NCBI GenBank assembly: GCA_011939005.1
Contig: GCA_011939005.1_4858.1
Length of the DNA stretch: 64,000 nt
Strand: one strand, 5' to 3'
Source: a phage
Part shown: positions 1-64,000 of the stretch, one piece after another
Layout: each line of letters starts with the position of its first letter
How positions within the stretch are numbered: the first letter of the stretch is position 1
Position numbers and translations under genes: made by a program
The notes under the pieces: generated by a model
Told to the model about the DNA's origin: nothing
Seen by the model: only the letters and a program-made list of their open reading frames with translations
The model's database searches: none

Positions 1-1239
1 CACGTTCTTATCAGCAGAACGGTTATACTCACCTTTACGCATGGCTTCATCGTATTCACGACCAATCTCTTCACGGAAGTCGTTATAGACTTCATACGTC
101 TCAGAACAGAACGCCTTGTCAAGGATCTCAAACGCTTTCGGTGACCAGACAATGTTCTTGTCTTTGGACATCGCAAAATAGAACCGCACGATATCATTGT
201 AAAAACGTTTCAAAGCGTTCGCGTAGTGATCTAACTCGCGTTTGTTCTCTTCGGTACATGCGATATTGTTAACACCACGATCGCATTTGGTTTCGTCCCG
301 CCATACCTGAATATCAACGACACGAGAACCGGTACGTTCCATCTTTTCAAAGTCGCCGGCCTGACGCGCTTTGTAATGCTCAGGGTCAGCGTCAACATAC
401 TCACAACGGTCGAAGTGCGGAGAGATATGTTGTGTTTCACCTACGTGCGAGTCAATGGCTGCCCATAGCTTATCGAAACGGCGCGCGGCAATAACCAACC
501 CATCATCACGAATTGCCTGTCCTTTATTGGGCAGGTACTGTGGTCGACGAACGCCATCAATACCCGTTGTCCCATACGTGTCAAGCAGGTACTCGTCGTC
601 GCGCAAGGTAAAGTCAATTGCACGCAAACCATAAGCGTGCATCGCCTTCGCTGCAGTTTCGGAGATGGTGTACGAGTCCTCGATAATGTCCGGGTGCGAC
701 ATTGTCACGGTGTGCAGGTTGACCCCATCGACAAACTCACCGTCTTTCTGTGCCGGCAGTACGGTAAGCATTTCATCTTTTTCCAGGTGCTGCGTCTGTC
801 CGCGCAGCAACGCCTGAAGTTTCCCAGTAGCCTCTTTCTTAGACGAGAAAATGTTATCGTGGTTGGTGTAATACTTAATATCGATTACATCAATCATCAC
901 TTTGCGCTGGTTGGTTAAATCTGCGCGCTTGAAGAAGATAACATGCTGGAGCGGATCGTGATCCCCTTCACGACCATAGCGTGCAAAAACAGCTGCACGA
1001 GTAACACCTTCTTTGGTTGTGTAACTGCACACAGTACCACTGTCTTCCACGATATCGTTAAAACAATAATCGTGGTAGTTCACATCAGCGCCGGTAAAAT
1101 GGATAGTCGGATCTGGATTGTCCAGTGGTACCGCCGACTTCATATGTCCACCCACCATTGAGGCACGTGCCCCAGATACGCCAGTGATATTCACCTCACG
1201 GTCAGCAACGCTTGACATGAGTTCGACTGGTGTTTTCAT
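1..1239 (-). CDS. hypothetical protein, N-terminal portion (ORF runs off the window start)
   Basis: Minus-strand frame open from ATG at 1237-1239 (MKTPVELMSSVADREVNITG...) to position 1, checked by hand for about 330 nt; AAAAGGAG 8 nt upstream. Absent from the ORF track because it has no stop inside the window. Confidence 0.6.
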   Translation of the reverse strand, partial: MKTPVELMSSVADREVNITGVSGARASMVGGHMKSAVPLDNPDPTIHFTGADVNYHDYCFNDIVEDSGTVCSYTTKEGVTRAAVFARYGREGDHDPLQHVIFFKRADLTNQRKVMIDVIDIKYYTNHDNIFSSKKEATGKLQALLRGQTQHLEKDEMLTVLPAQKDGEFVDGVNLHTVTMSHPDIIEDSYTISETAAKAMHAYGLRAIDFTLRDDEYLLDTYGTTGIDGVRRPQYLPNKGQAIRDDGLVIAARRFDKLWAAIDSHVGETQHISPHFDRCEYVDADPEHYKARQAGDFEKMERTGSRVVDIQVWRDETKCDRGVNNIACTEENKRELDHYANALKRFYNDIVRFYFAMSKDKNIVWSPKAFEILDKAFCSETYEVYNDFREEIGREYDEAMRKGEYNRSADKNV

Positions 1240-1269
1240 TCGTAAATGCTCCTTTTGGTTACCTCGGTA

Positions 1270-1284
1270 AGATAATATCTATCT
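1270..1284. promoter_or_regulatory. copy 1 of recurring motif AGATAATATCTATCT, in divergent intergenic region
   Basis: Exact 15-mer between minus gene start 1239 and plus gene start 1306. Confidence 0.4.
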
Positions 1285-1305
1285 GTTTTATTTTAAGGAG
1301 AGACG

Positions 1306-1629
1306 ATGCTAGATAAATTTGCTACCTTATCCGAAATAATACCTTCGCCTGATTCGACCAAGTATAAGGTGTTGCATGACTATACAGACTTCCTTCGCAA
1401 ACACCCAGATACTACAGAAGAAGTTGTTGACCCAAAATATGCCTACCCAGAGGTACACAGTTTCTACGCGTACTGTCGTCTCAAACAGTACGATAATAGT
1501 ATTATTTATCCGATGATGTTAATGAACGGAATTTCTACTCCGTTTGATTTCACGCCAGAGATAAGAACCTTATTGGTTCCTAGTGTCGGTGTGGTAAGTA
1601 ACATCTTATCGACTATCGTAGAATCTTGA
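1306..1629 (+). CDS. hypothetical protein (107 aa)
   Basis: ORF with AAGGAGAG RBS about 8 nt upstream of ATG; followed by hairpin terminator. Confidence 0.5.
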   Translation: MLDKFATLSEIIPSPDSTKYKVLHDYTDFLRKHPDTTEEVVDPKYAYPEVHSFYAYCRLKQYDNSIIYPMMLMNGISTPFDFTPEIRTLLVPSVGVVSNILSTIVES

Positions 1630-1660
1630 AAAAAAGAAGGGACGCCCAGTCCCTTCTTTC
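1629..1660. terminator. bidirectional intrinsic terminator
   Basis: Stem GAAGGGAC/GTCCCTTC with A-run upstream and T-rich tract downstream, between convergent genes. Confidence 0.5.
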
Positions 1661-1666
1661 TAACGC

Positions 1667-3034
1667 TTAACGTAAATTAGCTGATGAGAATGGTAGGTTG
1701 CCTAAACTGCTGCTACTTCCGCCACCTAAACCACCCAGACCACCTAACACGTCACTACTCCCTCCTAAGAGGTTGGTGCTACCGCCGCCCAACTGCGTGC
1801 TACCCCCCAAGAGATTATTACTACTTCCCAGCAAACCAGAACCCAGACCACTTTCTTTCGTCACCGCATTACCACGCAGCGCTTCACCGAGAGACAGTTC
1901 TTTAATTGTCCCTTTCGGTAAATGGCCGTTGTTCTCACGCAGCGCTTCCTGAATCTTCGGTGCTAACGCGTTGAAGCTATTAGCTGAAGACGCCTGTTGC
2001 GCTTTCTTCGCACGGAAATAGTTTACCGGATCGTTGAGATCAAGATTTTCCTGCGGAGCTTGTTGAGAAGCTAAAGCAACGACCGGCTTTGTGCCGGCAG
2101 GTGTACGCCCGATACGGAAATCCGTTGCGGTGGTGTCTGTTGCCTGATCGGTGCGTGGGCCGGTATTATACGGCAGAGTTTGGATAACGTTATCATAAAC
2201 GCTCATGTTATCCAGTTGGCCAATCCATTCTTCTTCTAACGGACGCAGTGGAGTGTGGTCACGCAGACCACGAACCACTTGATTGTAGTTGGTCACGTAT
2301 TGTGCCCAACCGCGTGCCAAAGAACCGAAGTACGGACGCGGATCGTTAGAACCCGTAACCGAAGGATACCAACCAAACACTGCAGTGAGCAGGTTAAAGA
2401 TAATGACCTTATCCTGCTTACGCTGGAGCTTGGCACCGAAGAATGTTGCCGTACCATCCAGTGACTCTTCTTCAAACATGTGTTTGTAGTTCGCCACGCG
2501 GATATATTTGATACCTTCAATGGTCATATCGCTGGAGATGAAGATACTGGTGATCTTTGTCTTTTTATCTTCTTCCAGCAAACCGTAAACGTAGTTCTTC
2601 ACTGCGTGCCAGCTCTGAACCAGTTTCTTATCCATCGTCGGATCTTTCAGGTCAGCACAAACCACATCGCTTAAAAACTTCTTGTACGATGCCAGACGGA
2701 TATTTTTTCCTTCGGCTGCTGTTTCCAAAATCGCATCGATTAACTCGAAGCTTTTCAGGAAGAGGTTCGCGCTGATGGCTTTCTTCAGGAAACGAATCGT
2801 TCCAGATTCGCCAGCCAGTACCGATTCACACAGTGGGTGGAACGCATGACATTCACTACCTTCGTCATCTTCCAACCCACGCTTAATCATCGCTGCAGTT
2901 GGAAGCACCAAGCGGCGCTTCACTTTGTTGTAGGTGAACATTGCCGGATGACCATCATCGATGGTCAACATGTCACCTTCGAATCCGTATCCGAGCGAGG
3001 TCAGAAACGAACGGTAGAATTCAATCAATTTCAT
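1667..3034 (-). CDS. hypothetical protein with Gly/Leu-rich C-terminal tail (possible virion protein)
   Basis: 455-aa ORF; C-terminus LGGSTQLGGGSTNLLGGSSDVLGGLGGLGGG resembles tail of adjacent 3047..4747 product. Confidence 0.65.
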   Translation of the reverse strand: MKLIEFYRSFLTSLGYGFEGDMLTIDDGHPAMFTYNKVKRRLVLPTAAMIKRGLEDDEGSECHAFHPLCESVLAGESGTIRFLKKAISANLFLKSFELIDAILETAAEGKNIRLASYKKFLSDVVCADLKDPTMDKKLVQSWHAVKNYVYGLLEEDKKTKITSIFISSDMTIEGIKYIRVANYKHMFEEESLDGTATFFGAKLQRKQDKVIIFNLLTAVFGWYPSVTGSNDPRPYFGSLARGWAQYVTNYNQVVRGLRDHTPLRPLEEEWIGQLDNMSVYDNVIQTLPYNTGPRTDQATDTTATDFRIGRTPAGTKPVVALASQQAPQENLDLNDPVNYFRAKKAQQASSANSFNALAPKIQEALRENNGHLPKGTIKELSLGEALRGNAVTKESGLGSGLLGSSNNLLGGSTQLGGGSTNLLGGSSDVLGGLGGLGGGSSSSLGNLPFSSANLR

Positions 3035-3046
3035 GGTTAATAATCC

Positions 3047-4747
3047 TTAATCAATGAGACCGTTGCCGAGTCCGTTTCCGCCTATACCGCCTAAGCCACC
3101 ACCCAGGTCAAGACCTCCAAGAGGATCTAAGCCACCTGTGTTAGTTGGAATGTTAGATAGCATTCGACCCCGGCCTTGGCCTTTCTCGAATTCTGTATAA
3201 CCTTCTTCTACGGCTTTCAACAGCGTTGCGGTGTTCTGTGCCAGCTCACCAACGTATTTGAGATCGGTGGTGTTGCCGGTATGGAGACGGAATTGCATAA
3301 ACGACGCGTAGGTGTAATATTCCAGCGGTTCGTCGTCGACACGGATTTCAATACGAGTAACGGTCCCCAACAATGCGGTGACCAGCATGTGGCAGCGAAT
3401 ATGGTTATGTTTAGTAACCTGAACCATCGCTTCTTTCATGTTCTGCAAGAAACGACGACCTAACGCAGCAGGTAACTGATGGTGCGTGATGCTGCTGACT
3501 GAGTTAGGAATAACTTCCAGCGTAGGCTCTATCATGATATCTGTGTTGCGATTATCAAAGACAAAGCTCACTTCACCAATCAGGTTACGTGACATAATCG
3601 GCCCGATAGACATAGCCAGATCATACGCAACTAGACTACCCTGTGTGGAGAAGCCATTACGTCCAATCCAGTGGTCGGTTTGGTTAACCAGCCCTGCACC
3701 CAACCCACGGCGACTTGCCAGCGCCAGCGATTCACGGATACATTCATCCAACCGCATTGGGTTGACAATCGCATTACGCAAATCAGCCAAACGGAACGTC
3801 GCCTTACTGGTTGCTTTCCAACCGCCAGATACATCAGACATCCCGTTCTGGAGTGCTTGACGCATCGCAGCAATCAGTTCGTGGTTGCTGTAGTTACGGA
3901 TAACACCACGTTGCTTCAATTCAGATTCAACGCCGATGGAGTTATTACCTGCAAAGAAGCTTTCCACGCTACCGAGTTCGGTATCTACCCCAGAACTTGC
4001 CAGATACGCATTACTGATTGCAGATACGTAGTTTTCTGGACGCTGGAGTTGGGATACCATCAACTGTGGTGCAGAGCTACTGGTTGCGGATAGCACAGAG
4101 TCGCTCGTTGGGACGAACTTCTCACCGCTATTCATTTCAATACGTTTTACCATGTCCGCCGCTTTCGCGATCGAAATGATATCTACCGTACTTTCTGTTT
4201 GACCTTCAACAGACAACGCTTTCGATAAAACGTAGTTATCCAGTAGACGGAATGAGTCTGGGTTCAATGTTTTGCCGCCCAGGGCATCGTGTGTATACGT
4301 TGCCTGTAAGCCGTAGATGTCGTTAATGTACAACACCATATCGTCCGGCAGCAAGCTACCCAGGCTGGTTTCTGCCTGACTGGTATAACCGGAGACGATA
4401 TATTGCGTTTCCTGAGTGCGTGTTGCATTCAGAGGTTTGGCAATAAACACCGCCACGAAGTTAAAGATACCGGTATCACGTGATTCCCATTGGAACTGTA
4501 CAGGACGATTGTCATCATCGGACACGTTGATGAATGGACGCTCAAAACCATTCTGGGTGCCATCGAAGCCCACGATGGCAGATAATGCTTCTTGATACTG
4601 CTGTGTTCCCACAGCCTTTTCCCCGCCCAGTTCAACCGCTGCTGCTAAGTCATCCAGTGCACCCGTCGATGCGTTAAAGCCGATGCGGCGACGAACTTGC
4701 TCTGGAACATCGTAGACCGGATACATCAGTAGATTTACAAGCTGCAT
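3047..4747 (-). CDS. hypothetical protein with Gly-rich C-terminal tail (possible virion protein)
   Basis: 566-aa ORF; C-terminus GGLDPLGGLDLGGGLGGIGGNGLGNGL; tandem with 1667..3034. Confidence 0.65.
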   Translation of the reverse strand: MQLVNLLMYPVYDVPEQVRRRIGFNASTGALDDLAAAVELGGEKAVGTQQYQEALSAIVGFDGTQNGFERPFINVSDDDNRPVQFQWESRDTGIFNFVAVFIAKPLNATRTQETQYIVSGYTSQAETSLGSLLPDDMVLYINDIYGLQATYTHDALGGKTLNPDSFRLLDNYVLSKALSVEGQTESTVDIISIAKAADMVKRIEMNSGEKFVPTSDSVLSATSSSAPQLMVSQLQRPENYVSAISNAYLASSGVDTELGSVESFFAGNNSIGVESELKQRGVIRNYSNHELIAAMRQALQNGMSDVSGGWKATSKATFRLADLRNAIVNPMRLDECIRESLALASRRGLGAGLVNQTDHWIGRNGFSTQGSLVAYDLAMSIGPIMSRNLIGEVSFVFDNRNTDIMIEPTLEVIPNSVSSITHHQLPAALGRRFLQNMKEAMVQVTKHNHIRCHMLVTALLGTVTRIEIRVDDEPLEYYTYASFMQFRLHTGNTTDLKYVGELAQNTATLLKAVEEGYTEFEKGQGRGRMLSNIPTNTGGLDPLGGLDLGGGLGGIGGNGLGNGLID

Positions 4748-4759
4748 TTTAAATACTCC

Positions 4760-6394
4760 TTAAGAATTAAACCATTCAACTTCTTCTAACTTGCGACGTG
4801 CATTCAACACCATAAACTCCGCCAGGCTATTGTGCAGTGACAAGTGAGGTATATAGTTTGGCTGATCCGTCTCACACTTCAGCAGCGCAGCTGCTTCTGG
4901 TGTAGCCCTGAGATGGAACAGATACGGGTTGATGTGATCCTTGTGTAACAAGGTCAGTGATTCCCGTGGTGTAGATTGCGGTTCGAGATTACGCGGGTTG
5001 CGGTACTCCTGAAGATAATATCTATCTAAATCTGCTTTGAGTTCAGATCGAATTGGATCGGCTGCATAACCGGCAGACATCTCAGAACGCACCATATTGC
5101 AACTTAACAGTTGCGCAACGTCATACATTCCATAATTGAGATAAGTTGCCTGCGCCAACGCCATACCGTAGCGAAACGCTTCTGGTCCACATTCAGTATA
5201 CGTCTTATAATGCGCGCTACGATGGAGTGCTAATGCGACTAACCATTCATGCAACGTATAGACAGGACCGTCATGTGTTGCCAGTTGCGAATCAATCAAT
5301 AACTTAACATCTGCTGGAGCGGCATTATCCAGACGCATTGTTTTCAAGAAAGAGCGGTATTCTTTAAATACGTACTCGGTACGGACGTATTCTTTCATCT
5401 GTGCAGGAGAACGTGCCTGCACCAAATCCATGGCGTTTATCTTACCCTTTTCGCCATTGAATACCACACTTTCCGGATGCGCTTTTAACAGCACCGGCTG
5501 GTTAGAGATTTTGTTTGCAAAACCTGTTTCAATCTCTTGTTTAACCAGAAAATACATGCTGGTGACGATATTGTTGTTAACCATGATTTCAATCGGTAAT
5601 TCACCACCGACTTCACGGACAGCCAACAATTTAATAATAGCATACGCCAGGATATAATCTTCCATCATATCCGTGCCATAGCCCCGCACCGTAGCCAATA
5701 CCGACAAACTGGTGCTGTTCGTACCTTTGTTTGCCAGTTCTTTTTCTACCTTTTCCATCACTGTCTGTAGGAACCCACGCAGTTTCGGAATAGCAGGTAA
5801 AGACATGACTTCTGTGTCTTGAAGCATCTCCAGACAGTATGTCAGATTGTACACCATTTTCCGATGTGTTTCGATTGGCAAGTTCTTACCTATCGGGAAC
5901 GTCCCCATGGTGAGGAACACCGGAATATACGGTTTAATCATCAGGACCAGTATCAACAACTCGTAATAGTCCGGACGAATGTACGTCATCGCTTCCGGAT
6001 AATTACTGTTCATTTCATCGTGCGTATCTTCCATGTTCTGCGGAATCCACAGCTTATCGATGGGATACAGCTTACGATACACTTCAGCCTTGTGGAACTT
6101 CGCGATCATCTGCACAATCTTCGGCATGTGCTTACGCTGCGTTTCCGTCGATTCGTTTGCCAGCTCGTCCAGCATCAGATACGCCATGAACAGTTCATCT
6201 TGTTCGTCTGGCGTTAAATAATCCCACACGCGTTGTAATTCCATGAAGAGAATGTTGTCGCGTGCAATCTGTTTACCTTTAACAGTGATGTAGTCGGGTG
6301 CGTTGTTATCCTTCCGATAACGTAAGCCAATAAATGTGACCTCTTGACCATGATGCTCGATTGTCATCCGGTCTTTAATCTTCATAATTTTCAT
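4760..6394 (-). CDS. hypothetical protein (544 aa)
   Basis: Long ORF; GGAG RBS about 9 nt upstream of ATG at 6394; motif copy 35 nt upstream. Confidence 0.65.
   Translation of the reverse strand: MKIMKIKDRMTIEHHGQEVTFIGLRYRKDNNAPDYITVKGKQIARDNILFMELQRVWDYLTPDEQDELFMAYLMLDELANESTETQRKHMPKIVQMIAKFHKAEVYRKLYPIDKLWIPQNMEDTHDEMNSNYPEAMTYIRPDYYELLILVLMIKPYIPVFLTMGTFPIGKNLPIETHRKMVYNLTYCLEMLQDTEVMSLPAIPKLRGFLQTVMEKVEKELANKGTNSTSLSVLATVRGYGTDMMEDYILAYAIIKLLAVREVGGELPIEIMVNNNIVTSMYFLVKQEIETGFANKISNQPVLLKAHPESVVFNGEKGKINAMDLVQARSPAQMKEYVRTEYVFKEYRSFLKTMRLDNAAPADVKLLIDSQLATHDGPVYTLHEWLVALALHRSAHYKTYTECGPEAFRYGMALAQATYLNYGMYDVAQLLSCNMVRSEMSAGYAADPIRSELKADLDRYYLQEYRNPRNLEPQSTPRESLTLLHKDHINPYLFHLRATPEAAALLKCETDQPNYIPHLSLHNSLAEFMVLNARRKLEEVEWFNS
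5013..5027. promoter_or_regulatory. copy 2 of motif AGATAATATCTATCT, inside coding sequence
   Basis: Exact 15-mer plus 6 further identical bases (21 nt shared with copy at 6429) inside ORF 4760..6394, about 265 nt upstream of the start of 3047..4747. Confidence 0.3.
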
Positions 6395-6428
6395 TATAGT
6401 TGAACTCCGCGAATAGTCGATTGCACTG

Positions 6429-6443
6429 AGATAATATCTATCT
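6429..6443. promoter_or_regulatory. copy 3 of motif AGATAATATCTATCT
   Basis: Exact 15-mer 35 nt upstream of minus gene start 6394. Confidence 0.45.
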
Positions 6444-6490
6444 AAATCTTCTTACAGTGTGTGTTGCAGGACCACGCATAAGCGTTAATA

Positions 6491-6530
6491 GCCCAAGGTT
6501 TCCCTTGGGCGTATTTTTTATTTTGTTTCT
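6491..6530 (+). terminator. plus-oriented hairpin plus T-run
   Basis: GCCCAAGG-TTTC-CCTTGGGC followed by GTATTTTTTATTTTGTTT; oriented against the surrounding minus genes. Confidence 0.35.
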
Positions 6531-7228
6531 TAGAGTAATTCGTCGTAAGAATCAGTGGTTGCTGGAGGTGCAGATTGTTGCTGCTGTTGATAACCGCCGC
6601 CGCTACGCTGACCACCACCCTGGCCACCGCCGTATCCGCCACGACCGAAGCTACCACCACCTTGCTGGAATTCACGCGGCTTATATTTCTCTTCCAGGTT
6701 CTGTAAGAACTTCTCGAAGTTAGTGATAAACGCACGTGCGCAGCGCTCAGCAAGTTCTAAATCAGAAACCTGCTGGCCGTCGCGGAAAATACGGAAACCT
6801 TTCGGGTAGGAGAAGTAGAACTTCTTCTGGCGGGCACCAACGCCCTGGATTTCACCGGCAATAGCGATGAACGGTACCAGGTTGTCTTCACGGCCAACAA
6901 TCAGACTAACGGGCGGTTTGTTGCCGTTTTCGTTAGTAAACTTCAGCATACTCTTTTCGCTCTTACGCAGACAATCCTGCAGAGCTTCGATAATGGTACG
7001 ACAAACCGTAATCGGTGCAGAGAAATAGAGACCTTCGCCCTTACCAAAAGAGTAGCTAAACTTCATAGTTTCAACATCACCGTTGAAATCATTCGGTTCA
7101 ATGTTGAGTTTACGCGTACGGTTTTGCTGATCCGGTTCGGTCTGCGGGTAAAGCCATTTGTCTTTGAAAATTTCTTGGTTAATCATCATTTCATCCTTTT
7201 CGGAAAAGCAGTCTAGTGGTTCACACAT
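6530..7228 (-). CDS. hypothetical protein with Gly/Gln-rich C-terminal region and acidic tip (SSB-like tail; function unverified)
   Basis: C-terminus GGGSFGRGGYGGGQGGGQRSGGGYQQQQQ...DSYDELL; likely true start at MMINQ (about 7189) where AAGGA precedes ATG. Confidence 0.55.
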   Translation of the reverse strand: MCEPLDCFSEKDEMMINQEIFKDKWLYPQTEPDQQNRTRKLNIEPNDFNGDVETMKFSYSFGKGEGLYFSAPITVCRTIIEALQDCLRKSEKSMLKFTNENGNKPPVSLIVGREDNLVPFIAIAGEIQGVGARQKKFYFSYPKGFRIFRDGQQVSDLELAERCARAFITNFEKFLQNLEEKYKPREFQQGGGSFGRGGYGGGQGGGQRSGGGYQQQQQSAPPATTDSYDELL

Positions 7229-7254
7229 GATGTCCCACTAACGTAAATTTTAAC

Positions 7255-8091
7255 TTACTTCATAAGCCTGCGGAGCAGTTCAATTACAAATGGCTCATTC
7301 ACCAGTTTTAGACAGTTATAAATACGGTCCATTGTGGTATCCTGTTTCCAGCTGTACTTCTCTGCGGTTTTTAACACCACCCCACGCGTTTTGCGATCGA
7401 GGGGTGAAAACATTATCCCGTCGCCAAACAACGTCAGGAACGCTTTGTTAAACGGAATATGTTGGGGTTTCCCGTTAAGTTTGGTGTACCACTCCAGTTG
7501 TGTTTTCACTTTACCGGTGTGCGATTCCAACAAACCCAGTTTAGGGAAATCTTTACGTGCCAGGAGATCAGCTGGCATGTGGGTCAGTAACAGTGTGTCG
7601 CGGCTACCCTCTGGGAAAACATCGAATTGACGGAAGTAATTTTCGTGTTTCTCACCGTACATTTTTAAGGTGTCGTGTTCCAGTGCATTATAGTGCAGCT
7701 GGTTTGGCGTCATCTTATCCTGACCGCCTGCAATGTTTTTGAACGAGGCTTCGGGAAACACTTTGTTAGCGCTACGATAGCTACAAAGGTACGGAACGCA
7801 TAACACCGAAGGGGCTACCGCTCTCGCGGTAGCCGTAAGATTATTAATATCTTCTTCAATCGATGTTAGCATCACGTCGGGTGTTAACCGTTCTCTATTC
7901 TCTTCAAACGCATAGAAGGCGTTACGGAACAATGTCCGGAGATTCAGGTATATTTCCTGATAGGAATGGATAGGCAATTCACCTTTCCAGTCGGCGTATT
8001 CGCCGGTATGCAGCAGACCTTCAAACGCCAGCGAACTGGCGATTGACACTGAATAGAACCCGAAAGTGCGATCAACACTGATTGGATTCAT
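7255..8091 (-). CDS. hypothetical protein (278 aa)
   Basis: Long ORF in tandem minus-strand array. Confidence 0.6.
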   Translation of the reverse strand: MNPISVDRTFGFYSVSIASSLAFEGLLHTGEYADWKGELPIHSYQEIYLNLRTLFRNAFYAFEENRERLTPDVMLTSIEEDINNLTATARAVAPSVLCVPYLCSYRSANKVFPEASFKNIAGGQDKMTPNQLHYNALEHDTLKMYGEKHENYFRQFDVFPEGSRDTLLLTHMPADLLARKDFPKLGLLESHTGKVKTQLEWYTKLNGKPQHIPFNKAFLTLFGDGIMFSPLDRKTRGVVLKTAEKYSWKQDTTMDRIYNCLKLVNEPFVIELLRRLMK

Positions 8092-9239
8092 TCTATTTTC
8101 CTAATGATTGCAGTAACAACATCAGGGTCGTACTTCACTGATGTTAGCTCTTCGAGAACCAACCGTTCGAAGTTCTCAGGAGTAGGTTTTTCGTACAGTG
8201 GGGCTTCGTTCGAAAAACTCTTCACTAACAACTCCTCTTCTTCAGAGGAGCGCACACGTTCTCCAGATATGTGGAACGTGTATTCTTTTTTCCACCGACT
8301 GACGTATTCGGCCATCGGTGAGCCTGCGTAATACTCGACCTCAAATCGCCCAATAGCGGACGAGGGATGATTGTCGATGTATTCTAATGCAGAAAGACAA
8401 GCTGCTAACTGCGCATCAAAGTCTTCCTGTGCCCGAATCTTTTTCTGCGGGCACGCGCGTGGGTTAACCAGGAAATAATCCCTGGCAACCGTATCGGTGA
8501 AATCGACAAGAGCTACGCCTTTGTCCTCCTCTTCACCTTGAGATAGTCGCTCAGGACTACCTACAACTCTTATCTTGTCTAATTCCTTGGGTCGATGGTC
8601 ATGCCCGATAAATATCAGGTGCTTGACTCTCGGCAACCAGAACTCCTCGTGGAAAGAACGAGGGGACTCGACAGGGAGTTGAAACTGGAAGCAGCCGTGC
8701 ATGAAGATAAAGTCTAACTTCTCCAAGCCTCGTGTCGCCATCAGTTCTGCCATTTCTGCCTCAGTGGCAGCAGCATTAATTTCATCGACGCCAGCAGCTT
8801 TATATTCGTCCTGCACCCAACCTACCATCGCATCGAGAGCCGGATCGTAAAATATCCCGATCCCTGCCAAATACAAACAGTCTGCGCCTATACTGATGTT
8901 CAGCGACTCAACTATTTTGGACTGGCCATGGTCATGGGACGGTGTTCCCTCAACGATGCGAACGGCGGTATTAGTGGCCTTAGACCACTGGAGCAACCAC
9001 GTCAAGAAGCCCACAGCTTCTTGAGAATCTTCCTGGCGAAGATGTCGGGAATCATCAAATAAATCCCCTGCTATATAAAAGGCGTCAAGCGTATTTTCGC
9101 AGCTAATGAGTATCTCACGTATCACATCCACGATGTGCCATGTGGGCACACGTTTATGCAACAAATGGATATCGTTAGTGTTCAAAAGGCGCTTAACGCC
9201 TTCTGGTCTCTTAGGAGGTTTAGTAATCTTCTCCATCAC
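8088..9239 (-). CDS. calcineurin-like metallophosphoesterase (Mre11/SbcD-type nuclease or phosphatase)
   Basis: Ordered motifs DIH, GDLFD, GTPSHD, FMHG, GHDH match the metallophosphoesterase signature. Confidence 0.6.
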   Translation of the reverse strand: MMEKITKPPKRPEGVKRLLNTNDIHLLHKRVPTWHIVDVIREILISCENTLDAFYIAGDLFDDSRHLRQEDSQEAVGFLTWLLQWSKATNTAVRIVEGTPSHDHGQSKIVESLNISIGADCLYLAGIGIFYDPALDAMVGWVQDEYKAAGVDEINAAATEAEMAELMATRGLEKLDFIFMHGCFQFQLPVESPRSFHEEFWLPRVKHLIFIGHDHRPKELDKIRVVGSPERLSQGEEEDKGVALVDFTDTVARDYFLVNPRACPQKKIRAQEDFDAQLAACLSALEYIDNHPSSAIGRFEVEYYAGSPMAEYVSRWKKEYTFHISGERVRSSEEEELLVKSFSNEAPLYEKPTPENFERLVLEELTSVKYDPDVVTAIIRKIE

Positions 9240-9894
9240 CGATCCCTACGATTGGCTGCGTTTGAGCTGGGGCTTGCACCGAAGTCTCTGCAGCTGTCGC
9301 CGTGTTTTTACCGCCGGTAATTTTATCGACGTATTCAACCAACCCTTCCGGATATGGCAATTGACCACCCACACCGTAGCGTCGGAAAATCCAGTTCAGC
9401 AAGTCAATAATGTACTTCGCACGAACTGAATTTTCAGCCAGAGACATATTTTCGATCCCGGTTAAGGTGTAATCGATCATCTTGTACATCTGGGTTTCAC
9501 CGACGGTTGCAATCACATCAACCTGACGACGGATGTACTCAGTCTCATCGGAGAGGGAGGGTTCGCCGTCAACGGTGATTAACGAGCGGCCGGTGTTCAG
9601 CAGAGCAGGGATGGTAAATAGCAGTTTGCTGTTATCAGCATCGTCCACAATCTGTAGGGGTACAAATGGACTTCCTACGTAAGCCGTCCAGGTCTCTTCG
9701 TTAAAAGTACCATCAAGCATCCCGGACAGCAGTGGTAAGCCCTGTCGACGGAACTGTGCTTCGGTGAACACACTGCAAACGTTCTGGCTTTCCGCCAAAT
9801 CGTTTTCAATCTCTTTGAGTTTGTTATACTCAAAGCGCATCTGCTCATTCATCTGACTTAACGGTACACCGTTAAATGTAGGTTCCTGGCTCAT
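9220..9894 (-). CDS. hypothetical protein (224 aa)
   Basis: ORF overlapping neighbours by a few nt (coupled). Confidence 0.55.
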   Translation of the reverse strand: MSQEPTFNGVPLSQMNEQMRFEYNKLKEIENDLAESQNVCSVFTEAQFRRQGLPLLSGMLDGTFNEETWTAYVGSPFVPLQIVDDADNSKLLFTIPALLNTGRSLITVDGEPSLSDETEYIRRQVDVIATVGETQMYKMIDYTLTGIENMSLAENSVRAKYIIDLLNWIFRRYGVGGQLPYPEGLVEYVDKITGGKNTATAAETSVQAPAQTQPIVGIGDGEDY

Positions 9895-10280
9895 TACATA
9901 TCCTCAATCGCACTCGACTCGGTATCCACGTACCGCTCAACATCGTACCATTCACCGTCTACAACTTCTTGCACACGGACACTAATGAAGATGCGGTAGC
10001 GCACATCTGAATCTTTTAAAAACTCCCAGCTGGTTTCAACTTCAACGCCAGCAGGAAATACGTTCCCGTAGAGGTTCTCCAAATCCATTTTAATCTGGGC
10101 AACCATCCCGTCGGGATCTTGTGCAAACACAGCTTGCGTATACGCAAGTGATTTAATGTTCCCACGATAAACCACCGATTGGCTATAGCCAGACTCGGTG
10201 TAATGGTTCATCAACTCACGCGCCTTTTCCTGGGGTGTACGTGCCCAGCCACGTGTGGATAAGGTTCCTACCGCAATCAT
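9894..10280 (-). CDS. hypothetical protein (start revised to ATG at 10280)
   Basis: Track ORF extends to 10400 across a terminator hairpin; AGGAG precedes ATG at 10280 (MIAVGTLSTRGW...). Confidence 0.5.
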   Translation of the reverse strand: MIAVGTLSTRGWARTPQEKARELMNHYTESGYSQSVVYRGNIKSLAYTQAVFAQDPDGMVAQIKMDLENLYGNVFPAGVEVETSWEFLKDSDVRYRIFISVRVQEVVDGEWYDVERYVDTESSAIEDM

Positions 10281-10330
10281 GTTAGCTCCTGTCAAATTCA
10301 AGGTAGGATGCTGCATACAGCCCCCAGTGA

Positions 10331-10365
10331 AGAAAAAAAGAGGGGCCGAAGCCCCATCTTTTTTA
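10331..10365. terminator. bidirectional intrinsic terminator
   Basis: GGGGC-CGAA-GCCCC hairpin flanked by A-run and T-run. Confidence 0.5.
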
Positions 10366-10944
10366 ACACGTCGCGCCAAGTTCCGAACAGGGATCACCAT
10401 CTTCCCAGTCGAAAGCTGACATGCGTGCCCAGTTAAGTTGAATATCCACTTTATCGATTCGACTCAGTCGTACTGCACGATCTTCATTGGTAGCCCATTG
10501 CCAAATCTTATCTTCGTCGTACTTCGTCGAAATGCCCGATGTTGCTTCGCGGAAGTGGTCATCGGTACGCATATACGCATTGCCTTTGAACACATCCAAC
10601 CGAGAAAAGCCGTTCTCATAACCAGTCGCCATACCGTCATTATACAACTTACGATATTCCGGCATGGCAACGAGGAATGGCTGTAAAGCAGCATTGGCGA
10701 ACTGGAATTCACCCAACTCTTCGATCTGTCTTACCATCTCTACCGCATCGCTATAACGTAATTTACGTGCGGTACTGAATGTTTCACGGAAACGCTCCAG
10801 TGAGATTAAGTCCTGACAATGTTCTTTTACACGGTCAACGAGATCGGGTGCCAGGCTAGACAGCGAAAACGATTCTTTGAATACGCTGAGTGCCCCGCTA
10901 CCTTCGGTCTGTTTCGTCCACACCGTGCTACCTTGTAGCCACAT
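10363..10944 (-). CDS. hypothetical protein (193 aa)
   Basis: ORF followed by terminator. Confidence 0.55.
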   Translation of the reverse strand: MWLQGSTVWTKQTEGSGALSVFKESFSLSSLAPDLVDRVKEHCQDLISLERFRETFSTARKLRYSDAVEMVRQIEELGEFQFANAALQPFLVAMPEYRKLYNDGMATGYENGFSRLDVFKGNAYMRTDDHFREATSGISTKYDEDKIWQWATNEDRAVRLSRIDKVDIQLNWARMSAFDWEDGDPCSELGATC

Positions 10945-10957
10945 TACAATACTCCTA

Positions 10958-11230
10958 TTAGCCCATCACCGCTTCCAACGGAATGCCTTCTTCATCATCC
11001 TCATCTGCTTCAATAAGGAACTGGTTCTGCATACTGATTAGCTCGTTATGTAAAACCATGCCGTGTTCTACGCGGTCCACATCAGTAGAAGACATAAAGC
11101 CGTTATCTGGACGGAATTGGAGCGCCAACTTCATCTCAGTTTCATCGACTGGTAAACGTACCTGGAACTGGTCGCCATCAAAATCCTGTTTGTCCACTCC
11201 AATCCTTTTGGAGCAGGTGTGTAGTAACAC
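10958..11230 (-). CDS. 3' exon of split RNA polymerase beta-prime-like N-terminal subunit (contains catalytic DFDGD motif)
   Basis: Translation LLHTCSKRIGVDKQDFDGDQFQVRLPV resembles bacterial beta-prime [24 protein letters not shown]; the track start codon is probably not used, the exon being joined by splicing. Confidence 0.6.
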   Translation of the reverse strand: MLLHTCSKRIGVDKQDFDGDQFQVRLPVDETEMKLALQFRPDNGFMSSTDVDRVEHGMVLHNELISMQNQFLIEADEDDEEGIPLEAVMG

Positions 11231-12640
11231 CCTCCCTAACTTTCACTAGGGCACAGACCATACCTTAGCCATGAGCTTTCGCTTTTAGGCTCCTCCCCAC
11301 TTCGGTGCTATTCTAAGCACCTACGAGCATTTCAGCTCCGGTCGTTGAACGTTCCTCTTACGAGGCTTCGCTGCTGATTACCCATTGTTAAAACCCTTAG
11401 CAGTATTGTTTAGCATAGGTCATCTCATTACTTGTTTCCGACTTTCGTCTCCACATGGGCAAATGAGCTTTAGGGGTTCCCAGCAATTCAGGGAGATACA
11501 CATCAGAGGTTTCCCGTCTGATGGGGCAAGGCTATTCTGCTGTTAAATATTGAACTTCAAATTGTTTGTACTTTCCGGTTTGTGAGACTGCTTTGGCCAC
11601 AGTGTTTCTTTTCACACCAATCGCGTTTGAAAACTCTTGTAAAGAATTCCAAATGGTTTTGATGTTAGTGGTCGTATCAGTCACACGCACCATCGACGGT
11701 ACACGTTTTGGCATTTGTGATTGTGGTCTGGGTTTGCGGAGATCGATCATGTCAGTTATGGCAACATCGATATCCACCATGTACCACGCCTCATATCCAA
11801 ACTTAGTCAAATCGACGGAACCGCCGTTGAGATGGGAATAGATGAGGTGTGGTTTTATACCCACGTATTCGGCTGCTGCCGGTACAGACGAGAACAGGAA
11901 ATATGGTTCCTTACCAACTTTTCTGATGACCAGTCCTTTATTACCTGGTCCTGAGTTCTTACCAATAGAATTCTTGGTGAGAATCCAGTCGTCTTCCGGT
12001 ACCTTGACTTCAAACACATCATTTAGCGTGTATTGACGATTAAGCCCACGTGCGATCGAGCTTGAAACCAAGTGCCGATTAACGCCGATATACTCAGCCG
12101 CCTTAGTCATGCTACGGAACTGAACTATATCGCCGGTCTCGAGATTTCTGACATCGACAATAATGTTGTCAGTTCTTAGACCAGTATCGAAAGCATGATT
12201 AACATTTTCCTTTCGATAACACCACTCAAGGTTTACCACAGATGGATTACTCTTAACACCATCACGATGGTTAACCTCGTCACCACATTTATCCAGGAAC
12301 ACAGTCGCAACAATTCGATGTAAATGGGTTTCGCCTTTACAACCGCGCACTCCCAGGTATCCACTTTTGAGAATGAAGACTGGTAGCGGCGTGACCATAC
12401 CTTTTACTTTACAGTCGCCCAATGCATCAACAAAGAGATCACGATAGACTGGGTGTCTGTAATACCCCTTAAAAACATACGAGGGCTCTAAATCATCGCG
12501 TAGTTTCCTACTCAACTTTTCAATAATCACAATTTATTCCCTATTACCAGTCACCGACTAAGAATAAGGAATAGCAGAATAACACTTTTACCGTTAGCCA
12601 TCTTGATCACACGGTCAGAGATACGCAGCGAACACTGGTT
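11231..12640 (-). mobile_element. group I intron with embedded HNH homing endonuclease gene (boundaries approximate, within about 15 nt)
   Basis: Interrupts a beta-prime-like reading frame; 300-nt core (11231..11531) carries P-like AATTGCTGGGAA (11475..11489), Q-like AATCAGCAG (11371..11379) and R-like GTTCAACGAC (11341..11350) in canonical order on the sense strand; a G precedes the proposed 3' junction at 11231. Confidence 0.6.
11532..12530 (-). CDS. HNH homing endonuclease (intron-encoded)
   Basis: HNH core VNHRDGVKSNPSVVNLEW...NVNHA plus three repeated helix-turn-helix-like modules (AAEYIGVNRHLVSS, AAEYVGIKPHLIYS, SNAIGVKRNTVAKA); GTG start about 20 nt after the exon-readthrough stop. 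Confidence 0.75.
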   Translation of the reverse strand: MIIEKLSRKLRDDLEPSYVFKGYYRHPVYRDLFVDALGDCKVKGMVTPLPVFILKSGYLGVRGCKGETHLHRIVATVFLDKCGDEVNHRDGVKSNPSVVNLEWCYRKENVNHAFDTGLRTDNIIVDVRNLETGDIVQFRSMTKAAEYIGVNRHLVSSSIARGLNRQYTLNDVFEVKVPEDDWILTKNSIGKNSGPGNKGLVIRKVGKEPYFLFSSVPAAAEYVGIKPHLIYSHLNGGSVDLTKFGYEAWYMVDIDVAITDMIDLRKPRPQSQMPKRVPSMVRVTDTTTNIKTIWNSLQEFSNAIGVKRNTVAKAVSQTGKYKQFEVQYLTAE

Positions 12641-13957
12641 AACATCGGTAACAACTTCGTCGATGAACAGCGTCTGAATAGACAACTGTACCAGCGTTGG
12701 GTTACGTAGCGGTATGACCATGATCCCAAGACCGCCTGGGGATTCACGAATCAGTTCTTTAAAGATTTCGTCTACAAGCGGGTCATACTGCATTGCCGCT
12801 TTTGCGACGATACGTTCACACTGCCGTGACGAATAACCGCGTCGTAGCAGTTTGTTCTCGATGTGGGTCGACATCAACCCAACCATCCAACGCCATGGTG
12901 CTTTTAACTTCCAGGCATCGTGTGGTTCTGAGATAGGTGAGATGGTTGCACGACCACCGAACGGGATGTGGGTAGAACCCAATTTCGCACGATAGTCACC
13001 CGGTTTACCTTCCATAGACTCACGACGGAAGTCCATGTGGAAGTACGTTAGCTGACGGTTCGCCTTCAAAGCACGACTAATCAGAAAACGTGGTTCGATC
13101 GCTTTACGCCGCGTATAGAGCAACGCGATATTTTTCACCGCGTCAATAGCACCCGTGAACACTGGGTCTACCATGACACCACGACGACCTTCCTCAGTAA
13201 CGATAAGTTTAGAGGAGATTAGCGGTAAGTGTCTTGGGAAGAATGCATGGCGTTGCGTTTCGAATAGCTCCTTCCATTGTAAACGTAAGCGTTCACCTTC
13301 AGCGGCGTTATGCCGATTAGGTGCGAAGATTTCCTTCCAGGCTTCTGGCGTGGTAAGGATGTTAAAGATACTAACGTGGTTATCAACCAGATTGCGCAAG
13401 CCACGAACGAAACCATGTTCTTCCAATACACGTTTCACAGCATGTGCGCGTTTACCGTCTGGTTCTTCTATACGGTAATACGGGTCAATCATCCACATCA
13501 TCAAGTCATTACCGCGTTCGATAGTGACCTTGTTACGTTCAAACTTCTTCAACTTGCTATTAAAGAAAGCATTGAACATTGCCCAGAATCGTGGGTTGAC
13601 GAAGTTACCCATTTCATCGGGTGCACGTAACCAGACATCGGATTCAATTCGATGTTCAGTTACAACATAGCCACACGTCGGACACTTACAACCGAGATTG
13701 TAACGATGCGCGATCGGTGCCGGACAATCCAAACTACAAATCGGTGCAGAGTTCAGTTCTTCGTCAACGATTCTGTTCTGTACCATGCGATCGATAAGTT
13801 CAGCAACCTCGATCGCATCCCCGTTAACGGCGACATCGTTAATAATAGTGGGTGGTTTAATACCTTTGGCAGCAGCTTCTATTTGCAAATCGGACAAATA
13901 GTTATCCTGACTAACCAACCGGCCGGATATTCCGTAGAATTTTGGTACCTTTCTCAC
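12551..13957 (-). CDS. 5' exon of split RNA polymerase beta-prime-like N-terminal subunit (exon proper about 12641..13957; frame reads through into intron to stop at 12551)
   Basis: Zinc-finger-like CPAPIAHRYNLGCKCPTCG and LRNPTLVQLSIQTLF (compare beta-prime NRAPTLHRLGIQAFEP); ORF ends before the DFDGD motif. Confidence 0.65.
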   Translation of the reverse strand: MRKVPKFYGISGRLVSQDNYLSDLQIEAAAKGIKPPTIINDVAVNGDAIEVAELIDRMVQNRIVDEELNSAPICSLDCPAPIAHRYNLGCKCPTCGYVVTEHRIESDVWLRAPDEMGNFVNPRFWAMFNAFFNSKLKKFERNKVTIERGNDLMMWMIDPYYRIEEPDGKRAHAVKRVLEEHGFVRGLRNLVDNHVSIFNILTTPEAWKEIFAPNRHNAAEGERLRLQWKELFETQRHAFFPRHLPLISSKLIVTEEGRRGVMVDPVFTGAIDAVKNIALLYTRRKAIEPRFLISRALKANRQLTYFHMDFRRESMEGKPGDYRAKLGSTHIPFGGRATISPISEPHDAWKLKAPWRWMVGLMSTHIENKLLRRGYSSRQCERIVAKAAMQYDPLVDEIFKELIRESPGGLGIMVIPLRNPTLVQLSIQTLFIDEVVTDVNQCSLRISDRVIKMANGKSVILLFLILSR

Positions 13958-13974
13958 ACTGTCAACCTCAACAA

Positions 13975-14012
13975 AAAAAGAGGGAAGGACGGAGGCGTTA
14001 GCCCCCGTCCGT
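13975..14012 (-). terminator. hairpin plus U-run downstream of 14040..15893
   Basis: GGACGG...CCGTCC stem followed in minus sense by TTCCCTCTTTTTTT. Confidence 0.35.
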
Positions 14013-14039
14013 TTCCTAACTACTCAGTAACCGATTCGA

Positions 14040-15893
14040 TTACAGTTTGAAGTTGCTCAGAGTCACGCCCAGACCGAAATCGGAACCGCTTGCAGACAGG
14101 CCGTTGCCAGACAGCGTGAAGTCTTCCCCACCGTTGTTGAAGAACAGAGAGGTCGCCATCGTGTTGTAGGCATTTACACCAGTCATAGACCAGGTGCAGT
14201 TGTTACGGACGAAGTCCAGCAGGCATTTACCGAAGATCGGGTTGATAGCCATATCCAGAGATTCACCGGTAGCTTGCGGTGCTTTGGATGCGAACAGAGA
14301 AGCGGCCAGTTTCAGCATGTAGATACGCTGTTGACGCTCGTTCAGTTCACGGTGGCTGTAGGACTGTGCGTTCAGGTAGCTATAGACGTCGTTCGCGTTA
14401 TCACCCAGTTTGGTAACAACGGAAATCAGGTCCATATCCTGGAAGCTACGTTTCTGTGCAGTACCGGTGTAAACACCGGAAACAGTCGGTACGGCTGCTT
14501 TCACGATGTGGCTGCAATGGATGGTACCATTGAAGGCATCGCCCAGCTGTGCTTTCAGTGCAGAAGCAAATACTGCAGTGAAGCTGGTCGCTGCAACAAC
14601 TTCGCCGTTCTGATCACGCGGGGACATGGAATTCAGAATAGCGAGCAGCTGTTTCAGAGAGTTGTCGTAACCGACCGCAATTTCAGACAGCAAAGTAGAC
14701 AGACCACCCAGGCCGTTACCGGCACGATGGCTAACTACCAGTGCTGCTTCACGCGGTGCGAACATATCCAGGCAACCTTCGATAGCTTCACGGCTACCGT
14801 CGATTTTGGATACATCAGGACGAGCGTCAGCACCCCAGGACAGGTATTCTGCCACACGGGAGAACTTGCGATCTTGTTTGTTCAGACGTTTCACAAACAG
14901 GTCACGCCAGCCACCGATTGCCGCGATTTCTGCAAATGCAGCCAGCAGCAGCAGTTGACGTTCATACGGTGCCATTGCACCTTCAGTTTGAGAATCGATC
15001 AGACTTACTACGATTTCAGCCTGCAGCTGTTTCAGGTCGTAGACGCCGTTAACGACAGGCTTCTGACCGGTGAAACGCATATTGACGAAACCGGTACCGG
15101 ATACACGCGGATACACCTGTACCTGATTGGTGTCCAGCAGAGTCGGAGTGGCGTCGGTTACGTTGCTTGGGCTGTGCTCAACGGTGATTGCGAAATCAGC
15201 ACGCTGTGCGTGGCCGTTAGCATCAACAACCGCACCATCTTCCAGCGGCATTACTGCGGCCTGATAACGGTCATGCTTACGCAGGTTCAGCGTACCCAGG
15301 TAGCCTGCGATACGACCGAAGATGCCCATCATCATCTGACCCATCAGAGTACGTGCCCACTCAGCATCCAGAACTTTACCCAGGTCTGGTACGGAGTTGA
15401 TGATCATGAAGTTCGCATTGGTCAGACCATGCGCTTCCATGATGTTTTTCTGTACTACTGCCAGCACGTCTTTGTTGAACAGTTCAGTGATGGTGTAGTA
15501 GTCTTCCTGGCCGTTGTTGGTAGTTTCTTTCAGACGCAGAGACTGACCGCGTTCAAAGAAGATGATACCGTACAGCCAGTGGCCCTGCCATTGGCCTGCG
15601 ACGTACGCCGCGGAACCCATTTCGTTACCCACGCCGACGATGGTGCCCCAGCGGAATGCGTTGAGGTATTCGTTGCTTTTCTTCAGCTCATCCAGGAGGT
15701 TGGTGAAGTGCATTGCATAGGTGCTGATGTTGCGGATGCCAAATGCGTTATCGAATTGGCTGACAGTAGAAGTACCCGGCACAGCAGTTTGCACTTTTAC
15801 AGTCTCGTTGCCCAGACCGCCCAGTGGTGCGGTGTCTTGAGTCTGAGTGTTGTTCTGCTGAGCGTTGTTGTTAGAGTCAACGATTTTTACCAT
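14040..15893 (-). CDS. hypothetical 617-aa protein, apparently monocistronic; candidate abundant protein (phage-nucleus shell protein or capsid protein; unverified)
   Basis: AAGGAA RBS; two motif copies upstream and a terminator downstream; low-complexity N-terminal (NNNAQQNNTQTQ) and C-terminal (GNGLSASGSDFGLG) tails around an ordered core. Confidence 0.7.
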   Translation of the reverse strand: MVKIVDSNNNAQQNNTQTQDTAPLGGLGNETVKVQTAVPGTSTVSQFDNAFGIRNISTYAMHFTNLLDELKKSNEYLNAFRWGTIVGVGNEMGSAAYVAGQWQGHWLYGIIFFERGQSLRLKETTNNGQEDYYTITELFNKDVLAVVQKNIMEAHGLTNANFMIINSVPDLGKVLDAEWARTLMGQMMMGIFGRIAGYLGTLNLRKHDRYQAAVMPLEDGAVVDANGHAQRADFAITVEHSPSNVTDATPTLLDTNQVQVYPRVSGTGFVNMRFTGQKPVVNGVYDLKQLQAEIVVSLIDSQTEGAMAPYERQLLLLAAFAEIAAIGGWRDLFVKRLNKQDRKFSRVAEYLSWGADARPDVSKIDGSREAIEGCLDMFAPREAALVVSHRAGNGLGGLSTLLSEIAVGYDNSLKQLLAILNSMSPRDQNGEVVAATSFTAVFASALKAQLGDAFNGTIHCSHIVKAAVPTVSGVYTGTAQKRSFQDMDLISVVTKLGDNANDVYSYLNAQSYSHRELNERQQRIYMLKLAASLFASKAPQATGESLDMAINPIFGKCLLDFVRNNCTWSMTGVNAYNTMATSLFFNNGGEDFTLSGNGLSASGSDFGLGVTLSNFKL

Positions 15894-15949
15894 TTTAAAT
15901 ATTCCTTAATAGTGATTGCAATCATAGTTCGGTTCGCAGAGATAATATC

Positions 15950-15964
15950 TGCCTGTAATTCCAT
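15950..15964. promoter_or_regulatory. copy 4 of motif (AGATAATATCTGCCT)
   Basis: 57 nt upstream of minus gene start 15893. Confidence 0.4.
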
Positions 15965-16032
15965 GGAATGCAAGTATGCCGTCGCTTACTTACAAGGCAC
16001 ATAGTCCAGACATTTCTCAGGAACTGTCACAT

Positions 16033-16047
16033 AGATAATATCAATCT
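16033..16047. promoter_or_regulatory. copy 5 of motif (AGATAATATCAATCT)
   Basis: 53 nt upstream of the probable plus gene start 16100, in a divergent region. Confidence 0.4.
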
Positions 16048-16078
16048 GAGATATTTTTGACTGTGACTGACTTCCTAT

Positions 16079-17167
16079 GTGGAATCTAAGGAGTCTGCCA
16101 TGTTCAGCCAAGCCGAGTTAAACCAAGTGGCCATAAAGGGTCACAGCACGGACCCCTCCGCTATAACATTAGCGGCTCACGTAAAAAACAACAGCCAGCG
16201 TATACGCAACTACTTCGAACAGCTTAATCGCAGTGCTGGTAATGGCCATTTGTTGCAACAGGTGTTGTCTGCCATCGGCTATGCCGGTGAACCAGAGTAC
16301 GAAGACATCGAATGGGCTTGCCGTCGCAAGCTTGTTCAGATCGGTAACGCCTTACGCTTGACATCTGTTGGTGAGTACGGTCAAATCTTTAATAGCAAGT
16401 TTATCCAGGGCCAAGATGAGGTAATCTCTCTCGTAGCCCGCCCAGTAAATCCAGACCTTTCGTTCCGCGACTACACCCCCGCCCGTTACCTCTACCATGA
16501 GTATACCAACCTCAATTGGAAGTTCGGTGACGGACGGCCCCGAGGTGTTACGGTGATCGAAATCAACCTGGTTGCTTTGCTTTGGCAATATGTCAAAGGC
16601 CAGCAGCACTACAGTCGCGGTACCGAACCTATTGCCACACCTGTGTATCTCCAACGACATGTGATCTCTCGCATGTTGCCGAGCTACATGGATATCGCCT
16701 TTGTAAATATACATCGCGCGATAGCCTTCGGGAAAGAGATTGAACCGGATGAAACATTACGTGTCATTCCTGTTCCGCCGCTTCAAGCTTTAGCTGTGAA
16801 GCACGCAAAAGGCATCCGTAGTAAACTACTGGCTGCCAACCCGTTACCGGGACAAGTCTTAAACAACATCCCGTTGTTCTTCCAACACCCTGATGAAGAA
16901 GGCCACACAGCACTGGAACTGATTGTCTTTCGAGAACCAGGTCAAACACTGCAGAACACCTGGCACCAGAACATGGTGAACTGGTACTGGGCACTGTTTT
17001 GTCTTCAATACAACCAGGGGAATATGGAGAAACACAAACGTACGATGTTGGTTGATTTGGCGCGTTATGTGGACTCTAAAGTCCTCACACGTTTGACCAA
17101 ATCCTTCTATAACTTTATCCAACGCGATTTGATTATCCCGTTGACGACAGAGCTAGAAGAAAAATAA
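16079..17167 (+). CDS. hypothetical protein (probable start ATG 16100)
   Basis: AAGGAG 6 nt upstream of ATG at 16100 (MFSQAELNQ...); followed by terminator. Confidence 0.6.
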   Translation: MESKESAMFSQAELNQVAIKGHSTDPSAITLAAHVKNNSQRIRNYFEQLNRSAGNGHLLQQVLSAIGYAGEPEYEDIEWACRRKLVQIGNALRLTSVGEYGQIFNSKFIQGQDEVISLVARPVNPDLSFRDYTPARYLYHEYTNLNWKFGDGRPRGVTVIEINLVALLWQYVKGQQHYSRGTEPIATPVYLQRHVISRMLPSYMDIAFVNIHRAIAFGKEIEPDETLRVIPVPPLQALAVKHAKGIRSKLLAANPLPGQVLNNIPLFFQHPDEEGHTALELIVFREPGQTLQNTWHQNMVNWYWALFCLQYNQGNMEKHKRTMLVDLARYVDSKVLTRLTKSFYNFIQRDLIIPLTTELEEK

Positions 17168-17215
17168 GACTTACTCTCTCCTCGCGAACACTCTTTCGAG
17201 TATTCATACTATATA

Positions 17216-17252
17216 CAAAAACTACACACTTCGGTGTGTAGTTCTTTTTTTA
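17216..17252. terminator. intrinsic terminator (bidirectional)
   Basis: CTACACAC-TTCG-GTGTGTAG hairpin then TTCTTTTTTTATTT; short A-run upstream. Confidence 0.55.
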
Positions 17253-17921
17253 TTTGCTGTCTGGGTGGTTCTTGAGGAAGTTTAAAGCATGTTCAACCGC
17301 AGCGGGATCTAGGGTTTGTACCGCAGTAAACGCCACCTCAATTTCAACACTCGACGACTTCTTTTTCTTCCCGCATTGATAGTAGGCAATACCCAACTGT
17401 TTACACACAGAAGCGACATTCGCATCCGTAAAACGAACGACATGCGTATTGCTACCCGGATCGATAACCACGAAATCGACATCAATCACCGCATTAGGTG
17501 ACCAGACTTCCGGCCCACGTACGCCATCGCGGAGAACAGCAGAATCACCAACCCAAGGTAGTTTTCGCAGGTATTCGACTAACGCCACTTCGCGAGACTT
17601 GTGCGACATAGCCCATTCGATATTAGCTGACTGAACTTCTTCAACACACTTATAGTGCCAGTTCATTTCAGTAAGCAGCTGTTTTGCCAGAGGTGTGGTC
17701 GGGTGAACAGCGACTAATAACTGAGTGCCTTTACCATGCGGTTGTGTAACTGATTGTGCCAGTGGTGTACGGAAGTTACGAATCGCTTCACTATAACCAC
17801 TCTGAGCAAAGGCTTTCTCTACGCGTTTGCTTACTTGATTAATGAGATCGTCTCGGTTGACGGTGAGATAAGTCAATTCGGGTATTGACATTGGTAACTT
17901 CAAATCTTGTTCATCACTCAT
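17250..17921 (-). CDS. hypothetical protein (223 aa)
   Basis: ORF in tandem array. Confidence 0.6.
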   Translation of the reverse strand: MSDEQDLKLPMSIPELTYLTVNRDDLINQVSKRVEKAFAQSGYSEAIRNFRTPLAQSVTQPHGKGTQLLVAVHPTTPLAKQLLTEMNWHYKCVEEVQSANIEWAMSHKSREVALVEYLRKLPWVGDSAVLRDGVRGPEVWSPNAVIDVDFVVIDPGSNTHVVRFTDANVASVCKQLGIAYYQCGKKKKSSSVEIEVAFTAVQTLDPAAVEHALNFLKNHPDSK

Positions 17922-18115
17922 TTTATCGTCTCCATGAAATCACTTGCGTACGGTTTACCCCACACAGTGATACTACGTTTCCGTTTGGCATCCAATGCCG
18001 TGATATGCACCGTTTCGCCTGCCTGATGTAACTCAATATCCACGCAACCCCGTTCTTCGAGGTCGCGACGGATTGCGGTTATCATCTCTGTGGACTTCCC
18101 GCTATTTCGATACAT
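17918..18115 (-). CDS. hypothetical small protein (65 aa)
   Basis: Short ORF with start/stop overlap to neighbours. Confidence 0.4.
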   Translation of the reverse strand: MYRNSGKSTEMITAIRRDLEERGCVDIELHQAGETVHITALDAKRKRSITVWGKPYASDFMETIK

Positions 18116-18383
18116 ACCCTTCCACCCGCACGTTTAAACCGCCTATTGCTGCAAACCAACCGTCGAGAGGATTGTCAAATTGCTTGTCAATAGACACAAC
18201 CGGTTTCATGGTTTTCCAACGATCGTCGCGTGGCGACACTGAACCTTCACACGATGCCAGTGTTTGAAACTGCGTTGGCAAAGACAACACATGCTGCCGT
18301 ACCAGGTTAGGCTGGCTGTGCAAATAGAGCTGTCGCCAGCCCCAGTTATTTGCTTTACTGTTTCGTTTCGACACAATGTTCAT
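18102..18383 (-). CDS. hypothetical small protein (93 aa)
   Basis: Short ORF in the operon. Confidence 0.4.
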   Translation of the reverse strand: MNIVSKRNSKANNWGWRQLYLHSQPNLVRQHVLSLPTQFQTLASCEGSVSPRDDRWKTMKPVVSIDKQFDNPLDGWFAAIGGLNVRVEGYVSK

Positions 18384-18487
18384 CCTTTAGATAAGATAAC
18401 CAAAGATTGAGTAACGCCGTCGGTACCGGTGCTGGGTCCACCCACGTAAAGGTTATTGTTTGTGGTACACACGATCGTGACTTATTC

Positions 18488-20767
18488 TTACTCCTCCGCT
18501 TCTTCCCCATCTTCTTCCTCTCCATCACGTTCAGATTTCTTAACGTACTCACCGCTACCTAATTCTTCCTTGACGGAATCTACAGACTCACCGTAGTAAT
18601 CCGAAAGCAGACGAGTTCTGTTCTTGTCCATCATGAACACACCCAGACATTCCAAGATGTGATAGTAAGGTTCTACTGTGGAGAATGCGCTTCGACGTGT
18701 GTCTGCAGCATCAATCAGCTCCGGCGGAATACCGAAGTTTTCCACCAGGAACTCTGGCAGTATCAGAGTGCGATAGGTACGATAGTTGTTTTCTTCGAAC
18801 CACCGTGTTGCAGTGGTCTTAATCATCGGGTCTTTAATGTTTTCCAGCCACTCTTTAACGGCTGTTTTGTTCTCCAGGTTTACCGGAAGTTTCACGGCGT
18901 CATAAGGCGGTTCGTCCAGGTAGCCGTACTTCGGTCCAAAGATAGCGTTGTACATGCGGTGGTAGTGGTAGCTCTTTTCATCATCTTCAGAGTACGCACT
19001 ACGGTCTTTGACGTTGGTTGTTTTCAGGTAGCCTGCTTTACCAGCGCGAATAGAATCCACCACAACGTGCTCAATTGCAGCAACCTTTTCCAGCAGAGGC
19101 AGAATCTTAATCTTATCGCCGCGCGCTACAATCTCACAGAGTTCTTTAATCGTGCGTTTGAACTCTTTCATGACCACCGGAGGAATGTTCGACGTACGTA
19201 AAGACACGCCCTTAACTTCTAACTCAGGGTCAGACTTCAACTGCCCTTCCTGGCCAGTGATGATGGAGAAATAGTGTTTTGCTTTCGTGGTTAACGCAAA
19301 GGAGTCGAACTTAAATTCGTTCTTCATTGCGTACAAGAACAGACGCTCTTTCGCCACACCGATGTTCGCCGACATACTCGCCATCAGATGACGTAAGTGT
19401 TGGGTTGCGATATAAATCATCGCATCCGATACGCGCGTAGCTTCACGACCGTAATGTTGACCGGTATACCACTGTGCCCACCACTGTGCAGTCATCATCG
19501 TGGAGTCGGTATCAGATACCACACCAACACGACGAACTACGTCGGGCATCCTGGCAATGTTGATTGGCAGGTTTTTGGTGGTCAGGATGTTACGAATCAA
19601 ACATGCGTACTTACCGATGGTTTTCTGCAGATATACAGCTGAGCGAATCAGCTCTTTGTATTTTTCCTGCTTATCCCACGGTTCCGCTTTGTTCGTGTTT
19701 TCGTCTTTAAGTTTAACGTCAGAGAACGACTTACCTAACGGCACGATATCAGTACGGAACTGCGAGATAATAATCTGCATATCGCCGTCGATGGAGCGCT
19801 CGGCGGCGTCCCAATCTGTGATCTCGTCTTCCATCTCCTCAGCAATCAGCGCACCGATAAACCCACGCATGAATTCATCGTTGTATTTTGCCAAGTGATA
19901 GAAATCGCCCATGTAGACAAACGCAGCACGCACTAATGGGCTACAGTTACCTACGTAGTGGCGGATAAACTCCAGTCCTTCATCATTGCGGAAATAGAAG
20001 TCTGCAGAGTACGTAACCACTTCCATAACCTCGTCCACAGTTGGGTAGTGGAGGTTATAGAGTTCCATACACTTCTTGAACTCCGCAAAGTTAGTCAGTG
20101 TACCAATAGACAGTAAGTGATCGATAACACGGGACGGTGTATCGTAGTGACGATTACCACCCAGTAGACGTTCGTTGCCAGCGTTACCGAACGATGTAGC
20201 CGTACGGCAGGTTGACGTCAATACAGAGTGCGAAGACTGGTTAAAGATTACCGTGTACGGTGATGAGAAAGCACCAGACATCCCGTTGTTCAGCGTTTTA
20301 ACAGCATTCTGTTCGTTCTTTTTGTTAATACGTAAAACTTCGTTGCCTGCAGCACCGGCTGCATACATCTCTTTCTTAACAACCGCACGCTTACGCACGT
20401 TCTCTGCGGTAAATTCAGCAAGCTTAGAGCGCTTGACGTGTTCCGGCAAATAGAAAGTCAACGACGGTGCAGAAATGATCTGCTTATCAATCACTGTACG
20501 GAACAGTTTATCTACCGTGGTGTATTTTTCTTCGCGATCGCCGGTCTTTTGATTGCGCACCCACATCTTACACACGGGGAATTCGTGTACTAACTCACCA
20601 CCAGGTTGGAACATTTCTTCGACCTGCTGTCGACAGAACTCCAAAGAATATTTCCCGTTGGTGACGGTATGAATGTAGAGCGCCAGTTGTTCGTAGTACG
20701 CATCGATAACGTCAATGTCGCGATGATACTCGTCTTGACTAAGACGAAATGGTGAATTGTAGTCCAC
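18488..20767 (-). CDS. hypothetical 759-aa protein; weak family-B-polymerase-like motifs (speculative)
   Basis: KTLNNGMSGAF (compare motif B Kx3NSxYG) upstream of VVSDTDSTMM (compare motif C YGDTDS); acidic C-terminus; no exonuclease domain seen. Confidence 0.65.
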   Translation of the reverse strand: MDYNSPFRLSQDEYHRDIDVIDAYYEQLALYIHTVTNGKYSLEFCRQQVEEMFQPGGELVHEFPVCKMWVRNQKTGDREEKYTTVDKLFRTVIDKQIISAPSLTFYLPEHVKRSKLAEFTAENVRKRAVVKKEMYAAGAAGNEVLRINKKNEQNAVKTLNNGMSGAFSSPYTVIFNQSSHSVLTSTCRTATSFGNAGNERLLGGNRHYDTPSRVIDHLLSIGTLTNFAEFKKCMELYNLHYPTVDEVMEVVTYSADFYFRNDEGLEFIRHYVGNCSPLVRAAFVYMGDFYHLAKYNDEFMRGFIGALIAEEMEDEITDWDAAERSIDGDMQIIISQFRTDIVPLGKSFSDVKLKDENTNKAEPWDKQEKYKELIRSAVYLQKTIGKYACLIRNILTTKNLPINIARMPDVVRRVGVVSDTDSTMMTAQWWAQWYTGQHYGREATRVSDAMIYIATQHLRHLMASMSANIGVAKERLFLYAMKNEFKFDSFALTTKAKHYFSIITGQEGQLKSDPELEVKGVSLRTSNIPPVVMKEFKRTIKELCEIVARGDKIKILPLLEKVAAIEHVVVDSIRAGKAGYLKTTNVKDRSAYSEDDEKSYHYHRMYNAIFGPKYGYLDEPPYDAVKLPVNLENKTAVKEWLENIKDPMIKTTATRWFEENNYRTYRTLILPEFLVENFGIPPELIDAADTRRSAFSTVEPYYHILECLGVFMMDKNRTRLLSDYYGESVDSVKEELGSGEYVKKSERDGEEEDGEEAEE

Positions 20768-20814
20768 GTCTGGCCCCTTGGTTTTTTACTCAGCTATAAG
20801 ACTTGCGGGATACG

Positions 20815-20853
20815 TGAAAAAAGAAAAAAAATAACCCACTCCGAAGAGTGGGC
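20815..20853 (-). terminator. intrinsic terminator
   Basis: CCCACTC-CGAA-GAGTGGG hairpin followed (minus sense) by a long U-run. Confidence 0.55.
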
Positions 20854-20858
20854 TTACT

Positions 20859-21269
20859 TTAACCGGCAATACTCTCAACGATTTCAAAATCGACGTCATT
20901 GAAACCATTGGCAGCCAGGGCACGTTTAAGGTCGTCAATCTCCTGTTTGTTATCCAGGGTGACGGTGAAGCGCACCTTCGTGTTTTCGATAATCTGAACA
21001 TCACGAATCCAGGCATCGGCAGCGACTTTTGGTTTGCCGTCAACACCTTTGAAAATCAGATACGTGTATTTGTTCACGTTATCTTCTGGCTGAGAAACAA
21101 TGGAAGAGTAGATATTCTTCTGCTCCGCCATCACATCCATATAACTTTTGGCCATTTCATAGCCAACGCCGGTTGCCAGAATAATTACACGCGTCTCTTG
21201 CCCTTTCAAAGGGGTGTCGTAAACAATGTTAACTTTTTGCCCAGCGACCAGTGTGCGTAAATCGAACAT
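20859..21269 (-). CDS. hypothetical protein (136 aa)
   Basis: ORF followed by terminator. Confidence 0.55.
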   Translation of the reverse strand: MFDLRTLVAGQKVNIVYDTPLKGQETRVIILATGVGYEMAKSYMDVMAEQKNIYSSIVSQPEDNVNKYTYLIFKGVDGKPKVAADAWIRDVQIIENTKVRFTVTLDNKQEIDDLKRALAANGFNDVDFEIVESIAG

Positions 21270-21868
21270 TATTCCTCCTCAGGAACATCAATAAGCAGCC
21301 TCATATCCAAAGCATTGGTCACTGGTGTTTTCGGGAAGTCCACCTTGAGAACCAACGTACGGATAGCGCCATTATGCGCCTCTAAGAACATCTTCACCGG
21401 CTCAACATAATGCGCCATAACTGCCTCCGTTACGGCGGTCGCCATTAGATCCAGCGTGTAGTGCTTGAGCGTAGCCCAGTGTGAACTGTCTTGCTCTTTG
21501 TACACCAACGCTAAATCTAACAATGGTGTCAGCCCGTTAAAATGTGACTCAGTGCTGGCTTCCATTGCAACATTAAACTTCCACCGACGGTACTCGTCAG
21601 TCAGTAACGTAAAGAAGTCGTGCAAGAACGTAAGGTCGGTGCGAGGCAACATGCAACGAAACTCGTACGTATAGCTAGTCAGCGTTTCACGTATAAGTTC
21701 GTGCATCTCGTCCTGGTCCAATTCTTTTACGGGTATCTCCACGGTGATACGCGGTAGGCGGACTACGGTGTCAACCACCAAATCCAAAAACCGCATACCG
21801 TCCGGAAGATACCCCACGACCCCCAAGTCCACATTAATCAAGTGGTTGGCGATCACCTTGTAGATCAT
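21269..21868 (-). CDS. hypothetical protein (199 aa)
   Basis: ORF; stop/start overlap with the downstream gene. Confidence 0.55.
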   Translation of the reverse strand: MIYKVIANHLINVDLGVVGYLPDGMRFLDLVVDTVVRLPRITVEIPVKELDQDEMHELIRETLTSYTYEFRCMLPRTDLTFLHDFFTLLTDEYRRWKFNVAMEASTESHFNGLTPLLDLALVYKEQDSSHWATLKHYTLDLMATAVTEAVMAHYVEPVKMFLEAHNGAIRTLVLKVDFPKTPVTNALDMRLLIDVPEEE

Positions 21869-21877
21869 TCGTACTCC

Positions 21878-22309
21878 TTAACATTCAACACAGATGAGTG
21901 CGTTGCCAATTTCATTCATAAGGAGTGAAACCTTTGTCTTTTTTGCTCCGTCTTCTGGAGTCAAGCCAGCCATGCCCCACACACGTTCTATCACGGAAAG
22001 GATTTCATAGAACCGAACATCATCCTTAATCCCACTGCTCATGCTGTAGCAGTTTAGAGGCAGCACCTTTTCAGTACCCCACATCCCGCGCAACTGTTCC
22101 AGTATCAACGCAGGGTCTGGGGGAATAAAAGTAAGAAAGTTCTTACCCTTACCTAGCCCATTAACAATAGAACGAACCGTTAATTCGGCGTAACTGGCCA
22201 GAAACAAATAAGCGACAGCGGGCTCGATCTCGCTAGTATCAGCAATCTCGGCCCGTGCCAACAACGACTCATATTTGAAGACTTCGCCTATGGTCATGTA
22301 CAGTTTCAT
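21878..22309 (-). CDS. hypothetical protein (143 aa)
   Basis: ORF in tandem array. Confidence 0.55.
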   Translation of the reverse strand: MKLYMTIGEVFKYESLLARAEIADTSEIEPAVAYLFLASYAELTVRSIVNGLGKGKNFLTFIPPDPALILEQLRGMWGTEKVLPLNCYSMSSGIKDDVRFYEILSVIERVWGMAGLTPEDGAKKTKVSLLMNEIGNALICVEC

Positions 22310-22794
22310 TCGCAGATTAACACCACATCGTTAAAACTATCACCTACATACGTTTGATATCGACCCGGATACAGCGACTCTATCAATCCAGCGAAACCAG
22401 TTAAGTTTGTTAACTCTTCGACCAACAAACTTACCGCAGCGCCGAAGGCAGCTTGATGTTGTTCGGGCGAACCTTGTGCTGCCAGAAACGTCGTATCGAC
22501 AGACGTTTCTTTAGCGAACTGGTCAACGGACAGACCATCGGTCACCAACTCCCAATTGCCCAGAGGTTCAAGCGTGTCTTCCTGTAACAAATCAACCATT
22601 GTCGATGGGTCACGAGTTTTCACACCGATGATATACGCAAACGCAAAACGTTGATAAAAATCACGTATCTGCGTTTCATCAATCTCCAGGTTACTGGCTT
22701 CCAATACACGCAATGCTGCTTCGCGAACGTGCTCGTAAAACCGAGTCGCGCTATATTGGTTCGCAATATCCGCCACATCAAACAGAACGCTCAT
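22306..22794 (-). CDS. hypothetical protein (162 aa)
   Basis: ORF with 4-nt overlaps to neighbours. Confidence 0.55.
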   Translation of the reverse strand: MSVLFDVADIANQYSATRFYEHVREAALRVLEASNLEIDETQIRDFYQRFAFAYIIGVKTRDPSTMVDLLQEDTLEPLGNWELVTDGLSVDQFAKETSVDTTFLAAQGSPEQHQAAFGAAVSLLVEELTNLTGFAGLIESLYPGRYQTYVGDSFNDVVLICE

Positions 22795-23300
22795 ACACGG
22801 CCTCCGAGATTACCGATAAGCAAATCGATAACAGGCAGAAGCTGTGGGGTAATGCGCTCGTACGCTTCCTGGCTGGCAAACTGTGGGAATTTATCACCGC
22901 CATTATAGTCCAGTAAGAATTCGACATCCGCCGGATTGCGCGTTGTGTATTGTGCCCCTACCCAGCGACCGTAGTGAGTGAACCAATACGGAGACTGTGA
23001 CACAGCAGTCATATACGCACGACCGATGTTTTGAATTGCGGTGCCGTAAGTGATTACTTGCTCATTTTCCAACACAACGCCGTGCGCATTCAGTGTACGA
23101 GAAACAAACCCAAAGGTATTGTTCATCATAAACTTTAACTCACTACCAATGGTTCCACGTTCCACGAAGCTCATGGCGGTATTGATTATCGAGTTCAAAT
23201 CGTCATTCACTTCGCGGAGCACATCGTTTGGCGAAAACTCCGTTAACGGCCCAGCCAATAACTGATAGCCGGGGATATAAAAATGAGATCGCTCAATCAT
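22791..23300 (-). CDS. hypothetical protein (169 aa)
   Basis: ORF in tandem array. Confidence 0.55.
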   Translation of the reverse strand: MIERSHFYIPGYQLLAGPLTEFSPNDVLREVNDDLNSIINTAMSFVERGTIGSELKFMMNNTFGFVSRTLNAHGVVLENEQVITYGTAIQNIGRAYMTAVSQSPYWFTHYGRWVGAQYTTRNPADVEFLLDYNGGDKFPQFASQEAYERITPQLLPVIDLLIGNLGGRV

Positions 23301-23700
23301 TGTAAGTAACCCCTGTAGTTAACATTTTCCAGACACCATCTCCTACATGCCAAAGGAGGAAGTCGGATTGTGGTAAATAAGTCATGTCCTCGTCGATTGC
23401 TTGCCAGATGCAATCGGTGTCCCGTATCAACAACTCAAATCGACAAAGAGCCCAGTATTTTGCCGACGTGGTTGGTGTAATGATTGGGTTATCGTGAACA
23501 TACTCCATAAAGAACTGGCGTATCATGCTATCGATAACGCCATATTTTTTCCGCAGAACGTGCAACCGAACAATTTGCTCGATATAGTCGTCAAGCTCTA
23601 TCGCAGCATCCTGGTAATCGATGCCGAGATTCTCTTTGACGAGTGCGGTGAGTCGGCAAGTCAAACGCACGAACTCAGTATAAACCGTCATCATAGACAT
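23293..23700 (-). CDS. hypothetical protein (135 aa)
   Basis: ORF in tandem array. Confidence 0.5.
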   Translation of the reverse strand: MSMMTVYTEFVRLTCRLTALVKENLGIDYQDAAIELDDYIEQIVRLHVLRKKYGVIDSMIRQFFMEYVHDNPIITPTTSAKYWALCRFELLIRDTDCIWQAIDEDMTYLPQSDFLLWHVGDGVWKMLTTGVTYND

Positions 23701-24142
23701 CTGTTACCTTACGTGGAATGAAACGGAGAATTCTGTCTGCTTGATTATAATGATACCGATACCCTTTTGGAGGAATGCCCATTTCCTCACAGATAGCACG
23801 ATGAACGTGTGACGCGATGGTGTGGATTTCCCGCGAATGACTTCTGGGACGATAGCACCTAACAATCAGTGAGACTGTTTCTACGTCCCACGTACCGTGT
23901 TCTGTAAATGTCGGAATCATGTATTCGAGCATACAGAGAATGATATGCTTCAACCCCGTATTAACATCATACATGCTGAACATGATGTCGCTGGGGTCAT
24001 TCAATATCCTGACGTATGCCGTCGAGGCGATGTGATCGATCAGTACCAGACGGACGATATCGTTTGTTTGGGAAGCATTGGCGGTAGTGGATGAATCTGA
24101 TGTCTTCTCCAATTTGCAACTCCAGAGATTGCACCTGCCCAC
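23675..24142 (-). CDS. hypothetical protein (start uncertain; possibly ATG at 23983)
   Basis: Track ORF overlaps the upstream gene by about 146 nt; internal ATG at 23983 would remove the overlap. Confidence 0.45.
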   Translation of the reverse strand: MGRCNLWSCKLEKTSDSSTTANASQTNDIVRLVLIDHIASTAYVRILNDPSDIMFSMYDVNTGLKHIILCMLEYMIPTFTEHGTWDVETVSLIVRCYRPRSHSREIHTIASHVHRAICEEMGIPPKGYRYHYNQADRILRFIPRKVTDVYDDGLY

Positions 24143-24758
24143 GATGGGTTATGTGTGGTTCCAGTTTAATCGTCGCATAACGATTAAACGGCTGGTTGGT
24201 GGCCTTCACAGCATTCTCCACAAGTGCATGGATACTGTCCAGGAAACTGTTGTAACAGTCTTCGAATGCCAATCCGATAAGATATTCGGTAGAACGTAAA
24301 ATCGCTACGGTCTCTTTCGTCTTATTAACCGGGGCACCCAAACCGCCACTGGAAACATATGTACGTTCCACAGGAACTGTTTTCGGTGGGAGTATGATCT
24401 GGTCAGCCACCAACATCATCGTAAGATTAAAAGCGTCAGTATAAGGTTCCAGCAAAGGTTCCATACGTGCATTAGGCATTTCCGGAACGGAGTAAAAGAT
24501 ATCTTCGAGCGCAGTGTGTAACAGTTGTACAGTTAACATCTCGCGTTCTTTTTGGCTCATCCGCAGAGCGGTAGCGTACTGGGAAGCATCGACAGGCCCC
24601 CAGAAGCTAGAATGAACCGCAGCTGGTTCGAGGTATATTCTGACCACGTTTGCACAACTCCATTTTTGTAATGAAAGGGATAGCGATGGTTTCGGCCCAA
24701 CGCCGAAATAACAAACCACGCTTCCGTGCCAAAATAACTTTCGGCAATGCGTGTCCAC
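23997..24758 (-). CDS. hypothetical protein (start uncertain; possibly ATG at 24560 overlapping upstream stop as ATGA)
   Basis: Track ORF overlaps 24557..24877 by 200 nt in another frame; ATG 24558-24560 overlaps that gene's TGA. Confidence 0.45.
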   Translation of the reverse strand: MDTHCRKLFWHGSVVCYFGVGPKPSLSLSLQKWSCANVVRIYLEPAAVHSSFWGPVDASQYATALRMSQKEREMLTVQLLHTALEDIFYSVPEMPNARMEPLLEPYTDAFNLTMMLVADQIILPPKTVPVERTYVSSGGLGAPVNKTKETVAILRSTEYLIGLAFEDCYNSFLDSIHALVENAVKATNQPFNRYATIKLEPHITHRGQVQSLELQIGEDIRFIHYRQCFPNKRYRPSGTDRSHRLDGIRQDIE

Positions 24759-24877
24759 TCACGTGGAAACTCATGCGTGCCGGGATAAATAACTTCTTGT
24801 ATCGCGCACAGTAACATGTCCGCAGGCACAATCAGCTCATTTGTCCCTGGAGAGAAATTAAAGAACATGCGCGTCAT
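24557..24877 (-). CDS. hypothetical protein (106 aa)
   Basis: AAGGAG RBS 9 nt upstream of ATG at 24877; motif copy 31 nt upstream. Confidence 0.5.
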   Translation of the reverse strand: MTRMFFNFSPGTNELIVPADMLLCAIQEVIYPGTHEFPREWTRIAESYFGTEAWFVISALGRNHRYPFHYKNGVVQTWSEYTSNQLRFILASGGLSMLPSTLPLCG

Positions 24878-24907
24878 CGAGAAATGCTCCTTAAGGATAA
24901 TTCACGA

Positions 24908-24922
24908 AGATAATATCTATGC
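24908..24922. promoter_or_regulatory. copy 6 of motif (AGATAATATCTATGC)
   Basis: In a divergent region, 31 nt from minus start 24877 and about 119 nt from plus start 25041. Confidence 0.4.
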
Positions 24923-25010
24923 AAAATTTCTTCGAGTATGGTGCGCACATAAAGGTCGTAAAACGTATTTTAATGTCAGGTAATGCTATCCCATTACCCG
25001 ATGGTATGAG

Positions 25011-25853
25011 TTGTCCTACGAGCTTCATAGGAGCCTTAGAATGAATGTTATCGACTACTGCCTGCGTAAAATCAGACAGCATATCCCTGCCCCGATTCTA
25101 CAGGCGGCTTTTGTTCCAGAAAACCTCAAGTTACTGGGAATTGCAAGCTCTGTAGATAACGAAATTCAACAACGCGTTATTCGTGAAATTCTGGTCCCTG
25201 AAATCTCCAGAATGGGGCAGTATCAAGAAGTAGATTTGCAAGGTGTTCCTTGGGATAACGACACGCAAGATTATTTCAGTCGCGTGTATTATCTCGACGA
25301 CATCAAAACAGGTGGTCGCCCAATTCTGGACGCCCATATCTCTGTAACACCTGTTGCCGGACAGGCGTACACCATGCCACCCGCGGGTTCGTATCTGGAC
25401 GGTGCAACCTCTGGCGTACTGGCGTCCACTCAACAAGTGGTTGATAGTCAATCCGCGATGCCGCGTATCGCCTCACCAGAAGTTGAAGTGCTCGGTCCGA
25501 ATACCATTCGTATCAAAGACCCAGGCATGTTCGTTTACTCTACCAAACTCGTGGTGAAGTACGAACTGTCCCAGGAGATGAACGAAATCAAACCAGCATT
25601 CTATCCGGTTGTAGGTGAGCTGGCAGTCATGGCTGTTAAGCAATATATCTACAACACCATGATCTTCGACATGGATTCCGGTAAACTGGAAAATGGTATG
25701 GAGTTCGGTGCCTTCAGAAACGTTATTGAAGGTTACTCGGACGCCGGTCAAATGTTCGAAGACACCTTGCCGAAAATGCAACGTTGCCTGGTCCACAACG
25801 ACAACATCGGAAACCGTTGGAACTACATGAACGGTGGTCGCTTCAAGTCGTAA
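25011..25853 (+). CDS. hypothetical protein (probable start ATG 25041)
   Basis: TAGGAG RBS 7 nt before ATG at 25041 (MNVIDYCLRK...); lone plus-strand gene ending at a bidirectional terminator. Confidence 0.6.
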   Translation: MSYELHRSLRMNVIDYCLRKIRQHIPAPILQAAFVPENLKLLGIASSVDNEIQQRVIREILVPEISRMGQYQEVDLQGVPWDNDTQDYFSRVYYLDDIKTGGRPILDAHISVTPVAGQAYTMPPAGSYLDGATSGVLASTQQVVDSQSAMPRIASPEVEVLGPNTIRIKDPGMFVYSTKLVVKYELSQEMNEIKPAFYPVVGELAVMAVKQYIYNTMIFDMDSGKLENGMEFGAFRNVIEGYSDAGQMFEDTLPKMQRCLVHNDNIGNRWNYMNGGRFKS

Positions 25854-25854
25854 C

Positions 25855-25907
25855 AAAAAAAGAAAGATTCCGTACCTCTACGCAAGTAGAGGTACTTCTT
25901 CTTTTTT
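25855..25907. terminator. bidirectional intrinsic terminator
   Basis: GTACCTCTAC-GCAA-GTAGAGGTAC hairpin flanked by A-run and T-run. Confidence 0.6.
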
Positions 25908-26295
25908 AACCGGCAACACCCAGCACATCCTTAAGATGATGGGTAATACCTGACGTCCACGCTTCACCTTCACGCACGATTTCCGGTTGAGCGTTAACCA
26001 GTCGGCGGAGAGAAATTGTGTGTTCCGCTAAACCAGCTACGGGAAACACAGGTGGAACGGTGGCTTGTTTGACATAATCGACGACATCGTTGAAGCCTTC
26101 GTTAGAAGACCAATCGATTTCTACGCCGTCGCAGACATCTAATTGACGCGTGTTGTTCTCTTCATCGGGGTGGAAAGTAAAACCCCATTGAATAGTATCC
26201 AGGAGACCACGGTCAAGTTCGTTGACCACTTTAATTTTCTTGAGGGTATCCGGATGCGCCATAATCACGTCCAGCGGACGCAGTTTGTTTTTCAT
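25906..26295 (-). CDS. hypothetical protein (129 aa)
   Basis: ORF. Confidence 0.55.
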   Translation of the reverse strand: MKNKLRPLDVIMAHPDTLKKIKVVNELDRGLLDTIQWGFTFHPDEENNTRQLDVCDGVEIDWSSNEGFNDVVDYVKQATVPPVFPVAGLAEHTISLRRLVNAQPEIVREGEAWTSGITHHLKDVLGVAG

Positions 26296-26362
26296 CGAGC
26301 ATCTCCTTTGGAATCTATTACAGCACAGACTCCCTACAAGATAGGTGCCTGCCGTAAAAAAG

Positions 26363-26779
26363 TCAGTGTAAGGTTCCGAGGGTTTTATAGTGTTTATAAT
26401 TCATTGCGTGGATGCTGTCTAACACAATGGCGAATACTTCCTCATAAGGTAGTCGTTTCTGCATAACTGCAGCACACATCGATTCGAATAAAGAAGGCAT
26501 TAATTGCGGCATTTCATTTAACGCCGACGATTCGCTACGGGATAAACACTCGCTTGTGTTTATTGTTGGTGCGTCTGACCCAGTGTAGATAGCCACAGCA
26601 TCTACCACATCTAGCGAGTCGAGCCACGGTTGGAATTGGGGCAACTGCATTAGCACTGGAAAGACCTCACATGCAAGTATTCTTGAATAACTGCACTGCG
26701 GTCTTAAAGTCGTGGGTAATTTATTTTCTTCCAATGCTTTAAATAAATCTTGCGTCTGGTAATAGCACTGCGTAATCAT
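26363..26779 (-). CDS. hypothetical protein (138 aa)
   Basis: ORF. Confidence 0.55.
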   Translation of the reverse strand: MITQCYYQTQDLFKALEENKLPTTLRPQCSYSRILACEVFPVLMQLPQFQPWLDSLDVVDAVAIYTGSDAPTINTSECLSRSESSALNEMPQLMPSLFESMCAAVMQKRLPYEEVFAIVLDSIHAMNYKHYKTLGTLH

Positions 26780-26813
26780 GGTAACTTCCTCCTATAAGAT
26801 TCTGAGGCAGTCG

Positions 26814-26852
26814 TGAAAAAAGAAAAAAAAGAGGGAACCGAAGTTCCCTCAA
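26814..26852 (-). terminator. intrinsic terminator
   Basis: GAGGGAAC-CGAA-GTTCCCTC hairpin followed (minus sense) by U-run. Confidence 0.55.
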
Positions 26853-26861
26853 AAGCATCGA

Positions 26862-27812
26862 CTACCAACCAAACCGAATTTCATACGCACGGAGCCATTG
26901 CTCATGCGGGAATAAATTATAGACCTCTTCGGGAACGTGTAACATCAACCACCTCACGCCAATACTGCTCGCGTACCACGAAGCGTATGGATAGATTGAA
27001 TCCTTCGGTGGTGCTAACGGTGATGGTAACTGTTGAACATCGGTGACAGGGTTACCGATAATTTCACCGCCGGGTAGTACAGCCGCTAGCATCCAGGTCG
27101 TTGGGTAGTAACTACCGCTATCTGTTTTAGCCAGATAACGTAAGTCTAAGTTATTCGGCTCAAACCGCTTGCGTAGAGTTAAGAACAGGCACAACTCATA
27201 CGGTTCGATGTTCAATCTGGTGTTCGGGAGACTGTGCCCTTTATACCAGTTTGCGTAACCTGCCTGCAGTGCTCTGATTGCCAGGATTGGTTTGTCTATA
27301 TCCACAGGTAGCTGGAGTGGTGTAACGTTCAAATCTGCGACTGTTGGAAACATTACCGGTACAGGATTGATGAGCTGGTTATACGCTTCCCGTAAACGAT
27401 TCATCTTGATGCGCAATGCACCGTTCGTTAACATCAGTCTACGTCCATGGTTTTCATCTGTAGCCCGTTCCGTAAAGAGTGCATCGCCGAAATGGCGAAC
27501 AAACTCAATGCTTAGGAACTTGGTGTGGTACGTAGGTGAGGTATACTCAATGAACTCGTTCTGTTGGAATCCGAAGTGGTGGAGCAATTCGCCGTTGCCC
27601 CATTTGAAAACAAATCGGAATTCGAAGTTCTTGTACTGTAGTGCATCTTTTACAGCACGTATCGCTTCCCAAGCGTCGAAATTCGTTCTGTATAACGAAC
27701 CGAAAGGGAAGAATCTGCGAGGTAAGAAAGGTCGAATGCGGGTTGCTTCTGCGAGGCTGAAGCCATCCTGGTTTAATCCTTCAATAGCACTAGGATTACT
27801 TGGTCTGTACAT
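26862..27812 (-). CDS. hypothetical protein (316 aa)
   Basis: ORF; motif copy 60 nt upstream, terminator downstream. Confidence 0.6.
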   Translation of the reverse strand: MYRPSNPSAIEGLNQDGFSLAEATRIRPFLPRRFFPFGSLYRTNFDAWEAIRAVKDALQYKNFEFRFVFKWGNGELLHHFGFQQNEFIEYTSPTYHTKFLSIEFVRHFGDALFTERATDENHGRRLMLTNGALRIKMNRLREAYNQLINPVPVMFPTVADLNVTPLQLPVDIDKPILAIRALQAGYANWYKGHSLPNTRLNIEPYELCLFLTLRKRFEPNNLDLRYLAKTDSGSYYPTTWMLAAVLPGGEIIGNPVTDVQQLPSPLAPPKDSIYPYASWYASSIGVRWLMLHVPEEVYNLFPHEQWLRAYEIRFGW

Positions 27813-27871
27813 GATGCTTACCTTTTATAGTAGAGTTGGGGAAATTCAGATGAGGCTTTCTCATCTCACTT

Positions 27872-27886
27872 AGGTAATATCTATCT
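27872..27886. promoter_or_regulatory. copy 7 of motif (AGGTAATATCTATCT)
   Basis: Lies between the terminator of the upstream gene and the start of 26862..27812. Confidence 0.45.
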
Positions 27887-27902
27887 GTGAATATTTGGGA
27901 TA

Positions 27903-27946
27903 CAAAAAAAATAAAAGAGTTGTCCTCACTCCGAAGAGTGAGGACT
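27903..27946 (-). terminator. intrinsic terminator
   Basis: GTCCTCACTC-CGAA-GAGTGAGGAC hairpin followed (minus sense) by U-run. Confidence 0.55.
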
Positions 27947-28035
27947 TCCCTGGTGTTGGCATGTAAATCTACAAGGTCTTACAAGGTCAGACGAGGGCTA
28001 ATCGTCAGGAACATAGCTACTGGGCGTTAGCTAAT

Positions 28036-28857
28036 TCAGCGAAGGGCGTCGGTAGTCTTACCGTGAGAGTTAACCACGTAGACTTCGTCGCCTTTATAAA
28101 ACAGTTCGTACAACGCACCGGCACTGATCTGGTTATCAGGATCGTACCCAGATTCTTCTTCGATGCACATTGCGCCAATCAGTTCATCGACTGACCGGTC
28201 GCCAGGGCGAGCGCCTTTTAAAACAGTAACAACAGACTCACCGTTAATCCACTGCGACTGCTCCTGGACATCAGTGAACTCGATAGATGGACCAGGCTCT
28301 AATTCGACTTGTTGCAGTTCTTCCTGAGTGTAGACAATGATCGCCATGTCGCTATCAGGAGATGGTTTGTACCAGCCTAATTTCTCTGGGGGAGTACCGT
28401 AACCGATGATTTCACCACGTATGCTAGCCACAGCATCAGGTATGCGGGAATTTGTGTCCAGTACCAAGATAGCATTGCCCTTATTATCTAGCACGTAGCT
28501 AATAAACTCGCGTGCGTTGCAGTTAAACACCTCGACCGTTTCCAAATCGGGGATAATAAGGTTGGGGAAAAGCTGCCGCAAATACGTGTGTGCATAAACC
28601 TGACTTTTATATAATCTGTGCGACCAGCTGCAGTAGTCAGACAAATGCATGGTGTTCGGATCAGGCACATCAGGGGCAACGCGTTTTAACCCCGGATTAA
28701 GGGCTAACTTTTCATCATCGACAACGATGTCGAAGCGCTCGTTCTCGAGCATTTTTAATGCCTCGCGGAATACACGAGACTTACGGTCACCGATACGAAC
28801 CTTTTCATGCTCGGTAATAATGCGGTCACCATCAATTACACGTTTAACTGTAAACAT
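28036..28857 (-). CDS. hypothetical protein (273 aa)
   Basis: ORF with AAGGAAG RBS. Confidence 0.6.
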   Translation of the reverse strand: MFTVKRVIDGDRIITEHEKVRIGDRKSRVFREALKMLENERFDIVVDDEKLALNPGLKRVAPDVPDPNTMHLSDYCSWSHRLYKSQVYAHTYLRQLFPNLIIPDLETVEVFNCNAREFISYVLDNKGNAILVLDTNSRIPDAVASIRGEIIGYGTPPEKLGWYKPSPDSDMAIIVYTQEELQQVELEPGPSIEFTDVQEQSQWINGESVVTVLKGARPGDRSVDELIGAMCIEEESGYDPDNQISAGALYELFYKGDEVYVVNSHGKTTDALR

Positions 28858-29232
28858 GTTGCTTCCTTCTTACTACTATTGCTGCTTCTATTGGTAGTCC
28901 ACGACATATCCCTCGTGGGTGGGTTCGGTGTGTAACCGAATAAGTTTTTCTGTTCCCAGGGCAACGCACCAGGCTTAATTGATTTAGTTGGCAAACCAGG
29001 AACAGAAAAGGGGTATACAGACTATGGCGCGAGGTGGCTCTGGATGGATGCGTAAGAAAAACCCAAACGGCCCTGGCCTGTAAGTTGGCCCGAAGTCACC
29101 GTGTCGGAGGACAGCCCATGCAGGTAGGCGGCAATGGACACGGTGACCGCGGAAGTGGTTCGTGTTACCCTTGACCCGTGTGTGGATACGCGTCTTATTT
29201 CGAATGCCTTCGGGATAAGGATAACACAAATG

Positions 29233-29312
29233 GGGCGAGCAAGTGGCAGGGATTCGAACCGTCGAAATATCCGATTATGAGTCGGGTGTTAATTCCTCTA
29301 ACTTCGCTGCTC
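29233..29312 (-). pseudogene. tRNA-like element with CAU anticodon arm; degenerate T-arm and acceptor (possible tRNA pseudogene)
   Basis: Minus-sense D-arm GTTA-GAGGAAT-TAAC and anticodon arm CCCGA-CTCATAA-TCGGA fold well; GGTTCGAATCC T-loop present but T-stem and acceptor pair poorly. Confidence 0.3.
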
Positions 29313-29313
29313 T

Positions 29314-29382
29314 TGCTTTGACCGGACTCGAACCGGCGACCTTCCTCGATGAGGCTGCTCTACCTACCTGAGCTACAAAGCC
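29314..29382 (-). pseudogene. tRNA-like element, truncated (69 nt) with aberrant anticodon/variable region
   Basis: Minus-sense acceptor GGCTTTG/CAAAGC, D-arm GCTC-AGGTAGGTA-GAGC and T-arm GCCGG-TTCGAGT-CCGGT are good, but the anticodon stem has a mismatch and the variable loop is about 3 nt too short. Confidence 0.3.
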
Positions 29383-30408
29383 ATTGTTCATGACATCATG
29401 ATAGTTACACTCAACGTACCACACCCCTACTGGTTTCCGTTTCGGGGGACTTAACCAGACACCATACGTCCAAGGTCGACGCTTAGGTGTGTTATCAGTT
29501 GCATGACTGGAAATCTCTTACGAGACGTCTACGTTGAACCGGCAAGCCGGCCATGATGTGAAGATGGGGGAACGCCCAGGCTTCCGCCCAGTCGAGTGAG
29601 GTACGAATCCTTCACTCCAGTCATCACTGATGGTGACAGCGCTCCCATTGTAAGGTGCCGGTGCTTCCCGGCGTGTGTTAGTGCACTCAGCTCCCTCGGG
29701 CTTATCTGCGGCAACACGTTGCCCGGAGCACCGACATATACCACAGTAACCTCGTAAAGTCACTCTGGTATTGTTCGTTGCATACTACTAAGTTACCACG
29801 TAAACGATTTCATCACTTCCATAAATAATAATTAACCTAAATTCATTTCTGAATGCAGGTGATGGACTTCTTCTTCTGAGCCTGGCCGTAAGGTCAGGTC
29901 TTAGCGTCTCCAAGCACCACCCGCTATCACGCACATTCGTGGCGTACCGGCCGTATGAGGTACCGCGCCTACGGTGACACACAGTCACCCTAACACTGGG
30001 AACTCAATCCCATTCGGTTATCAAATTGTGGATTTACAGGCGTAGCGTAGCGGCTTAATGGGCCGGTGCTTGCCTGTCCCCTAGGGACGGTTGTCGTGGA
30101 GACGCCAGTCTGTAAGTGGGGCCCTTGCGGGAAAACCCATCGCCTGTAAACCAAACATGATTGAATACCCAGAACCGGACGTTGGAAATCAACATCCTGA
30201 TGTACTGGAGTATTTCATGCATAAACGTGTCTCGTATCGAATGAGGTTATGACCGGTCAGATACCCAGCATCCTGTACAAGCGACCTGGTGCTTTGTGTA
30301 CCTGGCTGCTACGGATTTATTGGTCTACCGTAGGTCTAAGCTACTACCGGCTCATGCGGGACATCAACCCGCACAATCTGAGTAAGTATCATGGCTCGAA
30401 TAGGGTTA

Positions 30409-30424
30409 GTGGGCCGAAGCCCAC
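30409..30424 (-). other. stable hairpin 3 nt after stop of 30428..30670, no U-run
   Basis: GTGGGC-CGAA-GCCCAC; possible RNA-stability or processing element. Confidence 0.3.
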
Positions 30425-30427
30425 TGT

Positions 30428-30670
30428 TTAGCCAGCGTTGAACGATTCATGAACGACGGTCCCAGCAGGATAGTGCGTAGTACCGATAAGAGTAACGGTC
30501 AGGGTAAGCCCTTCATCCCAGCGCTCTTTCGGTAACCAGCGGCAGTCCATCCAATGACCACGGTCGGGAGGAATTGCACACGCGGCTTGCTCCGTAGGAG
30601 CCGCCACGATTATGGAATCAAATTCATCATACCCGATATCGTCAGTTCGTTCTAGCAAATACAAGTTCAT
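30428..30670 (-). CDS. hypothetical small protein (80 aa), paralog of the N-terminus of 31408..31983
   Basis: MNLYLLERTDDIGYDEFDSIIVAAPTEQAA resembles MNLYRIGFYRNEVPESVLVVLAENEEQAK. Confidence 0.5.
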   Translation of the reverse strand: MNLYLLERTDDIGYDEFDSIIVAAPTEQAACAIPPDRGHWMDCRWLPKERWDEGLTLTVTLIGTTHYPAGTVVHESFNAG

Positions 30671-30736
30671 GATTATTCTCCGCAGTTAGACATTCGGTGT
30701 CATTCTGCTTTGAATCATGGCCTTGTTGGCTAAATG

Positions 30737-30812
30737 TGGCGGGGGCACGAGGTTTCAAACCTCGAACCTTCGGTTTTGGAGACCGGTGCGCTACCAATTG
30801 CGCCATACCCCC
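30737..30812 (-). tRNA. tRNA-Trp (anticodon CCA), CCA end encoded
   Basis: 76-nt cloverleaf: 7-bp acceptor, D-arm GCGC-AATTGGTA-GCGC, anticodon loop CTCCAAA, T-arm CGAGG-TTTGAAA-CCTCG; one C-A mismatch in the anticodon stem and T at position 56. Confidence 0.7.
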
Positions 30813-30940
30813 AGAATCTTTACTCGGGTGCCATACGGATGGGAGGGGACTTCTTGCGCTGACCAAACAACGTCAAAACCGTATCCCGTAAACCCAACTG
30901 CTTTGGCTTATCCTAATTCTTCTTCGGCTTTTGAGACACG

Positions 30941-31411
30941 TTAAATCTCCTGGACTGGGCCACCCGTGTTGATATCAAACTTTGCAGCGATGCGAACAGC
31001 GTCTGCTGAACTCGCCCCTGCTGCCATTGCCCCGATTGCAAACTCGCAACCCGACCCAATCGCGACCGGTGGTTGCACAACCGCCATCCAGGGAAGTTCA
31101 TCGTCTTCGTACTGGCCGCCAGTGTACACAACACCTTTGTCCGTAATCGCGATGTACTTGAGCGTGATACCTTTGGGGAATCGGTGGTTGGACGTGAGAC
31201 CGTTGTAACTCGTCAACGCTTCATGAACCGCTTGTACGCCAACCAGTTTTCCAGCGACGCCATAAGCCACGATTTGATTACCATCCAAACGCCAGTTATC
31301 GCTGGGTTTGGCCATGAAGATTTTCTGCGTGTTCATGTCCAGGCGATAATCGCCTAAGGTCATCTGGCTGTCAGAAGCCAGGACTTTTCCGTCGAACGCT
31401 ATCGTCGTCAT
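30941..31411 (-). CDS. HslV/proteasome-beta-like N-terminal-nucleophile peptidase
   Basis: Start MTTIAFDGKVLASDSQMTLG matches HslV MTTIVSV...GDGQATLG; VAIGSG motif; ATG overlaps the upstream stop as ATGA (31408-31411). The track's longer N-terminus is probably spurious. Confidence 0.65.
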   Translation of the reverse strand: MTTIAFDGKVLASDSQMTLGDYRLDMNTQKIFMAKPSDNWRLDGNQIVAYGVAGKLVGVQAVHEALTSYNGLTSNHRFPKGITLKYIAITDKGVVYTGGQYEDDELPWMAVVQPPVAIGSGCEFAIGAMAAGASSADAVRIAAKFDINTGGPVQEI

Positions 31412-31983
31412 TGGGTCACCTTCCTCGGTGTGTACTCGAATGTCGTTTCCGTCAGGTAATCCTGGCGGATCCAAGTCAGCTCCTGGCCTTGCTCACACTT
31501 GATGTTCGTAACCAAACCGGCTTCAAGTGGTAGCTCACAGACCGAAACGATTCCGGGTTTATCACCGTCCCAATGTGCGAATGCCGCAGCAGGGGTTGTT
31601 GCCCCGACGATGATTCCGGAATCGACGTAGTCTTCGGTAGCGGCGTCGCTGTACACCAGGTACAGTTTGAGCGTCGAAGGTTGTTTAACCTGAAATCCGA
31701 AATACGTCTCGGTGTTGCCTGAGGGAAATTCCCAGGAATGTCTGGCAGGTTCGGAAACAAACTCCAAACCGGGATGGGAGTAATCTTCCCATCGGCCCAT
31801 CTTCAGGACTACGCCTGCAGCGACATCCGTTGTGGCAACTGGACCGTCGTAGCAGCACGCAACCGCTGGACGCTCTGCGCTAACCGGCCAGAAGGATTTG
31901 GCCTGCTCCTCGTTTTCGGCTAAGACAACCAAAACCGATTCTGGTACCTCGTTCCGGTAAAACCCGATGCGATACAAGTTCAT
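31408..31983 (-). CDS. hypothetical protein (191 aa)
   Basis: ORF translationally coupled to the HslV-like gene. Confidence 0.55.
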   Translation of the reverse strand: MNLYRIGFYRNEVPESVLVVLAENEEQAKSFWPVSAERPAVACCYDGPVATTDVAAGVVLKMGRWEDYSHPGLEFVSEPARHSWEFPSGNTETYFGFQVKQPSTLKLYLVYSDAATEDYVDSGIIVGATTPAAAFAHWDGDKPGIVSVCELPLEAGLVTNIKCEQGQELTWIRQDYLTETTFEYTPRKVTQ

Positions 31984-32932
31984 GGTTTAATTCTCCGTTT
32001 GGTTTATCATACCTCACGCAGAATCTGTAAATTTTAATCAGCCAGGTACTGGCGTTTCACAACGGGAGTACCCACCCCTCTCGTCTGTTCCGAGCCGTCA
32101 AGATCCGATCACCCCACTTTGGAGTTATCCCCCAAGTCTGCGGTTCTACACGCAGACCCCTTTTCGACGCAACGCCGAATTCGAATCAGTTTTGGCCCGA
32201 CGCCAGAGCGGAATCAGCGATAACTATCGGAGGTAAGTTCAACGACGTCTCTCCGCTGCCCAGTCCTCTGGCGCTGCCACGGTCAACTCGGATTTTGTCA
32301 TGGGTGCGCAGTCGACTTTCTCGACACTCTCGCAAACCGAACTACGCCCGACGTAGCACCGTCGGCAGGTCGGTTATTTACCGAGTACCTGAATGGGTGG
32401 TGATTGTCGGAATCCCCGCCGACGCTCACCGGTTCTGTTCCACGGCGAAAGTTTTCCAGAACATAATAAATCACGCAGTGTTAGATTGCGCTTTGTCGAA
32501 GACACCACGGTAGGTATTTTCGAAAAAGCGTCCTGGGTATCAGTCCCAGGACTTGGAGCCCTAGTGTGCAGGGTTTAAAAAGTGATTGGACCATTGGCGC
32601 GGTCAATCGCTATTCGCATATAACAACAAACTCACGTAATCAAAAAATTACCGGCTCGAGGCGTAGGCGTCCAGGAGCCGGTGAGTCACACAGCAGTGAG
32701 TCCCTCTGCGGGGATTTTCGTGGAGCTTGTCGTTGGAATAAAAATCCGTCCCCGGACGGGTTGGTGTTGTGGGTCGACTTGTCAGAGTCTACCTACCAGG
32801 GAGGCGACCACCAAAGCTATGGGTTTTTGGACATCGAGTGGTGGTCTGAACACACGATAGGGAAACCACGTAAAAAATACACAGGGTACCCGATCTCGGT
32901 CTTCCGTCCGATCACGATCTCTTAATAAGGAT

Positions 32933-33096
32933 CACGCGCGCGCCCGCACGCGTTTTAAGATCTTAATATATTAATATATTTATTTATATAAATAATTATA
33001 ATAATTAAATATAATACCTAAAGGTATTATTATATTTAATATTATTATATATTTTAAAAGATCCTGGAGGATACGGGTGCGCGCACGCGCACGCGT
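32933..33096. repeat. AT-rich imperfect palindrome flanked by alternating CG/CA tracts (candidate origin-like element)
   Basis: Core of about 110 nt, nearly pure A/T, with inverted symmetry about ATAATACC-TAAA-GGTATTAT (centre about 33020); GATC-containing ends; flanks CACGCGCGCGCCCGCACGCG and GGGTGCGCGCACGCGCACGCG. Confidence 0.5.
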
Positions 33097-33684
33097 ATAA
33101 GGAAAGGGTCTTCGACCCGATCCACAGGATCGATCTAAAAAACAATCTAAGTGATTGTTTTAAAAAGAAATTTTGAGAATTAGATTAAATTATCCCCTAA
33201 GGGGGATTTTAGAGTGAGTTAAACAACCCAAAGAACTCGTAAGTAACCGACAGTGTGTGTCGGTTACAGAACGATCCAGTTTTCACCCAGACATGGCACG
33301 AAGTGCTACCCAACGTGTGATCGTCGCGGCGACCGGCGACCGTCGTCCCGGAACCGAAACGGGAATGGCTCTCTCGCGCTCTCAGCGGCCCGCTGGCGCG
33401 ATTTTCCGGTAGGGGGAACCCAAGTGTACTGGGTCAGTTATAAATCTCGTTCTAGCGCTTTCTAGAGCGTTTTTAATAACCGGTTAAAAAACATACAATC
33501 CTGAATCCCCATTCCCCGTATTTCCTCGCCCCGACAAAAATAAATTCACCGACTCGATGCAAGACCCCCTCTAAAACGCACGTAATTGACCCTAGAAAAC
33601 GATAAACTATCAAAAATGAGCTACCCTACATCCAGACCACTTAATCGTTTTCTGGTGTTTCCTAGACCTCTTTAATCGGATGGT

Positions 33685-33735
33685 TAAAAAAACAAAAAAA
33701 ATAAGATTGGCGTACTCCCCGAAGAGAGTACGCCT
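33685..33735 (-). terminator. intrinsic terminator
   Basis: GGCGTACTC...GAGTACGCC hairpin followed (minus sense) by a long U-run. Confidence 0.55.
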
Positions 33736-33741
33736 AGTGAC

Positions 33742-34296
33742 TTAACACTTGATGGTGTAGCCATCAAGGCCAAGGTGTACTGGTTTTATCCATAACCCTG
33801 GCTCCCCGAAAATATTCAGGTCGTAAGTTTGGTAATGCATGATCTTTGCAGGAACATGCACACCCATGCGTTGCAGAAATTCCCAGACGGCGACGTAGCG
33901 TTCACGAGTGATGAACATTAGCCCGGAGTCGAACCCGGAACCGATGTCTAGGAAATTACCAAGAGAACTGTCAAAACTTGACACCCCATCTTGAGTAAGT
34001 GCGACCAACCCTTTAGTTAAATCTCTGTGGTTGTCAATGAAGTTACAGAGATCTACGATGGTTATTTGACCGTAAATACGACGGAGGACGGCAGCAACAG
34101 CCAAAATCTCGCTGGTATTTCCGTAGTCACCTAAAGGGTTATGGTCCATCATCGCAGTAATTATGCTTGTGTCGCAGAGGTCGATTAACCGCTGGTCGTG
34201 TACCACCAGGTTAAGACCTTGCTCCACCTGCACGGTTGGCGCAGTAAACATAGGAGGCTCCTTACGTTTTGACTGACTGTGAAGGTAATCTGGCAT
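33742..34296 (-). CDS. hypothetical protein (start possibly ATG 34251)
   Basis: Track start overlaps the upstream gene; internal ATG (MFTAPTVQV) removes the overlap. Confidence 0.55.
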   Translation of the reverse strand: MPDYLHSQSKRKEPPMFTAPTVQVEQGLNLVVHDQRLIDLCDTSIITAMMDHNPLGDYGNTSEILAVAAVLRRIYGQITIVDLCNFIDNHRDLTKGLVALTQDGVSSFDSSLGNFLDIGSGFDSGLMFITRERYVAVWEFLQRMGVHVPAKIMHYQTYDLNIFGEPGLWIKPVHLGLDGYTIKC

Positions 34297-35395
34297 CGTA
34301 CATTAAAAAGATTTCCAGCAGGTTCATACCCGTCGCGTAAAAGATTTGGTCTGTGATGACACTCACTAACGCATCTGGGTCAATCGCATCTACTGCGAAA
34401 TCGCTGTCGAACTGCCAGAACTCGACGTCATCCCCCTTTTCAAACGTCGCGGCATACAATCCAGGTTTCACACCACGCCGGAACGAAAAGAGTTTTGCGT
34501 CAGACTCAGTGTCCTTACCATAAATTTCCCCGTCGGTCAGTGTGATCGCTGCGCGTTTACACCGAGTTACCGTAAGGAGCGCACGGTTTGCAGATGCTTG
34601 CGATTTAAACGGATAGGGGCCATCGTATGTCGGGACATTCTGGTCGCCTAAGGCATCAAGTGCCTTACTCCGATAGACTACCGGAGACTTAAAATTACAC
34701 AGTCGATTCCCTTCGGTAAACATTGTGTATTCGACCTTAACGTCGGTACCGACGAGGTCAGCAGGGGACACTTTGTAGTGTGCTAACTGTCCCTGCACGC
34801 GGCGAGAGAGCATCGATGCCAGGAACGTGTGGTTGCCCTGTGTACGCAAGACATACCCAAACTCTGTGCAGTCGACGATACGAGCGTCCATACGCCGTAC
34901 AGGCTCCAGCCGGTAAGTCACATCATTCGCTTCGATAAGAAACTGACTGATGCTAACATCGCGAGATCGATGTTTGATTGCTTCAAACACTTCACCCGCT
35001 TCCAGAATAGCTGGTTCAATTACATTGACCTGGAATGGGAGGGGTTTCGTCGGCCGTTGACCCATTGTTGTCACTGTCATCGAACGTAGCCACGGGTCGT
35101 CCTCGCTAGGGTCATTGGAGAGCCAATGCGTTAACCAGCGAGAAAGATTCTGGGGAATCGTTGCGGTTGAATATAAAATCACGGTACCCATTATGCCTGC
35201 ATCGGCCAGCAAGCGCGCGAGTACCGTGTTCATCGAATCGTATTTGCCATTTCGAAGAATAGGTAATCCCCCGACCTGGACCATTTCGCAGATGACGCCG
35301 TGCGGCAGCACCCACATCTTCACTTGTTGGGCAGAATGTATCTGCCCCGTGCGTAGCTTTTCTTGCCACGCGTGCTTACGTTCATAGTTCATCAT
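34262..35395 (-). CDS. hypothetical protein (377 aa)
   Basis: Long ORF. Confidence 0.6.
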   Translation of the reverse strand: MMNYERKHAWQEKLRTGQIHSAQQVKMWVLPHGVICEMVQVGGLPILRNGKYDSMNTVLARLLADAGIMGTVILYSTATIPQNLSRWLTHWLSNDPSEDDPWLRSMTVTTMGQRPTKPLPFQVNVIEPAILEAGEVFEAIKHRSRDVSISQFLIEANDVTYRLEPVRRMDARIVDCTEFGYVLRTQGNHTFLASMLSRRVQGQLAHYKVSPADLVGTDVKVEYTMFTEGNRLCNFKSPVVYRSKALDALGDQNVPTYDGPYPFKSQASANRALLTVTRCKRAAITLTDGEIYGKDTESDAKLFSFRRGVKPGLYAATFEKGDDVEFWQFDSDFAVDAIDPDALVSVITDQIFYATGMNLLEIFLMYDARLPSQSVKT

Positions 35396-35467
35396 TGGGT
35401 AAAATCTCCTTCAGGTATACTCTCAGTATGATAACATATATCCGTAAATTTTTAGAGGTTTAGCGCC

Positions 35468-36844
35468 ATGTCTGAATTGGTTTATGATTTCAGTGCCGGT
35501 TGTTATCGTGATACCGGAGTGAAGGTTGCCGTCGAATCATTCGGACGTGACCCATTCTTCGACGATGACACGTATTCTACGGGCTTGTATTACGACTACG
35601 GTTTTGGCGGCTACGTTCCGATGGGACTGGTGGTTGCTGCAGAAGCCATGAAGAATGACCGATTACGTAAAGTGTTTGACGAATGTTTTAAACATGTCGT
35701 TATCGATCGTCGTTTTGCAAAGCAAATTCAACTTCACGTGGATAACATTCTTAAACGTGAAGGCAATGTGGAGTGGCTAGGGTCTAATCTATTAGGCGTC
35801 CACACCATTCGTTTCTACGATTCTGACCGTAACCGCTTTTTTGAAGATGTCTTGAAAGTGGATGAAGATTATCTGTTCGAGATGATTAAAGAATCGGGTA
35901 CGATTAACACCGACTGGGCAGTGGCGGGTGATCCGTATAACCTCTCTACGGTGTATACTCTACATCGAATGATGTCGAAATTCGCCGATCGTGAAATCCA
36001 CGCCGCGGCGGTATCGTTAGTAACGCTTCTGCAATTCAAATTCTACTCCAGTATATATTATCACTTCTTCCCCAAGCCGGTCGACATGGCCGCTGCCGAC
36101 GCCGCATACTCGATGTTGTCGTTAAAGTTCGATATCCGTCGTTTAGGCAACTGGGGTCTGCACATGCAGGAGCGTTCAGAATACTTCTGTTCTCCGGAGT
36201 ACCCAAACTACGACGCGGTTAAACGTTTTGATACGCCAGACCTGGTATTGCGTTTTATCACCGACCTGAACACCCGTACCAAACAAACTGTGAAGGACTA
36301 TTACGCGGTATTGGACAAAGTGCGTCGTGATAACAGTCGTGTAATTACGCAGTCAACCCGAATTGAGTTAGACGGTGAATCGATTATCCGTGACAAAGTG
36401 GGTGCGCTGGATATCGCTAAGCAGAATTTGTTCGATGCGTCTTACGACATCAACAATCTCTACAAAGAGCAATTGGCAAAAGTGGTATTGGAGCTAGTAC
36501 CCAAAGCATCTCCCGCGGCACTGAAAACTTTGCTGGCGTATATTGCAAGTCTACCGCTTGGCAAAAAGCGCGATGAGATTAACGCTATCATGGAGGACAC
36601 GCTATCGCACGCGTTCGACGAAATTGTTACCTCTCGTCTGAACTTTAACGATGCGAGCACGGTTCTACTGCGTATGCGTTCGTTGTACCAGGCTTCGAAG
36701 TCCCCTAACCCATACGTGTTATCGTTGCGTGAACGGATTGAGAAACTGGCCGCACGGGAAACACACATCCGCCATGAAGCCGCGTTGGCCGCTTTGCGTA
36801 ATGCGTTACTGTTGTACTTCTTGATCCGCTCTTTGCAGAAATAA
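35468..36844 (+). CDS. hypothetical protein (458 aa)
   Basis: AGAGG RBS 9 nt upstream of ATG; followed by terminator. Confidence 0.6.
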   Translation: MSELVYDFSAGCYRDTGVKVAVESFGRDPFFDDDTYSTGLYYDYGFGGYVPMGLVVAAEAMKNDRLRKVFDECFKHVVIDRRFAKQIQLHVDNILKREGNVEWLGSNLLGVHTIRFYDSDRNRFFEDVLKVDEDYLFEMIKESGTINTDWAVAGDPYNLSTVYTLHRMMSKFADREIHAAAVSLVTLLQFKFYSSIYYHFFPKPVDMAAADAAYSMLSLKFDIRRLGNWGLHMQERSEYFCSPEYPNYDAVKRFDTPDLVLRFITDLNTRTKQTVKDYYAVLDKVRRDNSRVITQSTRIELDGESIIRDKVGALDIAKQNLFDASYDINNLYKEQLAKVVLELVPKASPAALKTLLAYIASLPLGKKRDEINAIMEDTLSHAFDEIVTSRLNFNDASTVLLRMRSLYQASKSPNPYVLSLRERIEKLAARETHIRHEAALAALRNALLLYFLIRSLQK

Positions 36845-36852
36845 AATAAAAT

Positions 36853-36896
36853 GCCACCTCTCCAGTTTCGGAGAGGTGGCTACGTCGTATTTTTTC
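36853..36896. terminator. bidirectional intrinsic terminator
   Basis: 11-bp stem GCCACCTCTCC/GGAGAGGTGGC then T-run; A-rich upstream. Confidence 0.6.
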
Positions 36897-36910
36897 GAGT
36901 TAAAGTTGAT

Positions 36911-37153
36911 TCAGGCGAGTGCTCCCGATACGGCAACTTGATGTAGGGTATACACAACGTGTAGCCCCGCGGTCGATAGTCCACCGATAAGCAATACGCC
37001 AAAGCTACAGATAATCTGTCCGAGCCGCATTGTGCGTGTGCAGACATCGTGGCTTTGTGCGTGTATGCGTATTACTTCGATGGTGTGGCGTAAGCCAAAG
37101 TACAGGCAAATCCACATTACCAGCACGATTGCATAGTAGAGTTGAGTCATCAC
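36911..37153 (-). CDS. small hydrophobic protein (80 aa, two predicted membrane helices)
   Basis: Hydrophobic stretches YYAIVLVMWICLYFGL and ICSFGVLLIGGLSTAGL; overlaps the terminase stop. Confidence 0.45.
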   Translation of the reverse strand: MMTQLYYAIVLVMWICLYFGLRHTIEVIRIHAQSHDVCTRTMRLGQIICSFGVLLIGGLSTAGLHVVYTLHQVAVSGALA

Positions 37154-39261
37154 TTCATCCTCTGTCGTTGGATTAGCTCTTTCAAGCTTTCCATCGATGC
37201 GACGTTACGAACGTCAGTGTTGAGTTGAGAGACGAGCGCTTGAATACGATTCTTGTACATGAGCTGTTGTACCGGGTCGGCTACAACTTGACTCTGTCTA
37301 ATCATCGTTTCAATTTGCCCCATCAGTTGTTGTTGCTTTTCTTCTTCCTCGACTGCAGCCTCTTCATCGAATTCACCTGCCATGCCCCCAAGCATATTGC
37401 GGTTGCGCATCATCAGTCGGCTGTTACTTATACCGTAGTGGCCTAAGTTGTTGCCGAACAGAAGTAACCACATTGCCAGAAGCCAGGATATTACCAGGTC
37501 ATCGTGACCGGATGCACGGTGGTCTATGCGCCCGTTTCGTTCGACGAGACCGAGGATTTGGTCGATCAATTCGCCTGACCGCAGTAAGTCCGCAGAAAGA
37601 CGCAACGCCGTGGTAAATACTTCACCATACAACTTACGGCGTTTATCCTGGTCGGTTGAGAAACCGATGTATTTACGGAATTTGTCCCAGAAGCGCTCTG
37701 GACTGCCCACAGGGCCACGATGGAACTCTTTGTAAAGTTCATCGTTCCTTGAGTAATCCTGGGTCACTTTCACGTACAAACGACGATGCAAATCGCGAAC
37801 CTTAGATTGCAGCTGCAGTATAATGGCATCTGCTACCGAGGAGCCGGTAGACCGTCGTTCCAGAATGAGTACCGTGTTCGGATATTCGATCATGAAGTCT
37901 GCTAAGTGAATCGCAAACCCGATGACGTTTGTTTCGTTCACGGTGAGCTTGCCGGCATATTCGGCAGTGACAGAGTTGACGATTGACATGGCAATGGCGT
38001 CACGTCCAACGGCTTCGGAAGTATCCAAACCGATGATGTGGCGGTCTTGCATTTTAACCAGCATCTGCTCTTCAGTGTAATACCAATCCGTTACGTAGTT
38101 GGATGCAGAGATAATTTTCTGCGCCGCACGAACACGCGAGTCGTTCATACGTCTTGCATCATCGCCTGAGAACGGTTTGTTGTAACCACCGGTTGTCCAT
38201 TCACCACCGAAGTCACGGCGGATTTGGTCTAGTGTACCTGGGGCGTTCGCAATCATATCTGCGAGTTCTTCGTCCGTGGTACCGAGTTGGCGGTGGTTGT
38301 ATTTCACGTAGAACATGATACGTGGAATCTTCGCAGTAGAGCCTTTGCGAATCATGTCAATCAGTTGTGCACGAGTCGGAATGTCGATATACCGTTCATC
38401 CCACGAAATCCCCGACGTCATCAGGCTGTACATGTACTCGCCTTCTTCTGTCGCCAAATCCCCAGGCGTTGTTGCGAAGACGTTGCCGTATGGAACACCT
38501 TCGGCTTCGTTAATACGACGCGCCGCGGTACCCGATGCTAGTGCAGCAGGGAGGATATGGTGGATGTTGTTGGTAAACGGTCCTTCATCCGAGAACAGGC
38601 GTCCGGCTGTGAGTCCACGGCCTACCCCGTTCGCAGCTTCCTTATCGTTTTGACCGATGCCGGTGATAAGTTTGTTACCCTGTGCTAGACAAGCAAATGT
38701 CTCACGGTTATCAGGATCGTCCGGATGATGAGGCCAGAGATAATCCGGTAACGCGTTACGCAGTTGTTTCATTTTGTTGATAGTTTCTTCACGCAGGGCA
38801 GGACCCTTCGTGATAAGAATCGTACGTGAGTTCTCCAGGAAGCGCATCAGCCACAATAGCAATGCGGACATCCCGACGGTCTTACCATGCTGACGGAGAA
38901 ACTCGATAGCGGCGTCGATGTTGTTGAAGAAAATCCAATACATCGAAAAGTTACCGCGGTCTAGACGAAACGGCATCCCGTTCTTTACACCATCCGCAGG
39001 GACCCGGACACACTCACGGAAGAAGTACCATGGGTTTTCCGCACACTCCGTAACAATCATCGCTTTTTGTTCGAGTGTTAAATCCGGGCTAAACGGATCA
39101 ACACCACGGAGTTCGGGATTGTGTAATGCCAGGTGGACGTACCAATGCTGGACACCTAATCCTTGTAGTGTTGTGGCGAATTGAAGGAAGTGCACGTTTG
39201 GTGTGACATCGTCAACAATCGCCCCCGGATAGTGTCGCCAATCGTTTTTTCGCAGTATCAT
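37150..39261 (-). CDS. terminase large subunit
   Basis: Walker A-like LRQHGKT in the context FLRQHGKTVGMSALLLW (compare T4 gp17 SRQLGKT); size and N-terminal ATPase layout fit. Confidence 0.65.
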   Translation of the reverse strand: MILRKNDWRHYPGAIVDDVTPNVHFLQFATTLQGLGVQHWYVHLALHNPELRGVDPFSPDLTLEQKAMIVTECAENPWYFFRECVRVPADGVKNGMPFRLDRGNFSMYWIFFNNIDAAIEFLRQHGKTVGMSALLLWLMRFLENSRTILITKGPALREETINKMKQLRNALPDYLWPHHPDDPDNRETFACLAQGNKLITGIGQNDKEAANGVGRGLTAGRLFSDEGPFTNNIHHILPAALASGTAARRINEAEGVPYGNVFATTPGDLATEEGEYMYSLMTSGISWDERYIDIPTRAQLIDMIRKGSTAKIPRIMFYVKYNHRQLGTTDEELADMIANAPGTLDQIRRDFGGEWTTGGYNKPFSGDDARRMNDSRVRAAQKIISASNYVTDWYYTEEQMLVKMQDRHIIGLDTSEAVGRDAIAMSIVNSVTAEYAGKLTVNETNVIGFAIHLADFMIEYPNTVLILERRSTGSSVADAIILQLQSKVRDLHRRLYVKVTQDYSRNDELYKEFHRGPVGSPERFWDKFRKYIGFSTDQDKRRKLYGEVFTTALRLSADLLRSGELIDQILGLVERNGRIDHRASGHDDLVISWLLAMWLLLFGNNLGHYGISNSRLMMRNRNMLGGMAGEFDEEAAVEEEEKQQQLMGQIETMIRQSQVVADPVQQLMYKNRIQALVSQLNTDVRNVASMESLKELIQRQRMK

Positions 39262-39273
39262 ACAATCTCCATA

Positions 39274-39297
39274 CCTCCACCCCCGAAGGGGTGGAGG
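39274..39297 (-). promoter_or_regulatory. hairpin immediately upstream of the terminase ribosome-binding site
   Basis: CCTCCACCCC-CGAA-GGGGTGGAGG with no U-run; its 3' arm abuts the terminase RBS GGAG. Confidence 0.3.
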
Positions 39298-39305
39298 AAG
39301 GTTTG

Positions 39306-40949
39306 TTACTCGATGTGGTGCGCCAGCATTGGCGTAGCCGCGAGGTTAAGCGTATCCGTAGGAGTGCGACGAATCCAGCGAATAACTAACGAATCGTCCA
39401 GAGCGATACGATAATCTACCGTTTGCTCATTTAACCACTCATCGATGCTGTGGGTGTAAACCTTACCACCGACATGCACCTCAAAGTGTGTAGGCTCGGG
39501 AGCCTCAGATTCATTACGACGATCGTAGAGCGGATAAATCGGCTCGTACAACGCTTTAAGCCACTCGGCTTTAGAGGCACAACCACAACGAAGGTTCAGC
39601 GTGGAGTAGTTGACATTGGAGTATTTGAACTCTGCCCAAATTTCATTACCGTAGACCAGCCCATCAGGCAGGTATTCGATAAGGAAGTTGGTATTCAACT
39701 CGTTACCTGGGTTCACTAACGTGATGGCGAAAGACTGCGCCTGGATGAATGCGCGGAATTGTGGATTTACTTTGCTGATATCCACCTGCACGTTCAGACG
39801 CTGTTTCACACCCATCAATAGTGGGTCGAATGTAGTCCCTGTGGTGTACTGGATGTTTGCGGTCGCGTCGTAGACTTGGCCGCGTGTCAGGTTGTACAGC
39901 AGGAACGACAGACGATAGCCACGGTTCGCATCCAACCAACGCGGAACCACAAACAGCTTCATGGAATAAGCACCATCGACTGTTTCGGTTACAGCGGTGT
40001 AGTCTTTGACAATTGTATCTTTAACAATGTCAGTACCACCGTAGGTTTCACCGCGAGCCAACTGATAGCTTAACTGGCAAGGTAACTCATTACCGGCGTT
40101 TGAAGCGATGTAAAACGTGTCATGTGCACCAGAGTTACGCAGACCGTTAAACTTCACACGCGAACCATCGATAGGTAGGCGTTTGGTTCCGTCGCTGTAC
40201 TGGATGTCACACCACAGCGGAATAGATTCCAGCGGGATGTTAATCGGCAGCGTCAGCGTAGTACCATTGTCGTCTACCAGGAACGGTGAAACCAGTTTAA
40301 TACCTAGCACAGTGCGAGACGGAGTCTCTTGCGCCATCACCAGATTGGTCTTGATGATGTGACCGTGGGCGATCTGAACAACGTTACCGGTGTCAGAGTA
40401 AACCAGGAAAGTACACTCTTCACCGTTACTGACTTCAGCCAGACAGCTCCCAGGAATCGCTTGTTTCACCACAGTTTCTGCGTCAGCCGCACTGATAGTC
40501 TGCACCGGCAGATAGTTCTTTTTCAGAACCCCGTCTTTGTAATACCCAGACAGGATTTCTGCAGCATCGTTTACAGATGAGCCACGCAGGATACGCACAC
40601 CATCGATATCAGGACCGTTGAAAGTGACGGCATCATCGATAACCATCGTCGGTGGAAGTTTGGTGCTGTCCACGTAGACGCGATATCTGTCAGAGCGTAG
40701 TGGGTAGTGACCATTAAGACGCCCGTCTTGGTTTGCCACACCAACGCCACCGAACGGTTCTGTTTCCCACGACGGTACCGAATAGTTTACGCTAACCACG
40801 CGGTCAAAGCCGGAGGTCATGTCGTTCACGATAAGGTCACGTGGGTTAGGTACGTAACCTGTTGGTTTGTTTGGTTCGTACAATTCACTCGGGTCCCAGA
40901 CTTCGAACCCGCGATCCTTGTCGATTAATTTGGACGCAATCTTCGCCAT
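39306..40949 (-). CDS. hypothetical protein (547 aa; possible virion protein)
   Basis: Long ORF immediately upstream of terminase. Confidence 0.6.
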   Translation of the reverse strand: MAKIASKLIDKDRGFEVWDPSELYEPNKPTGYVPNPRDLIVNDMTSGFDRVVSVNYSVPSWETEPFGGVGVANQDGRLNGHYPLRSDRYRVYVDSTKLPPTMVIDDAVTFNGPDIDGVRILRGSSVNDAAEILSGYYKDGVLKKNYLPVQTISAADAETVVKQAIPGSCLAEVSNGEECTFLVYSDTGNVVQIAHGHIIKTNLVMAQETPSRTVLGIKLVSPFLVDDNGTTLTLPINIPLESIPLWCDIQYSDGTKRLPIDGSRVKFNGLRNSGAHDTFYIASNAGNELPCQLSYQLARGETYGGTDIVKDTIVKDYTAVTETVDGAYSMKLFVVPRWLDANRGYRLSFLLYNLTRGQVYDATANIQYTTGTTFDPLLMGVKQRLNVQVDISKVNPQFRAFIQAQSFAITLVNPGNELNTNFLIEYLPDGLVYGNEIWAEFKYSNVNYSTLNLRCGCASKAEWLKALYEPIYPLYDRRNESEAPEPTHFEVHVGGKVYTHSIDEWLNEQTVDYRIALDDSLVIRWIRRTPTDTLNLAATPMLAHHIE

Positions 40950-40951
40950 GA

Positions 40952-43465
40952 TTAACCCTTGATTATCAGATACTGATTAAGCTGCACTTCGCCATTCAGA
41001 TAACGTTCATTGACGCGGTCTAAGAAAGCAAAGCCAAGTTCGTTGATTTCTACCGTTTCGTACTTCACATGCGGATGCAGTTTCACAAACGCTTTATCGT
41101 AACCGATATAGGCCGGGTCAAACGGCAGGAGGTCTTTATAACGCTCCATGATGTCATCCAGCTGTGACGTCGAGATACGATACTCCGGATCGTCTTCCCG
41201 CAGAATCAGAATACCTTGCAAGTAGTCCCACAAGATTTTGTTCAGGGTTGGCGAATAGAGGTGATACAGATACGGCAACGGTACCGGGTTAACCGGCGGA
41301 GGTGTCGGGAACCAGTTAGACAGGTAAGCCTCGACGCGTGTGTCCAAATCACGGGCAGTGTCGCGCAAGTCGTACGTATCGCCGCTTACCAACGTCCGCA
41401 ACGGAATAGTTGGATCGTCGACCGAGTATGGGAACCCGTCTTGTACGATGTCGACACCTACAGTGTTGTCTTCACGGAACACGACTTCGTCACGCAATAG
41501 CAGTGAACCACCACCCACGACACGAATCACTTTGTCGTCACGGCAATCAAACTGGCTGTTATTAGACAGCAGTCCGTTTGACACGAAACCATGTTTAGGA
41601 ATACGGAGTTCACCGGTCACGCCACGACAACGCACTGAGACTTTATTTGTATCCCCGTCCGCCATCCACGCTTTACAAACCACCACAATTTCCGGCCAGC
41701 GGGTGTGGTAATCGATACCGTGCACCAGTGGGTGGTTGTTCAACCACACTTCGACCGTTTCCATTGGTAACCACAGCGTGCGCTGCTGCCCGTCTTGGTT
41801 GCGTGCTACAATCGGAATACGTATCTGACCTTCCGACACCTTAACATCCACTTCGAAGAACAGATGGAAGTCGTCGTAAATCACTGTCGGGTGACGTCGT
41901 GTCCGATCTACGGTCCAGGTGATTTTATTTCCGTCGCGAGTATAATCCGTTCCTTCCTCGGCTTTGTAGTAGTCGTTGGTTGGAACTTCCCCGATGACCA
42001 TTCGAATCCACAACCCAACGTTTGAACCTGGCTCAATTTCAAAGTCGGGAGCGTTGTCAACAATCTTCACCGCATCCGAGACTTCACCCGCAATAGCCTC
42101 GATGATTCGTGCTTCTGGATTGCGAGGGATGTAAACATCGTAGCCTGCATTACGGTGATGTTCTAACAGCAACCCATCGGCATCGTACTCGTATACAGTT
42201 GACAGCGTTGCCAGTAAGTCGGGCAAAGTACCGCGATAGCCACCGGATGTAAGTTCCAGACGCTGTGGAGTGTCGGCACTGTAACGTGCGGCGGCATTGT
42301 AGCCGTACGCATCAGTGCAGAGATCGCGTGTGATGTTCCGGAGTTTGGCTGCCGCTAACCGATTCGCTGCCGATTCCTCGAGCGCTGCTGCGGTCCACTC
42401 TGGTACGTTGGAGTTTGCCCCCACCATCGCACCGATGATCTGCTCGTCACTAAGACGATAGAGGTCGTGCGTGTGGGTGGAGTTATACAGTGGCTTCAGG
42501 TCAAGGAAATCGTCACGTATCAATAAACGAATCGTTAGTTCGTCGATATCATTCATTGGGTTAGTGAAAGCGGTGCGGTATTTCGAAATCCGCATCGACG
42601 GAATCGATAGATCGTTCCACGTCAATTGTCGTACGGCCATATGGCGGTGACGATGGTAGTAACGTCCCTCACCTTTCCACAACAACTGAATTTCACAGTC
42701 GTTGTTGAAAATCCAAATGCCGTCCCCTTTTGGAATGTGCAGCAGGTATTTTCGTGTTTGATCAAGCGTTGAGTAGAACGTTTGCAAATCCCCACAACGG
42801 TATTCAATCACACGACGAATACGTCCATCGACACGAATTTCAACATCATCCCATGCTTTGATATCCGCGGGCTTAGGATTAGCAATCATCTTTCCGTTTA
42901 CCCAGAAATCGACATAGCCGATTTTCTGGCCTTTCAACAGATTATAACGGTCTAAGACGATCTGGATCTGTTGTGGGTTCGGCGGATTATACGGTTCGAT
43001 GAATGTCGGTTTAACAACAGGAGCGTTTTCGCCGCCATCATTACCAGCATAAATGCGTAGATAACATGGTGTGTCGTCTAACCACTTGTAGCGTTCCGTT
43101 TGTGGAATCGCCATGTAAATCTGACCAGAGAGTGTCCGCCAGAAATACACAGAGTTCGACGGGATAATTGTCCCATCTTCGTTGTACACCTGCATCCACG
43201 CATGGAAGTTATTTACACACGTAGTAAGTTTCTTCCAGCGCTCAGGAGGGATACTCAAGTTGCCGTAGTTGAGGTGGAGCTTGTCAATTACAAACGCGTG
43301 CCACCACCCCTCGCCCGGTAAAGGAATCGGATTACGCCCGTGCTTGAAAAACCCGATCGCTCCGGTCTTTTCAGTTAATCGAAAAGGCGCAATGTTCAAC
43401 ACCCCATCGAGGTACGGACGCTGCCACGCATTTTTAACGGCGTGAGCGACCAGCCAGTTCTCCAT
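40952..43465 (-). CDS. hypothetical protein (837 aa; possible virion protein)
   Basis: Long ORF, tightly packed with neighbours. Confidence 0.65.
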   Translation of the reverse strand: MENWLVAHAVKNAWQRPYLDGVLNIAPFRLTEKTGAIGFFKHGRNPIPLPGEGWWHAFVIDKLHLNYGNLSIPPERWKKLTTCVNNFHAWMQVYNEDGTIIPSNSVYFWRTLSGQIYMAIPQTERYKWLDDTPCYLRIYAGNDGGENAPVVKPTFIEPYNPPNPQQIQIVLDRYNLLKGQKIGYVDFWVNGKMIANPKPADIKAWDDVEIRVDGRIRRVIEYRCGDLQTFYSTLDQTRKYLLHIPKGDGIWIFNNDCEIQLLWKGEGRYYHRHRHMAVRQLTWNDLSIPSMRISKYRTAFTNPMNDIDELTIRLLIRDDFLDLKPLYNSTHTHDLYRLSDEQIIGAMVGANSNVPEWTAAALEESAANRLAAAKLRNITRDLCTDAYGYNAAARYSADTPQRLELTSGGYRGTLPDLLATLSTVYEYDADGLLLEHHRNAGYDVYIPRNPEARIIEAIAGEVSDAVKIVDNAPDFEIEPGSNVGLWIRMVIGEVPTNDYYKAEEGTDYTRDGNKITWTVDRTRRHPTVIYDDFHLFFEVDVKVSEGQIRIPIVARNQDGQQRTLWLPMETVEVWLNNHPLVHGIDYHTRWPEIVVVCKAWMADGDTNKVSVRCRGVTGELRIPKHGFVSNGLLSNNSQFDCRDDKVIRVVGGGSLLLRDEVVFREDNTVGVDIVQDGFPYSVDDPTIPLRTLVSGDTYDLRDTARDLDTRVEAYLSNWFPTPPPVNPVPLPYLYHLYSPTLNKILWDYLQGILILREDDPEYRISTSQLDDIMERYKDLLPFDPAYIGYDKAFVKLHPHVKYETVEINELGFAFLDRVNERYLNGEVQLNQYLIIKG

Positions 43466-43475
43466 AGTGGGCCTC

Positions 43476-44381
43476 TTACTTGATGTTCAGTGGTTTGGTG
43501 TTTTGATTCATCAGAAGGTTGTATGTGAATTCAAACTTATCGCGTTTCTTAGCGGTGTCTGACTTCTTCACAATCCCACCTAACCGACTGCGGTTAAACA
43601 TGTTATTATCCAGACAAGCCTTAATCATAACGAAGAGACTAGGCGGATATTCGATGGCGCTGGTAGCGAGTTGTTTTTCATAACTCACCCCGAAGAAGCT
43701 GGTATTCAACATCTGCTGCAGAGACAGAATGCTCAGGTCACGCACCCGCGGAGTGATATCTGCAGCCTGCACCATTTCGACGAATTCTGCGATATTACGC
43801 GGGAAAAGATATTCTGTGTGGCCTGTCACTGATTCAAACAGTTCCGCAGGTAAGCCTAATTGTTGCTCCAGCATCTGCTGCAAACGTAAAGCTTTCACAT
43901 CATCTTCGACGTGATTATAGAACTGTCCCACAGAGAACAATGCAGCCAACGCTTTGATTTGCCCACTTTGATATGGAGCAAGTGCAAACGTGTGGGTAAT
44001 CGCATCCGACACCCATTTGCTGAAAATCTCATGGTGGTAGGGCATCTGTGCCATCAGTGCAGCAAGCTTACCATTACTCCGTTTCCACACCAATTCCCAG
44101 CGAGCCTGGTCGAGACGCAATGCGTGTTCGACTGGGTTTCGTATTTTTAGCTCGTTGGTCTTATCCAGCGTGGTAAACGTGGCTGCGTATACATAAACGT
44201 CGTCGCCGATAACAATCGGCAAAGGAAACGGTTTTACATCAGCGGTCTCAACAACGTAATGAACTTCATCGGACTGTGAGACAGTTTGGTTAAGTTTACG
44301 GGCTAATTCCAGGTCTGCCTTGGTGCGAGTAAGGTCAAGTGCATTAAAGGGATTACCGCTGTAAGCGTTTTCGAGTGCCAT
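43476..44381 (-). CDS. hypothetical protein (start revised to ATG 44381)
   Basis: Track start 44543 would overlap the divergent sheath-like gene; AAGGA 9 nt upstream of ATG 44381 (MALENAYSGNPF...). Confidence 0.55.
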   Translation of the reverse strand: MALENAYSGNPFNALDLTRTKADLELARKLNQTVSQSDEVHYVVETADVKPFPLPIVIGDDVYVYAATFTTLDKTNELKIRNPVEHALRLDQARWELVWKRSNGKLAALMAQMPYHHEIFSKWVSDAITHTFALAPYQSGQIKALAALFSVGQFYNHVEDDVKALRLQQMLEQQLGLPAELFESVTGHTEYLFPRNIAEFVEMVQAADITPRVRDLSILSLQQMLNTSFFGVSYEKQLATSAIEYPPSLFVMIKACLDNNMFNRSRLGGIVKKSDTAKKRDKFEFTYNLLMNQNTKPLNIK

Positions 44382-44438
44382 GAGTATGATCCTTAGTATG
44401 ACCATCAGGTCTTTAAGACGAATATATGGAGACGTTCC

Positions 44439-46484
44439 ATGACTTTTATTCCACGAAACGGCGCGCCGTTGAATAACAAGCAAGGTTGGCAGGATAACTC
44501 TGTCCCCGAGCTTGTGCGTACCCCTACGGGTGACGCAATTCATAAGCCGCTGATCTTCACCTTTGCCGCGCGCGGGGTAGACAACGAGGCGTTCCCGTTA
44601 ACCGGGGATAATGCACTGTCTCTGCTTGGTCGCAATGTCTTTGACTTGCGAGGCCCCTACGCGACGTTCAACACGCCCTATCAGGCGATGTTCAACGCTA
44701 ACGCAAACGAGTGTATGTATCAGCGCTTGATCCCTGAAGATGCGAAAACCGCAAGTGTTCGCGTATTCGCCGACGTACTCGAAACGAAAGTTCCGTCCTA
44801 CGAACGCGACAGCAACGGGATCGTTCAGTACGACAACTCGGGCAAGCCCAAGATCAAAGAACAAGTTGACGGTTTGGTAATCGTCTTCCGTTCTGTCGTA
44901 ATCGACGAAACTACCCCGGCCATCGGCGCAGGTGTGGTTATCGAGGGGACGATGACTGGCGAAGGCGGCACGAAATCGAAGCTGTATCCGTTGTTCGATA
45001 TCGCAGGCCCGTATGCGGGTGCTGACGTCAACGGTTTCGGTTTCAAACTGATCCCACTCAGCGAGAAATCCAGCCCGGCTCTGACCTCCTCCTATCAAAA
45101 TGAAGTCGGTGGTCGTGTTTACACCCTGCAATGGTTCGAAACCCTGGCAGGTGTGACTTCTCCGGTAGTGTGGAAAACTCTCACTGGCATGAGTAGCATC
45201 AATTTTAGCTTTAAGCCCGATGCATACTATCAGCCGATGAGAACGCAACTCGACTTCGAAGTTGTTGTTGCGGATGCATATCGTCAGACGATGCCTGACA
45301 TTGGCGAGCTGCCAGATTATGGTCCTTTCGAGCAGTTCTATCTGTATCGCGAGAACCTGGAAACTGTACTGGGCTTGGCTCAGGCCGCTATCACAACTGA
45401 TGCGCCTGCTGACCCGTATATGGTTGACATCTTTGGCGGCTATGATTTACTGGGCCAGCCTTACGATGGTCTTCAGGTAAACCCGGCTACTGAAACCGGT
45501 AAAGTTGTGTTCTCCGCATCCAACATCCACTACCTGCAAGGTGGTAGCGATGGTACCATGAACAACGACGTTTACGACGAACTCGTTCGCCGTGAAATGC
45601 TGCTGTTCCCGGATGGCGGTAAAGTCCGTTACGACAACGAGCTGAAATACTCGCTGGGTTGTTTCTGGGACTCTGGCTTTAGCTTCGATACTAAAGCTGC
45701 GCTCGTGAACTTCATCGGTCGTTCACGTAACACCTTCTTGACGCTGGCGACTCACGTTTACAGCCAAGGCCGTAACGATGAGCAGACAGAAGAAAGTGCA
45801 AAAATCGCCCTGATCGAATTGATCACAGCGGTACCGGAATCTGCCTATTACGGCACTCCGGCTGCACGTGGTATGGTCACCGGCCAATCGGCGTTCATCA
45901 AGAACTCTTCCTACAAGAAGCCTGTTCCGATGAACTACTCCCTGGCGAACTTCTTCTCGAAGTACCTGGGTGCAGGCGACGGTCGTGCAAAACCGGCTTA
46001 TCGTTTCAGCCGTGGCGAACTGACGATTATCGAAGATCTGACTGACCTGAGTATGCCGTGGAAAGGCAACGAAGTGTATGCGTCTGACTGGGATGTGTCG
46101 CTGATCACTGCCCGTTCCTACGACTACTATCGCTTGTTCATTCCGGCGATTCAGTCAATCTACAGCGAAGATCGTTCTGTACTGAACAACGCCCTGTTCA
46201 ACTTCATGATGACCTACGTCTATCGTGTTTCCGACCGTGTATGGGCGGACATGTCTGGCGAAGCGGCCATGACAGATGATGAACGTGCGAAGATGATTGA
46301 GAACAAAATTATCGAACGTCTGGAAGGCCGTCTCGATAACGTTGCTGTCGTCACTCCGAAGGCGTACTTCACTGCAGACGATAAATCCAATGGTTACTCT
46401 GTGACGCTGGACCTGATCGCTGAAGGCGGTGTGCTGCTCACCCAGTTCAACACCACTATCAAAGTTTACCGTCGGGAGAGCTAA
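44439..46484 (+). CDS. contractile tail sheath-like protein (by size and gene context)
   Basis: 681-aa ORF with GGAG RBS, followed 3 nt later by a 291-aa ORF and a strong terminator, resembling a sheath/tube pair; no motif-level confirmation. Confidence 0.4.
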   Translation: MTFIPRNGAPLNNKQGWQDNSVPELVRTPTGDAIHKPLIFTFAARGVDNEAFPLTGDNALSLLGRNVFDLRGPYATFNTPYQAMFNANANECMYQRLIPEDAKTASVRVFADVLETKVPSYERDSNGIVQYDNSGKPKIKEQVDGLVIVFRSVVIDETTPAIGAGVVIEGTMTGEGGTKSKLYPLFDIAGPYAGADVNGFGFKLIPLSEKSSPALTSSYQNEVGGRVYTLQWFETLAGVTSPVVWKTLTGMSSINFSFKPDAYYQPMRTQLDFEVVVADAYRQTMPDIGELPDYGPFEQFYLYRENLETVLGLAQAAITTDAPADPYMVDIFGGYDLLGQPYDGLQVNPATETGKVVFSASNIHYLQGGSDGTMNNDVYDELVRREMLLFPDGGKVRYDNELKYSLGCFWDSGFSFDTKAALVNFIGRSRNTFLTLATHVYSQGRNDEQTEESAKIALIELITAVPESAYYGTPAARGMVTGQSAFIKNSSYKKPVPMNYSLANFFSKYLGAGDGRAKPAYRFSRGELTIIEDLTDLSMPWKGNEVYASDWDVSLITARSYDYYRLFIPAIQSIYSEDRSVLNNALFNFMMTYVYRVSDRVWADMSGEAAMTDDERAKMIENKIIERLEGRLDNVAVVTPKAYFTADDKSNGYSVTLDLIAEGGVLLTQFNTTIKVYRRES

Positions 46485-46487
46485 TAG

Positions 46488-47363
46488 ATGGCAATCAAAG
46501 ATCGTCTCATTTTGCCTGATCAGGGTCTGCACGTCGACGGCGGCCAGTACGATATGGTCAACGCGTTCTCCTCGGGCCAAAACGGCCCGGTTGGACAGGT
46601 TGGCAAGTTCGTTACTAACGCCTCTCGTCTGCGTCGTAACGTCATTGCGCGCGTCATGGAATTCCCTCGTTGGGTGGATTACATGCCGAACCCACAGATG
46701 TGGCGTCAGGCTATCAAGTCCTTTATCGAGGTTCACTCCGAGATTACTGGCCTGGATAAAACCCTGAGCCATGCGGCTGTTGAAACTCAGCAGGGTCGTA
46801 ACAACCGTACCCAGTATGAAGCTGGTCTGGTAACGGAAGCACTGTCCTCTGTTACCTTCACCACCCCGGATAAACTCGGGAAGGTGTACCAAAACATGCT
46901 GTGGGCGTGGCTGGTTTACGGTGTTTGTGATCCCCAGACTGGTCACCCGGGCCTGGCCGCAATCAACCCGAACGTTCCTGACCACCTGCCGGATATGTAC
47001 AGCATGACCGTGCTGTTCATCGAGCCAGATGCGTATCAGCGTAAACCGCAGAATGCGTGGTGGTTAACGAACATGATTCCGGAAACCGCTGGCCAGGATA
47101 TCGGTGAGCGTGAAACCAACACCGGTCCGCAGATTAACGAACTGTCAATCGCCTTTACCTCCCAGCAATGGACAGGTTGGGGTCCGATGCAGGCCGCTGC
47201 GAAAGAGCTGGATCGTATGAAGCTGTACGGTCTGCGTCCTTACGAACGCAAACTGTGGCTTACTCCGTCTCAGCAGACCGACGGTATCAACCCGGACGTC
47301 AACGCAACCCCAGGTGGTTACAACTCTGTCTCCGACGAGCAGATGGCCAACCAGATGCGCTAA
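46488..47363 (+). CDS. tail tube-like protein (by context)
   Basis: 291-aa ORF directly after the sheath-like gene; GGGAGAG RBS. Confidence 0.4.
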   Translation: MAIKDRLILPDQGLHVDGGQYDMVNAFSSGQNGPVGQVGKFVTNASRLRRNVIARVMEFPRWVDYMPNPQMWRQAIKSFIEVHSEITGLDKTLSHAAVETQQGRNNRTQYEAGLVTEALSSVTFTTPDKLGKVYQNMLWAWLVYGVCDPQTGHPGLAAINPNVPDHLPDMYSMTVLFIEPDAYQRKPQNAWWLTNMIPETAGQDIGERETNTGPQINELSIAFTSQQWTGWGPMQAAAKELDRMKLYGLRPYERKLWLTPSQQTDGINPDVNATPGGYNSVSDEQMANQMR

Positions 47364-47365
47364 GA

Positions 47366-47421
47366 CAAAAAAAAACAAGCGTTACCTCTCTCCATTTGGA
47401 GAGAGGTACGTTTTATTTTTT
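47366..47421. terminator. bidirectional intrinsic terminator
   Basis: Stem CGTTACCTCTCTCC/GGAGAGAGGTACG flanked by A-run and T-run. Confidence 0.6.
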
Positions 47422-47955
47422 CGGTTGGCTAGCATCAATTTCACGCTGCGCATTAGCACGAATTAATAGGTTCTTAATTTGCAGCAGTAACAGATAAGTT
47501 ACGAGCACATCGAACTCAGACGGTGGTTGAACGTCACCTAGGTCAGGATGGGCAATCTTCCAGAGAGACATCCCGTCTTTATAACCTTGCCCCGATTCGG
47601 CCGCGAGAATGTCGTTGGCAGACATGCTAATGAGTTCGTGTTCCAGCCGACGGAGTACCTCGTCACCCAGCTCTACTTGCAACAAGCACTTAAAGCGGAT
47701 GATAAAGCCCGCGATAATACGCCCGCTACTACCTTTGGTGATCGTGTCGAGAAAACGCTGGTAGCCGTTGATGGTGTGCGGAATAATCTCAACCGGATAT
47801 TCGGCAATGGTTTCGAATGCGTCTTCCAGTATAGCTTTCATGGACAACGTAAACACGTCACCGATTTGATTGATGTGTCGAATGATGTCTTCACGTTTCA
47901 TATCAGACGGGATCGGTTTGATATCGTCCTGACCGAGAGTATTGAGTTGTTTCAT
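47413..47955 (-). CDS. hypothetical protein (180 aa)
   Basis: ORF. Confidence 0.55.
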   Translation of the reverse strand: MKQLNTLGQDDIKPIPSDMKREDIIRHINQIGDVFTLSMKAILEDAFETIAEYPVEIIPHTINGYQRFLDTITKGSSGRIIAGFIIRFKCLLQVELGDEVLRRLEHELISMSANDILAAESGQGYKDGMSLWKIAHPDLGDVQPPSEFDVLVTYLLLLQIKNLLIRANAQREIDASQPKK

Positions 47956-48011
47956 TGTAGCTCCAAAATCAAAAAAAATAGGGCAGTCATAAGACCACCC
48001 TAATGTTTTCT

Positions 48012-48374
48012 TTAGAGGAAGCCTTTTTCTTTCAAGGCTTCTTCAATGATTTCTGCAATGTGCGCAGCACGTGTTTCACCGCCGTCGGCATCAGGCCCGA
48101 ACTCTTCCGGGTCAAAATCCTGCAAGGCGTCTACGATAACTTGTTTCGCGTTTTCTGACTGTGACATGGTGTATTCCTCTCGATAAAATTTAGGATTAGC
48201 AGCAAGCGCAATAGGCGCAGGCATAGGTTTAGGGAAGGTGACGGTGAGACCGATTTCCTCGTGTGACGCAATGGTGCCATCCCAACGTAACCCAGTAGCA
48301 GGATTCACATTAGGATGGCATTCCACTTTAGCCCCGAGTAGCTCAGCGAGTTCCTTTGGGCTGGACGGAATCAT
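48012..48374 (-). CDS. hypothetical protein (120 aa)
   Basis: ORF. Confidence 0.5.
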   Translation of the reverse strand: MIPSSPKELAELLGAKVECHPNVNPATGLRWDGTIASHEEIGLTVTFPKPMPAPIALAANPKFYREEYTMSQSENAKQVIVDALQDFDPEEFGPDADGGETRAAHIAEIIEEALKEKGFL

Positions 48375-48862
48375 TATTCGTCGTCTTCGTCTTCTTCATC
48401 AGTTGCCATCATGGACTTGGCAAACTCTTTACGCAGCTTGCCTTCCAACGCTTTAGACTTCGGAGAACCGAAACCGTAAGAGATGGACGCTGCCCATTCT
48501 TTCTGAGTTGGGTTTTCAGTAACCGGGCGAGAGAACACGGTAGAGAATGCTGCGTTACCGATATCCAGCGTTAAGTCCAGTGCACCGATATCGCTATCCG
48601 CTTTCGCACGGTCAGCAATCAGACCACCGGCAATGCCACCGAACAGTTCAGTGAAGTTTGCGTCGTGCTGTCGCAGAGCGTCCGCGTCTTCCAGTGTGAA
48701 GCGATAGTCCACATCCCCAACTTTCGTTACGGGGAGTGTTTCTTCGTAAATCTTAACCAGCGGGTCGGCGTTCAGCGCCAGGTCTTCGGACAGGGTTGCT
48801 GCCGGCGTGTCCAGTTCAGCGATCAGTTTGTGCAGTGCTTTCATTGAAGTTACTTCAGCCAT
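48374..48862 (-). CDS. hypothetical protein with acidic C-terminus (162 aa)
   Basis: ORF ending ATDEEDEDDE. Confidence 0.55.
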   Translation of the reverse strand: MAEVTSMKALHKLIAELDTPAATLSEDLALNADPLVKIYEETLPVTKVGDVDYRFTLEDADALRQHDANFTELFGGIAGGLIADRAKADSDIGALDLTLDIGNAAFSTVFSRPVTENPTQKEWAASISYGFGSPKSKALEGKLRKEFAKSMMATDEEDEDDE

Positions 48863-48888
48863 CTTAATATTCCTTAAGGTCAGTGTGA

Positions 48889-49560
48889 TTAATCGTGTGA
48901 AAGACGAGCTTCGAGGTCGTCGATAATGGTATCTGTGAAATAGCTAATATCTAGCTGCTCCACGAAATCCCTGCGTTCCAGAATGCGCTCTGCGAAGAGC
49001 GTACCGTACCAACTAGGGATATTACTAATACCGTTGCGTCCGAACTTCTGTTGGACGTGACCAACGGCATGGAATTTTGCATCGCCTTTACTTTTACCCT
49101 GTTCACGGGCAAACAGATAAGAACGGTGCATGTAATTGCTCACGTCATCTACAGACGGTATACCACGGTCAGCTGCGGCAACTATCTCAGAGACAATCCC
49201 GTTGTAGTTCCCTTTGTGAGAACTGCGGTGTTCTAAGACTGCATGGGCAATCGTCAAACATTCATCATCGGTAAGTTTATACTTACGTTTGAGCACTGGC
49301 TTGTTATCCAGTATCCAGCTATACCCTTTGATGTGGTGCGACGCACGGTCTTCTTTGGTAGAGAAGATATCGTGAGCTGCCACCGCAATCAGTATCAGCT
49401 TCAGGTGTTCGGTTTGCCCAAGCATATACGCGATACGAATCGCATTTGATTTAACTGAGTTGATGTGATCCATGCGATGCGCACTATCGGTATAACGATA
49501 GAAGTCGCGGAATTGACGAACCAGTTTTTCCCAAAGTTTGTTGAGTTCAGTGCCCTGCAT
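48889..49560 (-). CDS. HD-domain phosphohydrolase-like protein
   Basis: SAHRMDHINS followed by IAVAAHDIF (H...HD signature), with later His/Asp residues. Confidence 0.4.
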   Translation of the reverse strand: MQGTELNKLWEKLVRQFRDFYRYTDSAHRMDHINSVKSNAIRIAYMLGQTEHLKLILIAVAAHDIFSTKEDRASHHIKGYSWILDNKPVLKRKYKLTDDECLTIAHAVLEHRSSHKGNYNGIVSEIVAAADRGIPSVDDVSNYMHRSYLFAREQGKSKGDAKFHAVGHVQQKFGRNGISNIPSWYGTLFAERILERRDFVEQLDISYFTDTIIDDLEARLSHD

Positions 49561-49594
49561 GTAAATATTCCTTACGGTAATGGTCGATTAACTA

Positions 49595-49984
49595 CTAAGA
49601 AAATGTGTGGTAACAACGTGTCAGTGTAACCTTCACGTTATCAGAATGGTCTTCGTTGGTATACAACACCGGCCAGATAATGTTATCAGACGAAAGCGCC
49701 TTTGATAACCCTTCAATCAATTCCTTCATTGAGGTTCCCTTCAGCCGATGGGTCGTACGCCACCTGTGTGACGTCATACGGCTATAAACCACCATATCTG
49801 GTGTAAGGGTACTACTTTCCTCTTTAATCTCCTCTAAACGCTTCTCCTCGCTTTCTACGAAGCTTAGTAAAGCATCTGGATTTCGAACAAACTCACCGAA
49901 ACGATCGTCTCGGCGCAAGCCACAAAGAACCCACAGCGTGAATGGGTCTCTGCACGCATCTACTAACCCTTCTGCGATTTTCAT
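49595..49984 (-). CDS. hypothetical protein (129 aa)
   Basis: ORF. Confidence 0.5.
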   Translation of the reverse strand: MKIAEGLVDACRDPFTLWVLCGLRRDDRFGEFVRNPDALLSFVESEEKRLEEIKEESSTLTPDMVVYSRMTSHRWRTTHRLKGTSMKELIEGLSKALSSDNIIWPVLYTNEDHSDNVKVTLTRCYHTFS

Positions 49985-50038
49985 TTTATTCCTTCCTACA
50001 CAGTCAAAGGATTTGTACGATTCGTGATTTTTGAGAGA

Positions 50039-50437
50039 TCAGATTAGCTGCTCAGCGCGCAAACGTCGCAAAGTGTTCGTTGCTGTAACCAGAACGTCCT
50101 GCAGCTCTTGCATCGCTTCACCAGTAAAGAACGCTTTAAGGTGCTGGTCGCTAGTGATGAGTCCGCCGTATTTGTACGGTAGGTCTGTAATATCACAGAC
50201 GATGGGATTTTTTGCTCGCCACGTTTCATCAGCAACAAGAATAAGAAACTTCCAGGCGTCTTGATTGCCGAGCGATTCACCGGTTTCTGGCTTGTAGAGT
50301 TCTTTTAAACGTTTATCGCGCTCGGAGATAAGGTATTCGTCATCAGTCAACAGACGAATTAAATCGGCTTCATTGCTCTCGGCTTTAGCACAAAGCATCA
50401 TGGCAACAAACGGGTCTTGGCGTAGTTGGTTAGTCAT
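50039..50437 (-). CDS. hypothetical protein (132 aa)
   Basis: AAGGAG RBS; motif copy 58 nt upstream. Confidence 0.55.
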   Translation of the reverse strand: MTNQLRQDPFVAMMLCAKAESNEADLIRLLTDDEYLISERDKRLKELYKPETGESLGNQDAWKFLILVADETWRAKNPIVCDITDLPYKYGGLITSDQHLKAFFTGEAMQELQDVLVTATNTLRRLRAEQLI

Positions 50438-50494
50438 TGTAAATACTCCTTCTGGGTAATAGTCGATTAAAGCGTTAACGTGTAACGCTCACCT

Positions 50495-50509
50495 AAGTAA
50501 TATATATCT
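50495..50509. promoter_or_regulatory. copy 8 of motif (AAGTAATATATATCT, degenerate)
   Basis: Lies between the upstream terminator-like hairpin and the start of 50039..50437. Confidence 0.35.
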
Positions 50510-50529
50510 CAGTTCTTTTTGAATGCAAT

Positions 50530-50580
50530 TAATAAAATAAAAAGGCTCACCCGTATCCGAAGATAGGATGAGCCTAGTGG
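50530..50580 (-). terminator. putative terminator hairpin after 50584..51177
   Basis: AGGCTCA...TGAGCCT stem with A-rich tract on the plus strand; long loop lowers confidence. Confidence 0.3.
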
Positions 50581-50583
50581 AGC

Positions 50584-51132
50584 TTAGACTTGCAGTAGTG
50601 TCCCCGAGTGAGTAATCGGGTCATTGTAGAACGCTTCACACTGGAGGCAAATGCCATCAATGTTCGGTTCTTCAGTTCGCGACCATATTGCCGCGCCACC
50701 TTGCAAAATCCATTCTCGACAGTTACGACCATAATCGTCGACAAGCAAATTACCTCGCGAGGCGTAAGCTTTCTTCTGCCCTGAACTTTCGGTGACGATG
50801 ACTTTGTCAGCTGGCACCCCAAAGTGCTTCATGAACCATCGTTGTTTTGAATCCACAACCAATTGGTGGTCGTAGTGATCTTCTGACCCAGAGGTGAGTA
50901 TTGCCCAACTGTCGCAAAGTCTATCTACCGTTTCCAGGATTCGCTCTACACCCTCAATTGGTTCGAGTTTGTAAAACAAGTCAGGATCGTTCTGATACAT
51001 CGAACGAACCAAACTACGACGGCGGAGTTCAGGTAATGCGTTAAACTCTTTAATCGTCATTCCGGGAAAATGTGTGGATAAAACGTATTTACGCCAGCGT
51101 GCAAAAACGCCATCGCTATCCAGATAAAACAT
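50584..51132 (-). CDS. HAD-superfamily hydrolase (nucleotidase/phosphatase-like); start revised to ATG 51132
   Basis: MFYLDSDGVF (HAD motif I DxDG) and C-terminal LLVDDYG (motif IV); AAGGA 9 nt upstream of ATG 51132. Confidence 0.5.
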   Translation of the reverse strand: MFYLDSDGVFARWRKYVLSTHFPGMTIKEFNALPELRRRSLVRSMYQNDPDLFYKLEPIEGVERILETVDRLCDSWAILTSGSEDHYDHQLVVDSKQRWFMKHFGVPADKVIVTESSGQKKAYASRGNLLVDDYGRNCREWILQGGAAIWSRTEEPNIDGICLQCEAFYNDPITHSGTLLQV

Positions 51133-51185
51133 CTTCTTGTCCTTATTTTGTTCCCCAACACATGAAACCAACGTCATGTAAAAAA

Positions 51186-51530
51186 TTACATCTGCTTTAT
51201 TGCCATATTCGAACGATACGGCTCAGTGAGTAGAAAGTAAGTACGGCGATAGTCGATTGTCACTCCAGCCTCTTTAATGTCGCAATAGAGTGCCATGATA
51301 TCTAGCGACGCGATTCCGGAGATGATGTTATTAATCTTGCGTTTTGTATCAAAACGTTCCGATAAGATTTCGGCAAGCACTTCTTTACCAGCCTTTCCTT
51401 GGATAGCGTAGATCGCTAACGCTTTCAGTTCTTCCGGCGTCAAACAACGAAGGGTCGGAGGTATTGCGATGTTAACGACCTTCATGCGTCCCCCTACTGT
51501 AGTGGTTTTTAGTTGTGATTTGCAGACCAC
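51186..51530 (-). CDS. hypothetical protein (114 aa)
   Basis: ORF. Confidence 0.5.
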   Translation of the reverse strand: MVCKSQLKTTTVGGRMKVVNIAIPPTLRCLTPEELKALAIYAIQGKAGKEVLAEILSERFDTKRKINNIISGIASLDIMALYCDIKEAGVTIDYRRTYFLLTEPYRSNMAIKQM

Positions 51531-51540
51531 GAACTAGGCA

Positions 51541-52170
51541 CTACGGTGAAACGACGTATTCGTTCAGTGCGTTATCAAAAGCAGTACGCGCAGTGGCGAC
51601 CGCCTCCGAGACCTTAACTTCACTGCGCTCCCAGTTGACGCTGATAATCAGTCGATAAAATTCGCCGGCTTTCAGCAGTTGACTGGTAGACAGGCGTACA
51701 TCTTGTCCGAAACTTAAGTGATAGACAAAAACATGGCCGCCGTTGCGAAGTTCTGACAACCGCATCTCGCCCAGGTAAATCGGTTTGATATCCCAGTTCG
51801 ACATGCGGTGTGGTACAATCCATACTTCACCCGCCCGATTCGGTTCCTGTGTCAGGTTGACCGAAGGCTGCGCTACATCACGTTCATCAAAACCGTAAAG
51901 ATACAATCGTGTGGGTATTTCGATTGCAGAGAAGTTGTGACGTGCACCCTTAATCGCTCGCTCTAAATCTACCGAGCAGCAAATCCTGGGCACGGTCTTG
52001 TCTTCATCTGGCGCGCACGAAAGTGGGATACGCGGCGAAAACGTCGGTATCTTACACTTGCTTAAATGCAGCGGCTGTTCAGTCAGTTTACGCAACGTCA
52101 ACTTTTTGGCGACGTGCGGCATCTGGCGTTCACACCACCGCTCTAATGACGGGTCGACATGTTCTGCCAT
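51541..52170 (-). CDS. hypothetical protein (209 aa)
   Basis: ORF. Confidence 0.55.
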   Translation of the reverse strand: MAEHVDPSLERWCERQMPHVAKKLTLRKLTEQPLHLSKCKIPTFSPRIPLSCAPDEDKTVPRICCSVDLERAIKGARHNFSAIEIPTRLYLYGFDERDVAQPSVNLTQEPNRAGEVWIVPHRMSNWDIKPIYLGEMRLSELRNGGHVFVYHLSFGQDVRLSTSQLLKAGEFYRLIISVNWERSEVKVSEAVATARTAFDNALNEYVVSP

Positions 52171-52172
52171 TT

Positions 52173-52976
52173 TTACCAGCTCCTTACACCCATGCCCATT
52201 ACCCGCAGATTGGACACTTTCGGAGCCAGCTGCAGGTATTCCTGCGCGAGTTGCTGGAGAGCACCACGACGGGACTCAGTGGCAACAGCGCTGGTCGTTG
52301 TCGGATTGTACAGAATGTCTTCCAACACTTGACGACTGATAGGGCGGTCGACGTAAGTGCGAGTAGATTCCTGTGCCACTTTACTACCGCGTTGAATCGC
52401 AGAGTATTTGTTACAGATTTGCAGGCCATCTTCAATAACCCAGTCAAAGGTGACCAGTTTATCGATGCGGCGTACGATAGTCGTACCCAGACGACCTTCA
52501 CGAACGATAGCACGCAGTGAGAAACACACGTTCTGATGTGGGTTCTCTAGTGCTTCCGCTAGAAGCGGACCACGTTCACGGTTAGGTTTAATCCAACCCC
52601 AGATTTCCATTACCGGCAGACCGTTACACATCTGGTCGGTCGGCTTCACTTCTACTTCGCGGATGTGCATACACACGTTACGCGTTTCGATCCATTCGTT
52701 ACGTTCGATCCACTGGGCTTCGCTCATGCCTTGTTCGTATTGCGGATGGTCTTCTTCACCGAAGAGATTCCCCGCCAAAACTTTACGCATGAAAACGTTA
52801 GAGCGCTCGAAGACATGTTTTGACTCGTTATAGGCGTAGTAAATATTCTCAGAGTTGAAAATATTCAGTGCACCTAACAGGACGTAGTAATATCCGTCCG
52901 CATCTTTCTTTAGCGTTGCCCCTTTATTGACCCCAGCGAGTGCCACGCAGTTATAACGTAGTGACAAGTTTTCCAT
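52173..52976 (-). CDS. hypothetical protein (267 aa)
   Basis: ORF. Confidence 0.6.
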   Translation of the reverse strand: MENLSLRYNCVALAGVNKGATLKKDADGYYYVLLGALNIFNSENIYYAYNESKHVFERSNVFMRKVLAGNLFGEEDHPQYEQGMSEAQWIERNEWIETRNVCMHIREVEVKPTDQMCNGLPVMEIWGWIKPNRERGPLLAEALENPHQNVCFSLRAIVREGRLGTTIVRRIDKLVTFDWVIEDGLQICNKYSAIQRGSKVAQESTRTYVDRPISRQVLEDILYNPTTTSAVATESRRGALQQLAQEYLQLAPKVSNLRVMGMGVRSW

Positions 52977-53038
52977 TGGTTTCCCCAGTTGTTATTACCG
53001 AAGCGGGTTATTGGGGACGTACAATAACCCTACCTCAG

Positions 53039-53767
53039 TTACCTCATATACAAATCCTCGAGTGGCTCTGCACGTACCGGATCGACCTGGAGTGCAGAAC
53101 GGATACCCTGTTTCAGTTCCACATCTGCAATCTTGGCCAACCGGGAAGTTTTGTTCAATGAACCTGAACGCAGCGGAATAAACTGCACCCGATTCATCAA
53201 ATCGCTGTCTTTTTTCAGGGTGTAGCGGAAATACGTCCGCGGGTCGCCAACCTTACGCTGTGTGTGGGCAGCATAACAGTCAGCGGTGATCTGGTCGTTA
53301 AAGACCGTAAAGCCGTTCCACGTCTTAGTGTCAGACAATAGCTCAGCGTCATCTACTGCGGTGTACCAGAAAGGCCGGTTTCCGAAGTCGTAGATGTACG
53401 AAGCGATGTTGTAGACTGGCGAGGAGAGCACTTGCAGCATTCGGTTGGGGAACACCACCGTGCCGGGGTCAAAACGGAACTCGTAATACGGCACACCCTG
53501 AACGTCAATTTCCTCAAACGCCGACGGGGTAATTTCAATGAACGTCGTGACGTTCGATACCCCGTAGGTTTTGCGGTCAGTGGAGATAGCGAAAATACCG
53601 ACGATTTCGACTTGCGAAGAAATTACCGCCAGCTCTTTAGCCACGAAGCCAACAGGGATGTAAATGTAACATCCCCCTTTGGTGATGGTGGCCGTGCCTT
53701 GGTCCACTAAATCTGCATGAATTTTCGTCGCGTCACGACGTGCTGTTTCAATGGCGCTCACGACCAC
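53039..53767 (-). CDS. hypothetical protein (242 aa)
   Basis: ORF. Confidence 0.6.
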   Translation of the reverse strand: MVVSAIETARRDATKIHADLVDQGTATITKGGCYIYIPVGFVAKELAVISSQVEIVGIFAISTDRKTYGVSNVTTFIEITPSAFEEIDVQGVPYYEFRFDPGTVVFPNRMLQVLSSPVYNIASYIYDFGNRPFWYTAVDDAELLSDTKTWNGFTVFNDQITADCYAAHTQRKVGDPRTYFRYTLKKDSDLMNRVQFIPLRSGSLNKTSRLAKIADVELKQGIRSALQVDPVRAEPLEDLYMR

Positions 53768-53776
53768 CTCTCTTTA

Positions 53777-55252
53777 TTAAACTTTGCTCGGTACAGAAAT
53801 AACCACACCGCCACAAATCCAATCCAGGACGTAGTTAATCATCCAGTCGGTTGCCACCTCGTCAGGTTGACGGTTAGCAATCATACCACGATGAATATCC
53901 AGCATCAGCTTGGACAGTTCGTATTCGCCGAAGACCTCAGTCGCGGAGACTTTGATAACGAACTCAGTGATGTCTGTGGTGTCGGTTGTGAAGAACGAAT
54001 CGATGAAGCTTGCCGTTGATTTCTTAACGAACTCCGGCGTTGCTACCTGACCGTCCTGTCCACGCCAGAACAGTTCAGGATCGGTCGCATCGATAGCCAC
54101 GTTAAACGCTTGTTTCAGTGACTGGCGATTACGTGTTACCCAATTGCTGTCGAGTTTAGCACGCTGAATCGCAGAACGGTGCCCCCAGGCAGCGATGTAG
54201 TCTTTCTGTTTTTCCAACAATGAAGCTACACGCGTGGAGACATTGGTGTCACCTTCGTCCAGCTGGTAAATAGCACCCAGTAACGCTTCAACGCTACCGC
54301 CTTTTTCCAGATAGTCGTCCATCACTTCCTGACAGATATACACTTTCTTCTCAACGTTGTCGTATCCGAAGACAATGTTACCGGTCTTGATGCGGGTAAC
54401 GATGTTCTGGGTGTAGGCGTAAACCCAACCGATATAGCTGTAATGTAATGGCAGCATCTGTGCTTTCCACTGCCCGCTATTCAGACCAGAGTCTTTCCAC
54501 GGCATTTCCAGGTAGTAGCCAGAAAGCAGCATAAACAGAATGTTGCGTTTCAGGTTGTGTGGTGCCTGGTCGCTTACCGGAGAGAGCATGTTCCCTTCGA
54601 GCATGTTGCGAACGGCTTCGTTGATATTCCAACCCAGCGCATTCAACAGTTCTTTAACCAGATCGTCGTATGCTTTGCTGCCGGTTTCTGGCAGTTCGAT
54701 ATCGGCAGGGACGTTAGCTTTAACCGCAGGGTGTGTGGTACCGTTACCCAGCGGGTTTTCTACCGAATCAATTAATGCCTGTACCACCGGGGAGTTCAGC
54801 GCCGGGTCCATACCTGCAGGCACAAGTGCCCATTCTTCGCTAACTGCCTGGTTTTCAATACCCTGGTTGTTTTGGATAACCAGCTGAACAAACGGCTGAA
54901 TAACGTTACGAGCAAAGTCAAGCATACCCTGACAACGCTGGATAGCCATACGCTTCAGTTCAAACAGCGTTGGTTCGTGGTCTTCGACGTTCAGCGTTTC
55001 TGGACCCGCTGCCGTGTCCGCGATTACGGACGCTTCGCCTGTACCGGCCTGCGGCGTTTTCAGTGCAGTGATATCCGGCAGAGACTGGAAGAACTCTTCG
55101 TCGGTTATCTGCGTATCGAAAACGCTCTGCTGCGTAGTCGCTTTTGTCAGTAGACCAACAGGACTGTCAACGTCAGCTTCCAAACGAACCTGGTGTTGTT
55201 TCGCCAGTTTCATTGCGTTGGTGACAGCATTAAGTGAATATAAGTTGATCAT
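53777..55252 (-). CDS. hypothetical protein (491 aa)
   Basis: Long ORF. Confidence 0.6.
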   Translation of the reverse strand: MINLYSLNAVTNAMKLAKQHQVRLEADVDSPVGLLTKATTQQSVFDTQITDEEFFQSLPDITALKTPQAGTGEASVIADTAAGPETLNVEDHEPTLFELKRMAIQRCQGMLDFARNVIQPFVQLVIQNNQGIENQAVSEEWALVPAGMDPALNSPVVQALIDSVENPLGNGTTHPAVKANVPADIELPETGSKAYDDLVKELLNALGWNINEAVRNMLEGNMLSPVSDQAPHNLKRNILFMLLSGYYLEMPWKDSGLNSGQWKAQMLPLHYSYIGWVYAYTQNIVTRIKTGNIVFGYDNVEKKVYICQEVMDDYLEKGGSVEALLGAIYQLDEGDTNVSTRVASLLEKQKDYIAAWGHRSAIQRAKLDSNWVTRNRQSLKQAFNVAIDATDPELFWRGQDGQVATPEFVKKSTASFIDSFFTTDTTDITEFVIKVSATEVFGEYELSKLMLDIHRGMIANRQPDEVATDWMINYVLDWICGGVVISVPSKV

Positions 55253-55542
55253 GCCTGACCCCCGTTTTTGGTGCTGATGGAATCCTGGATGCGACCAGTA
55301 ATACGCGCACCCACCATATCAGCGATGTCTCGTTTCAGCAAACGCTGATCGCCCATGCGGTCAGACAGGCCATTGCTGCCCTTCAGCAGTCCGTGAATAA
55401 TTTCGGTGGCCAATTCAACCGCATTGCCCAGAACAACAAAGTTCATGCGTTGCTGTGGGGAATAACCTTCCGTTTCCGGATTCGTGCTATTACGGCCCAC
55501 CGGAATCCCATGCTGCTGCTTGAGCGTATCTAAAATTCCCAT
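55249..55542 (-). CDS. hypothetical protein (97 aa)
   Basis: ORF with GGAG RBS; hairpin upstream. Confidence 0.5.
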   Translation of the reverse strand: MGILDTLKQQHGIPVGRNSTNPETEGYSPQQRMNFVVLGNAVELATEIIHGLLKGSNGLSDRMGDQRLLKRDIADMVGARITGRIQDSISTKNGGQA

Positions 55543-55566
55543 TATTAACTCCGGAGTTTATTTACC

Positions 55567-55585
55567 GGGCGGGAGCGACCCGCCC
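55567..55585 (-). other. intergenic hairpin between the beta-like gene and the next gene
   Basis: GGGCGGG-AGCGA-CCCGCCC, no U-run. Confidence 0.3.
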
Positions 55586-55589
55586 TACA

Positions 55590-58500
55590 TTAGTTGATTT
55601 TAGCCGGCAAGGCTGGGACGTCTTCACCATCTAAGATGCGTCCGATATTCTCCCCACCACGATACCCGACAGCGTTGGTGGTTCCGATGCGCATGATAGA
55701 ACCTACGATACGTGCGTCGACGGAATCACGACCAAAGATAATGTCGAGTTCCTGCCCGTCTTCCGTTTTGTTGGTTCCATACATCACTTCCTGAACCGTC
55801 GTTTTCAGCTGGTTAGCAATAACCATCTTATCCGCTGCTGCCATCTCTACCCGGTGTGTGATGTAGAATCGGACACACAGGCTATTGTACGCTAACGGCA
55901 CCCCCTCAACACGAAAATCACCGTTGACTCGACCGTCCTTCGGCTCGTCACGTTTGAGAGCCAGCGCAGTCTTCCGACGTATACGGTCGTATTTACGAAC
56001 CATCTCCGCCAAAGACGGGGTCATATCTTCCACCTCGCCGTGGTAAACCACTTCGATTTTGTCGATAAACCCACGAACACCAGAGCGTGGTGCAAAGGAG
56101 CTTAACTCACGCAGCGTTTCCGCTGCTTCTTTACTGAACCCGCTCATATCGCCGGTCAGGTTGTCGGTGAAGGTGCATAGAATTGAATCCACGTCTACGT
56201 GGTCCCCTTCTTTTACCATCTCCAACAGGTTCTGGGTAAACGTCATTGTGACTTCTTTGAGTTTGGTAACATCGGCTTCAGCCTTAGCAGCGAACCGCTC
56301 ACTAATGGCGTTGGAGTCCTCAATTACTTCTTCCCCTTCAATCAAAGCGACAGTTGCCAGTATCCCGTTTTTAAAACTGACCTGCGTTGGATCGTAGATG
56401 TCTGGTTCAAAGTGTTGTTCGTTGTACGTGATAACGGCACCGGCAGGGAGTTTATCTCCGCGCTTCCATTTCGTTACCAGGGTGTGTGGGTAGTAAGTCC
56501 CTTCGTGTGGACCGAACCAACGGCCCAGTGGGAAAGCTTCTTCCTCTCCGTCGTCGTATTTGATTTTAACGTGGTCGTTAAGAACCTCCACAATCTTGCC
56601 TGGTTTATCGATTACGCGTGCGTGCTTCACAGAAGTACGGTGTGCCACGAACTTTTCTTGCTCGGTACGATACGGTGTGGTGGTTGCGCCAACACAACTG
56701 GTCGCAGAACCGAATTGAATCCCAACGAAGTTCTGACGCTTAGCATCGTCCATCAGGGTATCCGGCACCAAGCCATCAATAAATGACAGTGCCTCACCTG
56801 GCTTCAGTTTATCGAGGTCCTTTTTAAAGGTCGTGCCGTCCACGGTGTCGTAACGCGGATTGTTTGTTGCAAAGGCGGTGATACCTACGTCGCCGTTATC
56901 GACCGTGTTACCGGAGATAATCCCCAGGTCGCTCGGTTGGAATTCACGGGTACTGTATACCATGGTTTTGCGGTTACGACCACCTGTACCGCCCATGGTA
57001 ACGACATCTTTTTCTTTGATGTTCTGTACCGGGTTTGCGCCAGGAGCCAGCAGAACAGACGGGTCGGAGTTAATTGCACCCCACACCATGTCCTGCGTCA
57101 ACTCAAACTTACGATTTGAGTTAGGCGCGTTGTTGTAGTTACGCATCGCCCGCACCATCGCGGTGTAGATGTGATACGAAATACGTTGGTTCCCGATGAA
57201 CATCATTTCGTCACCGTTAATTTCCGGTAACGTGTGGTCCGTCTGCAGCAGTTCGTTAGAACGCTCCAGTAAGCCGATAAAGGTTTCCGGCTCGCCCATT
57301 TTCCTGAGGATACGCGCGTGCATGTCATCAACAAATGCGGTCCGCATCAGTTTCAGCTCTTTGATGTAGCGTGGTGTTAGCCCATCTGCATCGCGTAACA
57401 GGTTCAGATAAATGTCTTCCCGGTCAACTTCCGACTCGGTATACGTGGTAAAGTGTTTGATGTAACGGTCTAAGCCGTTGACAATCATCCTCTGTTGATC
57501 GTTCTCGCAGACAATTGCAATTTTCGCATCCTGGAGACGAATAATGGAGTCGAACTGACCTTTATCGATACGTTGTCCGACAGAGAGAACCTCGTAACTG
57601 ATACCAAAGTGTTTCAACATCCCGGTTAACCCGAGATAGTACGAAAACACAAAGCCCAGCGAGATTGATTTGCCCATCAGTGACAGTTCGGTCATTTCTC
57701 GTGGAGCCTTAGAGGTGTCCACGCCAAAGACCTCGGCGAGTGTACCCAGTGGTTCGGTCTTATCCTTATCCACTCGATAAAGCTGGGAGTTTTTATCCAT
57801 ACCGACGATGACATGACTCCGCGGTTTCTTCGCCACAGGTACCAGCTCGACACGGTCCGCGTCTGCCAGTTGCCCTTCGTTAAAGAATGCCGCTTTCTGT
57901 TTAATGTCAAAGTTCCATTGGTACCCAATTGCGTTGAACGCTGCTACACGACGTGCCACCTCGGTGTACTGACGCGGCAGTTTAGACAGCGGATCGAACA
58001 CATTCGCCAGTTTTGCATCAGTGATTTCGGTGTTCTTTGGATCGACCGCGCGAGTAATAATCGCATTAGTGAGCCAACGTCCGTAATCATTGACGACTTT
58101 ATCACTGCGACGGACAAAGTTCTTCCCGTAGGCAGTGGTTAACGCTACAGTATCGTGGGACACTTTACGGATAGGAAGATCAACGCGCTGACGACGCATT
58201 GTATATTCTACACCATTCGCAACCCAAGTACCGTCTTCGGTTAATGCAGGAATTGAGAAACGTACCGTGGTTGGTTCTCCGCCAATCGGCTGAATACGCA
58301 ACGTGTGGTGTTCGATATTCCCGGTAACGGAAATCTCTTTCTCGACAGTGTGATTGTGAATCGCTAAACCAAGACGTTGGGATGACGCTACTGCCCCCAG
58401 AATATCTTTCGGGAAGATTTCCTGGTTGTACTGACGAATGATTTGGTCGGTGGTATTTTCCGCCCAGGCTTCATCCGTAACTAAGCGTTCAATCTTCTTA

Positions 58501-59795
58501 GGCTCGGCTTTAACTTCGAGTTTCTTAGGATCGATGGTCAGACCTTCGCCGTACGTCTCTTTAGGATTGTACGGGTTGGGTAAGTTTACGAAACGTTTAG
58601 AAGATTCGTTCAGGAACTGATACGCTTTGGCGGTGACGCGGCCCGCTTCTGCCAGGCGCTCAACTTCCTGTTTAATCACAGCATCGTGTGGGATGGTGCG
58701 TTCTACGACGATGGTGGTTGGTTTGACATCTTCTTTCGGCGCTTCGATGACCAGATCTTCTTTCTCATCGAACTCATGATCGTTCAATATATCGTCAACG
58801 TTGTCGCTTTGTGTTGCTTCATCGTCGACGATATCGAGGGTTTCTTCCGGTTTACTGGCAACGGCTTCAACAACATCGTCGTCCTCTCCCAGATGTACGC
58901 GTTCGTCCCCTTCCGGTGTAACGAACTCGTCATCTTCGTAGTCGGTAGACGGCGGTGTGGTCATCACAGTAGTCAGTGTACGGTAGAACATTCTGCCCAT
59001 CTGCACGTCAGTCAAACGACCGCCGGCAGACTTACGCATTCTTTCAATTACACCCATGTTCATGGATGTAAAACCACCGTTGTGCGTGAAGATAAAGTTC
59101 ACACGTGACAGCTGGTTCATGTCCATACCGTCAAACAGGGTTGCTTGCTGATCGCCGTAAGCCCAACCGAACAGTTCCAGTAACCACAGCAGGTTAAAGT
59201 CCTTAAAGCGCTCCAGTTTGGTTTTAACACGATCGTTATACGTCATTTTAAAACGATCGAAAGAAGGCAGTACGTTACCCAGTTCGATGATGTAGTAGTT
59301 CTGACGCATGTACTCACGTGAGTCAGTTTTCATCTGGTTAGTTATCAGCAGCTGAATGTTGTGCAGACGTTCGTACCAGGACATCAGAGTATCAGGGTAG
59401 AAATAATGCGGCAGCATCGGGGTGTAGTTTTCGATGAGCAGCACTTTCGGATCTGAACGCACCACACCATCTTCAATCATGCGACGAATACGACGGTTGT
59501 TACGATGGTACTGGAAGATTTGACGTTCTTGGCCAACAACAGGTTTCTTACGCGGATGGCCAATAATGCCGTCTTCAGGTAGCTGGAAGTGATGGCGAAT
59601 CATCGCCGGTTTTTCCAGCTGGCCAAAACACGGTGTAGTTAACGGCGGCGCTAAAACCACCTGGTCTAAATCGATGGTGTGGTAGATAGAACCACGTGGG
59701 AGCTGGAGCTTCTCCAGCGGGATAATACGCGGACGACCGAACTCATCGGTCTTGCGCACGGTAAAGCGCTGGTTAAACTGTTTCAGAAAAATCAT
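55590..59795 (-). CDS. multisubunit RNA polymerase beta-like subunit (1401 aa)
   Basis: GTWVANGVEY (compare beta GTFVINGTER), GGTGGRNRK...TVDNGDVGI (compare GPGGLTRER...ETPEGPNIGL), KRGDKLPAGAVIT (compare GDKMAGRHGNKGVIS), in the same N-to-C order as bacterial beta; directly downstream of a beta-prime-like gene. Confidence 0.5.
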   Translation of the reverse strand: MIFLKQFNQRFTVRKTDEFGRPRIIPLEKLQLPRGSIYHTIDLDQVVLAPPLTTPCFGQLEKPAMIRHHFQLPEDGIIGHPRKKPVVGQERQIFQYHRNNRRIRRMIEDGVVRSDPKVLLIENYTPMLPHYFYPDTLMSWYERLHNIQLLITNQMKTDSREYMRQNYYIIELGNVLPSFDRFKMTYNDRVKTKLERFKDFNLLWLLELFGWAYGDQQATLFDGMDMNQLSRVNFIFTHNGGFTSMNMGVIERMRKSAGGRLTDVQMGRMFYRTLTTVMTTPPSTDYEDDEFVTPEGDERVHLGEDDDVVEAVASKPEETLDIVDDEATQSDNVDDILNDHEFDEKEDLVIEAPKEDVKPTTIVVERTIPHDAVIKQEVERLAEAGRVTAKAYQFLNESSKRFVNLPNPYNPKETYGEGLTIDPKKLEVKAEPKKIERLVTDEAWAENTTDQIIRQYNQEIFPKDILGAVASSQRLGLAIHNHTVEKEISVTGNIEHHTLRIQPIGGEPTTVRFSIPALTEDGTWVANGVEYTMRRQRVDLPIRKVSHDTVALTTAYGKNFVRRSDKVVNDYGRWLTNAIITRAVDPKNTEITDAKLANVFDPLSKLPRQYTEVARRVAAFNAIGYQWNFDIKQKAAFFNEGQLADADRVELVPVAKKPRSHVIVGMDKNSQLYRVDKDKTEPLGTLAEVFGVDTSKAPREMTELSLMGKSISLGFVFSYYLGLTGMLKHFGISYEVLSVGQRIDKGQFDSIIRLQDAKIAIVCENDQQRMIVNGLDRYIKHFTTYTESEVDREDIYLNLLRDADGLTPRYIKELKLMRTAFVDDMHARILRKMGEPETFIGLLERSNELLQTDHTLPEINGDEMMFIGNQRISYHIYTAMVRAMRNYNNAPNSNRKFELTQDMVWGAINSDPSVLLAPGANPVQNIKEKDVVTMGGTGGRNRKTMVYSTREFQPSDLGIISGNTVDNGDVGITAFATNNPRYDTVDGTTFKKDLDKLKPGEALSFIDGLVPDTLMDDAKRQNFVGIQFGSATSCVGATTTPYRTEQEKFVAHRTSVKHARVIDKPGKIVEVLNDHVKIKYDDGEEEAFPLGRWFGPHEGTYYPHTLVTKWKRGDKLPAGAVITYNEQHFEPDIYDPTQVSFKNGILATVALIEGEEVIEDSNAISERFAAKAEADVTKLKEVTMTFTQNLLEMVKEGDHVDVDSILCTFTDNLTGDMSGFSKEAAETLRELSSFAPRSGVRGFIDKIEVVYHGEVEDMTPSLAEMVRKYDRIRRKTALALKRDEPKDGRVNGDFRVEGVPLAYNSLCVRFYITHRVEMAAADKMVIANQLKTTVQEVMYGTNKTEDGQELDIIFGRDSVDARIVGSIMRIGTTNAVGYRGGENIGRILDGEDVPALPAKIN

Positions 59796-59813
59796 ACATG
59801 TGCCTTATGGGTA

Positions 59814-61427
59814 TCATTTCAACAGCGCAGCAGTCGTTCTTTTAATCACGTTGTTAACCGGATTGATTTTGAAACTGCCGTCTGTTGCAAACCAGTAGTT
59901 TTTCGAACTGACCCACTTCCGATTTTCCTCGAGCGCTTCGGTTGACATCGGGCAGTTTGCTGAGCCGGTGTCACCATCGTAGTCACCACCCAATCCACCT
60001 AATCGGGATGGATGTGGTGCCATGGATTCCACAAAGGTTTTCACGGTACGGTCAGGGAAACTAATTGCACCCTTCTCTTTTAACGTGACCCAATCGTCTT
60101 CCAGTTCATGCAAATAGAGGGAAGAAGTGGTGGTCTCCAATCTTATGGTCGAGGAGTAAGTCGAACCGCGTCCCGTAACCGGATAACGCGTGATGAACGA
60201 GAAGTAGTCATTCCAAATATCGTAACCTGACAAATAGAGGAGTTCTGCTAAGCTCAGTCCGCGGACAAGCTTACGGTCACGTCCTTCCGGCAGGTCTTCA
60301 ATATCGTAAAAGATTTTGAAGCTGCGTTTGTCTTGGTAGATTAATGCCACGTAATGGTCCGGATCAATCATCAGCGGTTTATGTCGAAGCTCGCGCGCTT
60401 CCATTCTGTTGATGAGTGTTTCGATGCCATCGTCGGTAGTGAAAAGGTCATACACCCGCCCGGAGACTTCCAGGAACTCACGCTTGAGTGTTTTGGTGTT
60501 AACGCCGTATAAGTTGCCGTCCCCTGCCCGGATGTTACTGAGGTAACGTTCACGGATGTGGTATTGCGCCACAGGCAGTAATGCCTTCAGGGTTTGGTAC
60601 AAACCGATACGGGTATCCGTTGGACGAATCGCATCTTCGCGACCCATGACCTTGGAACCGGTTGAGAATGAAGACAGCACGTTACGCGTACCGTTCATTA
60701 ATTTACGTGACGTCACTTTACGACGTGCAAAACCACCTTTACCGTCTTGGATGTTGAAGAAGTACATCCAGATGTCATTAAAGGTTTGTTGGAGCTTCCA
60801 GCGAACCGGGTCAGTCAGTTCCGTTCGCGTACTGCGGTCGGGGATTGCACGTGCCAGAGAAATCAGACGGCGGTAGAGTCCGCCAATCTCTTCTTCTTGG
60901 TCGCGGCCATCCTGACGAATGACCAAATCACGTAATCCTGCAGGCAGAACCAGCACATAGCGGCTGAGACTGACCGGACGGAACTTATTGAAGAAATCGA
61001 CTGTCTCGTCGCGACGCATCGACTCGTTGCGTCCCGGAGTCAGTTGTTCGTAGTAGCGTAGGAAGAAGTTGAAGCCGGTGTCTGCACCTTTATCACTGGG
61101 CAGAGCCGGCTCGAAATCTTTTTCTTTCTCATTCCAGATAGCGAATCGCTTCCCGGAACAGATTTCTTCGTACAGCTGTTTCAGCTGGAACAGTGCCAAA
61201 CAAACGGTCGGCGAAATGATATCCAGTTTGATATCAATGTACGAGAACGTTGAGTCTCGTGCCTCGCTCCCTGTGAGGCCAAATATTTCGGTTGAATACA
61301 GTCCTTCAGGGTGAAAGTTTTTCGTCAGTCCCTGAAAGGTGTCTGTTGTTGTAACTGGTTTTAAATGCGACACCAGGGACTTGTTGACGTTTAACAAGTA
61401 AAAGTCAACCCAGTTTAGCTTTCTCAC
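59814..61427 (-). CDS. multisubunit RNA polymerase beta-prime-like N-terminal subunit (intronless paralog)
   Basis: EGLYSTEIFG (compare DGLFCEKIFGP), LPAGLRDLV...GGLYRRLISLA (compare IPPDLRPLV...DLNDLYRRVINRN), catalytic GDYDGDT (compare NADFDGD); ends about 40 aa after the catalytic motif. Confidence 0.7.
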   Translation of the reverse strand: MRKLNWVDFYLLNVNKSLVSHLKPVTTTDTFQGLTKNFHPEGLYSTEIFGLTGSEARDSTFSYIDIKLDIISPTVCLALFQLKQLYEEICSGKRFAIWNEKEKDFEPALPSDKGADTGFNFFLRYYEQLTPGRNESMRRDETVDFFNKFRPVSLSRYVLVLPAGLRDLVIRQDGRDQEEEIGGLYRRLISLARAIPDRSTRTELTDPVRWKLQQTFNDIWMYFFNIQDGKGGFARRKVTSRKLMNGTRNVLSSFSTGSKVMGREDAIRPTDTRIGLYQTLKALLPVAQYHIRERYLSNIRAGDGNLYGVNTKTLKREFLEVSGRVYDLFTTDDGIETLINRMEARELRHKPLMIDPDHYVALIYQDKRSFKIFYDIEDLPEGRDRKLVRGLSLAELLYLSGYDIWNDYFSFITRYPVTGRGSTYSSTIRLETTTSSLYLHELEDDWVTLKEKGAISFPDRTVKTFVESMAPHPSRLGGLGGDYDGDTGSANCPMSTEALEENRKWVSSKNYWFATDGSFKINPVNNVIKRTTAALLK

Positions 61428-61456
61428 TTTTAAGCTCCTGAATTGGAAGAAACATT

Positions 61457-64000
61457 ATGGCAAAAAGAGGCAAAGACGGTTTCGATGATATCGATTTAGA
61501 TAGACTCGACGACTGGGATGATTTCGGTGAACCACCCCGTCCCAAAGACGAGAAAAAACGAAGCCCGATACTCAGTACCCTGAATGTTGCCAGGAAGTCG
61601 GCGTTGTCAACTATCTGGCCAGAAGGGAAACGCGACCAAGTTATCCTCAAGGGGATGCCTAAGCCGGCAGCTGATGCATACGAGGGTTATCAGTCAGCGG
61701 CAGCTGCAGCAAAGGACATTTACGCCCATACGAAAGGGGAGCTTGAGAAGACCGAGCGCACGCTGAAGATGCAAGCGCGCCAACTCGGTCCGACGATGAA
61801 GAAATACTTGCCGGATGCAGTTACTAAGCGCTTCGACAAGTGGTCAAAATCTGACCAGTTAGATTACCAGAACTACGATCCGAATCAGGCATTGATGGAT
61901 CGTGAACTGGGCGACGTATTCTCAGGTGTGCCAAAGGACGCCGACGAACAACGTCAGCTGCAGGACCGCATGGTAGAGGATAAGCTCCGCGACAGCATCA
62001 AAGAGATGCGCGCGGATGCAATGCACCAAACCATGATTGGAATGGCGAAGGACATTAACCTGTTAACCGGGTTAAGCCGTGGGGTATTCTTAAACATCGA
62101 GCGTAAGAAACTCGAATTGCAATACCGTACCCTGTTCGCCATTCAAGACATCGTGAAGATGAAGCAGTCGGAGTTCGATCGTAACACGCCTGCTTTAGAA
62201 GCCATCGTGAAGAACACGGCGCTGCCAGACTACGCGAAGGAAGATTTCTCAGAAGTCCGTTGGGCAAACGTTAAACGCCAGGCTGCGGAATGGATGAACC
62301 CATTGCGTTATGCTGACGGGTTTATGGACATGATTCGCGAAAATACCAAGAAGAAAATTTCTGGTATATTTGGCGAAGGTCGTGGTTTGTTAGAGTCTGT
62401 TCTCGGCATGGGTGTTGAAGACGATTTCGGCATGAGCGATAGCTCTTCGTTGACTGCCGAACGTCGCAAAACAAATGCTCGAGATAAAGCAACTGCATGG
62501 GGTAGCGGATTCCTTGCGAAGAAACTACTCGGCCCACAAATCGAGAAACTCCAGAAATGGACTCGTGAGGAGATGGAGAAAAATCCAGAGGTCATGAAAC
62601 GCCTGCAGAAGGGCGCGTTCACCTTTGGTAATCTTTCCTCTATCTCGAACTCAGCTATCGCAGGCGAAACGCAAGGACCGTTGGCGGATTTGTTCCGGGT
62701 ATTGAATGAACTCGGTATTGTCCAACCGTTAAACCGTGAGAAAGCCTTCCTTGACGAACGTAATGGCGAAACGTTAAGCCGTTCGGCGAAATTTGACCGT
62801 AAAGCATATCTTAGCCTGGTTGAAGTTATTCCTGCCTGGCTGGCAGAGATTAACAAATCTGTTCGTCGGGGTTATGGCGAACATGCCGACCTGGAATACG
62901 ACATCACTAGTCGTGGGTTCGTAGACCGTAAAGTGGTCGGTAACCGCGTACGCAAGGCGGTTGCAAACGATGAACAACGCCTGCGTCTCCAAAATTCCAT
63001 TAACAGCACTGTGGATTTTGTTGACCGCGGCAAAACGCTCTCGCAGAAGGATCGACAGCATCTCGCCGACTATATCGAGTCGCGAGCCTCGCAGGGCCGC
63101 GCATTCGACGTAGAAGCGATTCTGAAAGACCCGATGCATCTTCATCGGTATATGCCAGGAAACGCCGCAGAACGCATTAAGGAAGCGTTACAGGGGCATT
63201 CTGATAGCTTGGTCGGCGGTAGCAACGAATTAAGTAACGAGCTGGCCCGCAAAATCTCCACAGTGCAGTCATCTATCACCCAACGTCAGGCAATTATCGA
63301 CGAGGCGGTGAATATTTACGGTGAGCGAGCATTGCGCGATGCGGGTATCTTTAACTACGACGCGAAGAGTGACACTTTCGGCGTGGATAAAGACCTGTCC
63401 GATCCCTATACCTTGTTTAATGACTTGGCGATGGGCAAGACACGCAGCGGGCGTGCATTGACTCGTGACCAGGAGATTCAACGTAAGCTGCAAAATGGTT
63501 CGGCGTTAGGCGACTATCTGCGCCGAATGAACCAAGGGGCAAGTGGTGGTGCCGATGACACGTCGTTGCCGCCGGCTTTACGTGGCGGTGGTAAAGGCCG
63601 CGGAATGTCGCCTCGGCAGTTAGCCGCAGTTCTCTACGGTGAAACCTCGACTAACTTTGTTGAATTGTTGAGTCAACGTAACCGTGGCGAAGAAGCACCA
63701 CGGAATAACTTTGACGGTATCATCGAAGCGATTCGGGGTAATAACAACAGTGACACCCTCCAGAAAATTCTGGAACACGTCAGAAGTATGGACGAAGAAG
63801 GGGTTCTCCTGGCTTCGTTAGCAGGGGGTGCTGGTTCTGGTGACGAAGAGATGGGACCACCTCGTCCTGGTGGTGGTAGCGGTGGCGGTAAACGCCGCCG
63901 TATTATCATCGGTGAGGATGGGCTTATTCGTCGTTGGGGCGGTGTGTTGTTCGACACTGCAGCAGGAATCGGTGGCTTTGCAAAACGTGGTGTTAAAGGT
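61457..64000 (+). CDS. hypothetical large protein, 5' portion (ORF continues past window end)
   Basis: Frame open from ATG 61457 (MAKRGKDGFDDIDLDRLDDW...) to the window end with no stop seen on hand translation; Gly-rich segments near the end; not in ORF track because no stop lies in the window. Confidence 0.5.
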   Translation, partial: MAKRGKDGFDDIDLDRLDDWDDFGEPPRPKDEKKRSPILSTLNVARKSALSTIWPEGKRDQVILKGMPKPAADAYEGYQSAAAAAKDIYAHTKGELEKTERTLKMQARQLGPTMKKYLPDAVTKRFDKWSKSDQLDYQNYDPNQALMDRELGDVFSGVPKDADEQRQLQDRMVEDKLRDSIKEMRADAMHQTMIGMAKDINLLTGLSRGVFLNIERKKLELQYRTLFAIQDIVKMKQSEFDRNTPALEAIVKNTALPDYAKEDFSEVRWANVKRQAAEWMNPLRYADGFMDMIRENTKKKISGIFGEGRGLLESVLGMGVEDDFGMSDSSSLTAERRKTNARDKATAWGSGFLAKKLLGPQIEKLQKWTREEMEKNPEVMKRLQKGAFTFGNLSSISNSAIAGETQGPLADLFRVLNELGIVQPLNREKAFLDERNGETLSRSAKFDRKAYLSLVEVIPAWLAEINKSVRRGYGEHADLEYDITSRGFVDRKVVGNRVRKAVANDEQRLRLQNSINSTVDFVDRGKTLSQKDRQHLADYIESRASQGRAFDVEAILKDPMHLHRYMPGNAAERIKEALQGHSDSLVGGSNELSNELARKISTVQSSITQRQAIIDEAVNIYGERALRDAGIFNYDAKSDTFGVDKDLSDPYTLFNDLAMGKTRSGRALTRDQEIQRKLQNGSALGDYLRRMNQGASGGADDTSLPPALRGGGKGRGMSPRQLAAVLYGETSTNFVELLSQRNRGEEAPRNNFDGIIEAIRGNNNSDTLQKILEHVRSMDEEGVLLASLAGGAGSGDEEMGPPRPGGGSGGGKRRRIIIGEDGLIRRWGGVLFDTAAGIGGFAKRGVKG

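Follow-up and report, generated by a model that had tools for sequence, protein, structure and literature searches.

What does a jumbo phage keep in 1.7 kb of DNA that encode no protein? The window under study, a stretch of 64,000 nt from an SPN3US-like jumbo phage (Seoulvirus), contains such a region at positions 31984–33741, and, as judged by comparison with relatives, this region is a deeply conserved protein-free locus common to the SPN3US-like giant phages. A literature search on this locus, on SPN3US transcripts and on an SPN3US origin found nothing. The explanation that we favour, and to which we give about an even chance of being right, is that the locus works mainly at the RNA level, as a cis-acting leader on the minus strand (an RNA of ~265 nt, called MOD here) together with an array of terminators or attenuators.

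The non-coding character of the region, already proposed in the initial annotation, is borne out by the relatives. The longest ORF (119 aa, 32566–32925, plus strand) and five others are interrupted by frameshifts or stops in relatives that are 92–96% identical, and tblastn of the annotated proteins of relatives (38 neighbouring proteins) against the region gave zero matches; on these two grounds a protein-coding reading was discarded. No annotation is found at the region in 22 related genomes. Several deposited ORFs overlap the RNA locus, which thereby corrects their annotation.

A gap of 1.3–2.1 kb is present at the equivalent position in at least six lineages, with the same sets of genes on both sides in Seoulvirus, Erskinevirus, Machinavirus, Wellingtonvirus, uncultured relatives and a 222-kb E. 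coli 'plasmid', a jumbo-phage sequence that was the single find of the search in E. coli. Two exact-word scans of IMG/VR gave mostly chance hits, and two candidate members (L067 and L075) were dismissed as such. The flanking genes are complete and, together with the tRNA genes, all on the minus strand; tRNA-Trp follows 1.2 kb downstream, likewise on the minus strand, relatives have tRNA clusters at the equivalent place, and a terminase gene lies ~3.4 kb from the locus. Annotation of the flanking proteins with Pfam and PHROGs offered no functional clue. The left boundary of the region is a recombination breakpoint in one relative, which would suit the view that the region is decaying or junk DNA (pseudogenes or a recombination scar, with chance hairpins or mere terminators) or a degenerate group I intron. 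This view is very improbable: the conserved blocks come in one order in at least six lineages, although identity between their flanking proteins is only 45–60%, no protein similarity is left, invariant words reach 28 nt in length, and base pairs are compensated by the dozen.

The hairpins themselves were the starting point, and all of those quoted in the initial annotation exist at the place given or a few bases off: GTCTGCG..CGCAGAC (32136–32157), (G)TCCTGGG..CCCAGGA(C) (32530–32552), CCGGCTC..GAGCCGG (32651–32681), GGGTCTTCGACCC (33106–33118), ATCCCC..GGGGAT (33192–33207), GTAACCGAC..GTCGGTTAC (33243–33267) and a hairpin followed by TTTTT (33448–33475). The accompanying description of the region as dense in stem-loops holds only in part, as the raw density is just modestly over background. 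Perfect stems of at least 7 bp, excluding the palindrome, number 7 against 1.5 ± 1.2 in dinucleotide shuffles (maximum 5, n = 200), and equal-sized tiles elsewhere in the window have up to 6 of them (mean 2.5); when the threshold is lowered to 6 bp, the region's count of 14 falls inside the genomic range, which is also what junk DNA would give. Terminator-like sites number 11 against 3.3 ± 1.8, and nine of the 11 are on the minus strand. Hairpin density alone is weak evidence, and the observation is real because the structures are conserved with compensatory change, not because they are dense: in homologous phages compensatory substitutions preserve several of the quoted hairpins. This comparison was the check that had been proposed, and its refuting outcome, relatives devoid of conserved structure, did not come about. 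Three things had escaped the initial annotation: a single homologous locus across genera, three minus-strand hairpin-plus-U-tract elements, and a cluster of Dam sites.

The best-supported part of the locus is MOD (32027–32290, minus strand), which alifold, covariation and a covariance model characterize as a new multi-helix RNA with strong evolutionary support. Within a long-range closing helix lie a 12-bp helix that branches at its tip (invariant loop AACUUAC), the invariant hairpin GAAUUCGGCGUUGCGUCG and the hairpin at 32136–32157. In a further hairpin an anti-SD-like word is paired with GGGGUGAUCG (32105–32115; GGAGGUGAUCC in relatives). A 4-bp hairpin (32080–32094) sits within an invariant word of 28 nt, UUGRCGGCUCGGAA(C)AGACGAGAGGGG (32073–32101), and a terminal hairpin of 14 bp occupies 32040–32077. 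A MAFFT alignment of 12 sequences has 95.5% of its MOD cells paired, with compensatory changes at 24 of 60 pairs, whereas none of 500 shuffles gets this far and slid controls give 37–48%; with 25 distinct rows the values rise to 96.8% and 31 of 60. By RNAalifold the minus strand folds at −73.1 kcal/mol and the plus strand at −39.4, a difference that is largely compositional, and the folding energy of MOD is unexceptional against shuffles (z = −0.76); unremarkable z-scores of this kind are a further point in favour of junk DNA. Since strand assignment by folding energy was consistent for MOD alone (11 of 11), counts of G-U against A-C pairs were used instead, and these (188 against 13) place MOD on the minus strand. 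Outside MOD the strand evidence is thin.

The covariance model finds one copy of MOD per genome, at 32 loci, including lineages absent from model building, and a search of 185,579 bacterial and archaeal species genomes for the invariant word found none. MOD matches no Rfam family: cmscan of both strands against 4227 families at E ≤ 10 returned chance-level matches only (miRNA; isrC at 23.8 bits, with a gathering score of 39), and Rfam on the Kwan locus (L006) gave nothing relevant. The same searches bear on a group I intron, of which two plus-strand words had seemed to echo the Q and R elements. Both words are present (AATCAGCGA at 32212–32220 and GTTCAACGAC at 32237–32246), separated by 16 nt and not 18, and they lie on the strand opposite to the conserved structure, GTTCAACG being the complement of the invariant loop AACUUAC of MOD. 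The Rfam scan, which had been suggested as a check, supported no intron or other family on either strand even at E ≤ 10; over the whole window Rfam gave nothing relevant at gathering score, and the model Intron_gpI (P3–P9 core) was not matched there, nor on either strand of 31700–34000 at E ≤ 10. No ORF in or across the region is conserved and hence no gene is interrupted. The intron was rejected on the wrong strand, the missing Rfam match and the missing interrupted gene.

What follows MOD is informative about how it might act. At every locus examined its 3′ end lies 15–51 nt before the next minus-strand start codon, and no hairpin plus U run follows it; as in a leader, a covarying conserved structure thus stands 5′ of a gene. 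The first gene downstream varies by lineage, being a 191-aa ORF, a 163-aa HslV-like paralogue, one of several unrelated proteins of 104–129 aa, a 245-aa protein or the HslV-like gene itself. A consistent gene family or pathway downstream of MOD was not found across lineages, and this variability argues against a gene-specific riboswitch. The SD-like word sequestered in the conserved hairpin precedes a non-conserved uORF alone and not the annotated gene; this UUG-initiated uORF, with 5–53 codons in shifting frames, was considered as a leader peptide and rejected as a selected feature. In Kwan and Wellington, MOD is split by an HNH endonuclease cassette with its own terminator, so that either the halves can act separately or intact MOD is dispensable.

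A second unit of conserved hairpins, the R-module (33225–33500, minus strand, ~265–300 nt), has a length of 262–301 nt in all lineages. Copies of the motif (C)ACUUUUUAACC mark its two ends in most relatives; in the window the 5′ copy is found at 33482–33490 and the 3′ copy is just degenerate. The module comprises a covarying hairpin (33448–33469), the invariant hairpin ACCCAGUACACUUGGGUUCC (hpP, 33415–33434), a conserved block GACGAUCACACGUUGGGUAGCACUUCGUGC (33296–33325), GC-rich stems and the hairpin hpE (33243–33267). An alignment of 11 sequences from four to five lineages contains 18 pairs in three hairpins, eight of them compensatory. G-U pairs occur in hpP in 7 of 11 and 9 of 11 sequences, where a plus-strand reading would give A-C. 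The hairpin near 33454 that had been called terminator-like is indeed conserved; reading it as a plus-strand terminator is doubtful because the G-U pairs of the neighbouring hairpin and all neighbour genes point to the minus strand. The motif TTTTTAACC occurs twice on the minus strand (33682–33690 and 33482–33490) with a degenerate third copy at 32572–32584; the rest of the 64 kb has a single copy, at 25903 on the plus strand. Three short conserved hairpins (33106–33207) separate the R-module from the palindrome and read on the minus strand as AUCCCCCUUAGGGGAU (33192–33207), AACAAUC..GAUUGUU plus a U run (33139–33161) and GGGUCGAAGACCC (33106–33118); in Erwinia relatives their stems are swapped for other complementary sequences, for example GGGAT..ATCCC and CCCGCC..GGCGGG.

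The existence of two units of similar size (~265–290 nt), both with invariant loops and covarying stems, raises the possibility that MOD and the R-module are free, stable, trans-acting ncRNAs that extend the tRNA cluster in the manner of GOLLD, ROOL or the T4 RNAs. Every lineage has the locus beside the tRNA cluster and on its strand, and the gene downstream is variable. The translation apparatus would be among the candidate targets, through the MOD word GRGGUGRUCCA, which is complementary to the 3′ end of 16S rRNA; it is paired with the anti-SD-like word in a conserved hairpin, and such an extended SD is used by no gene in the window. We nevertheless consider this explanation unlikely, given that MOD has no 3′ terminator and abuts the ribosome-binding site of the next gene, that the SD-like word is degenerate in one lineage (L078), and that no match was obtained to GOLLD, ROOL, HEARO, raiA, OLE or any other Rfam family.

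If MOD is instead a cis-acting leader, the elements upstream of it become important. T0 (33690–33734, minus strand), the predicted intrinsic terminator of the upstream gene (phrog_9731 protein), consists of a GGCGTACTCTCTTCGGGGAGTACGCC hairpin and a long U run, and in 11 of 11 aligned relatives the upstream gene, homologous or inserted, is likewise followed by a hairpin plus U8-9, with differing stems. Three further hairpin-plus-U-tract elements are located on the minus strand between the palindrome and MOD. T1 (32746–32759; CCGUCCGGGGACGG plus AUUUUUAUU) and T2 (32651–32681; CCGGCUC..GAGCCGG plus UAAUUUUUU) form a part that spans 32640–32759, and T2 is present in 9 of 9 aligned sequences having the segment, with three different stems and the U run retained. 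T3 (32530–32552; GUCCUGGG..CCCAGGAC plus GCUUUUUCGA) is directly followed by HP4, an 18-bp hairpin (32489–32530, minus strand; inverted repeat I9) whose 5′ arm is the U tract of T3. This hairpin pair forms in each of 11 sequences folded individually; the T3 stems vary between lineages, with one G-U pair in L003, whereas the base of HP4 (CUUUUUCGAGA / UCGACAAAGC) is near-invariant. All four T elements have a GC-rich hairpin followed by a U tract on the minus strand, as expected of terminators, and for T0, T2 and T3 the hairpin plus U run is kept with other stems in other lineages. Multi-genus MAFFT alignment with RNAalifold, applied to the whole locus and to T2 alone, misaligned the variable hairpins and recovered few helices, and folds of the individual sequences were used instead. 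The flanking genes, the nine of 11 terminator-like sites, the conservation of T2 and T3, and the G-U pairs in hpP and T3 lead us to infer minus-strand transcription.

Between HP4 and MOD lies a leader segment (32291–32488, minus strand) with a conserved CCUAACAC(U) and a U-rich stretch ending in UAUG (32462–32465). Its blocks ..AGAACCGGUGAGCG.. and CACCACCCAUUCAGGUACUCGG are common to Erskinevirus too, and the leader blocks are conserved in the Seoulvirus, Erskinevirus and Machinavirus groups and in L078. In phiKZ the late-promoter element is TATG overlapping the start site (PMC7598289). By this analogy the conserved UAUG at 32462 is a candidate transcription start. An early-promoter-like motif, AGATAATATCTATCT, occurs eight times in the window and not once in the region, where no promoter was identified.

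A different kind of element separates the two RNA units. The imperfect palindrome at 32933–33100, to which no strand is assigned, is almost pure A+T in its core (32955–33065), contains the inverted repeats I1–I8 and the direct repeat D4, and has been kept in all lineages. Purines and pyrimidines mostly alternate in its GC-rich flanks, the words CAGGATCTTTTAAAAG and CGCGTGATCCTTATTA that border it (minus-strand reading) are almost invariant, and compensatory change preserves the inner hairpins (ATATCCCGTAGGGATAT; AAACTCTTTGAGTT vs AAACCCTACGGGTT vs ATACTACTACGTAGTAGTAT). Its folding energy has no strand preference. Nine GATC (Dam) sites are located at 32892–33135, five to the left and four to the right of the AT core; nine in 300 nt compare with ~0.7–0.8 expected and with no more than four in any other such window of the 64 kb. 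The palindrome is where GATC is densest in 11 of 14 related loci (6–8 sites in the top 300-nt window against a mean of 0.4–1.0), and the three loci that lack the cluster are of the Machinavirus group. Palindrome, GC-rich flanks and Dam cluster probably form an element that acts at the DNA level.

Such an element suggests a replication origin or a packaging-initiation site, with the palindrome as the core for unwinding or cleavage, regulated by its GC-rich flanks and Dam sites, and with the hairpins and RNAs as primer or R-loop transcripts, initiator-binding sites or insulating terminators. Clusters of Dam sites mark the enterobacterial oriC, P1 oriR and P1 pac, and with these the locus shares an AT-rich core, dense GATC on both sides and Dam-positive hosts. 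It differs from them in having no DnaA boxes, no P1 hexamers and no switch of GC skew, and in that its core is a long palindrome. The compensated inner hairpins and the GATC cluster speak for an origin or packaging site, as do the two or three copies of TTTTTAACC in one orientation, invariant words of 26–28 nt that are compatible with protein recognition, the proximity of the terminase gene, and a 2026 review that describes no origin for these phages. On the other side, cumulative GC skew falls smoothly through 31–35 kb without inflection at the locus, its sole turn in the window being near 58 kb. The GATC contexts (CGATCT, CGATCA, GGATCA, AGATCT, AGATCC, CGATCC and GGATCG) never have a 5′ T, so that the P1 pac hexamer TGATCA/G is not among the nine sites, and the cluster is missing in the Machinavirus-group loci. 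DNA sites or cruciforms would not predict the strand-specific, RNA-type G-U covariation of MOD, which moreover, in contrast to a ColE1-type primer, would be transcribed in the direction leading away from the palindrome. That some GenBank records begin in the region was not accepted as a sign of physical ends, bp 1 being set by convention and not by mapping (PMC6256631). Taken together, we rate an origin or packaging site as rather unlikely to be the main function of the locus. Distinctly doubtful is a still broader proposal, in which the locus is the control centre for replication or packaging in these nucleus-forming phages, where a Dam-marked, cruciform-prone AT palindrome has a dedicated structured RNA of ~270 nt on each side, and MOD represents a new large-RNA class with an internal SD/anti-SD mimic and a 28-nt word doubling as the target of a homing endonuclease.

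How, then, would the locus work as a leader with its terminator array? Its transcription would run on the minus strand, as does that of every neighbouring gene and of the tRNA genes beside it, and MOD would be the 5′ leader of the next unit, which runs from a small gene or the HslV-like paralogue through the HslV-like gene to the tRNAs. T1–T3 and HP4, upstream of MOD, would stop or attenuate transcription coming from the palindrome side; therefore MOD probably starts at a promoter of its own, for which the UAUG is the candidate start. MOD most likely acts in cis on the unit that follows, by control of read-through or of translation. Beyond the palindrome, the R-module would be a second unit of conserved RNA hairpins, and the palindrome a separate DNA-level element for which an origin, a packaging start or a promoter region is considered. 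Structured ncRNAs of virulent phages are poorly catalogued, and the locus adds an element set that is defined by sequence over several genera: the MOD RNA, a second hairpin unit, conserved putative terminators and a Dam-marked palindrome. The 28-nt invariant word and the covariance model can be used as markers for these phages in metagenomes and bacterial assemblies.

Among known systems, leader RNAs include riboswitch-type leaders and the RNAs of processive antitermination, such as HK022 put, lambda nut boxA/boxB and Bacillus EAR. Like these, MOD is positioned directly upstream of the first gene in a long same-strand unit that includes structured RNA genes, and it has a multi-helix covarying fold, invariant single-stranded words and a small hairpin with a purine-rich loop, CUCG-GAAAGA-CGAG. 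Unlike these, it matches no curated family, and its downstream gene is variable, with no apparent logic of ligand or gene. GOLLD and ROOL (RF01998, RF03087) and the two stable RNAs of the T4 tRNA region are large structured ncRNAs borne by phages, typically beside tRNA genes, and the present locus is likewise phage-borne and adjacent to tRNA genes. MOD differs from GOLLD and ROOL in that it has no covariance-model match (E ≤ 10), is smaller (~265 nt), has no terminator of its own and abuts a coding gene; the host range here, furthermore, is that of enterobacterial jumbo phages.

These phages transcribe with RNA polymerases of their own (PMC7598289), and mechanisms of the host Nus or RfaH type therefore need not apply to MOD. 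In phiKZ, short structured RNAs derived from 5′ UTRs and bounded by terminators are abundant (PMC10914365). The phiKZ RNAs are single elements of 70–250 nt known from transcript data, whereas the locus described here is a 1.7-kb array recognized by comparative sequence only, in a different phage group and with no detectable sequence relation. What the two have in common is a jumbo phage with its own RNA polymerases, terminators made of a hairpin plus a U(A) tract within leaders, and short structured RNAs that are conserved in related phages.

We propose, with about even confidence, that the 1.7-kb region at 31984-33741 is a conserved minus-strand RNA locus, in which an array of terminators or attenuators and hairpin units are placed round a DNA palindrome and a new leader RNA of ~265 nt comes last, most likely acting in cis on the unit of the HslV-like peptidase and tRNA. 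The non-coding status assigned by the initial annotation is borne out: the six longest ORFs are broken by frameshifts or stops in relatives of 92-96% identity, and the neighbouring proteins of all relatives gave no match to the region. Decayed genes were rejected as an explanation, as were chance hairpins. All hairpins and both intron-like words quoted earlier are present in the sequence, and the description 'dense in stem-loops' holds for perfect stems of at least 7 bp, which are in moderate excess (7 versus 1.5 ± 1.2 in shuffles, with up to six in other genome tiles), but not for 6-bp stems, whose count is ordinary. Terminator-like sites are enriched (11 versus 3.3 ± 1.8), nine of the 11 on the minus strand; folding energy by itself is uninformative (z = -0.76 and -1.68).

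Matches to the region come from 63 phage records, every one of them an SPN3US-like jumbo phage of Salmonella, Escherichia, Proteus or Erwinia; 22 of the records cover it at 92-97% identity and carry no annotated feature there. A gap of 1.3-2.1 kb in the same position is present in Seoulvirus (including Erwinia phage pEa_SNUABM_29, 67% identity, and SPAsTU, 72%), Erskinevirus (phiEaH2), Machinavirus (pEa_SNUABM_9, Huxley), Wellingtonvirus (Kwan) and several uncultured genomes. Across the aligned lineages invariant words follow in constant order, and the hairpins between them have lineage-specific stems. The gap is also found on a 221,873-bp 'plasmid' from a clinical assembly of E. coli strain 98232 (NZ_CP173450.1, 147300-156372), which carries the entire locus (terminator, hairpin unit, palindrome, here ~190 nt of pure A+T, GATC cluster, T3 and leader RNA) together with flanking phage genes, and is therefore evidently the genome of a jumbo phage from one more lineage. 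In some records 'hypothetical protein' ORFs have been deposited over the locus, some on the leader RNA itself: Huxley gp278 (655..1068), phiEaH2 (3455..3583 and 3814..3933), pEa_SNUABM_29 (4515..4793) and Kwan (1851..2042 and 2267..2464). They have no conserved counterpart and are probably annotation artefacts.

The best-supported element is this leader RNA (MOD, 32027-32290, minus strand). Twelve sequences from at least four genera, aligned with MAFFT and folded with RNAalifold, gave -73.1 kcal/mol on the minus strand, with 60 pairs, 24 of them compensatory, and 95.5% paired cells; on the plus strand the value was -39.4 kcal/mol and many positions turn into C-A mismatches. None of 500 shuffles reached the observed covariation, and sliding the partners by 1-3 columns left 37-48% pairing and 3-6 compensatory pairs. 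A covariance model built from this alignment finds exactly one copy per genome, at 32 loci, and also matches groups outside its training set, namely Wellington-like phages, which score about 103 bits, and the E. coli 'plasmid', with 141 bits. Over 25 distinct rows, the paired fraction is 96.8% of cells, with 31/60 pairs compensatory. The helix positions hold 188 G-U versus 13 A-C cells, and the helices read on the plus strand are only 83% paired; the G-U and A-C counts make the minus-strand call independent of base composition.

From 5' to 3', MOD consists of a long-range closing helix; a 12-bp helix with a branched tip and the invariant loop AACUUAC; the invariant hairpin GAAUUCGGCGUUGCGUCG; a hairpin at 32136-32157; a further hairpin, formed by GRGGUGRUCCA (32105-32115, minus strand) and an anti-SD-like word upstream of it; the invariant 28-nt word UUGRCGGCUCGGAA(C)AGACGAGAGGGG, which contains a 4-bp hairpin; and a strongly covarying 14-bp hairpin. 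The complement of AACUUAC is the plus-strand 'R-like' word GTTCAACG, in which the initial annotation had seen an echo of a group I intron; an intron remnant was rejected. Up to 12 nt at the 3' end of 16S rRNA are complementary to GRGGUGRUCCA, whose variants keep wobble pairing; the word is degenerate in the E. coli 'plasmid', and no gene in the window uses an extended SD of this kind. A UUG 10-14 nt past it starts a uORF of 5-53 codons, and since neither length nor frame is conserved, the constraint is on the RNA.

In every locus 15-51 nt separate the 3' end of MOD from the next start codon, MOD has no terminator of its own, and the identity of the gene that follows varies by lineage. That the locus instead yields free-standing, stable RNAs acting in trans is considered improbable. 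The left-hand gene (31408-31983) and the right-hand gene (33742-34251, for an uncharacterised phrog_9731 protein) lie on the minus strand, as do the HslV-like peptidase and tRNA-Trp (30737-30812) downstream; on the upstream side come a 377-aa protein, a virion protein and the terminase, of which only the virion protein departs from that strand. The left-hand start codon (boundary 31984-31986) is the exact onset of 96% DNA identity to MET_P1_082_240, which has another, 163-aa HslV-like paralogue (5507..5998) where the window has a 191-aa ORF; a recombination boundary therefore coincides with the end of the RNA locus. Further along, in the low-coding stretch at 29-31 kb, an Rfam tRNA match at 29313-29382 (minus strand; 37.7 bits, over the gathering score), for which ARAGORN makes no call, has a shortened anticodon loop and is perhaps a degenerate tRNA or an unusual one. 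Other non-coding gaps lie at 29764-30427 and 43466-43910.

Ahead of MOD on the minus strand, hairpins followed by U runs are found at T1 (32746-32759), T2 (32651-32681) and T3 (32530-32552), and T0, of the same kind, is the terminator of the upstream gene. T2 and T3 recur in Seoulvirus, Erskinevirus and Machinavirus with differing stem sequences, and an 18-bp hairpin (HP4), whose 5' arm is also the U run of T3, always directly follows T3. Past HP4 come a conserved CCUAACAC and a U-rich stretch ending in UAUG. A TATG at the start site is the late-promoter element of phiKZ (PMC7598289), and by analogy the UAUG here makes 32462 a candidate 5' end for the MOD transcript. The AT-rich motif AGATAATATCTATCT, with near-palindromic core AGATAATATCT, is probably the early-promoter motif of the virion RNA polymerase; its eight copies in the window (1270-1284, 5013-5027, 6429-6443, 15940-15954, 16033-16047, 24908-24922, 27872-27886 and 50495-50509) are mostly intergenic, that at 5013 lying within a predicted gene, and all are oriented on the plus strand, with adjoining genes in both directions. 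As none of the eight is in the region, its transcription would be middle, late or read-through.

Across the palindrome lies a hairpin unit of 262-301 nt (33225-33500, minus strand), bounded in most relatives by copies of (C)ACUUUUUAACC, the 3' copy being degenerate in the window. Its three hairpins have 8/18 compensatory pairs, and it includes the invariant ACCCRGUACACUUGGGUUCC, whose G-U pairs need the minus strand. The AT-rich palindrome itself (32933-33100) has GC-rich, largely alternating purine-pyrimidine flanks and is bordered by words that hardly vary. Compensatory change maintains the inner hairpins of the palindrome, folding shows no preference for either strand, and nine GATC sites surround it within 300 nt (about 0.7 expected; at most four elsewhere), a cluster conserved in 11/14 loci; together these suggest that the palindrome acts at the DNA level, for instance as an origin, packaging start or promoter region. 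The palindrome pattern and GATC cluster would also suit an origin or packaging centre served by the RNAs of the locus, which we regard as unlikely: GC skew crosses the locus without inflection, none of the GATC contexts matches the hexamers of a P1-type pac site, and the many GenBank records that start here do so by convention. A sign change in GC skew is seen near 58 kb (~57000-64000), with genes there still on the minus strand and two more non-coding gaps just past it (61651-62307 and 62857-63672).

To return to the minus-strand RNA locus, in Kwan (1205-1800), and likewise in Wellington, MOD contains an HNH endonuclease cassette directly beside its invariant 28-nt word. The cassette has its own ORF and its own hairpin-plus-U8 terminator, and the insertion duplicates a GGUGAUCC-like word. 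A position next to an invariant word is a usual sign of homing into highly conserved sites, and the placement looks like homing into an RNA gene of this kind. Because the Rfam scan suggested by the initial annotation matched no family, the invariant MOD word occurs in none of 185,579 species genomes of bacteria and archaea, and a literature search returned nothing on the locus, on transcripts of SPN3US-like phages or on their origin, the locus, whose function is putative, would represent a new family or variant among phage structured leader or non-coding RNAs.

Follow-up and report, generated by a model that had tools for sequence, protein, structure and literature searches.

A conserved, extremely AT-rich non-coding element of SPN3US-like jumbo phages is a candidate replication origin

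An element of approximately 165 nt at positions 32933–33099 of the DNA analyzed here (the window, a 64,000-nt stretch of phage sequence) is a real feature, far beyond chance expectation. It consists of a 107-nt AT core between 20-nt and 23-nt CG/CA tracts and is the best sequence-based candidate for the site where these phages start replication. We propose that this cis-acting module serves to open the strands in a controlled way and is most likely the replication origin of these phages, or their primary early origin, and put the probability of this reading at roughly 40%. No description of the element was found in the published literature, and in the literature searched neither SPN3US nor any other phiKZ-related giant phage has a defined replication origin; one attempt at origin prediction in related giant phages was reported to be unreliable (PMC12390700).

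The window belongs to an SPN3US-like jumbo phage (Seoulvirus); SPN3US is a phiKZ-related giant Salmonella phage with a 240 kb genome. Window positions 32950–33060 match SPN3US positions ∼110–215. The element is located in a gap of 1,758 nt that is gene-free in the list of open reading frames (31984–33741) and is, judged by eye from the RefSeq tables, the largest intergenic gap in SPN3US. By convention, SPN3US-type genome records "start" in this gap. The initial annotation had described a 1.7 kb non-coding stretch here, and this description held: gene callers found no gene in the gap on four independent near-full-length Logan contigs, and no CDS is annotated there in the close Seoulvirus relatives checked. 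A 119-aa ORF (32566–32925) was rejected as a gene because it is unannotated in those relatives and its alignment contains indels that are not multiples of three. The homologous gap of some more distant relatives holds small annotated ORFs or an HNH endonuclease gene, the latter inserted in Kwan and Wellington.

The left CG/CA tract, CACGCGCGCGCCCGCACGCG (32933–32952), is GC rich and mostly alternates purine and pyrimidine, with one break at GCCCG. The right tract, GTGCGCGCACGCGCACGCGTATA (33077–33099), alternates perfectly over 23 nt and contains GC-rich perfect palindromes. These had been annotated as two similar 20-nt alternating tracts; the similarity stands, with the tracts forming a 25-nt direct repeat of 80% identity (the sole direct repeat found), but the lengths are 20 and 23 nt and the left alternation is broken once. 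The AT core (32953–33059), a candidate DNA-unwinding element, has only six G/C and is 94% A+T, in agreement with the ∼110-nt A/T core first noted. It begins at its left edge with GATCTT followed by AT-rich sequence, and the GATC reported at both ends is present at 32959 and 33060. A central hairpin or cruciform, ATAATACC-TAAA-GGTATTAT (33009–33032), has its arms at 33011–33018 and 33023–33030. The annotated imperfect palindrome survives in this central hairpin, which is supported by comparison with relatives rather than by the fold of the window itself; taken as a whole, the AT core of the window folds no better than composition-matched shuffled sequences (z = −1.2 for the DNA fold; 21 of 200 shuffles as good). 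The best inverted arms are 27 nt long with 78% complementarity.

Two invariant boxes accompany the core: a left box, TAATAAGGATCACGCG (32923–32938, plus strand), and a right box, TTTTAAAAGATCCTGGAGGA (33052–33071, plus strand), which holds a GATC and a short inverted repeat, TCCT-nn-AGGA. The boxes differ from each other and are not inverted copies, and each occurs once in the window and once in the whole SPN3US genome. An upstream box, AACCACGTAAAAAATACACA (32864–32883), reads ATTTTTTACGTGG on the minus strand, and a motif at 33096–33107 on the plus strand, TATAAGGAAAGG, appears as TAAT(A)GAAGGG in relatives and is similar to TAATAAGGA on the left. GATC sites form a left cluster (32892–32933; sites at 32892, 32910, 32916, and 32930) and a right cluster (33119–33135; sites at 33119, 33128, and 33132). 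Including the site at the core edge (32959) and the right-box site (33060), five lie to the left and four to the right of a center of ∼100 bp.

By several measures, the element is the extreme of its genome. It is the lowest-GC 100-nt stretch in the window (5% compared with 30% for the next lowest) and in complete SPN3US (5% compared with 26%), so the abrupt change in composition seen at first reading is genuine. The duplex stability minimum of SPN3US is also here, at −87.9 kcal/mol (nearest-neighbor ΔG over 100 bp), which is 8.5 SD below the genome mean of −140.1 kcal/mol (SD 6.1), whereas the next-lowest value is −111.9 kcal/mol. GATC is depleted across the window (165 observed versus 249 expected), yet the nine copies within 300 bp at the element are the window maximum; it is also the densest GATC window of SPN3US (eight versus four for the next), and this density of 8–9 per 300 bp compares with a genome average of ∼0.6. 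The right tract is the longest alternating purine-pyrimidine run in the 240 kb of SPN3US (23 versus 16 nt), and by our own calculation ∼0.06 runs of at least 23 nt would be expected in a random sequence of that size. The physical premise of an unwinding element is therefore sound: this is the most easily melted site of SPN3US, its GC tracts are prone to form Z-DNA and cruciforms, and it is non-coding.

Absence from relatives with conserved synteny had been named in advance as grounds for abandoning the idea; in the four genera examined, the element is at the syntenic place. The same architecture of two boxes, GC tracts, an AT core with co-varying hairpin stems, and flanking conserved hairpins recurs in Seoulvirus, Machinavirus, Erskinevirus, and Wellingtonvirus and in two IMG/VR contigs, and in the most distant relatives the element is the only part of the gap still found by blastn. 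In Derbicusvirus relatives, the same site holds only a different, 80%-AT palindromic region. A scan of IMG/VR with the right box returned ∼120 loci, all of them chance matches except phages already known. Among all Seoulvirus assemblies compared, including ones that are 92% identical across the gap, the core carries zero substitutions, and its sole change is a 2-nt TC indel near the right end. Across 13 relatives, the core ranges from 63 to 107 nt and from 84% to 96% A+T. The left box is identical in Seoulvirus, phiEaH2, Huxley-type Machinavirus, and Wellingtonvirus pEa11, differs at two positions in Kwan, and is missing from the ChrisDB/pEa4/pEa9 clade. Of the 13 relatives, 12 carry the right-box core, AAAAGATCCTGnAGGA, and Kwan shows a single C insertion; the core is retained in pEa11, although the positions just 5′ of it differ. 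The upstream box is conserved in all relatives as CTTGTAAAAAAT / CTGTAAwT; conservation of the short WAAG(G)ATC boxes is inconsistent.

Where sequence drifts, form tends to be retained. The left tract varies in length and sequence (7–12 nt of uninterrupted alternation), and the right tract measures 15–25 nt, is uninterrupted in 10 of 13 relatives despite differing sequence, and contains perfect palindromes of 6–18 nt; a GC tract thus keeps its alternation or palindromy as the sequence changes. The top of the central hairpin stem shows compensatory changes between lineages (ACC/GGT, CCC/GGG, ATC/GAT, and all-AT in Kwan), and the distance from this hairpin to the right box is similar across lineages, at ∼29–38 nt. 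In three lineages, the core fold beats shuffled sequences (z = −2.6 to −3.7), with Huxley borderline at −1.8. GATC clusters are found in 10 of 13 relatives. The ChrisDB/pEa4/pEa9 clade keeps the element with only 2–3 GATC and has no long alternating tract, which indicates that neither of these features is essential.

The flanks of the element are also structured. On the right, a hairpin GGGTC-TTC-GACCC (33106–33118) is matched in most relatives by a hairpin at the equivalent position whose stem sequence is unrelated, whereas phiEaH2-type phages and Kwan show no more there than a GATC stem of 4 bp. A second hairpin, AACAATC/GATTGTT, precedes the conserved motif TTTTAAAAAG(A)AATTTT (33141–33167) with invariant columns. 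A third, GTAACCGAC...GTCGGTTAC (33243–33267), has five pairs with double compensatory changes and none broken among six sequences from two genera and an unclassified phiEaH2-like viral contig. A terminator-like hairpin with a T-run lies at 33448–33476 on the plus strand, the T-run being kept in five of six relatives. Just past the upstream gene is a strong intrinsic terminator on the minus strand (33709–33734; 11 pairs and then a T-run), which would shield the gap from read-through transcription. On the left are two further minus-strand intrinsic terminators, both conserved in six of six relatives: one at 32650–32682, with a co-varying stem and a minus-strand T-run, is also called in phiEaH2, and one at 32530–32552 is also called in phiEaH2 and pEa29. 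Transcription of the left flank on the minus strand, away from the core, is well supported on these sequence grounds, and such transcripts would have to begin somewhere from 33700 to 32700, given that the upstream gene is closed by a terminator of its own. No Rfam 15 family reached its gathering score in the gap (best E ≥ 0.037, below threshold).

The element stands at the head of a run of small genes and candidate early promoters. The nearest DNA-polymerase gene is ∼11 kb away; genes for helicase and nvRNAP come within 45 kb, and one for a DnaB-like helicase at ∼68 kb. A Dam-family methylase gene is present in SPN3US and syntenic in all four element-bearing genera. The proteins flanking the gap, which include products of 169, 191, and 377 aa, have no PHROG function, Pfam match, or PDB sequence match, and the small flanking genes vary from genus to genus.

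Our preference for an origin is based on the combination of these features. The element is extreme in GC content, duplex stability, GATC density, and alternating run length; its Seoulvirus core is free of substitutions and its architecture is conserved at a syntenic site; stems change in a compensatory manner, the boxes are unique in the genome, and tract alternation is kept despite drift. The phage encodes a Dam-family methylase and a strong terminator shields the element, which heads a small-gene block with DNA-polymerase, helicase, and nvRNAP genes within 45 kb, and four near-full-length contigs read through it, so that it is not a fixed genome end. AT-rich unwinding elements, protein-binding sites, palindromes, and GATC clusters are a common grammar of origins, shared by oriC, P1 oriR, lambda ori, HSV oriS/oriL, and SV40. 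A more specific version, which we offer as tentative and somewhat doubtful, is a supercoil-gated origin of a clade of phiKZ-related giant phages, in which Z-DNA- and cruciform-prone GC tracts would clamp the near-pure-AT core, the phage Dam would methylate the GATC clusters, a phage initiator would bind the two unique boxes, and flanking, so far undescribed structured RNAs would assist. In the mechanism that we propose for the origin reading itself, the AT core would be the DNA-unwinding element and the first site of the 240 kb genome to melt under negative superhelical stress. The two boxes are putative binding sites for a phage protein that could position or stabilize the bubble and recruit the phage DnaB-like helicase. 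The alternating GC-rich tracts would clamp the bubble at its borders and, being Z-DNA and hairpin prone, might also be supercoil-responsive switches, whereas the co-varying hairpins of the core would form after strand separation. GATC clusters and the phage methylase could provide a timing signal through methylation state in most lineages, and the flanking structured RNAs, as they are transcribed, may contribute supercoiling or a primer.

Several signatures of known origins were sought as well. An AT-rich unwinding element and a local GATC excess, as in oriC, were both found, but a cluster of DnaA boxes was not: there is no DnaA box (TTWTNCACA, ≤1 mismatch) in 32833–33786, and counts across the window are at or below chance. 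A host-type, DnaA-dependent origin in 32833–33786 was rejected on this basis. The element has no iterons (at least three direct repeats of ∼17–22 bp), the two-copy GC-tract family being its sole direct repeat, and no identifiable initiator gene adjoins it by PHROG, Pfam, or PDB sequence matches. Cumulative GC skew has no inflection at the element; it tracks gene orientation and is therefore uninformative about an origin. The candidate replication origin of the initial annotation thus gains from melting, GC tracts, non-coding position, and conservation but finds no backing in iterons, DnaA boxes, an adjoining initiator gene, or GC skew. Also against an origin are the unimproved fold of the window's own AT core relative to shuffles, the loss of GATC clusters and long alternating tract in the ChrisDB/pEa4/pEa9 clade, and the different palindromic region of Derbicusvirus relatives; phiKZ-like phages, moreover, might depend mainly on recombination-dependent replication.

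The alternative we take most seriously, although we consider it unlikely, is that the AT core and boxes have no role in replication and only drive or regulate the flanking structured non-coding RNAs, for instance by acting as a very strong upstream element whose GC spacers respond to supercoiling. The conserved hairpins with compensatory changes on both flanks would suit such a regulatory hub, as would the paired left-flank terminators with transcripts starting between 33700 and 32700, the plus-strand terminator at 33448–33476, which suggests outward transcription on the right, and a TATAAT/TATAAG after the right GC tract. Two tRNA matches in the window (Rfam 15) place tRNA genes near the element, consistent with an RNA-gene neighborhood. 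Sigma-70-like matches are uninformative within a stretch of 94% AT, however, and the strand assignment of the right-flank structures is in conflict, with the plus strand folding better in energy, the minus strand better in the covariation term, and relatives giving minus-strand terminator-like calls. The absence of an Rfam match also counts against a hub, and ∼100 bp of near-pure AT with Z-prone clamps and GATC clusters far exceeds the needs of any known promoter. Jumbo-phage virion-RNAP early promoters belong to a class of near-exact, AT-rich motifs of ∼10–13 nt (PMC7598289), and virion RNAPs are reported to be intolerant of promoter deviations (PMC5312081). The candidate early motif derived here, cagATAGATATTATCT, occurs eight times in the window and 13 times in the genome but nowhere in the gap; the form ATAGATATTATCT has no match there at ≤1 mismatch, and the core center agrees at only 9 of 13 positions. 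Judged by this motif, the core has no consensus phage promoter directed into it. The "promoter cluster" that had been suggested is thereby excluded as a cluster of this early motif, and only a regulatory hub for the structured RNAs is left of it.

A packaging site, the other alternative first suggested, appears improbable to us. P1 pac is a 162-bp site in which four and three GATC hexamers flank the cleavage region, and its cleavage depends on Dam. By analogy, a headful terminase would recognize the boxes and GATC clusters and make a Dam-timed first cut in the bendable AT center. The GATC clusters on both sides of a ∼100-bp center, the phage-encoded methylase, the single copy of the element, and a large-terminase gene on the same strand that ends ∼4 kb away all fit, and relatives are described as headful packagers from terminase homology (PMC6256631). 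However, four genes separate the element from the terminase gene, the P1 hexamer TGATCA/G is not its repeat unit, the ChrisDB clade keeps it with hardly any GATC, and pac sites are not usually a genome's thermodynamic minimum; other phiKZ-like phages gave no defined termini by PhageTerm (PMC12390700). Many GenBank records do start in or near the element, but these starts are assembly breaks or copied convention and were rejected as physical ends. The EC001 record joins seamlessly across its break, the Proteus phage 7 record is missing 35 nt of the core, and bp 1 of the BYU Erwinia records was set by alignment to the family (PMC6256631). The one SPFM1-type record inspected is scrambled in 60-nt blocks, and eight other SPFM records show the same fragmented matches in 20–28 pieces. 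Four Logan contigs of 222–241 kb read straight through the element, which excludes a fixed genome end but not in itself a pac site. Short-read assemblies of these phages tend to break here, and such breaks and corrupted records would be the one argument for an artefact of sequencing or assembly or for chance composition. That explanation has a negligible probability and is refuted by conservation within Seoulvirus and across four genera, by the genome-wide extremes (including the ∼0.06 long alternating runs expected), and by the occurrence of the same sequence in more than 40 independent records and eight independent Logan/ENA assemblies. Slightly less probable than a pac site, although far more credible than an artefact, is some other structural role in cis: a hot spot of recombination or resolution, a topological "relief valve", or a site within the capsid or phage nucleus at which phage DNA is anchored or its condensation nucleates. 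Extreme melting and the potential for cruciforms and Z-DNA suit any supercoil-driven role, SPN3US has genes for an SMC-like protein and for palindrome nuclease subunits of the SbcCD type, and the HNH gene of Kwan and Wellington is inserted in the homologous gap. Against this, there is no recombinase nearby, and the boxes, being conserved and asymmetric, point to a specific protein-DNA machine more than to a purely physical site. The element has neither an overall perfect palindrome nor long inverted flanks and is therefore unlike hairpin-telomere junctions; with arms of 27 nt at 78% and flanks that are direct rather than inverted, no protelomerase- or poxvirus-type structure was found.

A single, sharply delimited, and conserved candidate makes the origin question directly testable. 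Confirmation of an origin would identify the initiator and the mode of replication start in these phages and would provide a cis element for phage-dependent replicons and engineering tools. Should it turn out to function as a pac site or in the control of RNA genes instead, the element would still mark the most constrained non-coding DNA in these genomes and would still point to unannotated structured RNAs alongside.

Among known systems, HSV oriS/oriL share an AT-only center within a palindrome, GC-richer protein-binding boxes, a non-coding location, and a hairpin when unwound, but their AT center is 18–20 bp compared with 107 here, their boxes repeat a single UL9 site in inverted orientation, whereas ours differ and are not inverted copies, and no UL9-like gene is known in the phage. 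E. coli oriC and P1 oriR have in common with the element an AT-rich unwinding region, a strong GATC excess, and a Dam methylase in the replicon, and the GATCTT and AT-rich sequence at the left core edge resemble the oriC 13-mers; the element differs in having no DnaA boxes or iterons, an AT region two to three times longer, and one clade without GATC excess. Host SeqA and DnaA may also be kept away from the phage DNA, should this lie inside a phage nucleus. Transcription-primed origins (the T7 primary origin, T4 oriF/oriG, and ColE1 RNA II) likewise combine transcription units with an adjacent AT-rich unwinding element, and the phage brings its own RNA polymerases and has RNA-like hairpins beside its AT region, although its core is not entered from any consensus phage promoter and the left-flank units point away.

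P1 pac is similar in its size of ∼160 bp, GATC repeats clustered on either side of a center, phage Dam, and headful packaging but differs from the element in its repeat unit; the element lies outside the terminase gene, has an extremely AT-rich center, and does not carry the GATC clusters in all lineages. The poxvirus telomere or concatemer junction also has an AT-rich, imperfectly self-complementary stretch of ∼100 nt with short conserved flanks, but it sits in long inverted terminal repeats at genome ends, whereas the phage flanks are not inverted and contigs read through. Finally, a ∼155-bp non-coding element of a virus genus, from unrelated viruses with unrelated sequence and likened here without detailed comparison of anatomy, also consists of conserved nucleotide clusters at fixed positions, and its essential role was reported before its mechanism was understood.

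The window corresponds, in reverse complement, to positions 209581–240413 plus 1–33167 of Salmonella phage SPN3US. This giant phage is related to phiKZ and has multisubunit RNA polymerases of both the virion and the non-virion kind (PMC5105663, PMC7598289). Thirty-five phage records, all of the genus Seoulvirus and including SPN3US, the SPFM and SPLA series, Escherichia phage EC001, and Proteus phage 7, matched the 1.9 kb around the element at 92–99% identity. The element lies at SPN3US positions ~70–235, at the conventional record start, and is built on a 107-nt AT core (32953–33059; six G/C, 94% A+T) with a GC tract on either side. The left tract, CACGCGCGCGCCCGCACGCG, occupies 32933–32952, and the right tract, GTGCGCGCACGCGCACGCGTATA, is a perfect 23-nt alternating purine/pyrimidine run (33077–33099); together they form a 25-nt direct repeat that is 80% identical. 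GATC sites are located at 32959 and 33060, and the core is centered on ATAATACC-TAAA-GGTATTAT, with arms at 33011–33018 and 33023–33030. The tracts, core, end GATCs, and center listed in the initial annotation were all found in the sequence. The element is housed in a gap of 1,758 nt without genes (31984–33741), between two minus-strand genes. Gene calling on four independent long contigs placed nothing in it.

The lowest-GC 100-nt stretch of the window is the element (5% GC; runner-up, 30%), and the window maximum for GATC, nine sites inside 300 bp, is found there, with GATC depleted across the window (165 observed vs 249 expected). For genome-wide comparisons, the full SPN3US genome (240,413 bp) was put together from six pieces. 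The element was again the lowest-GC window (5% vs 26% for the next) and the densest GATC window (8 vs 4), and no alternating run elsewhere was as long as its own (23 nt vs 16 nt for the next). It was also the least stable duplex, with a 100-bp nearest-neighbor dG of −87.9 kcal/mol compared with −111.9 kcal/mol for the runner-up and a genome mean of −140.1 kcal/mol (SD 6.1). Both invariant boxes at its edges, TAATAAGGATCACGCG on the left (32923–32938) and TTTTAAAAGATCCTGKAGGA on the right (33052–33071), are present as one copy each in the window and in the SPN3US genome. The initial observation thus holds up and is far from random, and the probability that the element is an artifact or a product of chance is negligible.

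The comparison covered the syntenic region of 13 distinct relatives, namely Seoulvirus (SPAsTU and pEa29 among them); the Machinavirus phages Huxley, ChrisDB, pEa4, and pEa9; phiEaH2 (Erskinevirus); Kwan and pEa11 (Wellingtonvirus); and two IMG/VR contigs. A search of related phages had been proposed as a check on the element, and one common architecture was present at the syntenic site in all 13, with its parts in a fixed order: an upstream box similar to CTTGTAAAAAAT (window 32864–32883); the left box, for which the ChrisDB clade (ChrisDB, pEa4, and pEa9) has other sequence; a GC tract; an AT core of 63–107 nt (84–96% A+T) with one or two hairpins; the invariant right box; a second GC tract of about 15–25 nt; a motif of the TAAT(A)GAAGGG type; a hairpin of variable sequence; and GTAAGT...TGTTTTTAAAAAGAATTTT. 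The central hairpin keeps its position ~29–38 nt from the right box, and its stem carries compensatory changes among lineages (ACC/GGT, CCC/GGG, and ATC/GAT; all-AT in Kwan). The right GC tract is an unbroken alternating run in 10 of the 13 despite differing sequence and holds perfect GC-rich palindromes of 6–18 nt. In three lineages, folding of the core is clearly superior to that of shuffles (z = −2.6 to −3.7), and in Huxley it is borderline (−1.8). As single-stranded DNA, the window's own AT core folds no better than same-composition shuffles (z = −1.2); therefore, the "imperfect palindrome" originally described is not significant as a whole in the window, and what stands, from the comparison with relatives, is the central hairpin.

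Seoulviruses with only 92% gap identity have no substitution in the core and a single 2-nt indel. The core is identical in eight further independent Logan/ENA assemblies, which differ at a few positions of the right GC tract and flanks. For Huxley/Machina-type Erwinia phages, sensitive blastn recovered only window 32983–33107, i.e., the element, from the whole gap. We conclude that this is a unique, protected, and deeply conserved cis element, located where the genome is thermodynamically weakest. A second non-coding block (32075–32183) is ~80% identical to Machinavirus ChrisDB, Caitlin, and pEa9, and the gap outside this block is not alignable with these distant phages. Kwan (1205–1714 in Kwan) and Wellington carry an HNH endonuclease gene within the homologous non-coding region, which may be a homing element aimed at conserved gap DNA. 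At the same place, CR5, EarlPhillipIV, and Phobos, which belong to the genus Derbicusvirus and are more distant (neighbor protein 40–42% identical), have a different AT-rich region (~80% A+T, with palindromes), and no GC tracts or boxes were found in their syntenic gap. This region, which contains CATTCATT repeats, a TAATTGAT-ACA-ATCAATTA palindrome, and a GGTATCCC...GGATACC hairpin, may be a functional analog of the element.

The remaining explanations are a replication origin, a control region for flanking RNAs, a packaging initiation (pac) site, and some other structural cis site. The flanks (32525–32930 on the left and 33097–33476 on the right) are probably structured RNAs that have escaped annotation but could instead be DNA hairpins, and Rfam gave no family match there. 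The left flank is clearly minus-strand: in 6 of 6 relatives, two intrinsic terminators on that strand (32650–32682 and 32530–32552) have stems that co-vary and a T-run behind each stem. The right flank has hairpins with clear compensatory changes, including one at 33243–33267 with five pairs doubly changed and none broken, and a plus-strand terminator-like site (33448–33476); either strand may be the functional one, the plus-strand fold being better in energy and the minus-strand fold better in the covariation term. A motif, GGTTAAAAA(A) or CACGTAAAAAAT, recurs at 33482–33490, 33682–33690, and 32867–32878; the minus strand reads TTTTTTA(A)C. Relatives conserve this motif, which gap RNAs could use as a promoter or processing signal. 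Read-through into the gap is unlikely because a strong terminator (33709–33734, minus strand) closes the upstream gene, which lies on the minus strand. A candidate early-promoter motif, cagATAGATATTATCT, has 13 copies in the SPN3US genome, several just upstream of ribosome-binding sites, a placement that matches the vRNAP promoter description for jumbo phages (PMC7598289). Its copies in the window (1280, 5023, 6439, 15950, 16043, 24918, 27882, and 48952; minus strand) do not include any in the gap, and the element center agrees at only 9 of 13 positions, so the promoter cluster suggested initially was rejected as far as this motif is concerned. Overall, it is unlikely that the element is a control region for the flanking RNAs.

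A pac site of the P1-like, Dam-linked kind is less probable still. The large-terminase gene (~37107–39218, minus strand) is ~4 kb away, and SPN3US encodes a Dam-family adenine methylase (96875–97669, outside the window; Pfam PF02086; TIGR00571 241 bits vs a cutoff of 115), which is taken, by its family membership, to be specific for GATC. The methylase has a syntenic homolog in all four element-bearing genera, and this conservation coexists with GATC at about half of expectation across SPN3US (489 observed vs 937 expected). A fixed genome end was ruled out because four contigs of 222–241 kb run across the element. GenBank records do cluster in start position, six at ~32968 and two at ~33030, all within the AT core, and the SPN3US record starts at window 33167. 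These starts are artifactual as ends: the two ends of EC001 can be joined without a seam, the Proteus phage 7 record is missing 35 nt of the core, and BYU records took bp 1 from a family alignment (PMC6256631). Bases 1–3400 of the SPFM1 record (LR535901.1) are scrambled into successive 60-nt blocks in reversed order and forward orientation, a file-handling artifact in that public entry. Matches to eight other SPFM records were broken up in the same way by blast (20–28 pieces), with the record sequence itself inspected for SPFM1 only. The AT core is a recurrent breakpoint of short-read assemblies. Some other structural cis site is slightly less probable again than a pac site.

Our best explanation is a replication origin, to which we assign a probability of roughly 40%; it is favored because the feature set is the grammar of such an origin, with single-copy edge boxes, structure-prone GC clamps, hairpins that outlast changes in their sequence, and a GATC cluster (kept in most lineages) alongside the phage's own Dam. 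A host-type origin was rejected, as there was no DnaA box (≤1 mismatch, 32833–33786). The GC-tract pair is the only direct repeat, which excludes an iteron origin, and the element does not fit the telomere-junction type. GC skew tracks gene orientation and is uninformative either way. In SPN3US, DNA-polymerase genes lie at 11.5–13.8 kb (window ~19344–21623) and 41–43 kb, nvRNAP subunit genes at 29–33 kb, a DNA helicase gene at 33.4–35.1 kb, and a DnaB-like helicase at ~68 kb; only those below ~33 kb are inside the window. The proteins directly flanking the gap had no informative family match and no PDB sequence match. A neighboring 377-aa protein (34262–35395, minus strand) is called "putative DNA ligase" in two GenBank records, but nothing matched it among Pfam families, PHROG functions, or PDB sequences. 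A tRNA-like sequence (29313–29382, minus strand; Rfam 37.7 bits) is tRNA-OTHER in the SPN3US RefSeq record and was not called by ARAGORN.

The case for an origin has gained in strength; it is a plausible reading, though unproven. The boxes would be bound by a phage protein and a helicase loaded within the melted core, with opening perhaps modulated by Z-DNA or cruciform transitions, methylation, or flanking transcription. Full-text literature searches found no published description of the element, which provides an origin candidate in a phage group without a known replication origin. Among known systems, it would work most like the AT-centered palindromic origins of large DNA viruses, such as HSV oriS/oriL, and the Dam-marked origins of bacteria and P1.

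Follow-up and report, generated by a model that had tools for sequence, protein, structure and literature searches.

Orthology assigns the two beta-prime-N genes of a SPN3US-like jumbo phage to the virion and non-virion RNA polymerases

The stretch of phage DNA analysed here (64,000 nucleotides of contig GCA_011939005.1_4858.1, hereafter the window) contains two genes for N-terminal fragments of an RNA polymerase beta-prime subunit, one intronless and next to a gene for a beta-like protein, the other interrupted by an intron, and the question is which of them serves which polymerase. An earlier note, made from the sequence alone, proposed that they belong to the split virion and non-virion polymerases of phiKZ-like phages, but held that the sequence does not reveal which copy belongs to which enzyme. 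The open reading frames of the adjacent pair are where it placed them, on the minus strand at 59814..61427 (537 aa) and 55590..59795 (1401 aa), and the proposal of two split polymerases is borne out by profile, structure, synteny and the literature; the reservation is refuted, as orthology assigns both copies. With DNA identity of 98–99% to published Seoulvirus phages, the window is recognisable as a portion of a SPN3US-like jumbo phage genome (Seoulvirus, Chimalliviridae), and the pair almost certainly encodes two subunits, beta-prime-N and beta-N, of the RNA polymerase that a SPN3US-like Salmonella phage packages in its virion (Table 1).

Table 1. Polymerase genes and associated elements in the window, as predicted
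Feature	Coordinates	Strand	Details
Non-virion polymerase beta fragment	1..1239	-	First 413 codons; gene extends past window start; orthologue of SPN3US gp34, phiKZ gp71-73
gp68-like subunit, non-virion polymerase	4760..6394	-	544 aa; orthologue of SPN3US gp30, phiKZ gp68
Exon 2, non-virion beta-prime-N gene	10958..11185	-	75 aa, DFDGDQ... to stop codon
Probable group I intron	11186..12589	-	1404 nt; splits catalytic motif NG / DFDGD; missing from SPN3US
Predicted intron-encoded HNH-NUMOD homing endonuclease	11532..12530	-	332 aa; free-standing ORF
Exon 1, non-virion beta-prime-N gene	12590..13957	-	Residues 1-456, ends ...KMANG; orthologue of SPN3US gp23, phiKZ gp55
gp244-like virion protein	53039..53767	-	242 aa; orthologue of phiKZ gp176; phrog_2926 'virion structural protein', E 1.3e-94
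Virion RNA polymerase beta-like subunit 'beta-N'	55590..59795	-	1401 aa; ATG start; orthologue of SPN3US gp241, phiKZ gp178
Virion RNA polymerase beta-prime N-terminal subunit	59814..61427	-	537 aa; GTG start; intronless; orthologue of SPN3US gp240, phiKZ gp180

The pair corresponds to SPN3US genes 240 and 241, which have the same lengths and the same 18-nt spacing on one strand, and DNA identity is 98.1% across the whole 5.8-kb region. The neighbours are also shared, with the giant tail-fibre gene (gp239) divergently oriented on one side and gp242–gp245 downstream. The 537-aa product, whose GTG start is preceded at 7 nt by an AGGAG Shine-Dalgarno sequence, is 99.8% identical to gp240; the published SPN3US table gives gp240 as 519 aa (PMC5105663), and we prefer 537 aa because the ORF in GenBank has this length and the first 20 residues are conserved among homologues. 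Relative to SPN3US there are 110 nucleotide substitutions, 16 of them amino-acid-changing and every one of these in the 1401-aa protein (82 synonymous and 16 nonsynonymous codon differences), and all 11 nucleotide differences in the beta-prime-N gene are synonymous; both genes are under strong purifying selection. In SPN3US, mass spectrometry found gp240, gp241, gp42, gp218 and gp244 in virions, particles of a gene-241 amber mutant lose all five proteins, and gene 241 is essential (PMC5105663). A virion role for the 537-aa and 1401-aa proteins would follow by transfer from these orthologues and those of phiKZ.

In phiKZ the BLASTP matches of the pair are gp180 and gp178 and no others, in the comparison that the earlier note had suggested. 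Identity of gp180 to the 537-aa product is 33% (E 3e-76), up to the annotated gp180 end, and that of gp178 to the 1401-aa product is 29% over 1448 columns, or nearly full length. The gene order is that of the phiKZ gp181–gp175 module (giant tail protein, divergent; beta-prime-N; beta; two small genes; gp176-like; head protease), and the gp242-like and gp243-like proteins have no BLASTP match to phiKZ gp177.1 and gp177. phiKZ gene 180 is split inside GAD|FDGD by an intron with the HNH endonuclease gp179, whereas the window copy is uninterrupted. About ten copies of gp180 are present per phiKZ virion, and the protein is injected and co-precipitates gp178, gp80 and gp149 (PMC10612078). We assign 59814..61427 as the virion copy because of its identity to gp240 and gp180 together with the conserved order of the virion module.

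It takes family profiles and structure prediction to recognise these proteins as polymerase subunits, because Pfam and single-sequence PDB searches fail: phmmer with the 1401-aa or the 537-aa protein as a single query finds nothing significant in the PDB (E 0.3 or worse), and the RpoB/RpoC profile check proposed earlier is silent on all polymerase pieces when run with Pfam models but successful with family profiles, which match solved beta and beta-prime subunits. The 537-aa product matches an RNA-polymerase family, phrog_2986, over its full length (E 2.9e-238), and its family profile finds AR9 beta-prime (7s01_d, E 7.7e-13) and E. coli beta-prime (E 3e-8). Its AlphaFold (AF2) model, a confident one, has beta-prime chains for all of its best 50 Foldseek matches in the PDB (7s01_d, E 5.4e-13), among them cyanobacterial gamma and plastid rpoC1 products, which come from naturally split beta-prime subunits. 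DYDGD lies at residues 482–486, 51 residues from the C-terminal end, and across 31 homologues D482 is invariant and D484 and D486 are at least 90% conserved. AR9 non-virion beta-prime-N (PDB 7S00/7S01 chain d), the closest solved match to this family by profile and by fold, is likewise a fragment (~430 aa) that ends soon after DxDGD, but it belongs to the non-virion enzyme of a Bacillus phage with uracil-DNA and is just 14% identical to the 537-aa protein. Phage beta-prime is divided after the barrel, at the point where the cyanobacterial subunit is also split (reviewed in PMC7598289).

The 1401-aa protein is beta-like, as the earlier note had supposed. It matches phrog_3148 over its full length (E 0, 1969 bits), its family profile aligns with T. 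thermophilus RpoB (1iw7_C) in four colinear segments (E 1.6e-11), and a model of residues 403–1401 (AlphaFold; pLDDT 85, pTM 0.83) has RpoB chains for all of its best 50 PDB matches by Foldseek (8w8o_C, E 3.5e-26, TM 0.51). Nothing in cellular beta, which is without this N-terminal extension of about 400 residues, corresponds to the first ~400–480 residues; the remainder covers beta through its double-psi barrel, barrel included. The active-site elements of beta (fork loop, DD, ED and barrel lysines) are all present, the conserved motifs being GGTGGRNR at 935, DD at 1016–1017, ED at 1159–1160 and DK..K at 1322–1331, with G936/G939/R940, D1016, E1159/D1160 and D1322/K1323/K1331 invariant in homologues. 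The pair has the two-barrel catalytic core and the conserved segment order of bacterial RpoB/RpoC, but with 12–14% identity in structural alignments and no Pfam-level similarity.

The phiKZ non-virion enzyme (gp55, gp68, gp71-73, gp74 and gp123; PMC8287921) is the counterpart not of this pair but of the window's paralogous set, in which three products match chains of the phiKZ structure (PDB 7OGP/7OGR): that of the intron-containing gene matches chain A, the 544-aa protein chain B and that of the truncated first ORF chain C. Splicing of the intron-containing gene is predicted to yield a 531-aa product colinear with the intronless SPN3US gp23, and with DFDGD at residues 457–461 (70 residues from the end) it stops soon after the DxDGD motif, as the earlier note observed for both copies. 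Exon 1 corresponds to positions 1–417 of the phrog_2987 profile and exon 2 to positions 418–477 (exon 2, E 1e-16). Because the spliced product matches solved phiKZ gp55 (PHIKZ055, 7ogp_A; E 5.1e-39), we assign this copy to the non-virion enzyme, and by homology 10958..13957 is the gene for its catalytic beta-prime-N subunit. The product of 4760..6394 is probably the fifth non-virion subunit, sigma-like and promoter-binding; it matches 7ogp_B (PHIKZ068) by phmmer (E 1.3e-6, residues 47–435 against 41–413) and phiKZ gp68 by BLASTP (E 7.5e-14), and its gene keeps its place in the conserved order SbcD...gp68-gp69-gp70-beta. At the start of the window, the 1..1239 product matches phrog_3295 (RNA polymerase beta, E 2.1e-126) and 7ogp_C (PHIKZ071, E 1.6e-5), and maps to SPN3US gp34. 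The 617-aa product encoded upstream of non-virion beta-prime-N was considered as a chimallin (phiKZ gp54) homologue and rejected, with no BLASTP, phmmer-PDB or Pfam match.

Both enzymes are represented, as expected from the claim of two sets, but the window has each set only in part. Three genes are for the virion enzyme (beta-prime-N, beta-N and the gp244-like candidate) and three for the non-virion enzyme (beta-prime-N, gp68-like and the truncated beta fragment); the counterparts of SPN3US gp42, gp218, gp35 and gp77 map outside the window. In SPN3US the complementary virion subunits are gp218 (beta-C), gp42 (beta-prime-M) and gp244 (beta-prime-C), the last of which, in the proposal of Thomas et al. 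2016 (PMC5105663), supplies the extreme C-terminal part of beta-prime in the virion enzyme. The gp244-like product is 30% identical to phiKZ gp176 (E 3.5e-32), and searching the PDB with its family profile (69 sequences) finds no beta-prime, only spurious pentatricopeptide-repeat matches; 53039..53767 is a candidate for the virion beta-prime-C subunit gene. Homologues of alpha and omega are absent from phiKZ-like phages according to the literature.

The assignment could be the wrong way round, with the pair as the non-virion genes and the intron-containing copy as the virion one. The sole opening for such a swap is that divergence between the two beta-prime-N copies defeats direct comparison, which gives a BLASTP E of 0.33 confined to the DxDGD neighbourhood and an hhalign probability of 4%; both copies link to cellular beta-prime, but the paralogy proposed for them is not recognisable directly and can be inferred by way of cellular beta-prime only. 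We consider the swap very improbable, since it is the intron-containing product that matches solved gp55 and its gene that lies within the gp55...SbcD...gp68...gp71-74 gene order, and since the intronless copy matches gp180 and has, as in phiKZ, the giant tail protein gene on one side and the head-protease module on the other, with its near-identical SPN3US orthologue found in virions (PMC5105663).

A different explanation is that the two proteins descend from a polymerase but no longer polymerise RNA, and persist as relics with a structural role in the head or a role in ejection. Their extreme divergence from cellular subunits is compatible with this, as are the low model confidence at the active-site loop (residues 480–486) and the three cysteines (positions 76, 90 and 492) of the 537-aa protein, which has no N-terminal cluster whereas the non-virion copy has one (CSLDC...CKCPTC). 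PDB searches also gave nothing nearer than the AR9 non-virion beta-prime, with no solved virion polymerase subunit among the matches in the PDB copy searched. Loss of activity is nonetheless very improbable: the DxDGD aspartates, fork-loop GG..R, DD, ED and the two barrel lysines vary little or not at all in homologues down to 22–37% identity, synonymous substitutions against SPN3US outnumber nonsynonymous ones by 93 to 16 in the two genes together, SPN3US gene 241 is essential (PMC5105663), and infection by phiKZ is independent of the host polymerase, with early transcription attributed in the literature to the injected enzyme. Chance similarity of motifs in genes unrelated to polymerases would fit the blank Pfam results and the single-sequence E values of at least 0.3, but its probability is negligible against colinear multi-segment alignments to solved beta and beta-prime (profile E 1e-11 to 1e-13) and a Foldseek probability of 1.00, with E down to 3.5e-26 and top matches exclusively to polymerase chains.

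With the pair read as virion polymerase subunits, orthology suggests that the 537-aa and 1401-aa proteins would join further small subunits, namely the gp244-like protein encoded 2 kb downstream and homologues of gp42 and gp218 encoded elsewhere in the genome. The complex would be loaded into the head, be injected along with the DNA and transcribe the early genes without host polymerase, and these genes presumably include those of the non-virion polymerase, as shown for phiKZ. In phiKZ it is within the phage nucleus that the non-virion enzyme works, and its targets are the middle and late genes. Virion polymerase genes underlie the host-independent, rifampicin-insensitive transcription of nucleus-forming jumbo phages, which is of real biological interest but was settled years ago in phiKZ, AR9 and SPN3US; the virion system is already characterised experimentally in SPN3US and phiKZ, and the window pair is of this known kind. 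The value here lies in correct annotation: the assignment of each beta-prime-N copy to its enzyme, the intron boundaries, and a count of six polymerase-related genes rather than three.

The gene is interrupted, as the earlier note says; exon 1 is at 13957..12590, the insert at 12589..11186 and exon 2 at 11185..10958, with U as the last base of exon 1 (...GGT) and G as the last base of the intron (...ACAG). The Rfam group I model (Intron_gpI, RF00028) scores 47 bits at 11562..11234, just short of its gathering score of 50 (E 1.9e-10 when 1.6 kb is searched). At gathering thresholds a search of the whole window returns no intron and two tRNA matches only. In the SPN3US allele the insert is absent precisely and in frame with colinear flanks, and it is missing in most close relatives of the window phage. 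Phage EC001 has at the same junction a 356-nt endonuclease-less version, with 78% identity to the 3' core. An HNH-containing intron likewise interrupts phiKZ gene 55 beside the DFDGD codons, at N|AD, the window site (NG|D) being one codon further 3'. The 332-aa endonuclease matches phrog_59 (HNH endonuclease, E 3.4e-29) and Pfam NUMOD1 (E 7.8e-15), with HNH_3 below the cut-off at 20 bits, and it is 29% and 25% identical to phiKZ gp56 and gp179, the intron endonucleases of the two phiKZ beta-prime-N genes.

Among Seoulvirus genomes with 95–99% identity elsewhere, the non-virion beta-prime-N gene is intronless, or has the 356-nt endonuclease-less intron, or has the 1404-nt intron with its HNH-NUMOD endonuclease, and this polymorphism among near-identical phages is the sole mildly new point. 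Six synonymous changes are clustered within 16 nt of the NG / DFDGD insertion site. We raise as a tentative and rather doubtful possibility that the endonuclease may be a weapon of interference competition when SPN3US-like phages co-infect a cell, in the manner of PhiPA3 gp210 against phiKZ; its target would be the non-virion active-site codons, and the intronless virion copy is not obviously a target, with the motif context GGDYDGD rather than NGDFDGD.

Pfam searches of the strain-specific insert ORFs and of the 'HD domain' gene gave no match. Between 52000 and 62500, a scan for sigma-70 promoters finds promoter-like sites in smaller numbers than in shuffled sequences and terminator-like sites are at chance level, an outcome that fits a phage independent of the host polymerase.

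The two minus-strand ORFs under study, separated by 18 nt, are the already characterised virion beta-prime-N and beta-N subunit genes of an SPN3US-like phage, and correspond to SPN3US_0240 and SPN3US_0241 in the original SPN3US record. An AGGAG box precedes the GTG of the 537-aa ORF by 7 nt, and the ORF's product carries DYDGD at residues 482-486, with the C-terminus 51 residues later; the earlier note described both ORFs and the motif position accurately. gp240 is given as 519 aa in the published SPN3US table, but conservation among homologues supports the 537-aa start. Only 29 nt (61428..61456) lie between this GTG and the ATG of a divergent plus-strand giant tail-fibre gene (the gp239 orthologue, which extends past the window end), and the promoter or promoters of one or both genes must therefore be within coding sequence or further upstream. 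In the beta-like product, residues ~285-360 are strongly acidic and poorly conserved (DYEDDEF...EDDDVVEAV...DDEATQSDNVDD...); this stretch sits in an N-terminal extension without counterpart in cellular beta.

Features in the window, with matching SPN3US coordinates where the two align
Feature	Window coordinates	Strand	Details
Beta-prime-N ORF (virion)	59814..61427	-	537 aa, GTG start
Beta-like ORF (virion)	55590..59795	-	1401 aa, ATG start
Non-virion beta-prime-N, exon 1	13957..12590	-	ends ...K-M-A-N-G
Insert	12589..11186	-	1404 nt; preceded by U, last base G; splits catalytic NG/DFDGD codons
Non-virion beta-prime-N, exon 2	11185..10958	-	starts D-F-D-G-D-Q
gp68-like gene	4760..6394	-	phiKZ gp68 is the fifth, sigma-like subunit; 7ogp_B E 1.3e-6; BLASTP E 7.5e-14
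gp71-73-like ORF, truncated	1239..1	-	7ogp_C E 1.6e-5; phrog_3295 E 2e-126
ORF, first SPN3US-absent stretch	17250..17921	-	223 aa
ORF, second SPN3US-absent stretch	30941..31474	-	177 aa; overlaps 191-aa ORF
ORF, second SPN3US-absent stretch	31408..31983	-	191 aa; overlaps 177-aa ORF
tRNA-Trp (CCA) and a second tRNA-like sequence	29313..29382 and 30737..30812	-	tRNA-Trp by both ARAGORN and Rfam
Alignment to SPN3US	1..11185		SPN3US 30252..19072
Alignment to SPN3US	33225..64000		SPN3US 240413..209788

Neither protein was detected by Pfam or matched in single-sequence PDB searches. The phage families phrog_2986 and phrog_3148 match them end to end (E 2.9e-238 for the 537-aa protein and 1969 bits for the 1401-aa protein), and profiles built from each family match beta-prime and beta chains. 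The 537-aa family profile (31 sequences, identities down to 37%) matches the AR9 non-virion beta-prime-N chain 7s01_d in the PDB (E 7.7e-13), the split beta-prime/gamma of plastids and cyanobacteria (E 1e-10), and E. coli beta-prime residues 211-357 together with the DFDGD segment (E 3e-8). That of the 1401-aa family (24 sequences) matches Thermus thermophilus RpoB (E 1.6e-11) in four colinear segments, which by our reading cover an N-terminal NG..QxxR element, the fork loop, a DD region and the lysines of the barrel. An AlphaFold model of the 537-aa protein (pLDDT 81.5) has only beta-prime-type chains (beta-prime, cyanobacterial gamma and plastid rpoC1) among the best 50 Foldseek PDB matches listed, the best of these being 7s01_d (E 5.4e-13); for a model of residues 403-1401 of the larger protein (pLDDT 85.2, pTM 0.83) all of the best 50 listed are beta chains, led by 8w8o_C (E 3.5e-26, TM 0.51). 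Catalytic residues are unchanged or almost unchanged within each family. Relative to SPN3US, the small gene shows 11 differences, all of them synonymous, and the large gene 98 differing codons, of which 82 are synonymous. Judged from these patterns both genes are under purifying selection and probably functional. That the motifs are chance similarities is rejected by the profile and fold matches, the conserved catalytic residues and the predominance of synonymous changes.

The window shares the phiKZ gene order gp181 (giant tail protein, divergent), gp180, gp179, gp178, gp177.1, gp177, gp176 and gp175 (head protease). By BLASTP, the 537-aa protein corresponds to gp180 (33%, E 3e-76) and the 1401-aa protein to gp178 (29% over 1448 columns); a 242-aa protein (53039..53767) pairs with gp176 (30%) and a 267-aa protein (52173..52976) with the protease gp175. 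phiKZ gp180 is an injected virion protein, present at ~10 copies per particle, that co-precipitates gp178, gp80 and gp149 (PMC10612078). SPN3US virions contain gp240 (beta-prime-N), gp241 (beta-N), gp42, gp218 and gp244 by mass spectrometry; an amber mutation in gene 241, an essential gene, yields particles that lack all five (PMC5105663). From the gene order, the BLASTP pairs and these published experiments, the two genes are, by orthology, those of the virion polymerase. Profiles, folds and phiKZ synteny thus agree with the proposal of a second, intronless beta-prime-N gene beside a beta-like gene and of split virion and non-virion enzymes; the further statement that sequence could not tell which copy is which does not hold, as gene order, BLASTP pairs and a match to phiKZ gp55 assign both.

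gp244 was advanced as the last beta-prime segment from genetics and a weak HHpred match (PMC5105663); beta-prime was not among the PDB matches of a 69-sequence profile of the gp244-like 242-aa protein, which we treat as a proposed candidate for that segment. An orthologue (48889..49560, minus strand) of SPN3US gp251, annotated 'putative HD domain protein', lies some 6 kb away from the two virion genes; Pfam did not find an HD domain in its product. In Bacillus jumbo phages the virion beta-C subunit carries a fused HD domain (PMC7598289).

The other beta-prime-N gene, the counterpart of SPN3US_0023, is interrupted by an insert. Its spliced 531-aa product is colinear with SPN3US gp23, which is intronless, and the exons occupy positions 1-417 and 418-477 of the phrog_2987 profile. 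The spliced protein matches the solved non-virion subunit phiKZ gp55 (7ogp_A, E 5.1e-39), a match that identifies the gene as the predicted catalytic subunit of the non-virion enzyme. Parts of both polymerases are therefore present in the window, but neither set is whole, as counterparts of SPN3US gp35, gp42, gp77 and gp218 map outside it. The two beta-prime-N copies had also been called paralogous; direct comparison fails to relate them (BLASTP E 0.33, hhalign probability 4%). In the translations, the non-virion copy retains an N-terminal cysteine cluster (CSLDC...CKCPTC) and the virion copy has just three scattered cysteines. Directly upstream of the non-virion gene is a 617-aa gene (14040..15893, minus strand; SPN3US gp22 orthologue, phrog_8316) which by synteny alone is at the position of the phiKZ nuclear-shell protein chimallin gp54; BLASTP, PDB-phmmer and Pfam gave no similarity between the two proteins.

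The insert, a probable group I intron, carries an HNH-NUMOD endonuclease ORF, and its 3' core scores 47 bits against the Rfam group I model, for which the gathering score is 50. Three states occur among close relatives: the insert is absent from SPN3US and most SPFM phages, the core alone is present in six (EC001, Lh1B, SPLA3, SPLA5c, JN03 and phage 1252), and the full 1404-nt form is found in SaP7 and Proteus phage 7. The EC001 version is an intron of 356 nt that lacks the endonuclease and shares 78% identity with the core in the window. Compared with the intronless SPN3US gp23 site (ATAAAGATGGCAAATGGAGATTTCGATGGTGAC), the window has six synonymous changes, all of them no more than 16 nt from the insertion site (flanks 12590..12606 and 11169..11185), beyond which stretches of 74 and 78 nt show no difference; such clustering is a typical signature of a homing site. 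In phiKZ, HNH-containing introns likewise adjoin the DFDGD codons of both beta-prime-N genes, gp55/gp56/gp56.1 (segment 30000-79999, local 17924..20762) and gp180/gp179 (segment 150000-199999, local 36159..39259), so that the annotated gp55 and gp180 ORFs are exon 1 only. When translated, the 3' portions of these two introns look similar, and the endonuclease in the window shares 29% and 25% identity with their endonucleases gp56 and gp179, respectively. A related intron endonuclease, PhiPA3 gp210, acts in competition between co-infecting phages (PMC11620839). No description of the Seoulvirus intron polymorphism was found in the literature searched; it is one more example of a phenomenon already known.

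By orthology, the virion enzyme would be assembled late and then packed into the head, for which an ~400-residue N-terminal extension of beta, without cellular counterpart, has been proposed as the targeting element (PMC5105663). It would enter the cell with the DNA and transcribe early genes, among them the genes of the non-virion enzyme; within the phage nucleus, that second enzyme would then transcribe the middle and late genes. Sigma-70-type promoter sites around the two virion genes are rarer than in shuffled sequence, consistent with independence from the host polymerase.

Megablast with the 5.8-kb region containing both genes returned 63 phage records, 42 of which span 80% or more of the query, 34 of these at 95% identity or more; the high-identity records all belong to Seoulvirus, the SPN3US-like jumbo phages, with Salmonella, E. 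coli or Proteus as hosts (e.g. EC001 at 99.1% and SPN3US at 98.1%). A 241.7-kb contig under the label Salmonella enterica serovar Enteritidis encodes an identical 537-aa protein. The window as a whole aligns to SPN3US in reverse, spanning the arbitrary genome ends. Two stretches (17264..17919 and 30842..31979) have no equivalent in SPN3US, and their three ORFs have no Pfam matches. Besides the tRNA-Trp there is a tRNA-like sequence whose anticodon loop is shortened; it was reported by Rfam only (37.7 bits) and is the counterpart of 'tRNA-OTHER' in SPN3US.
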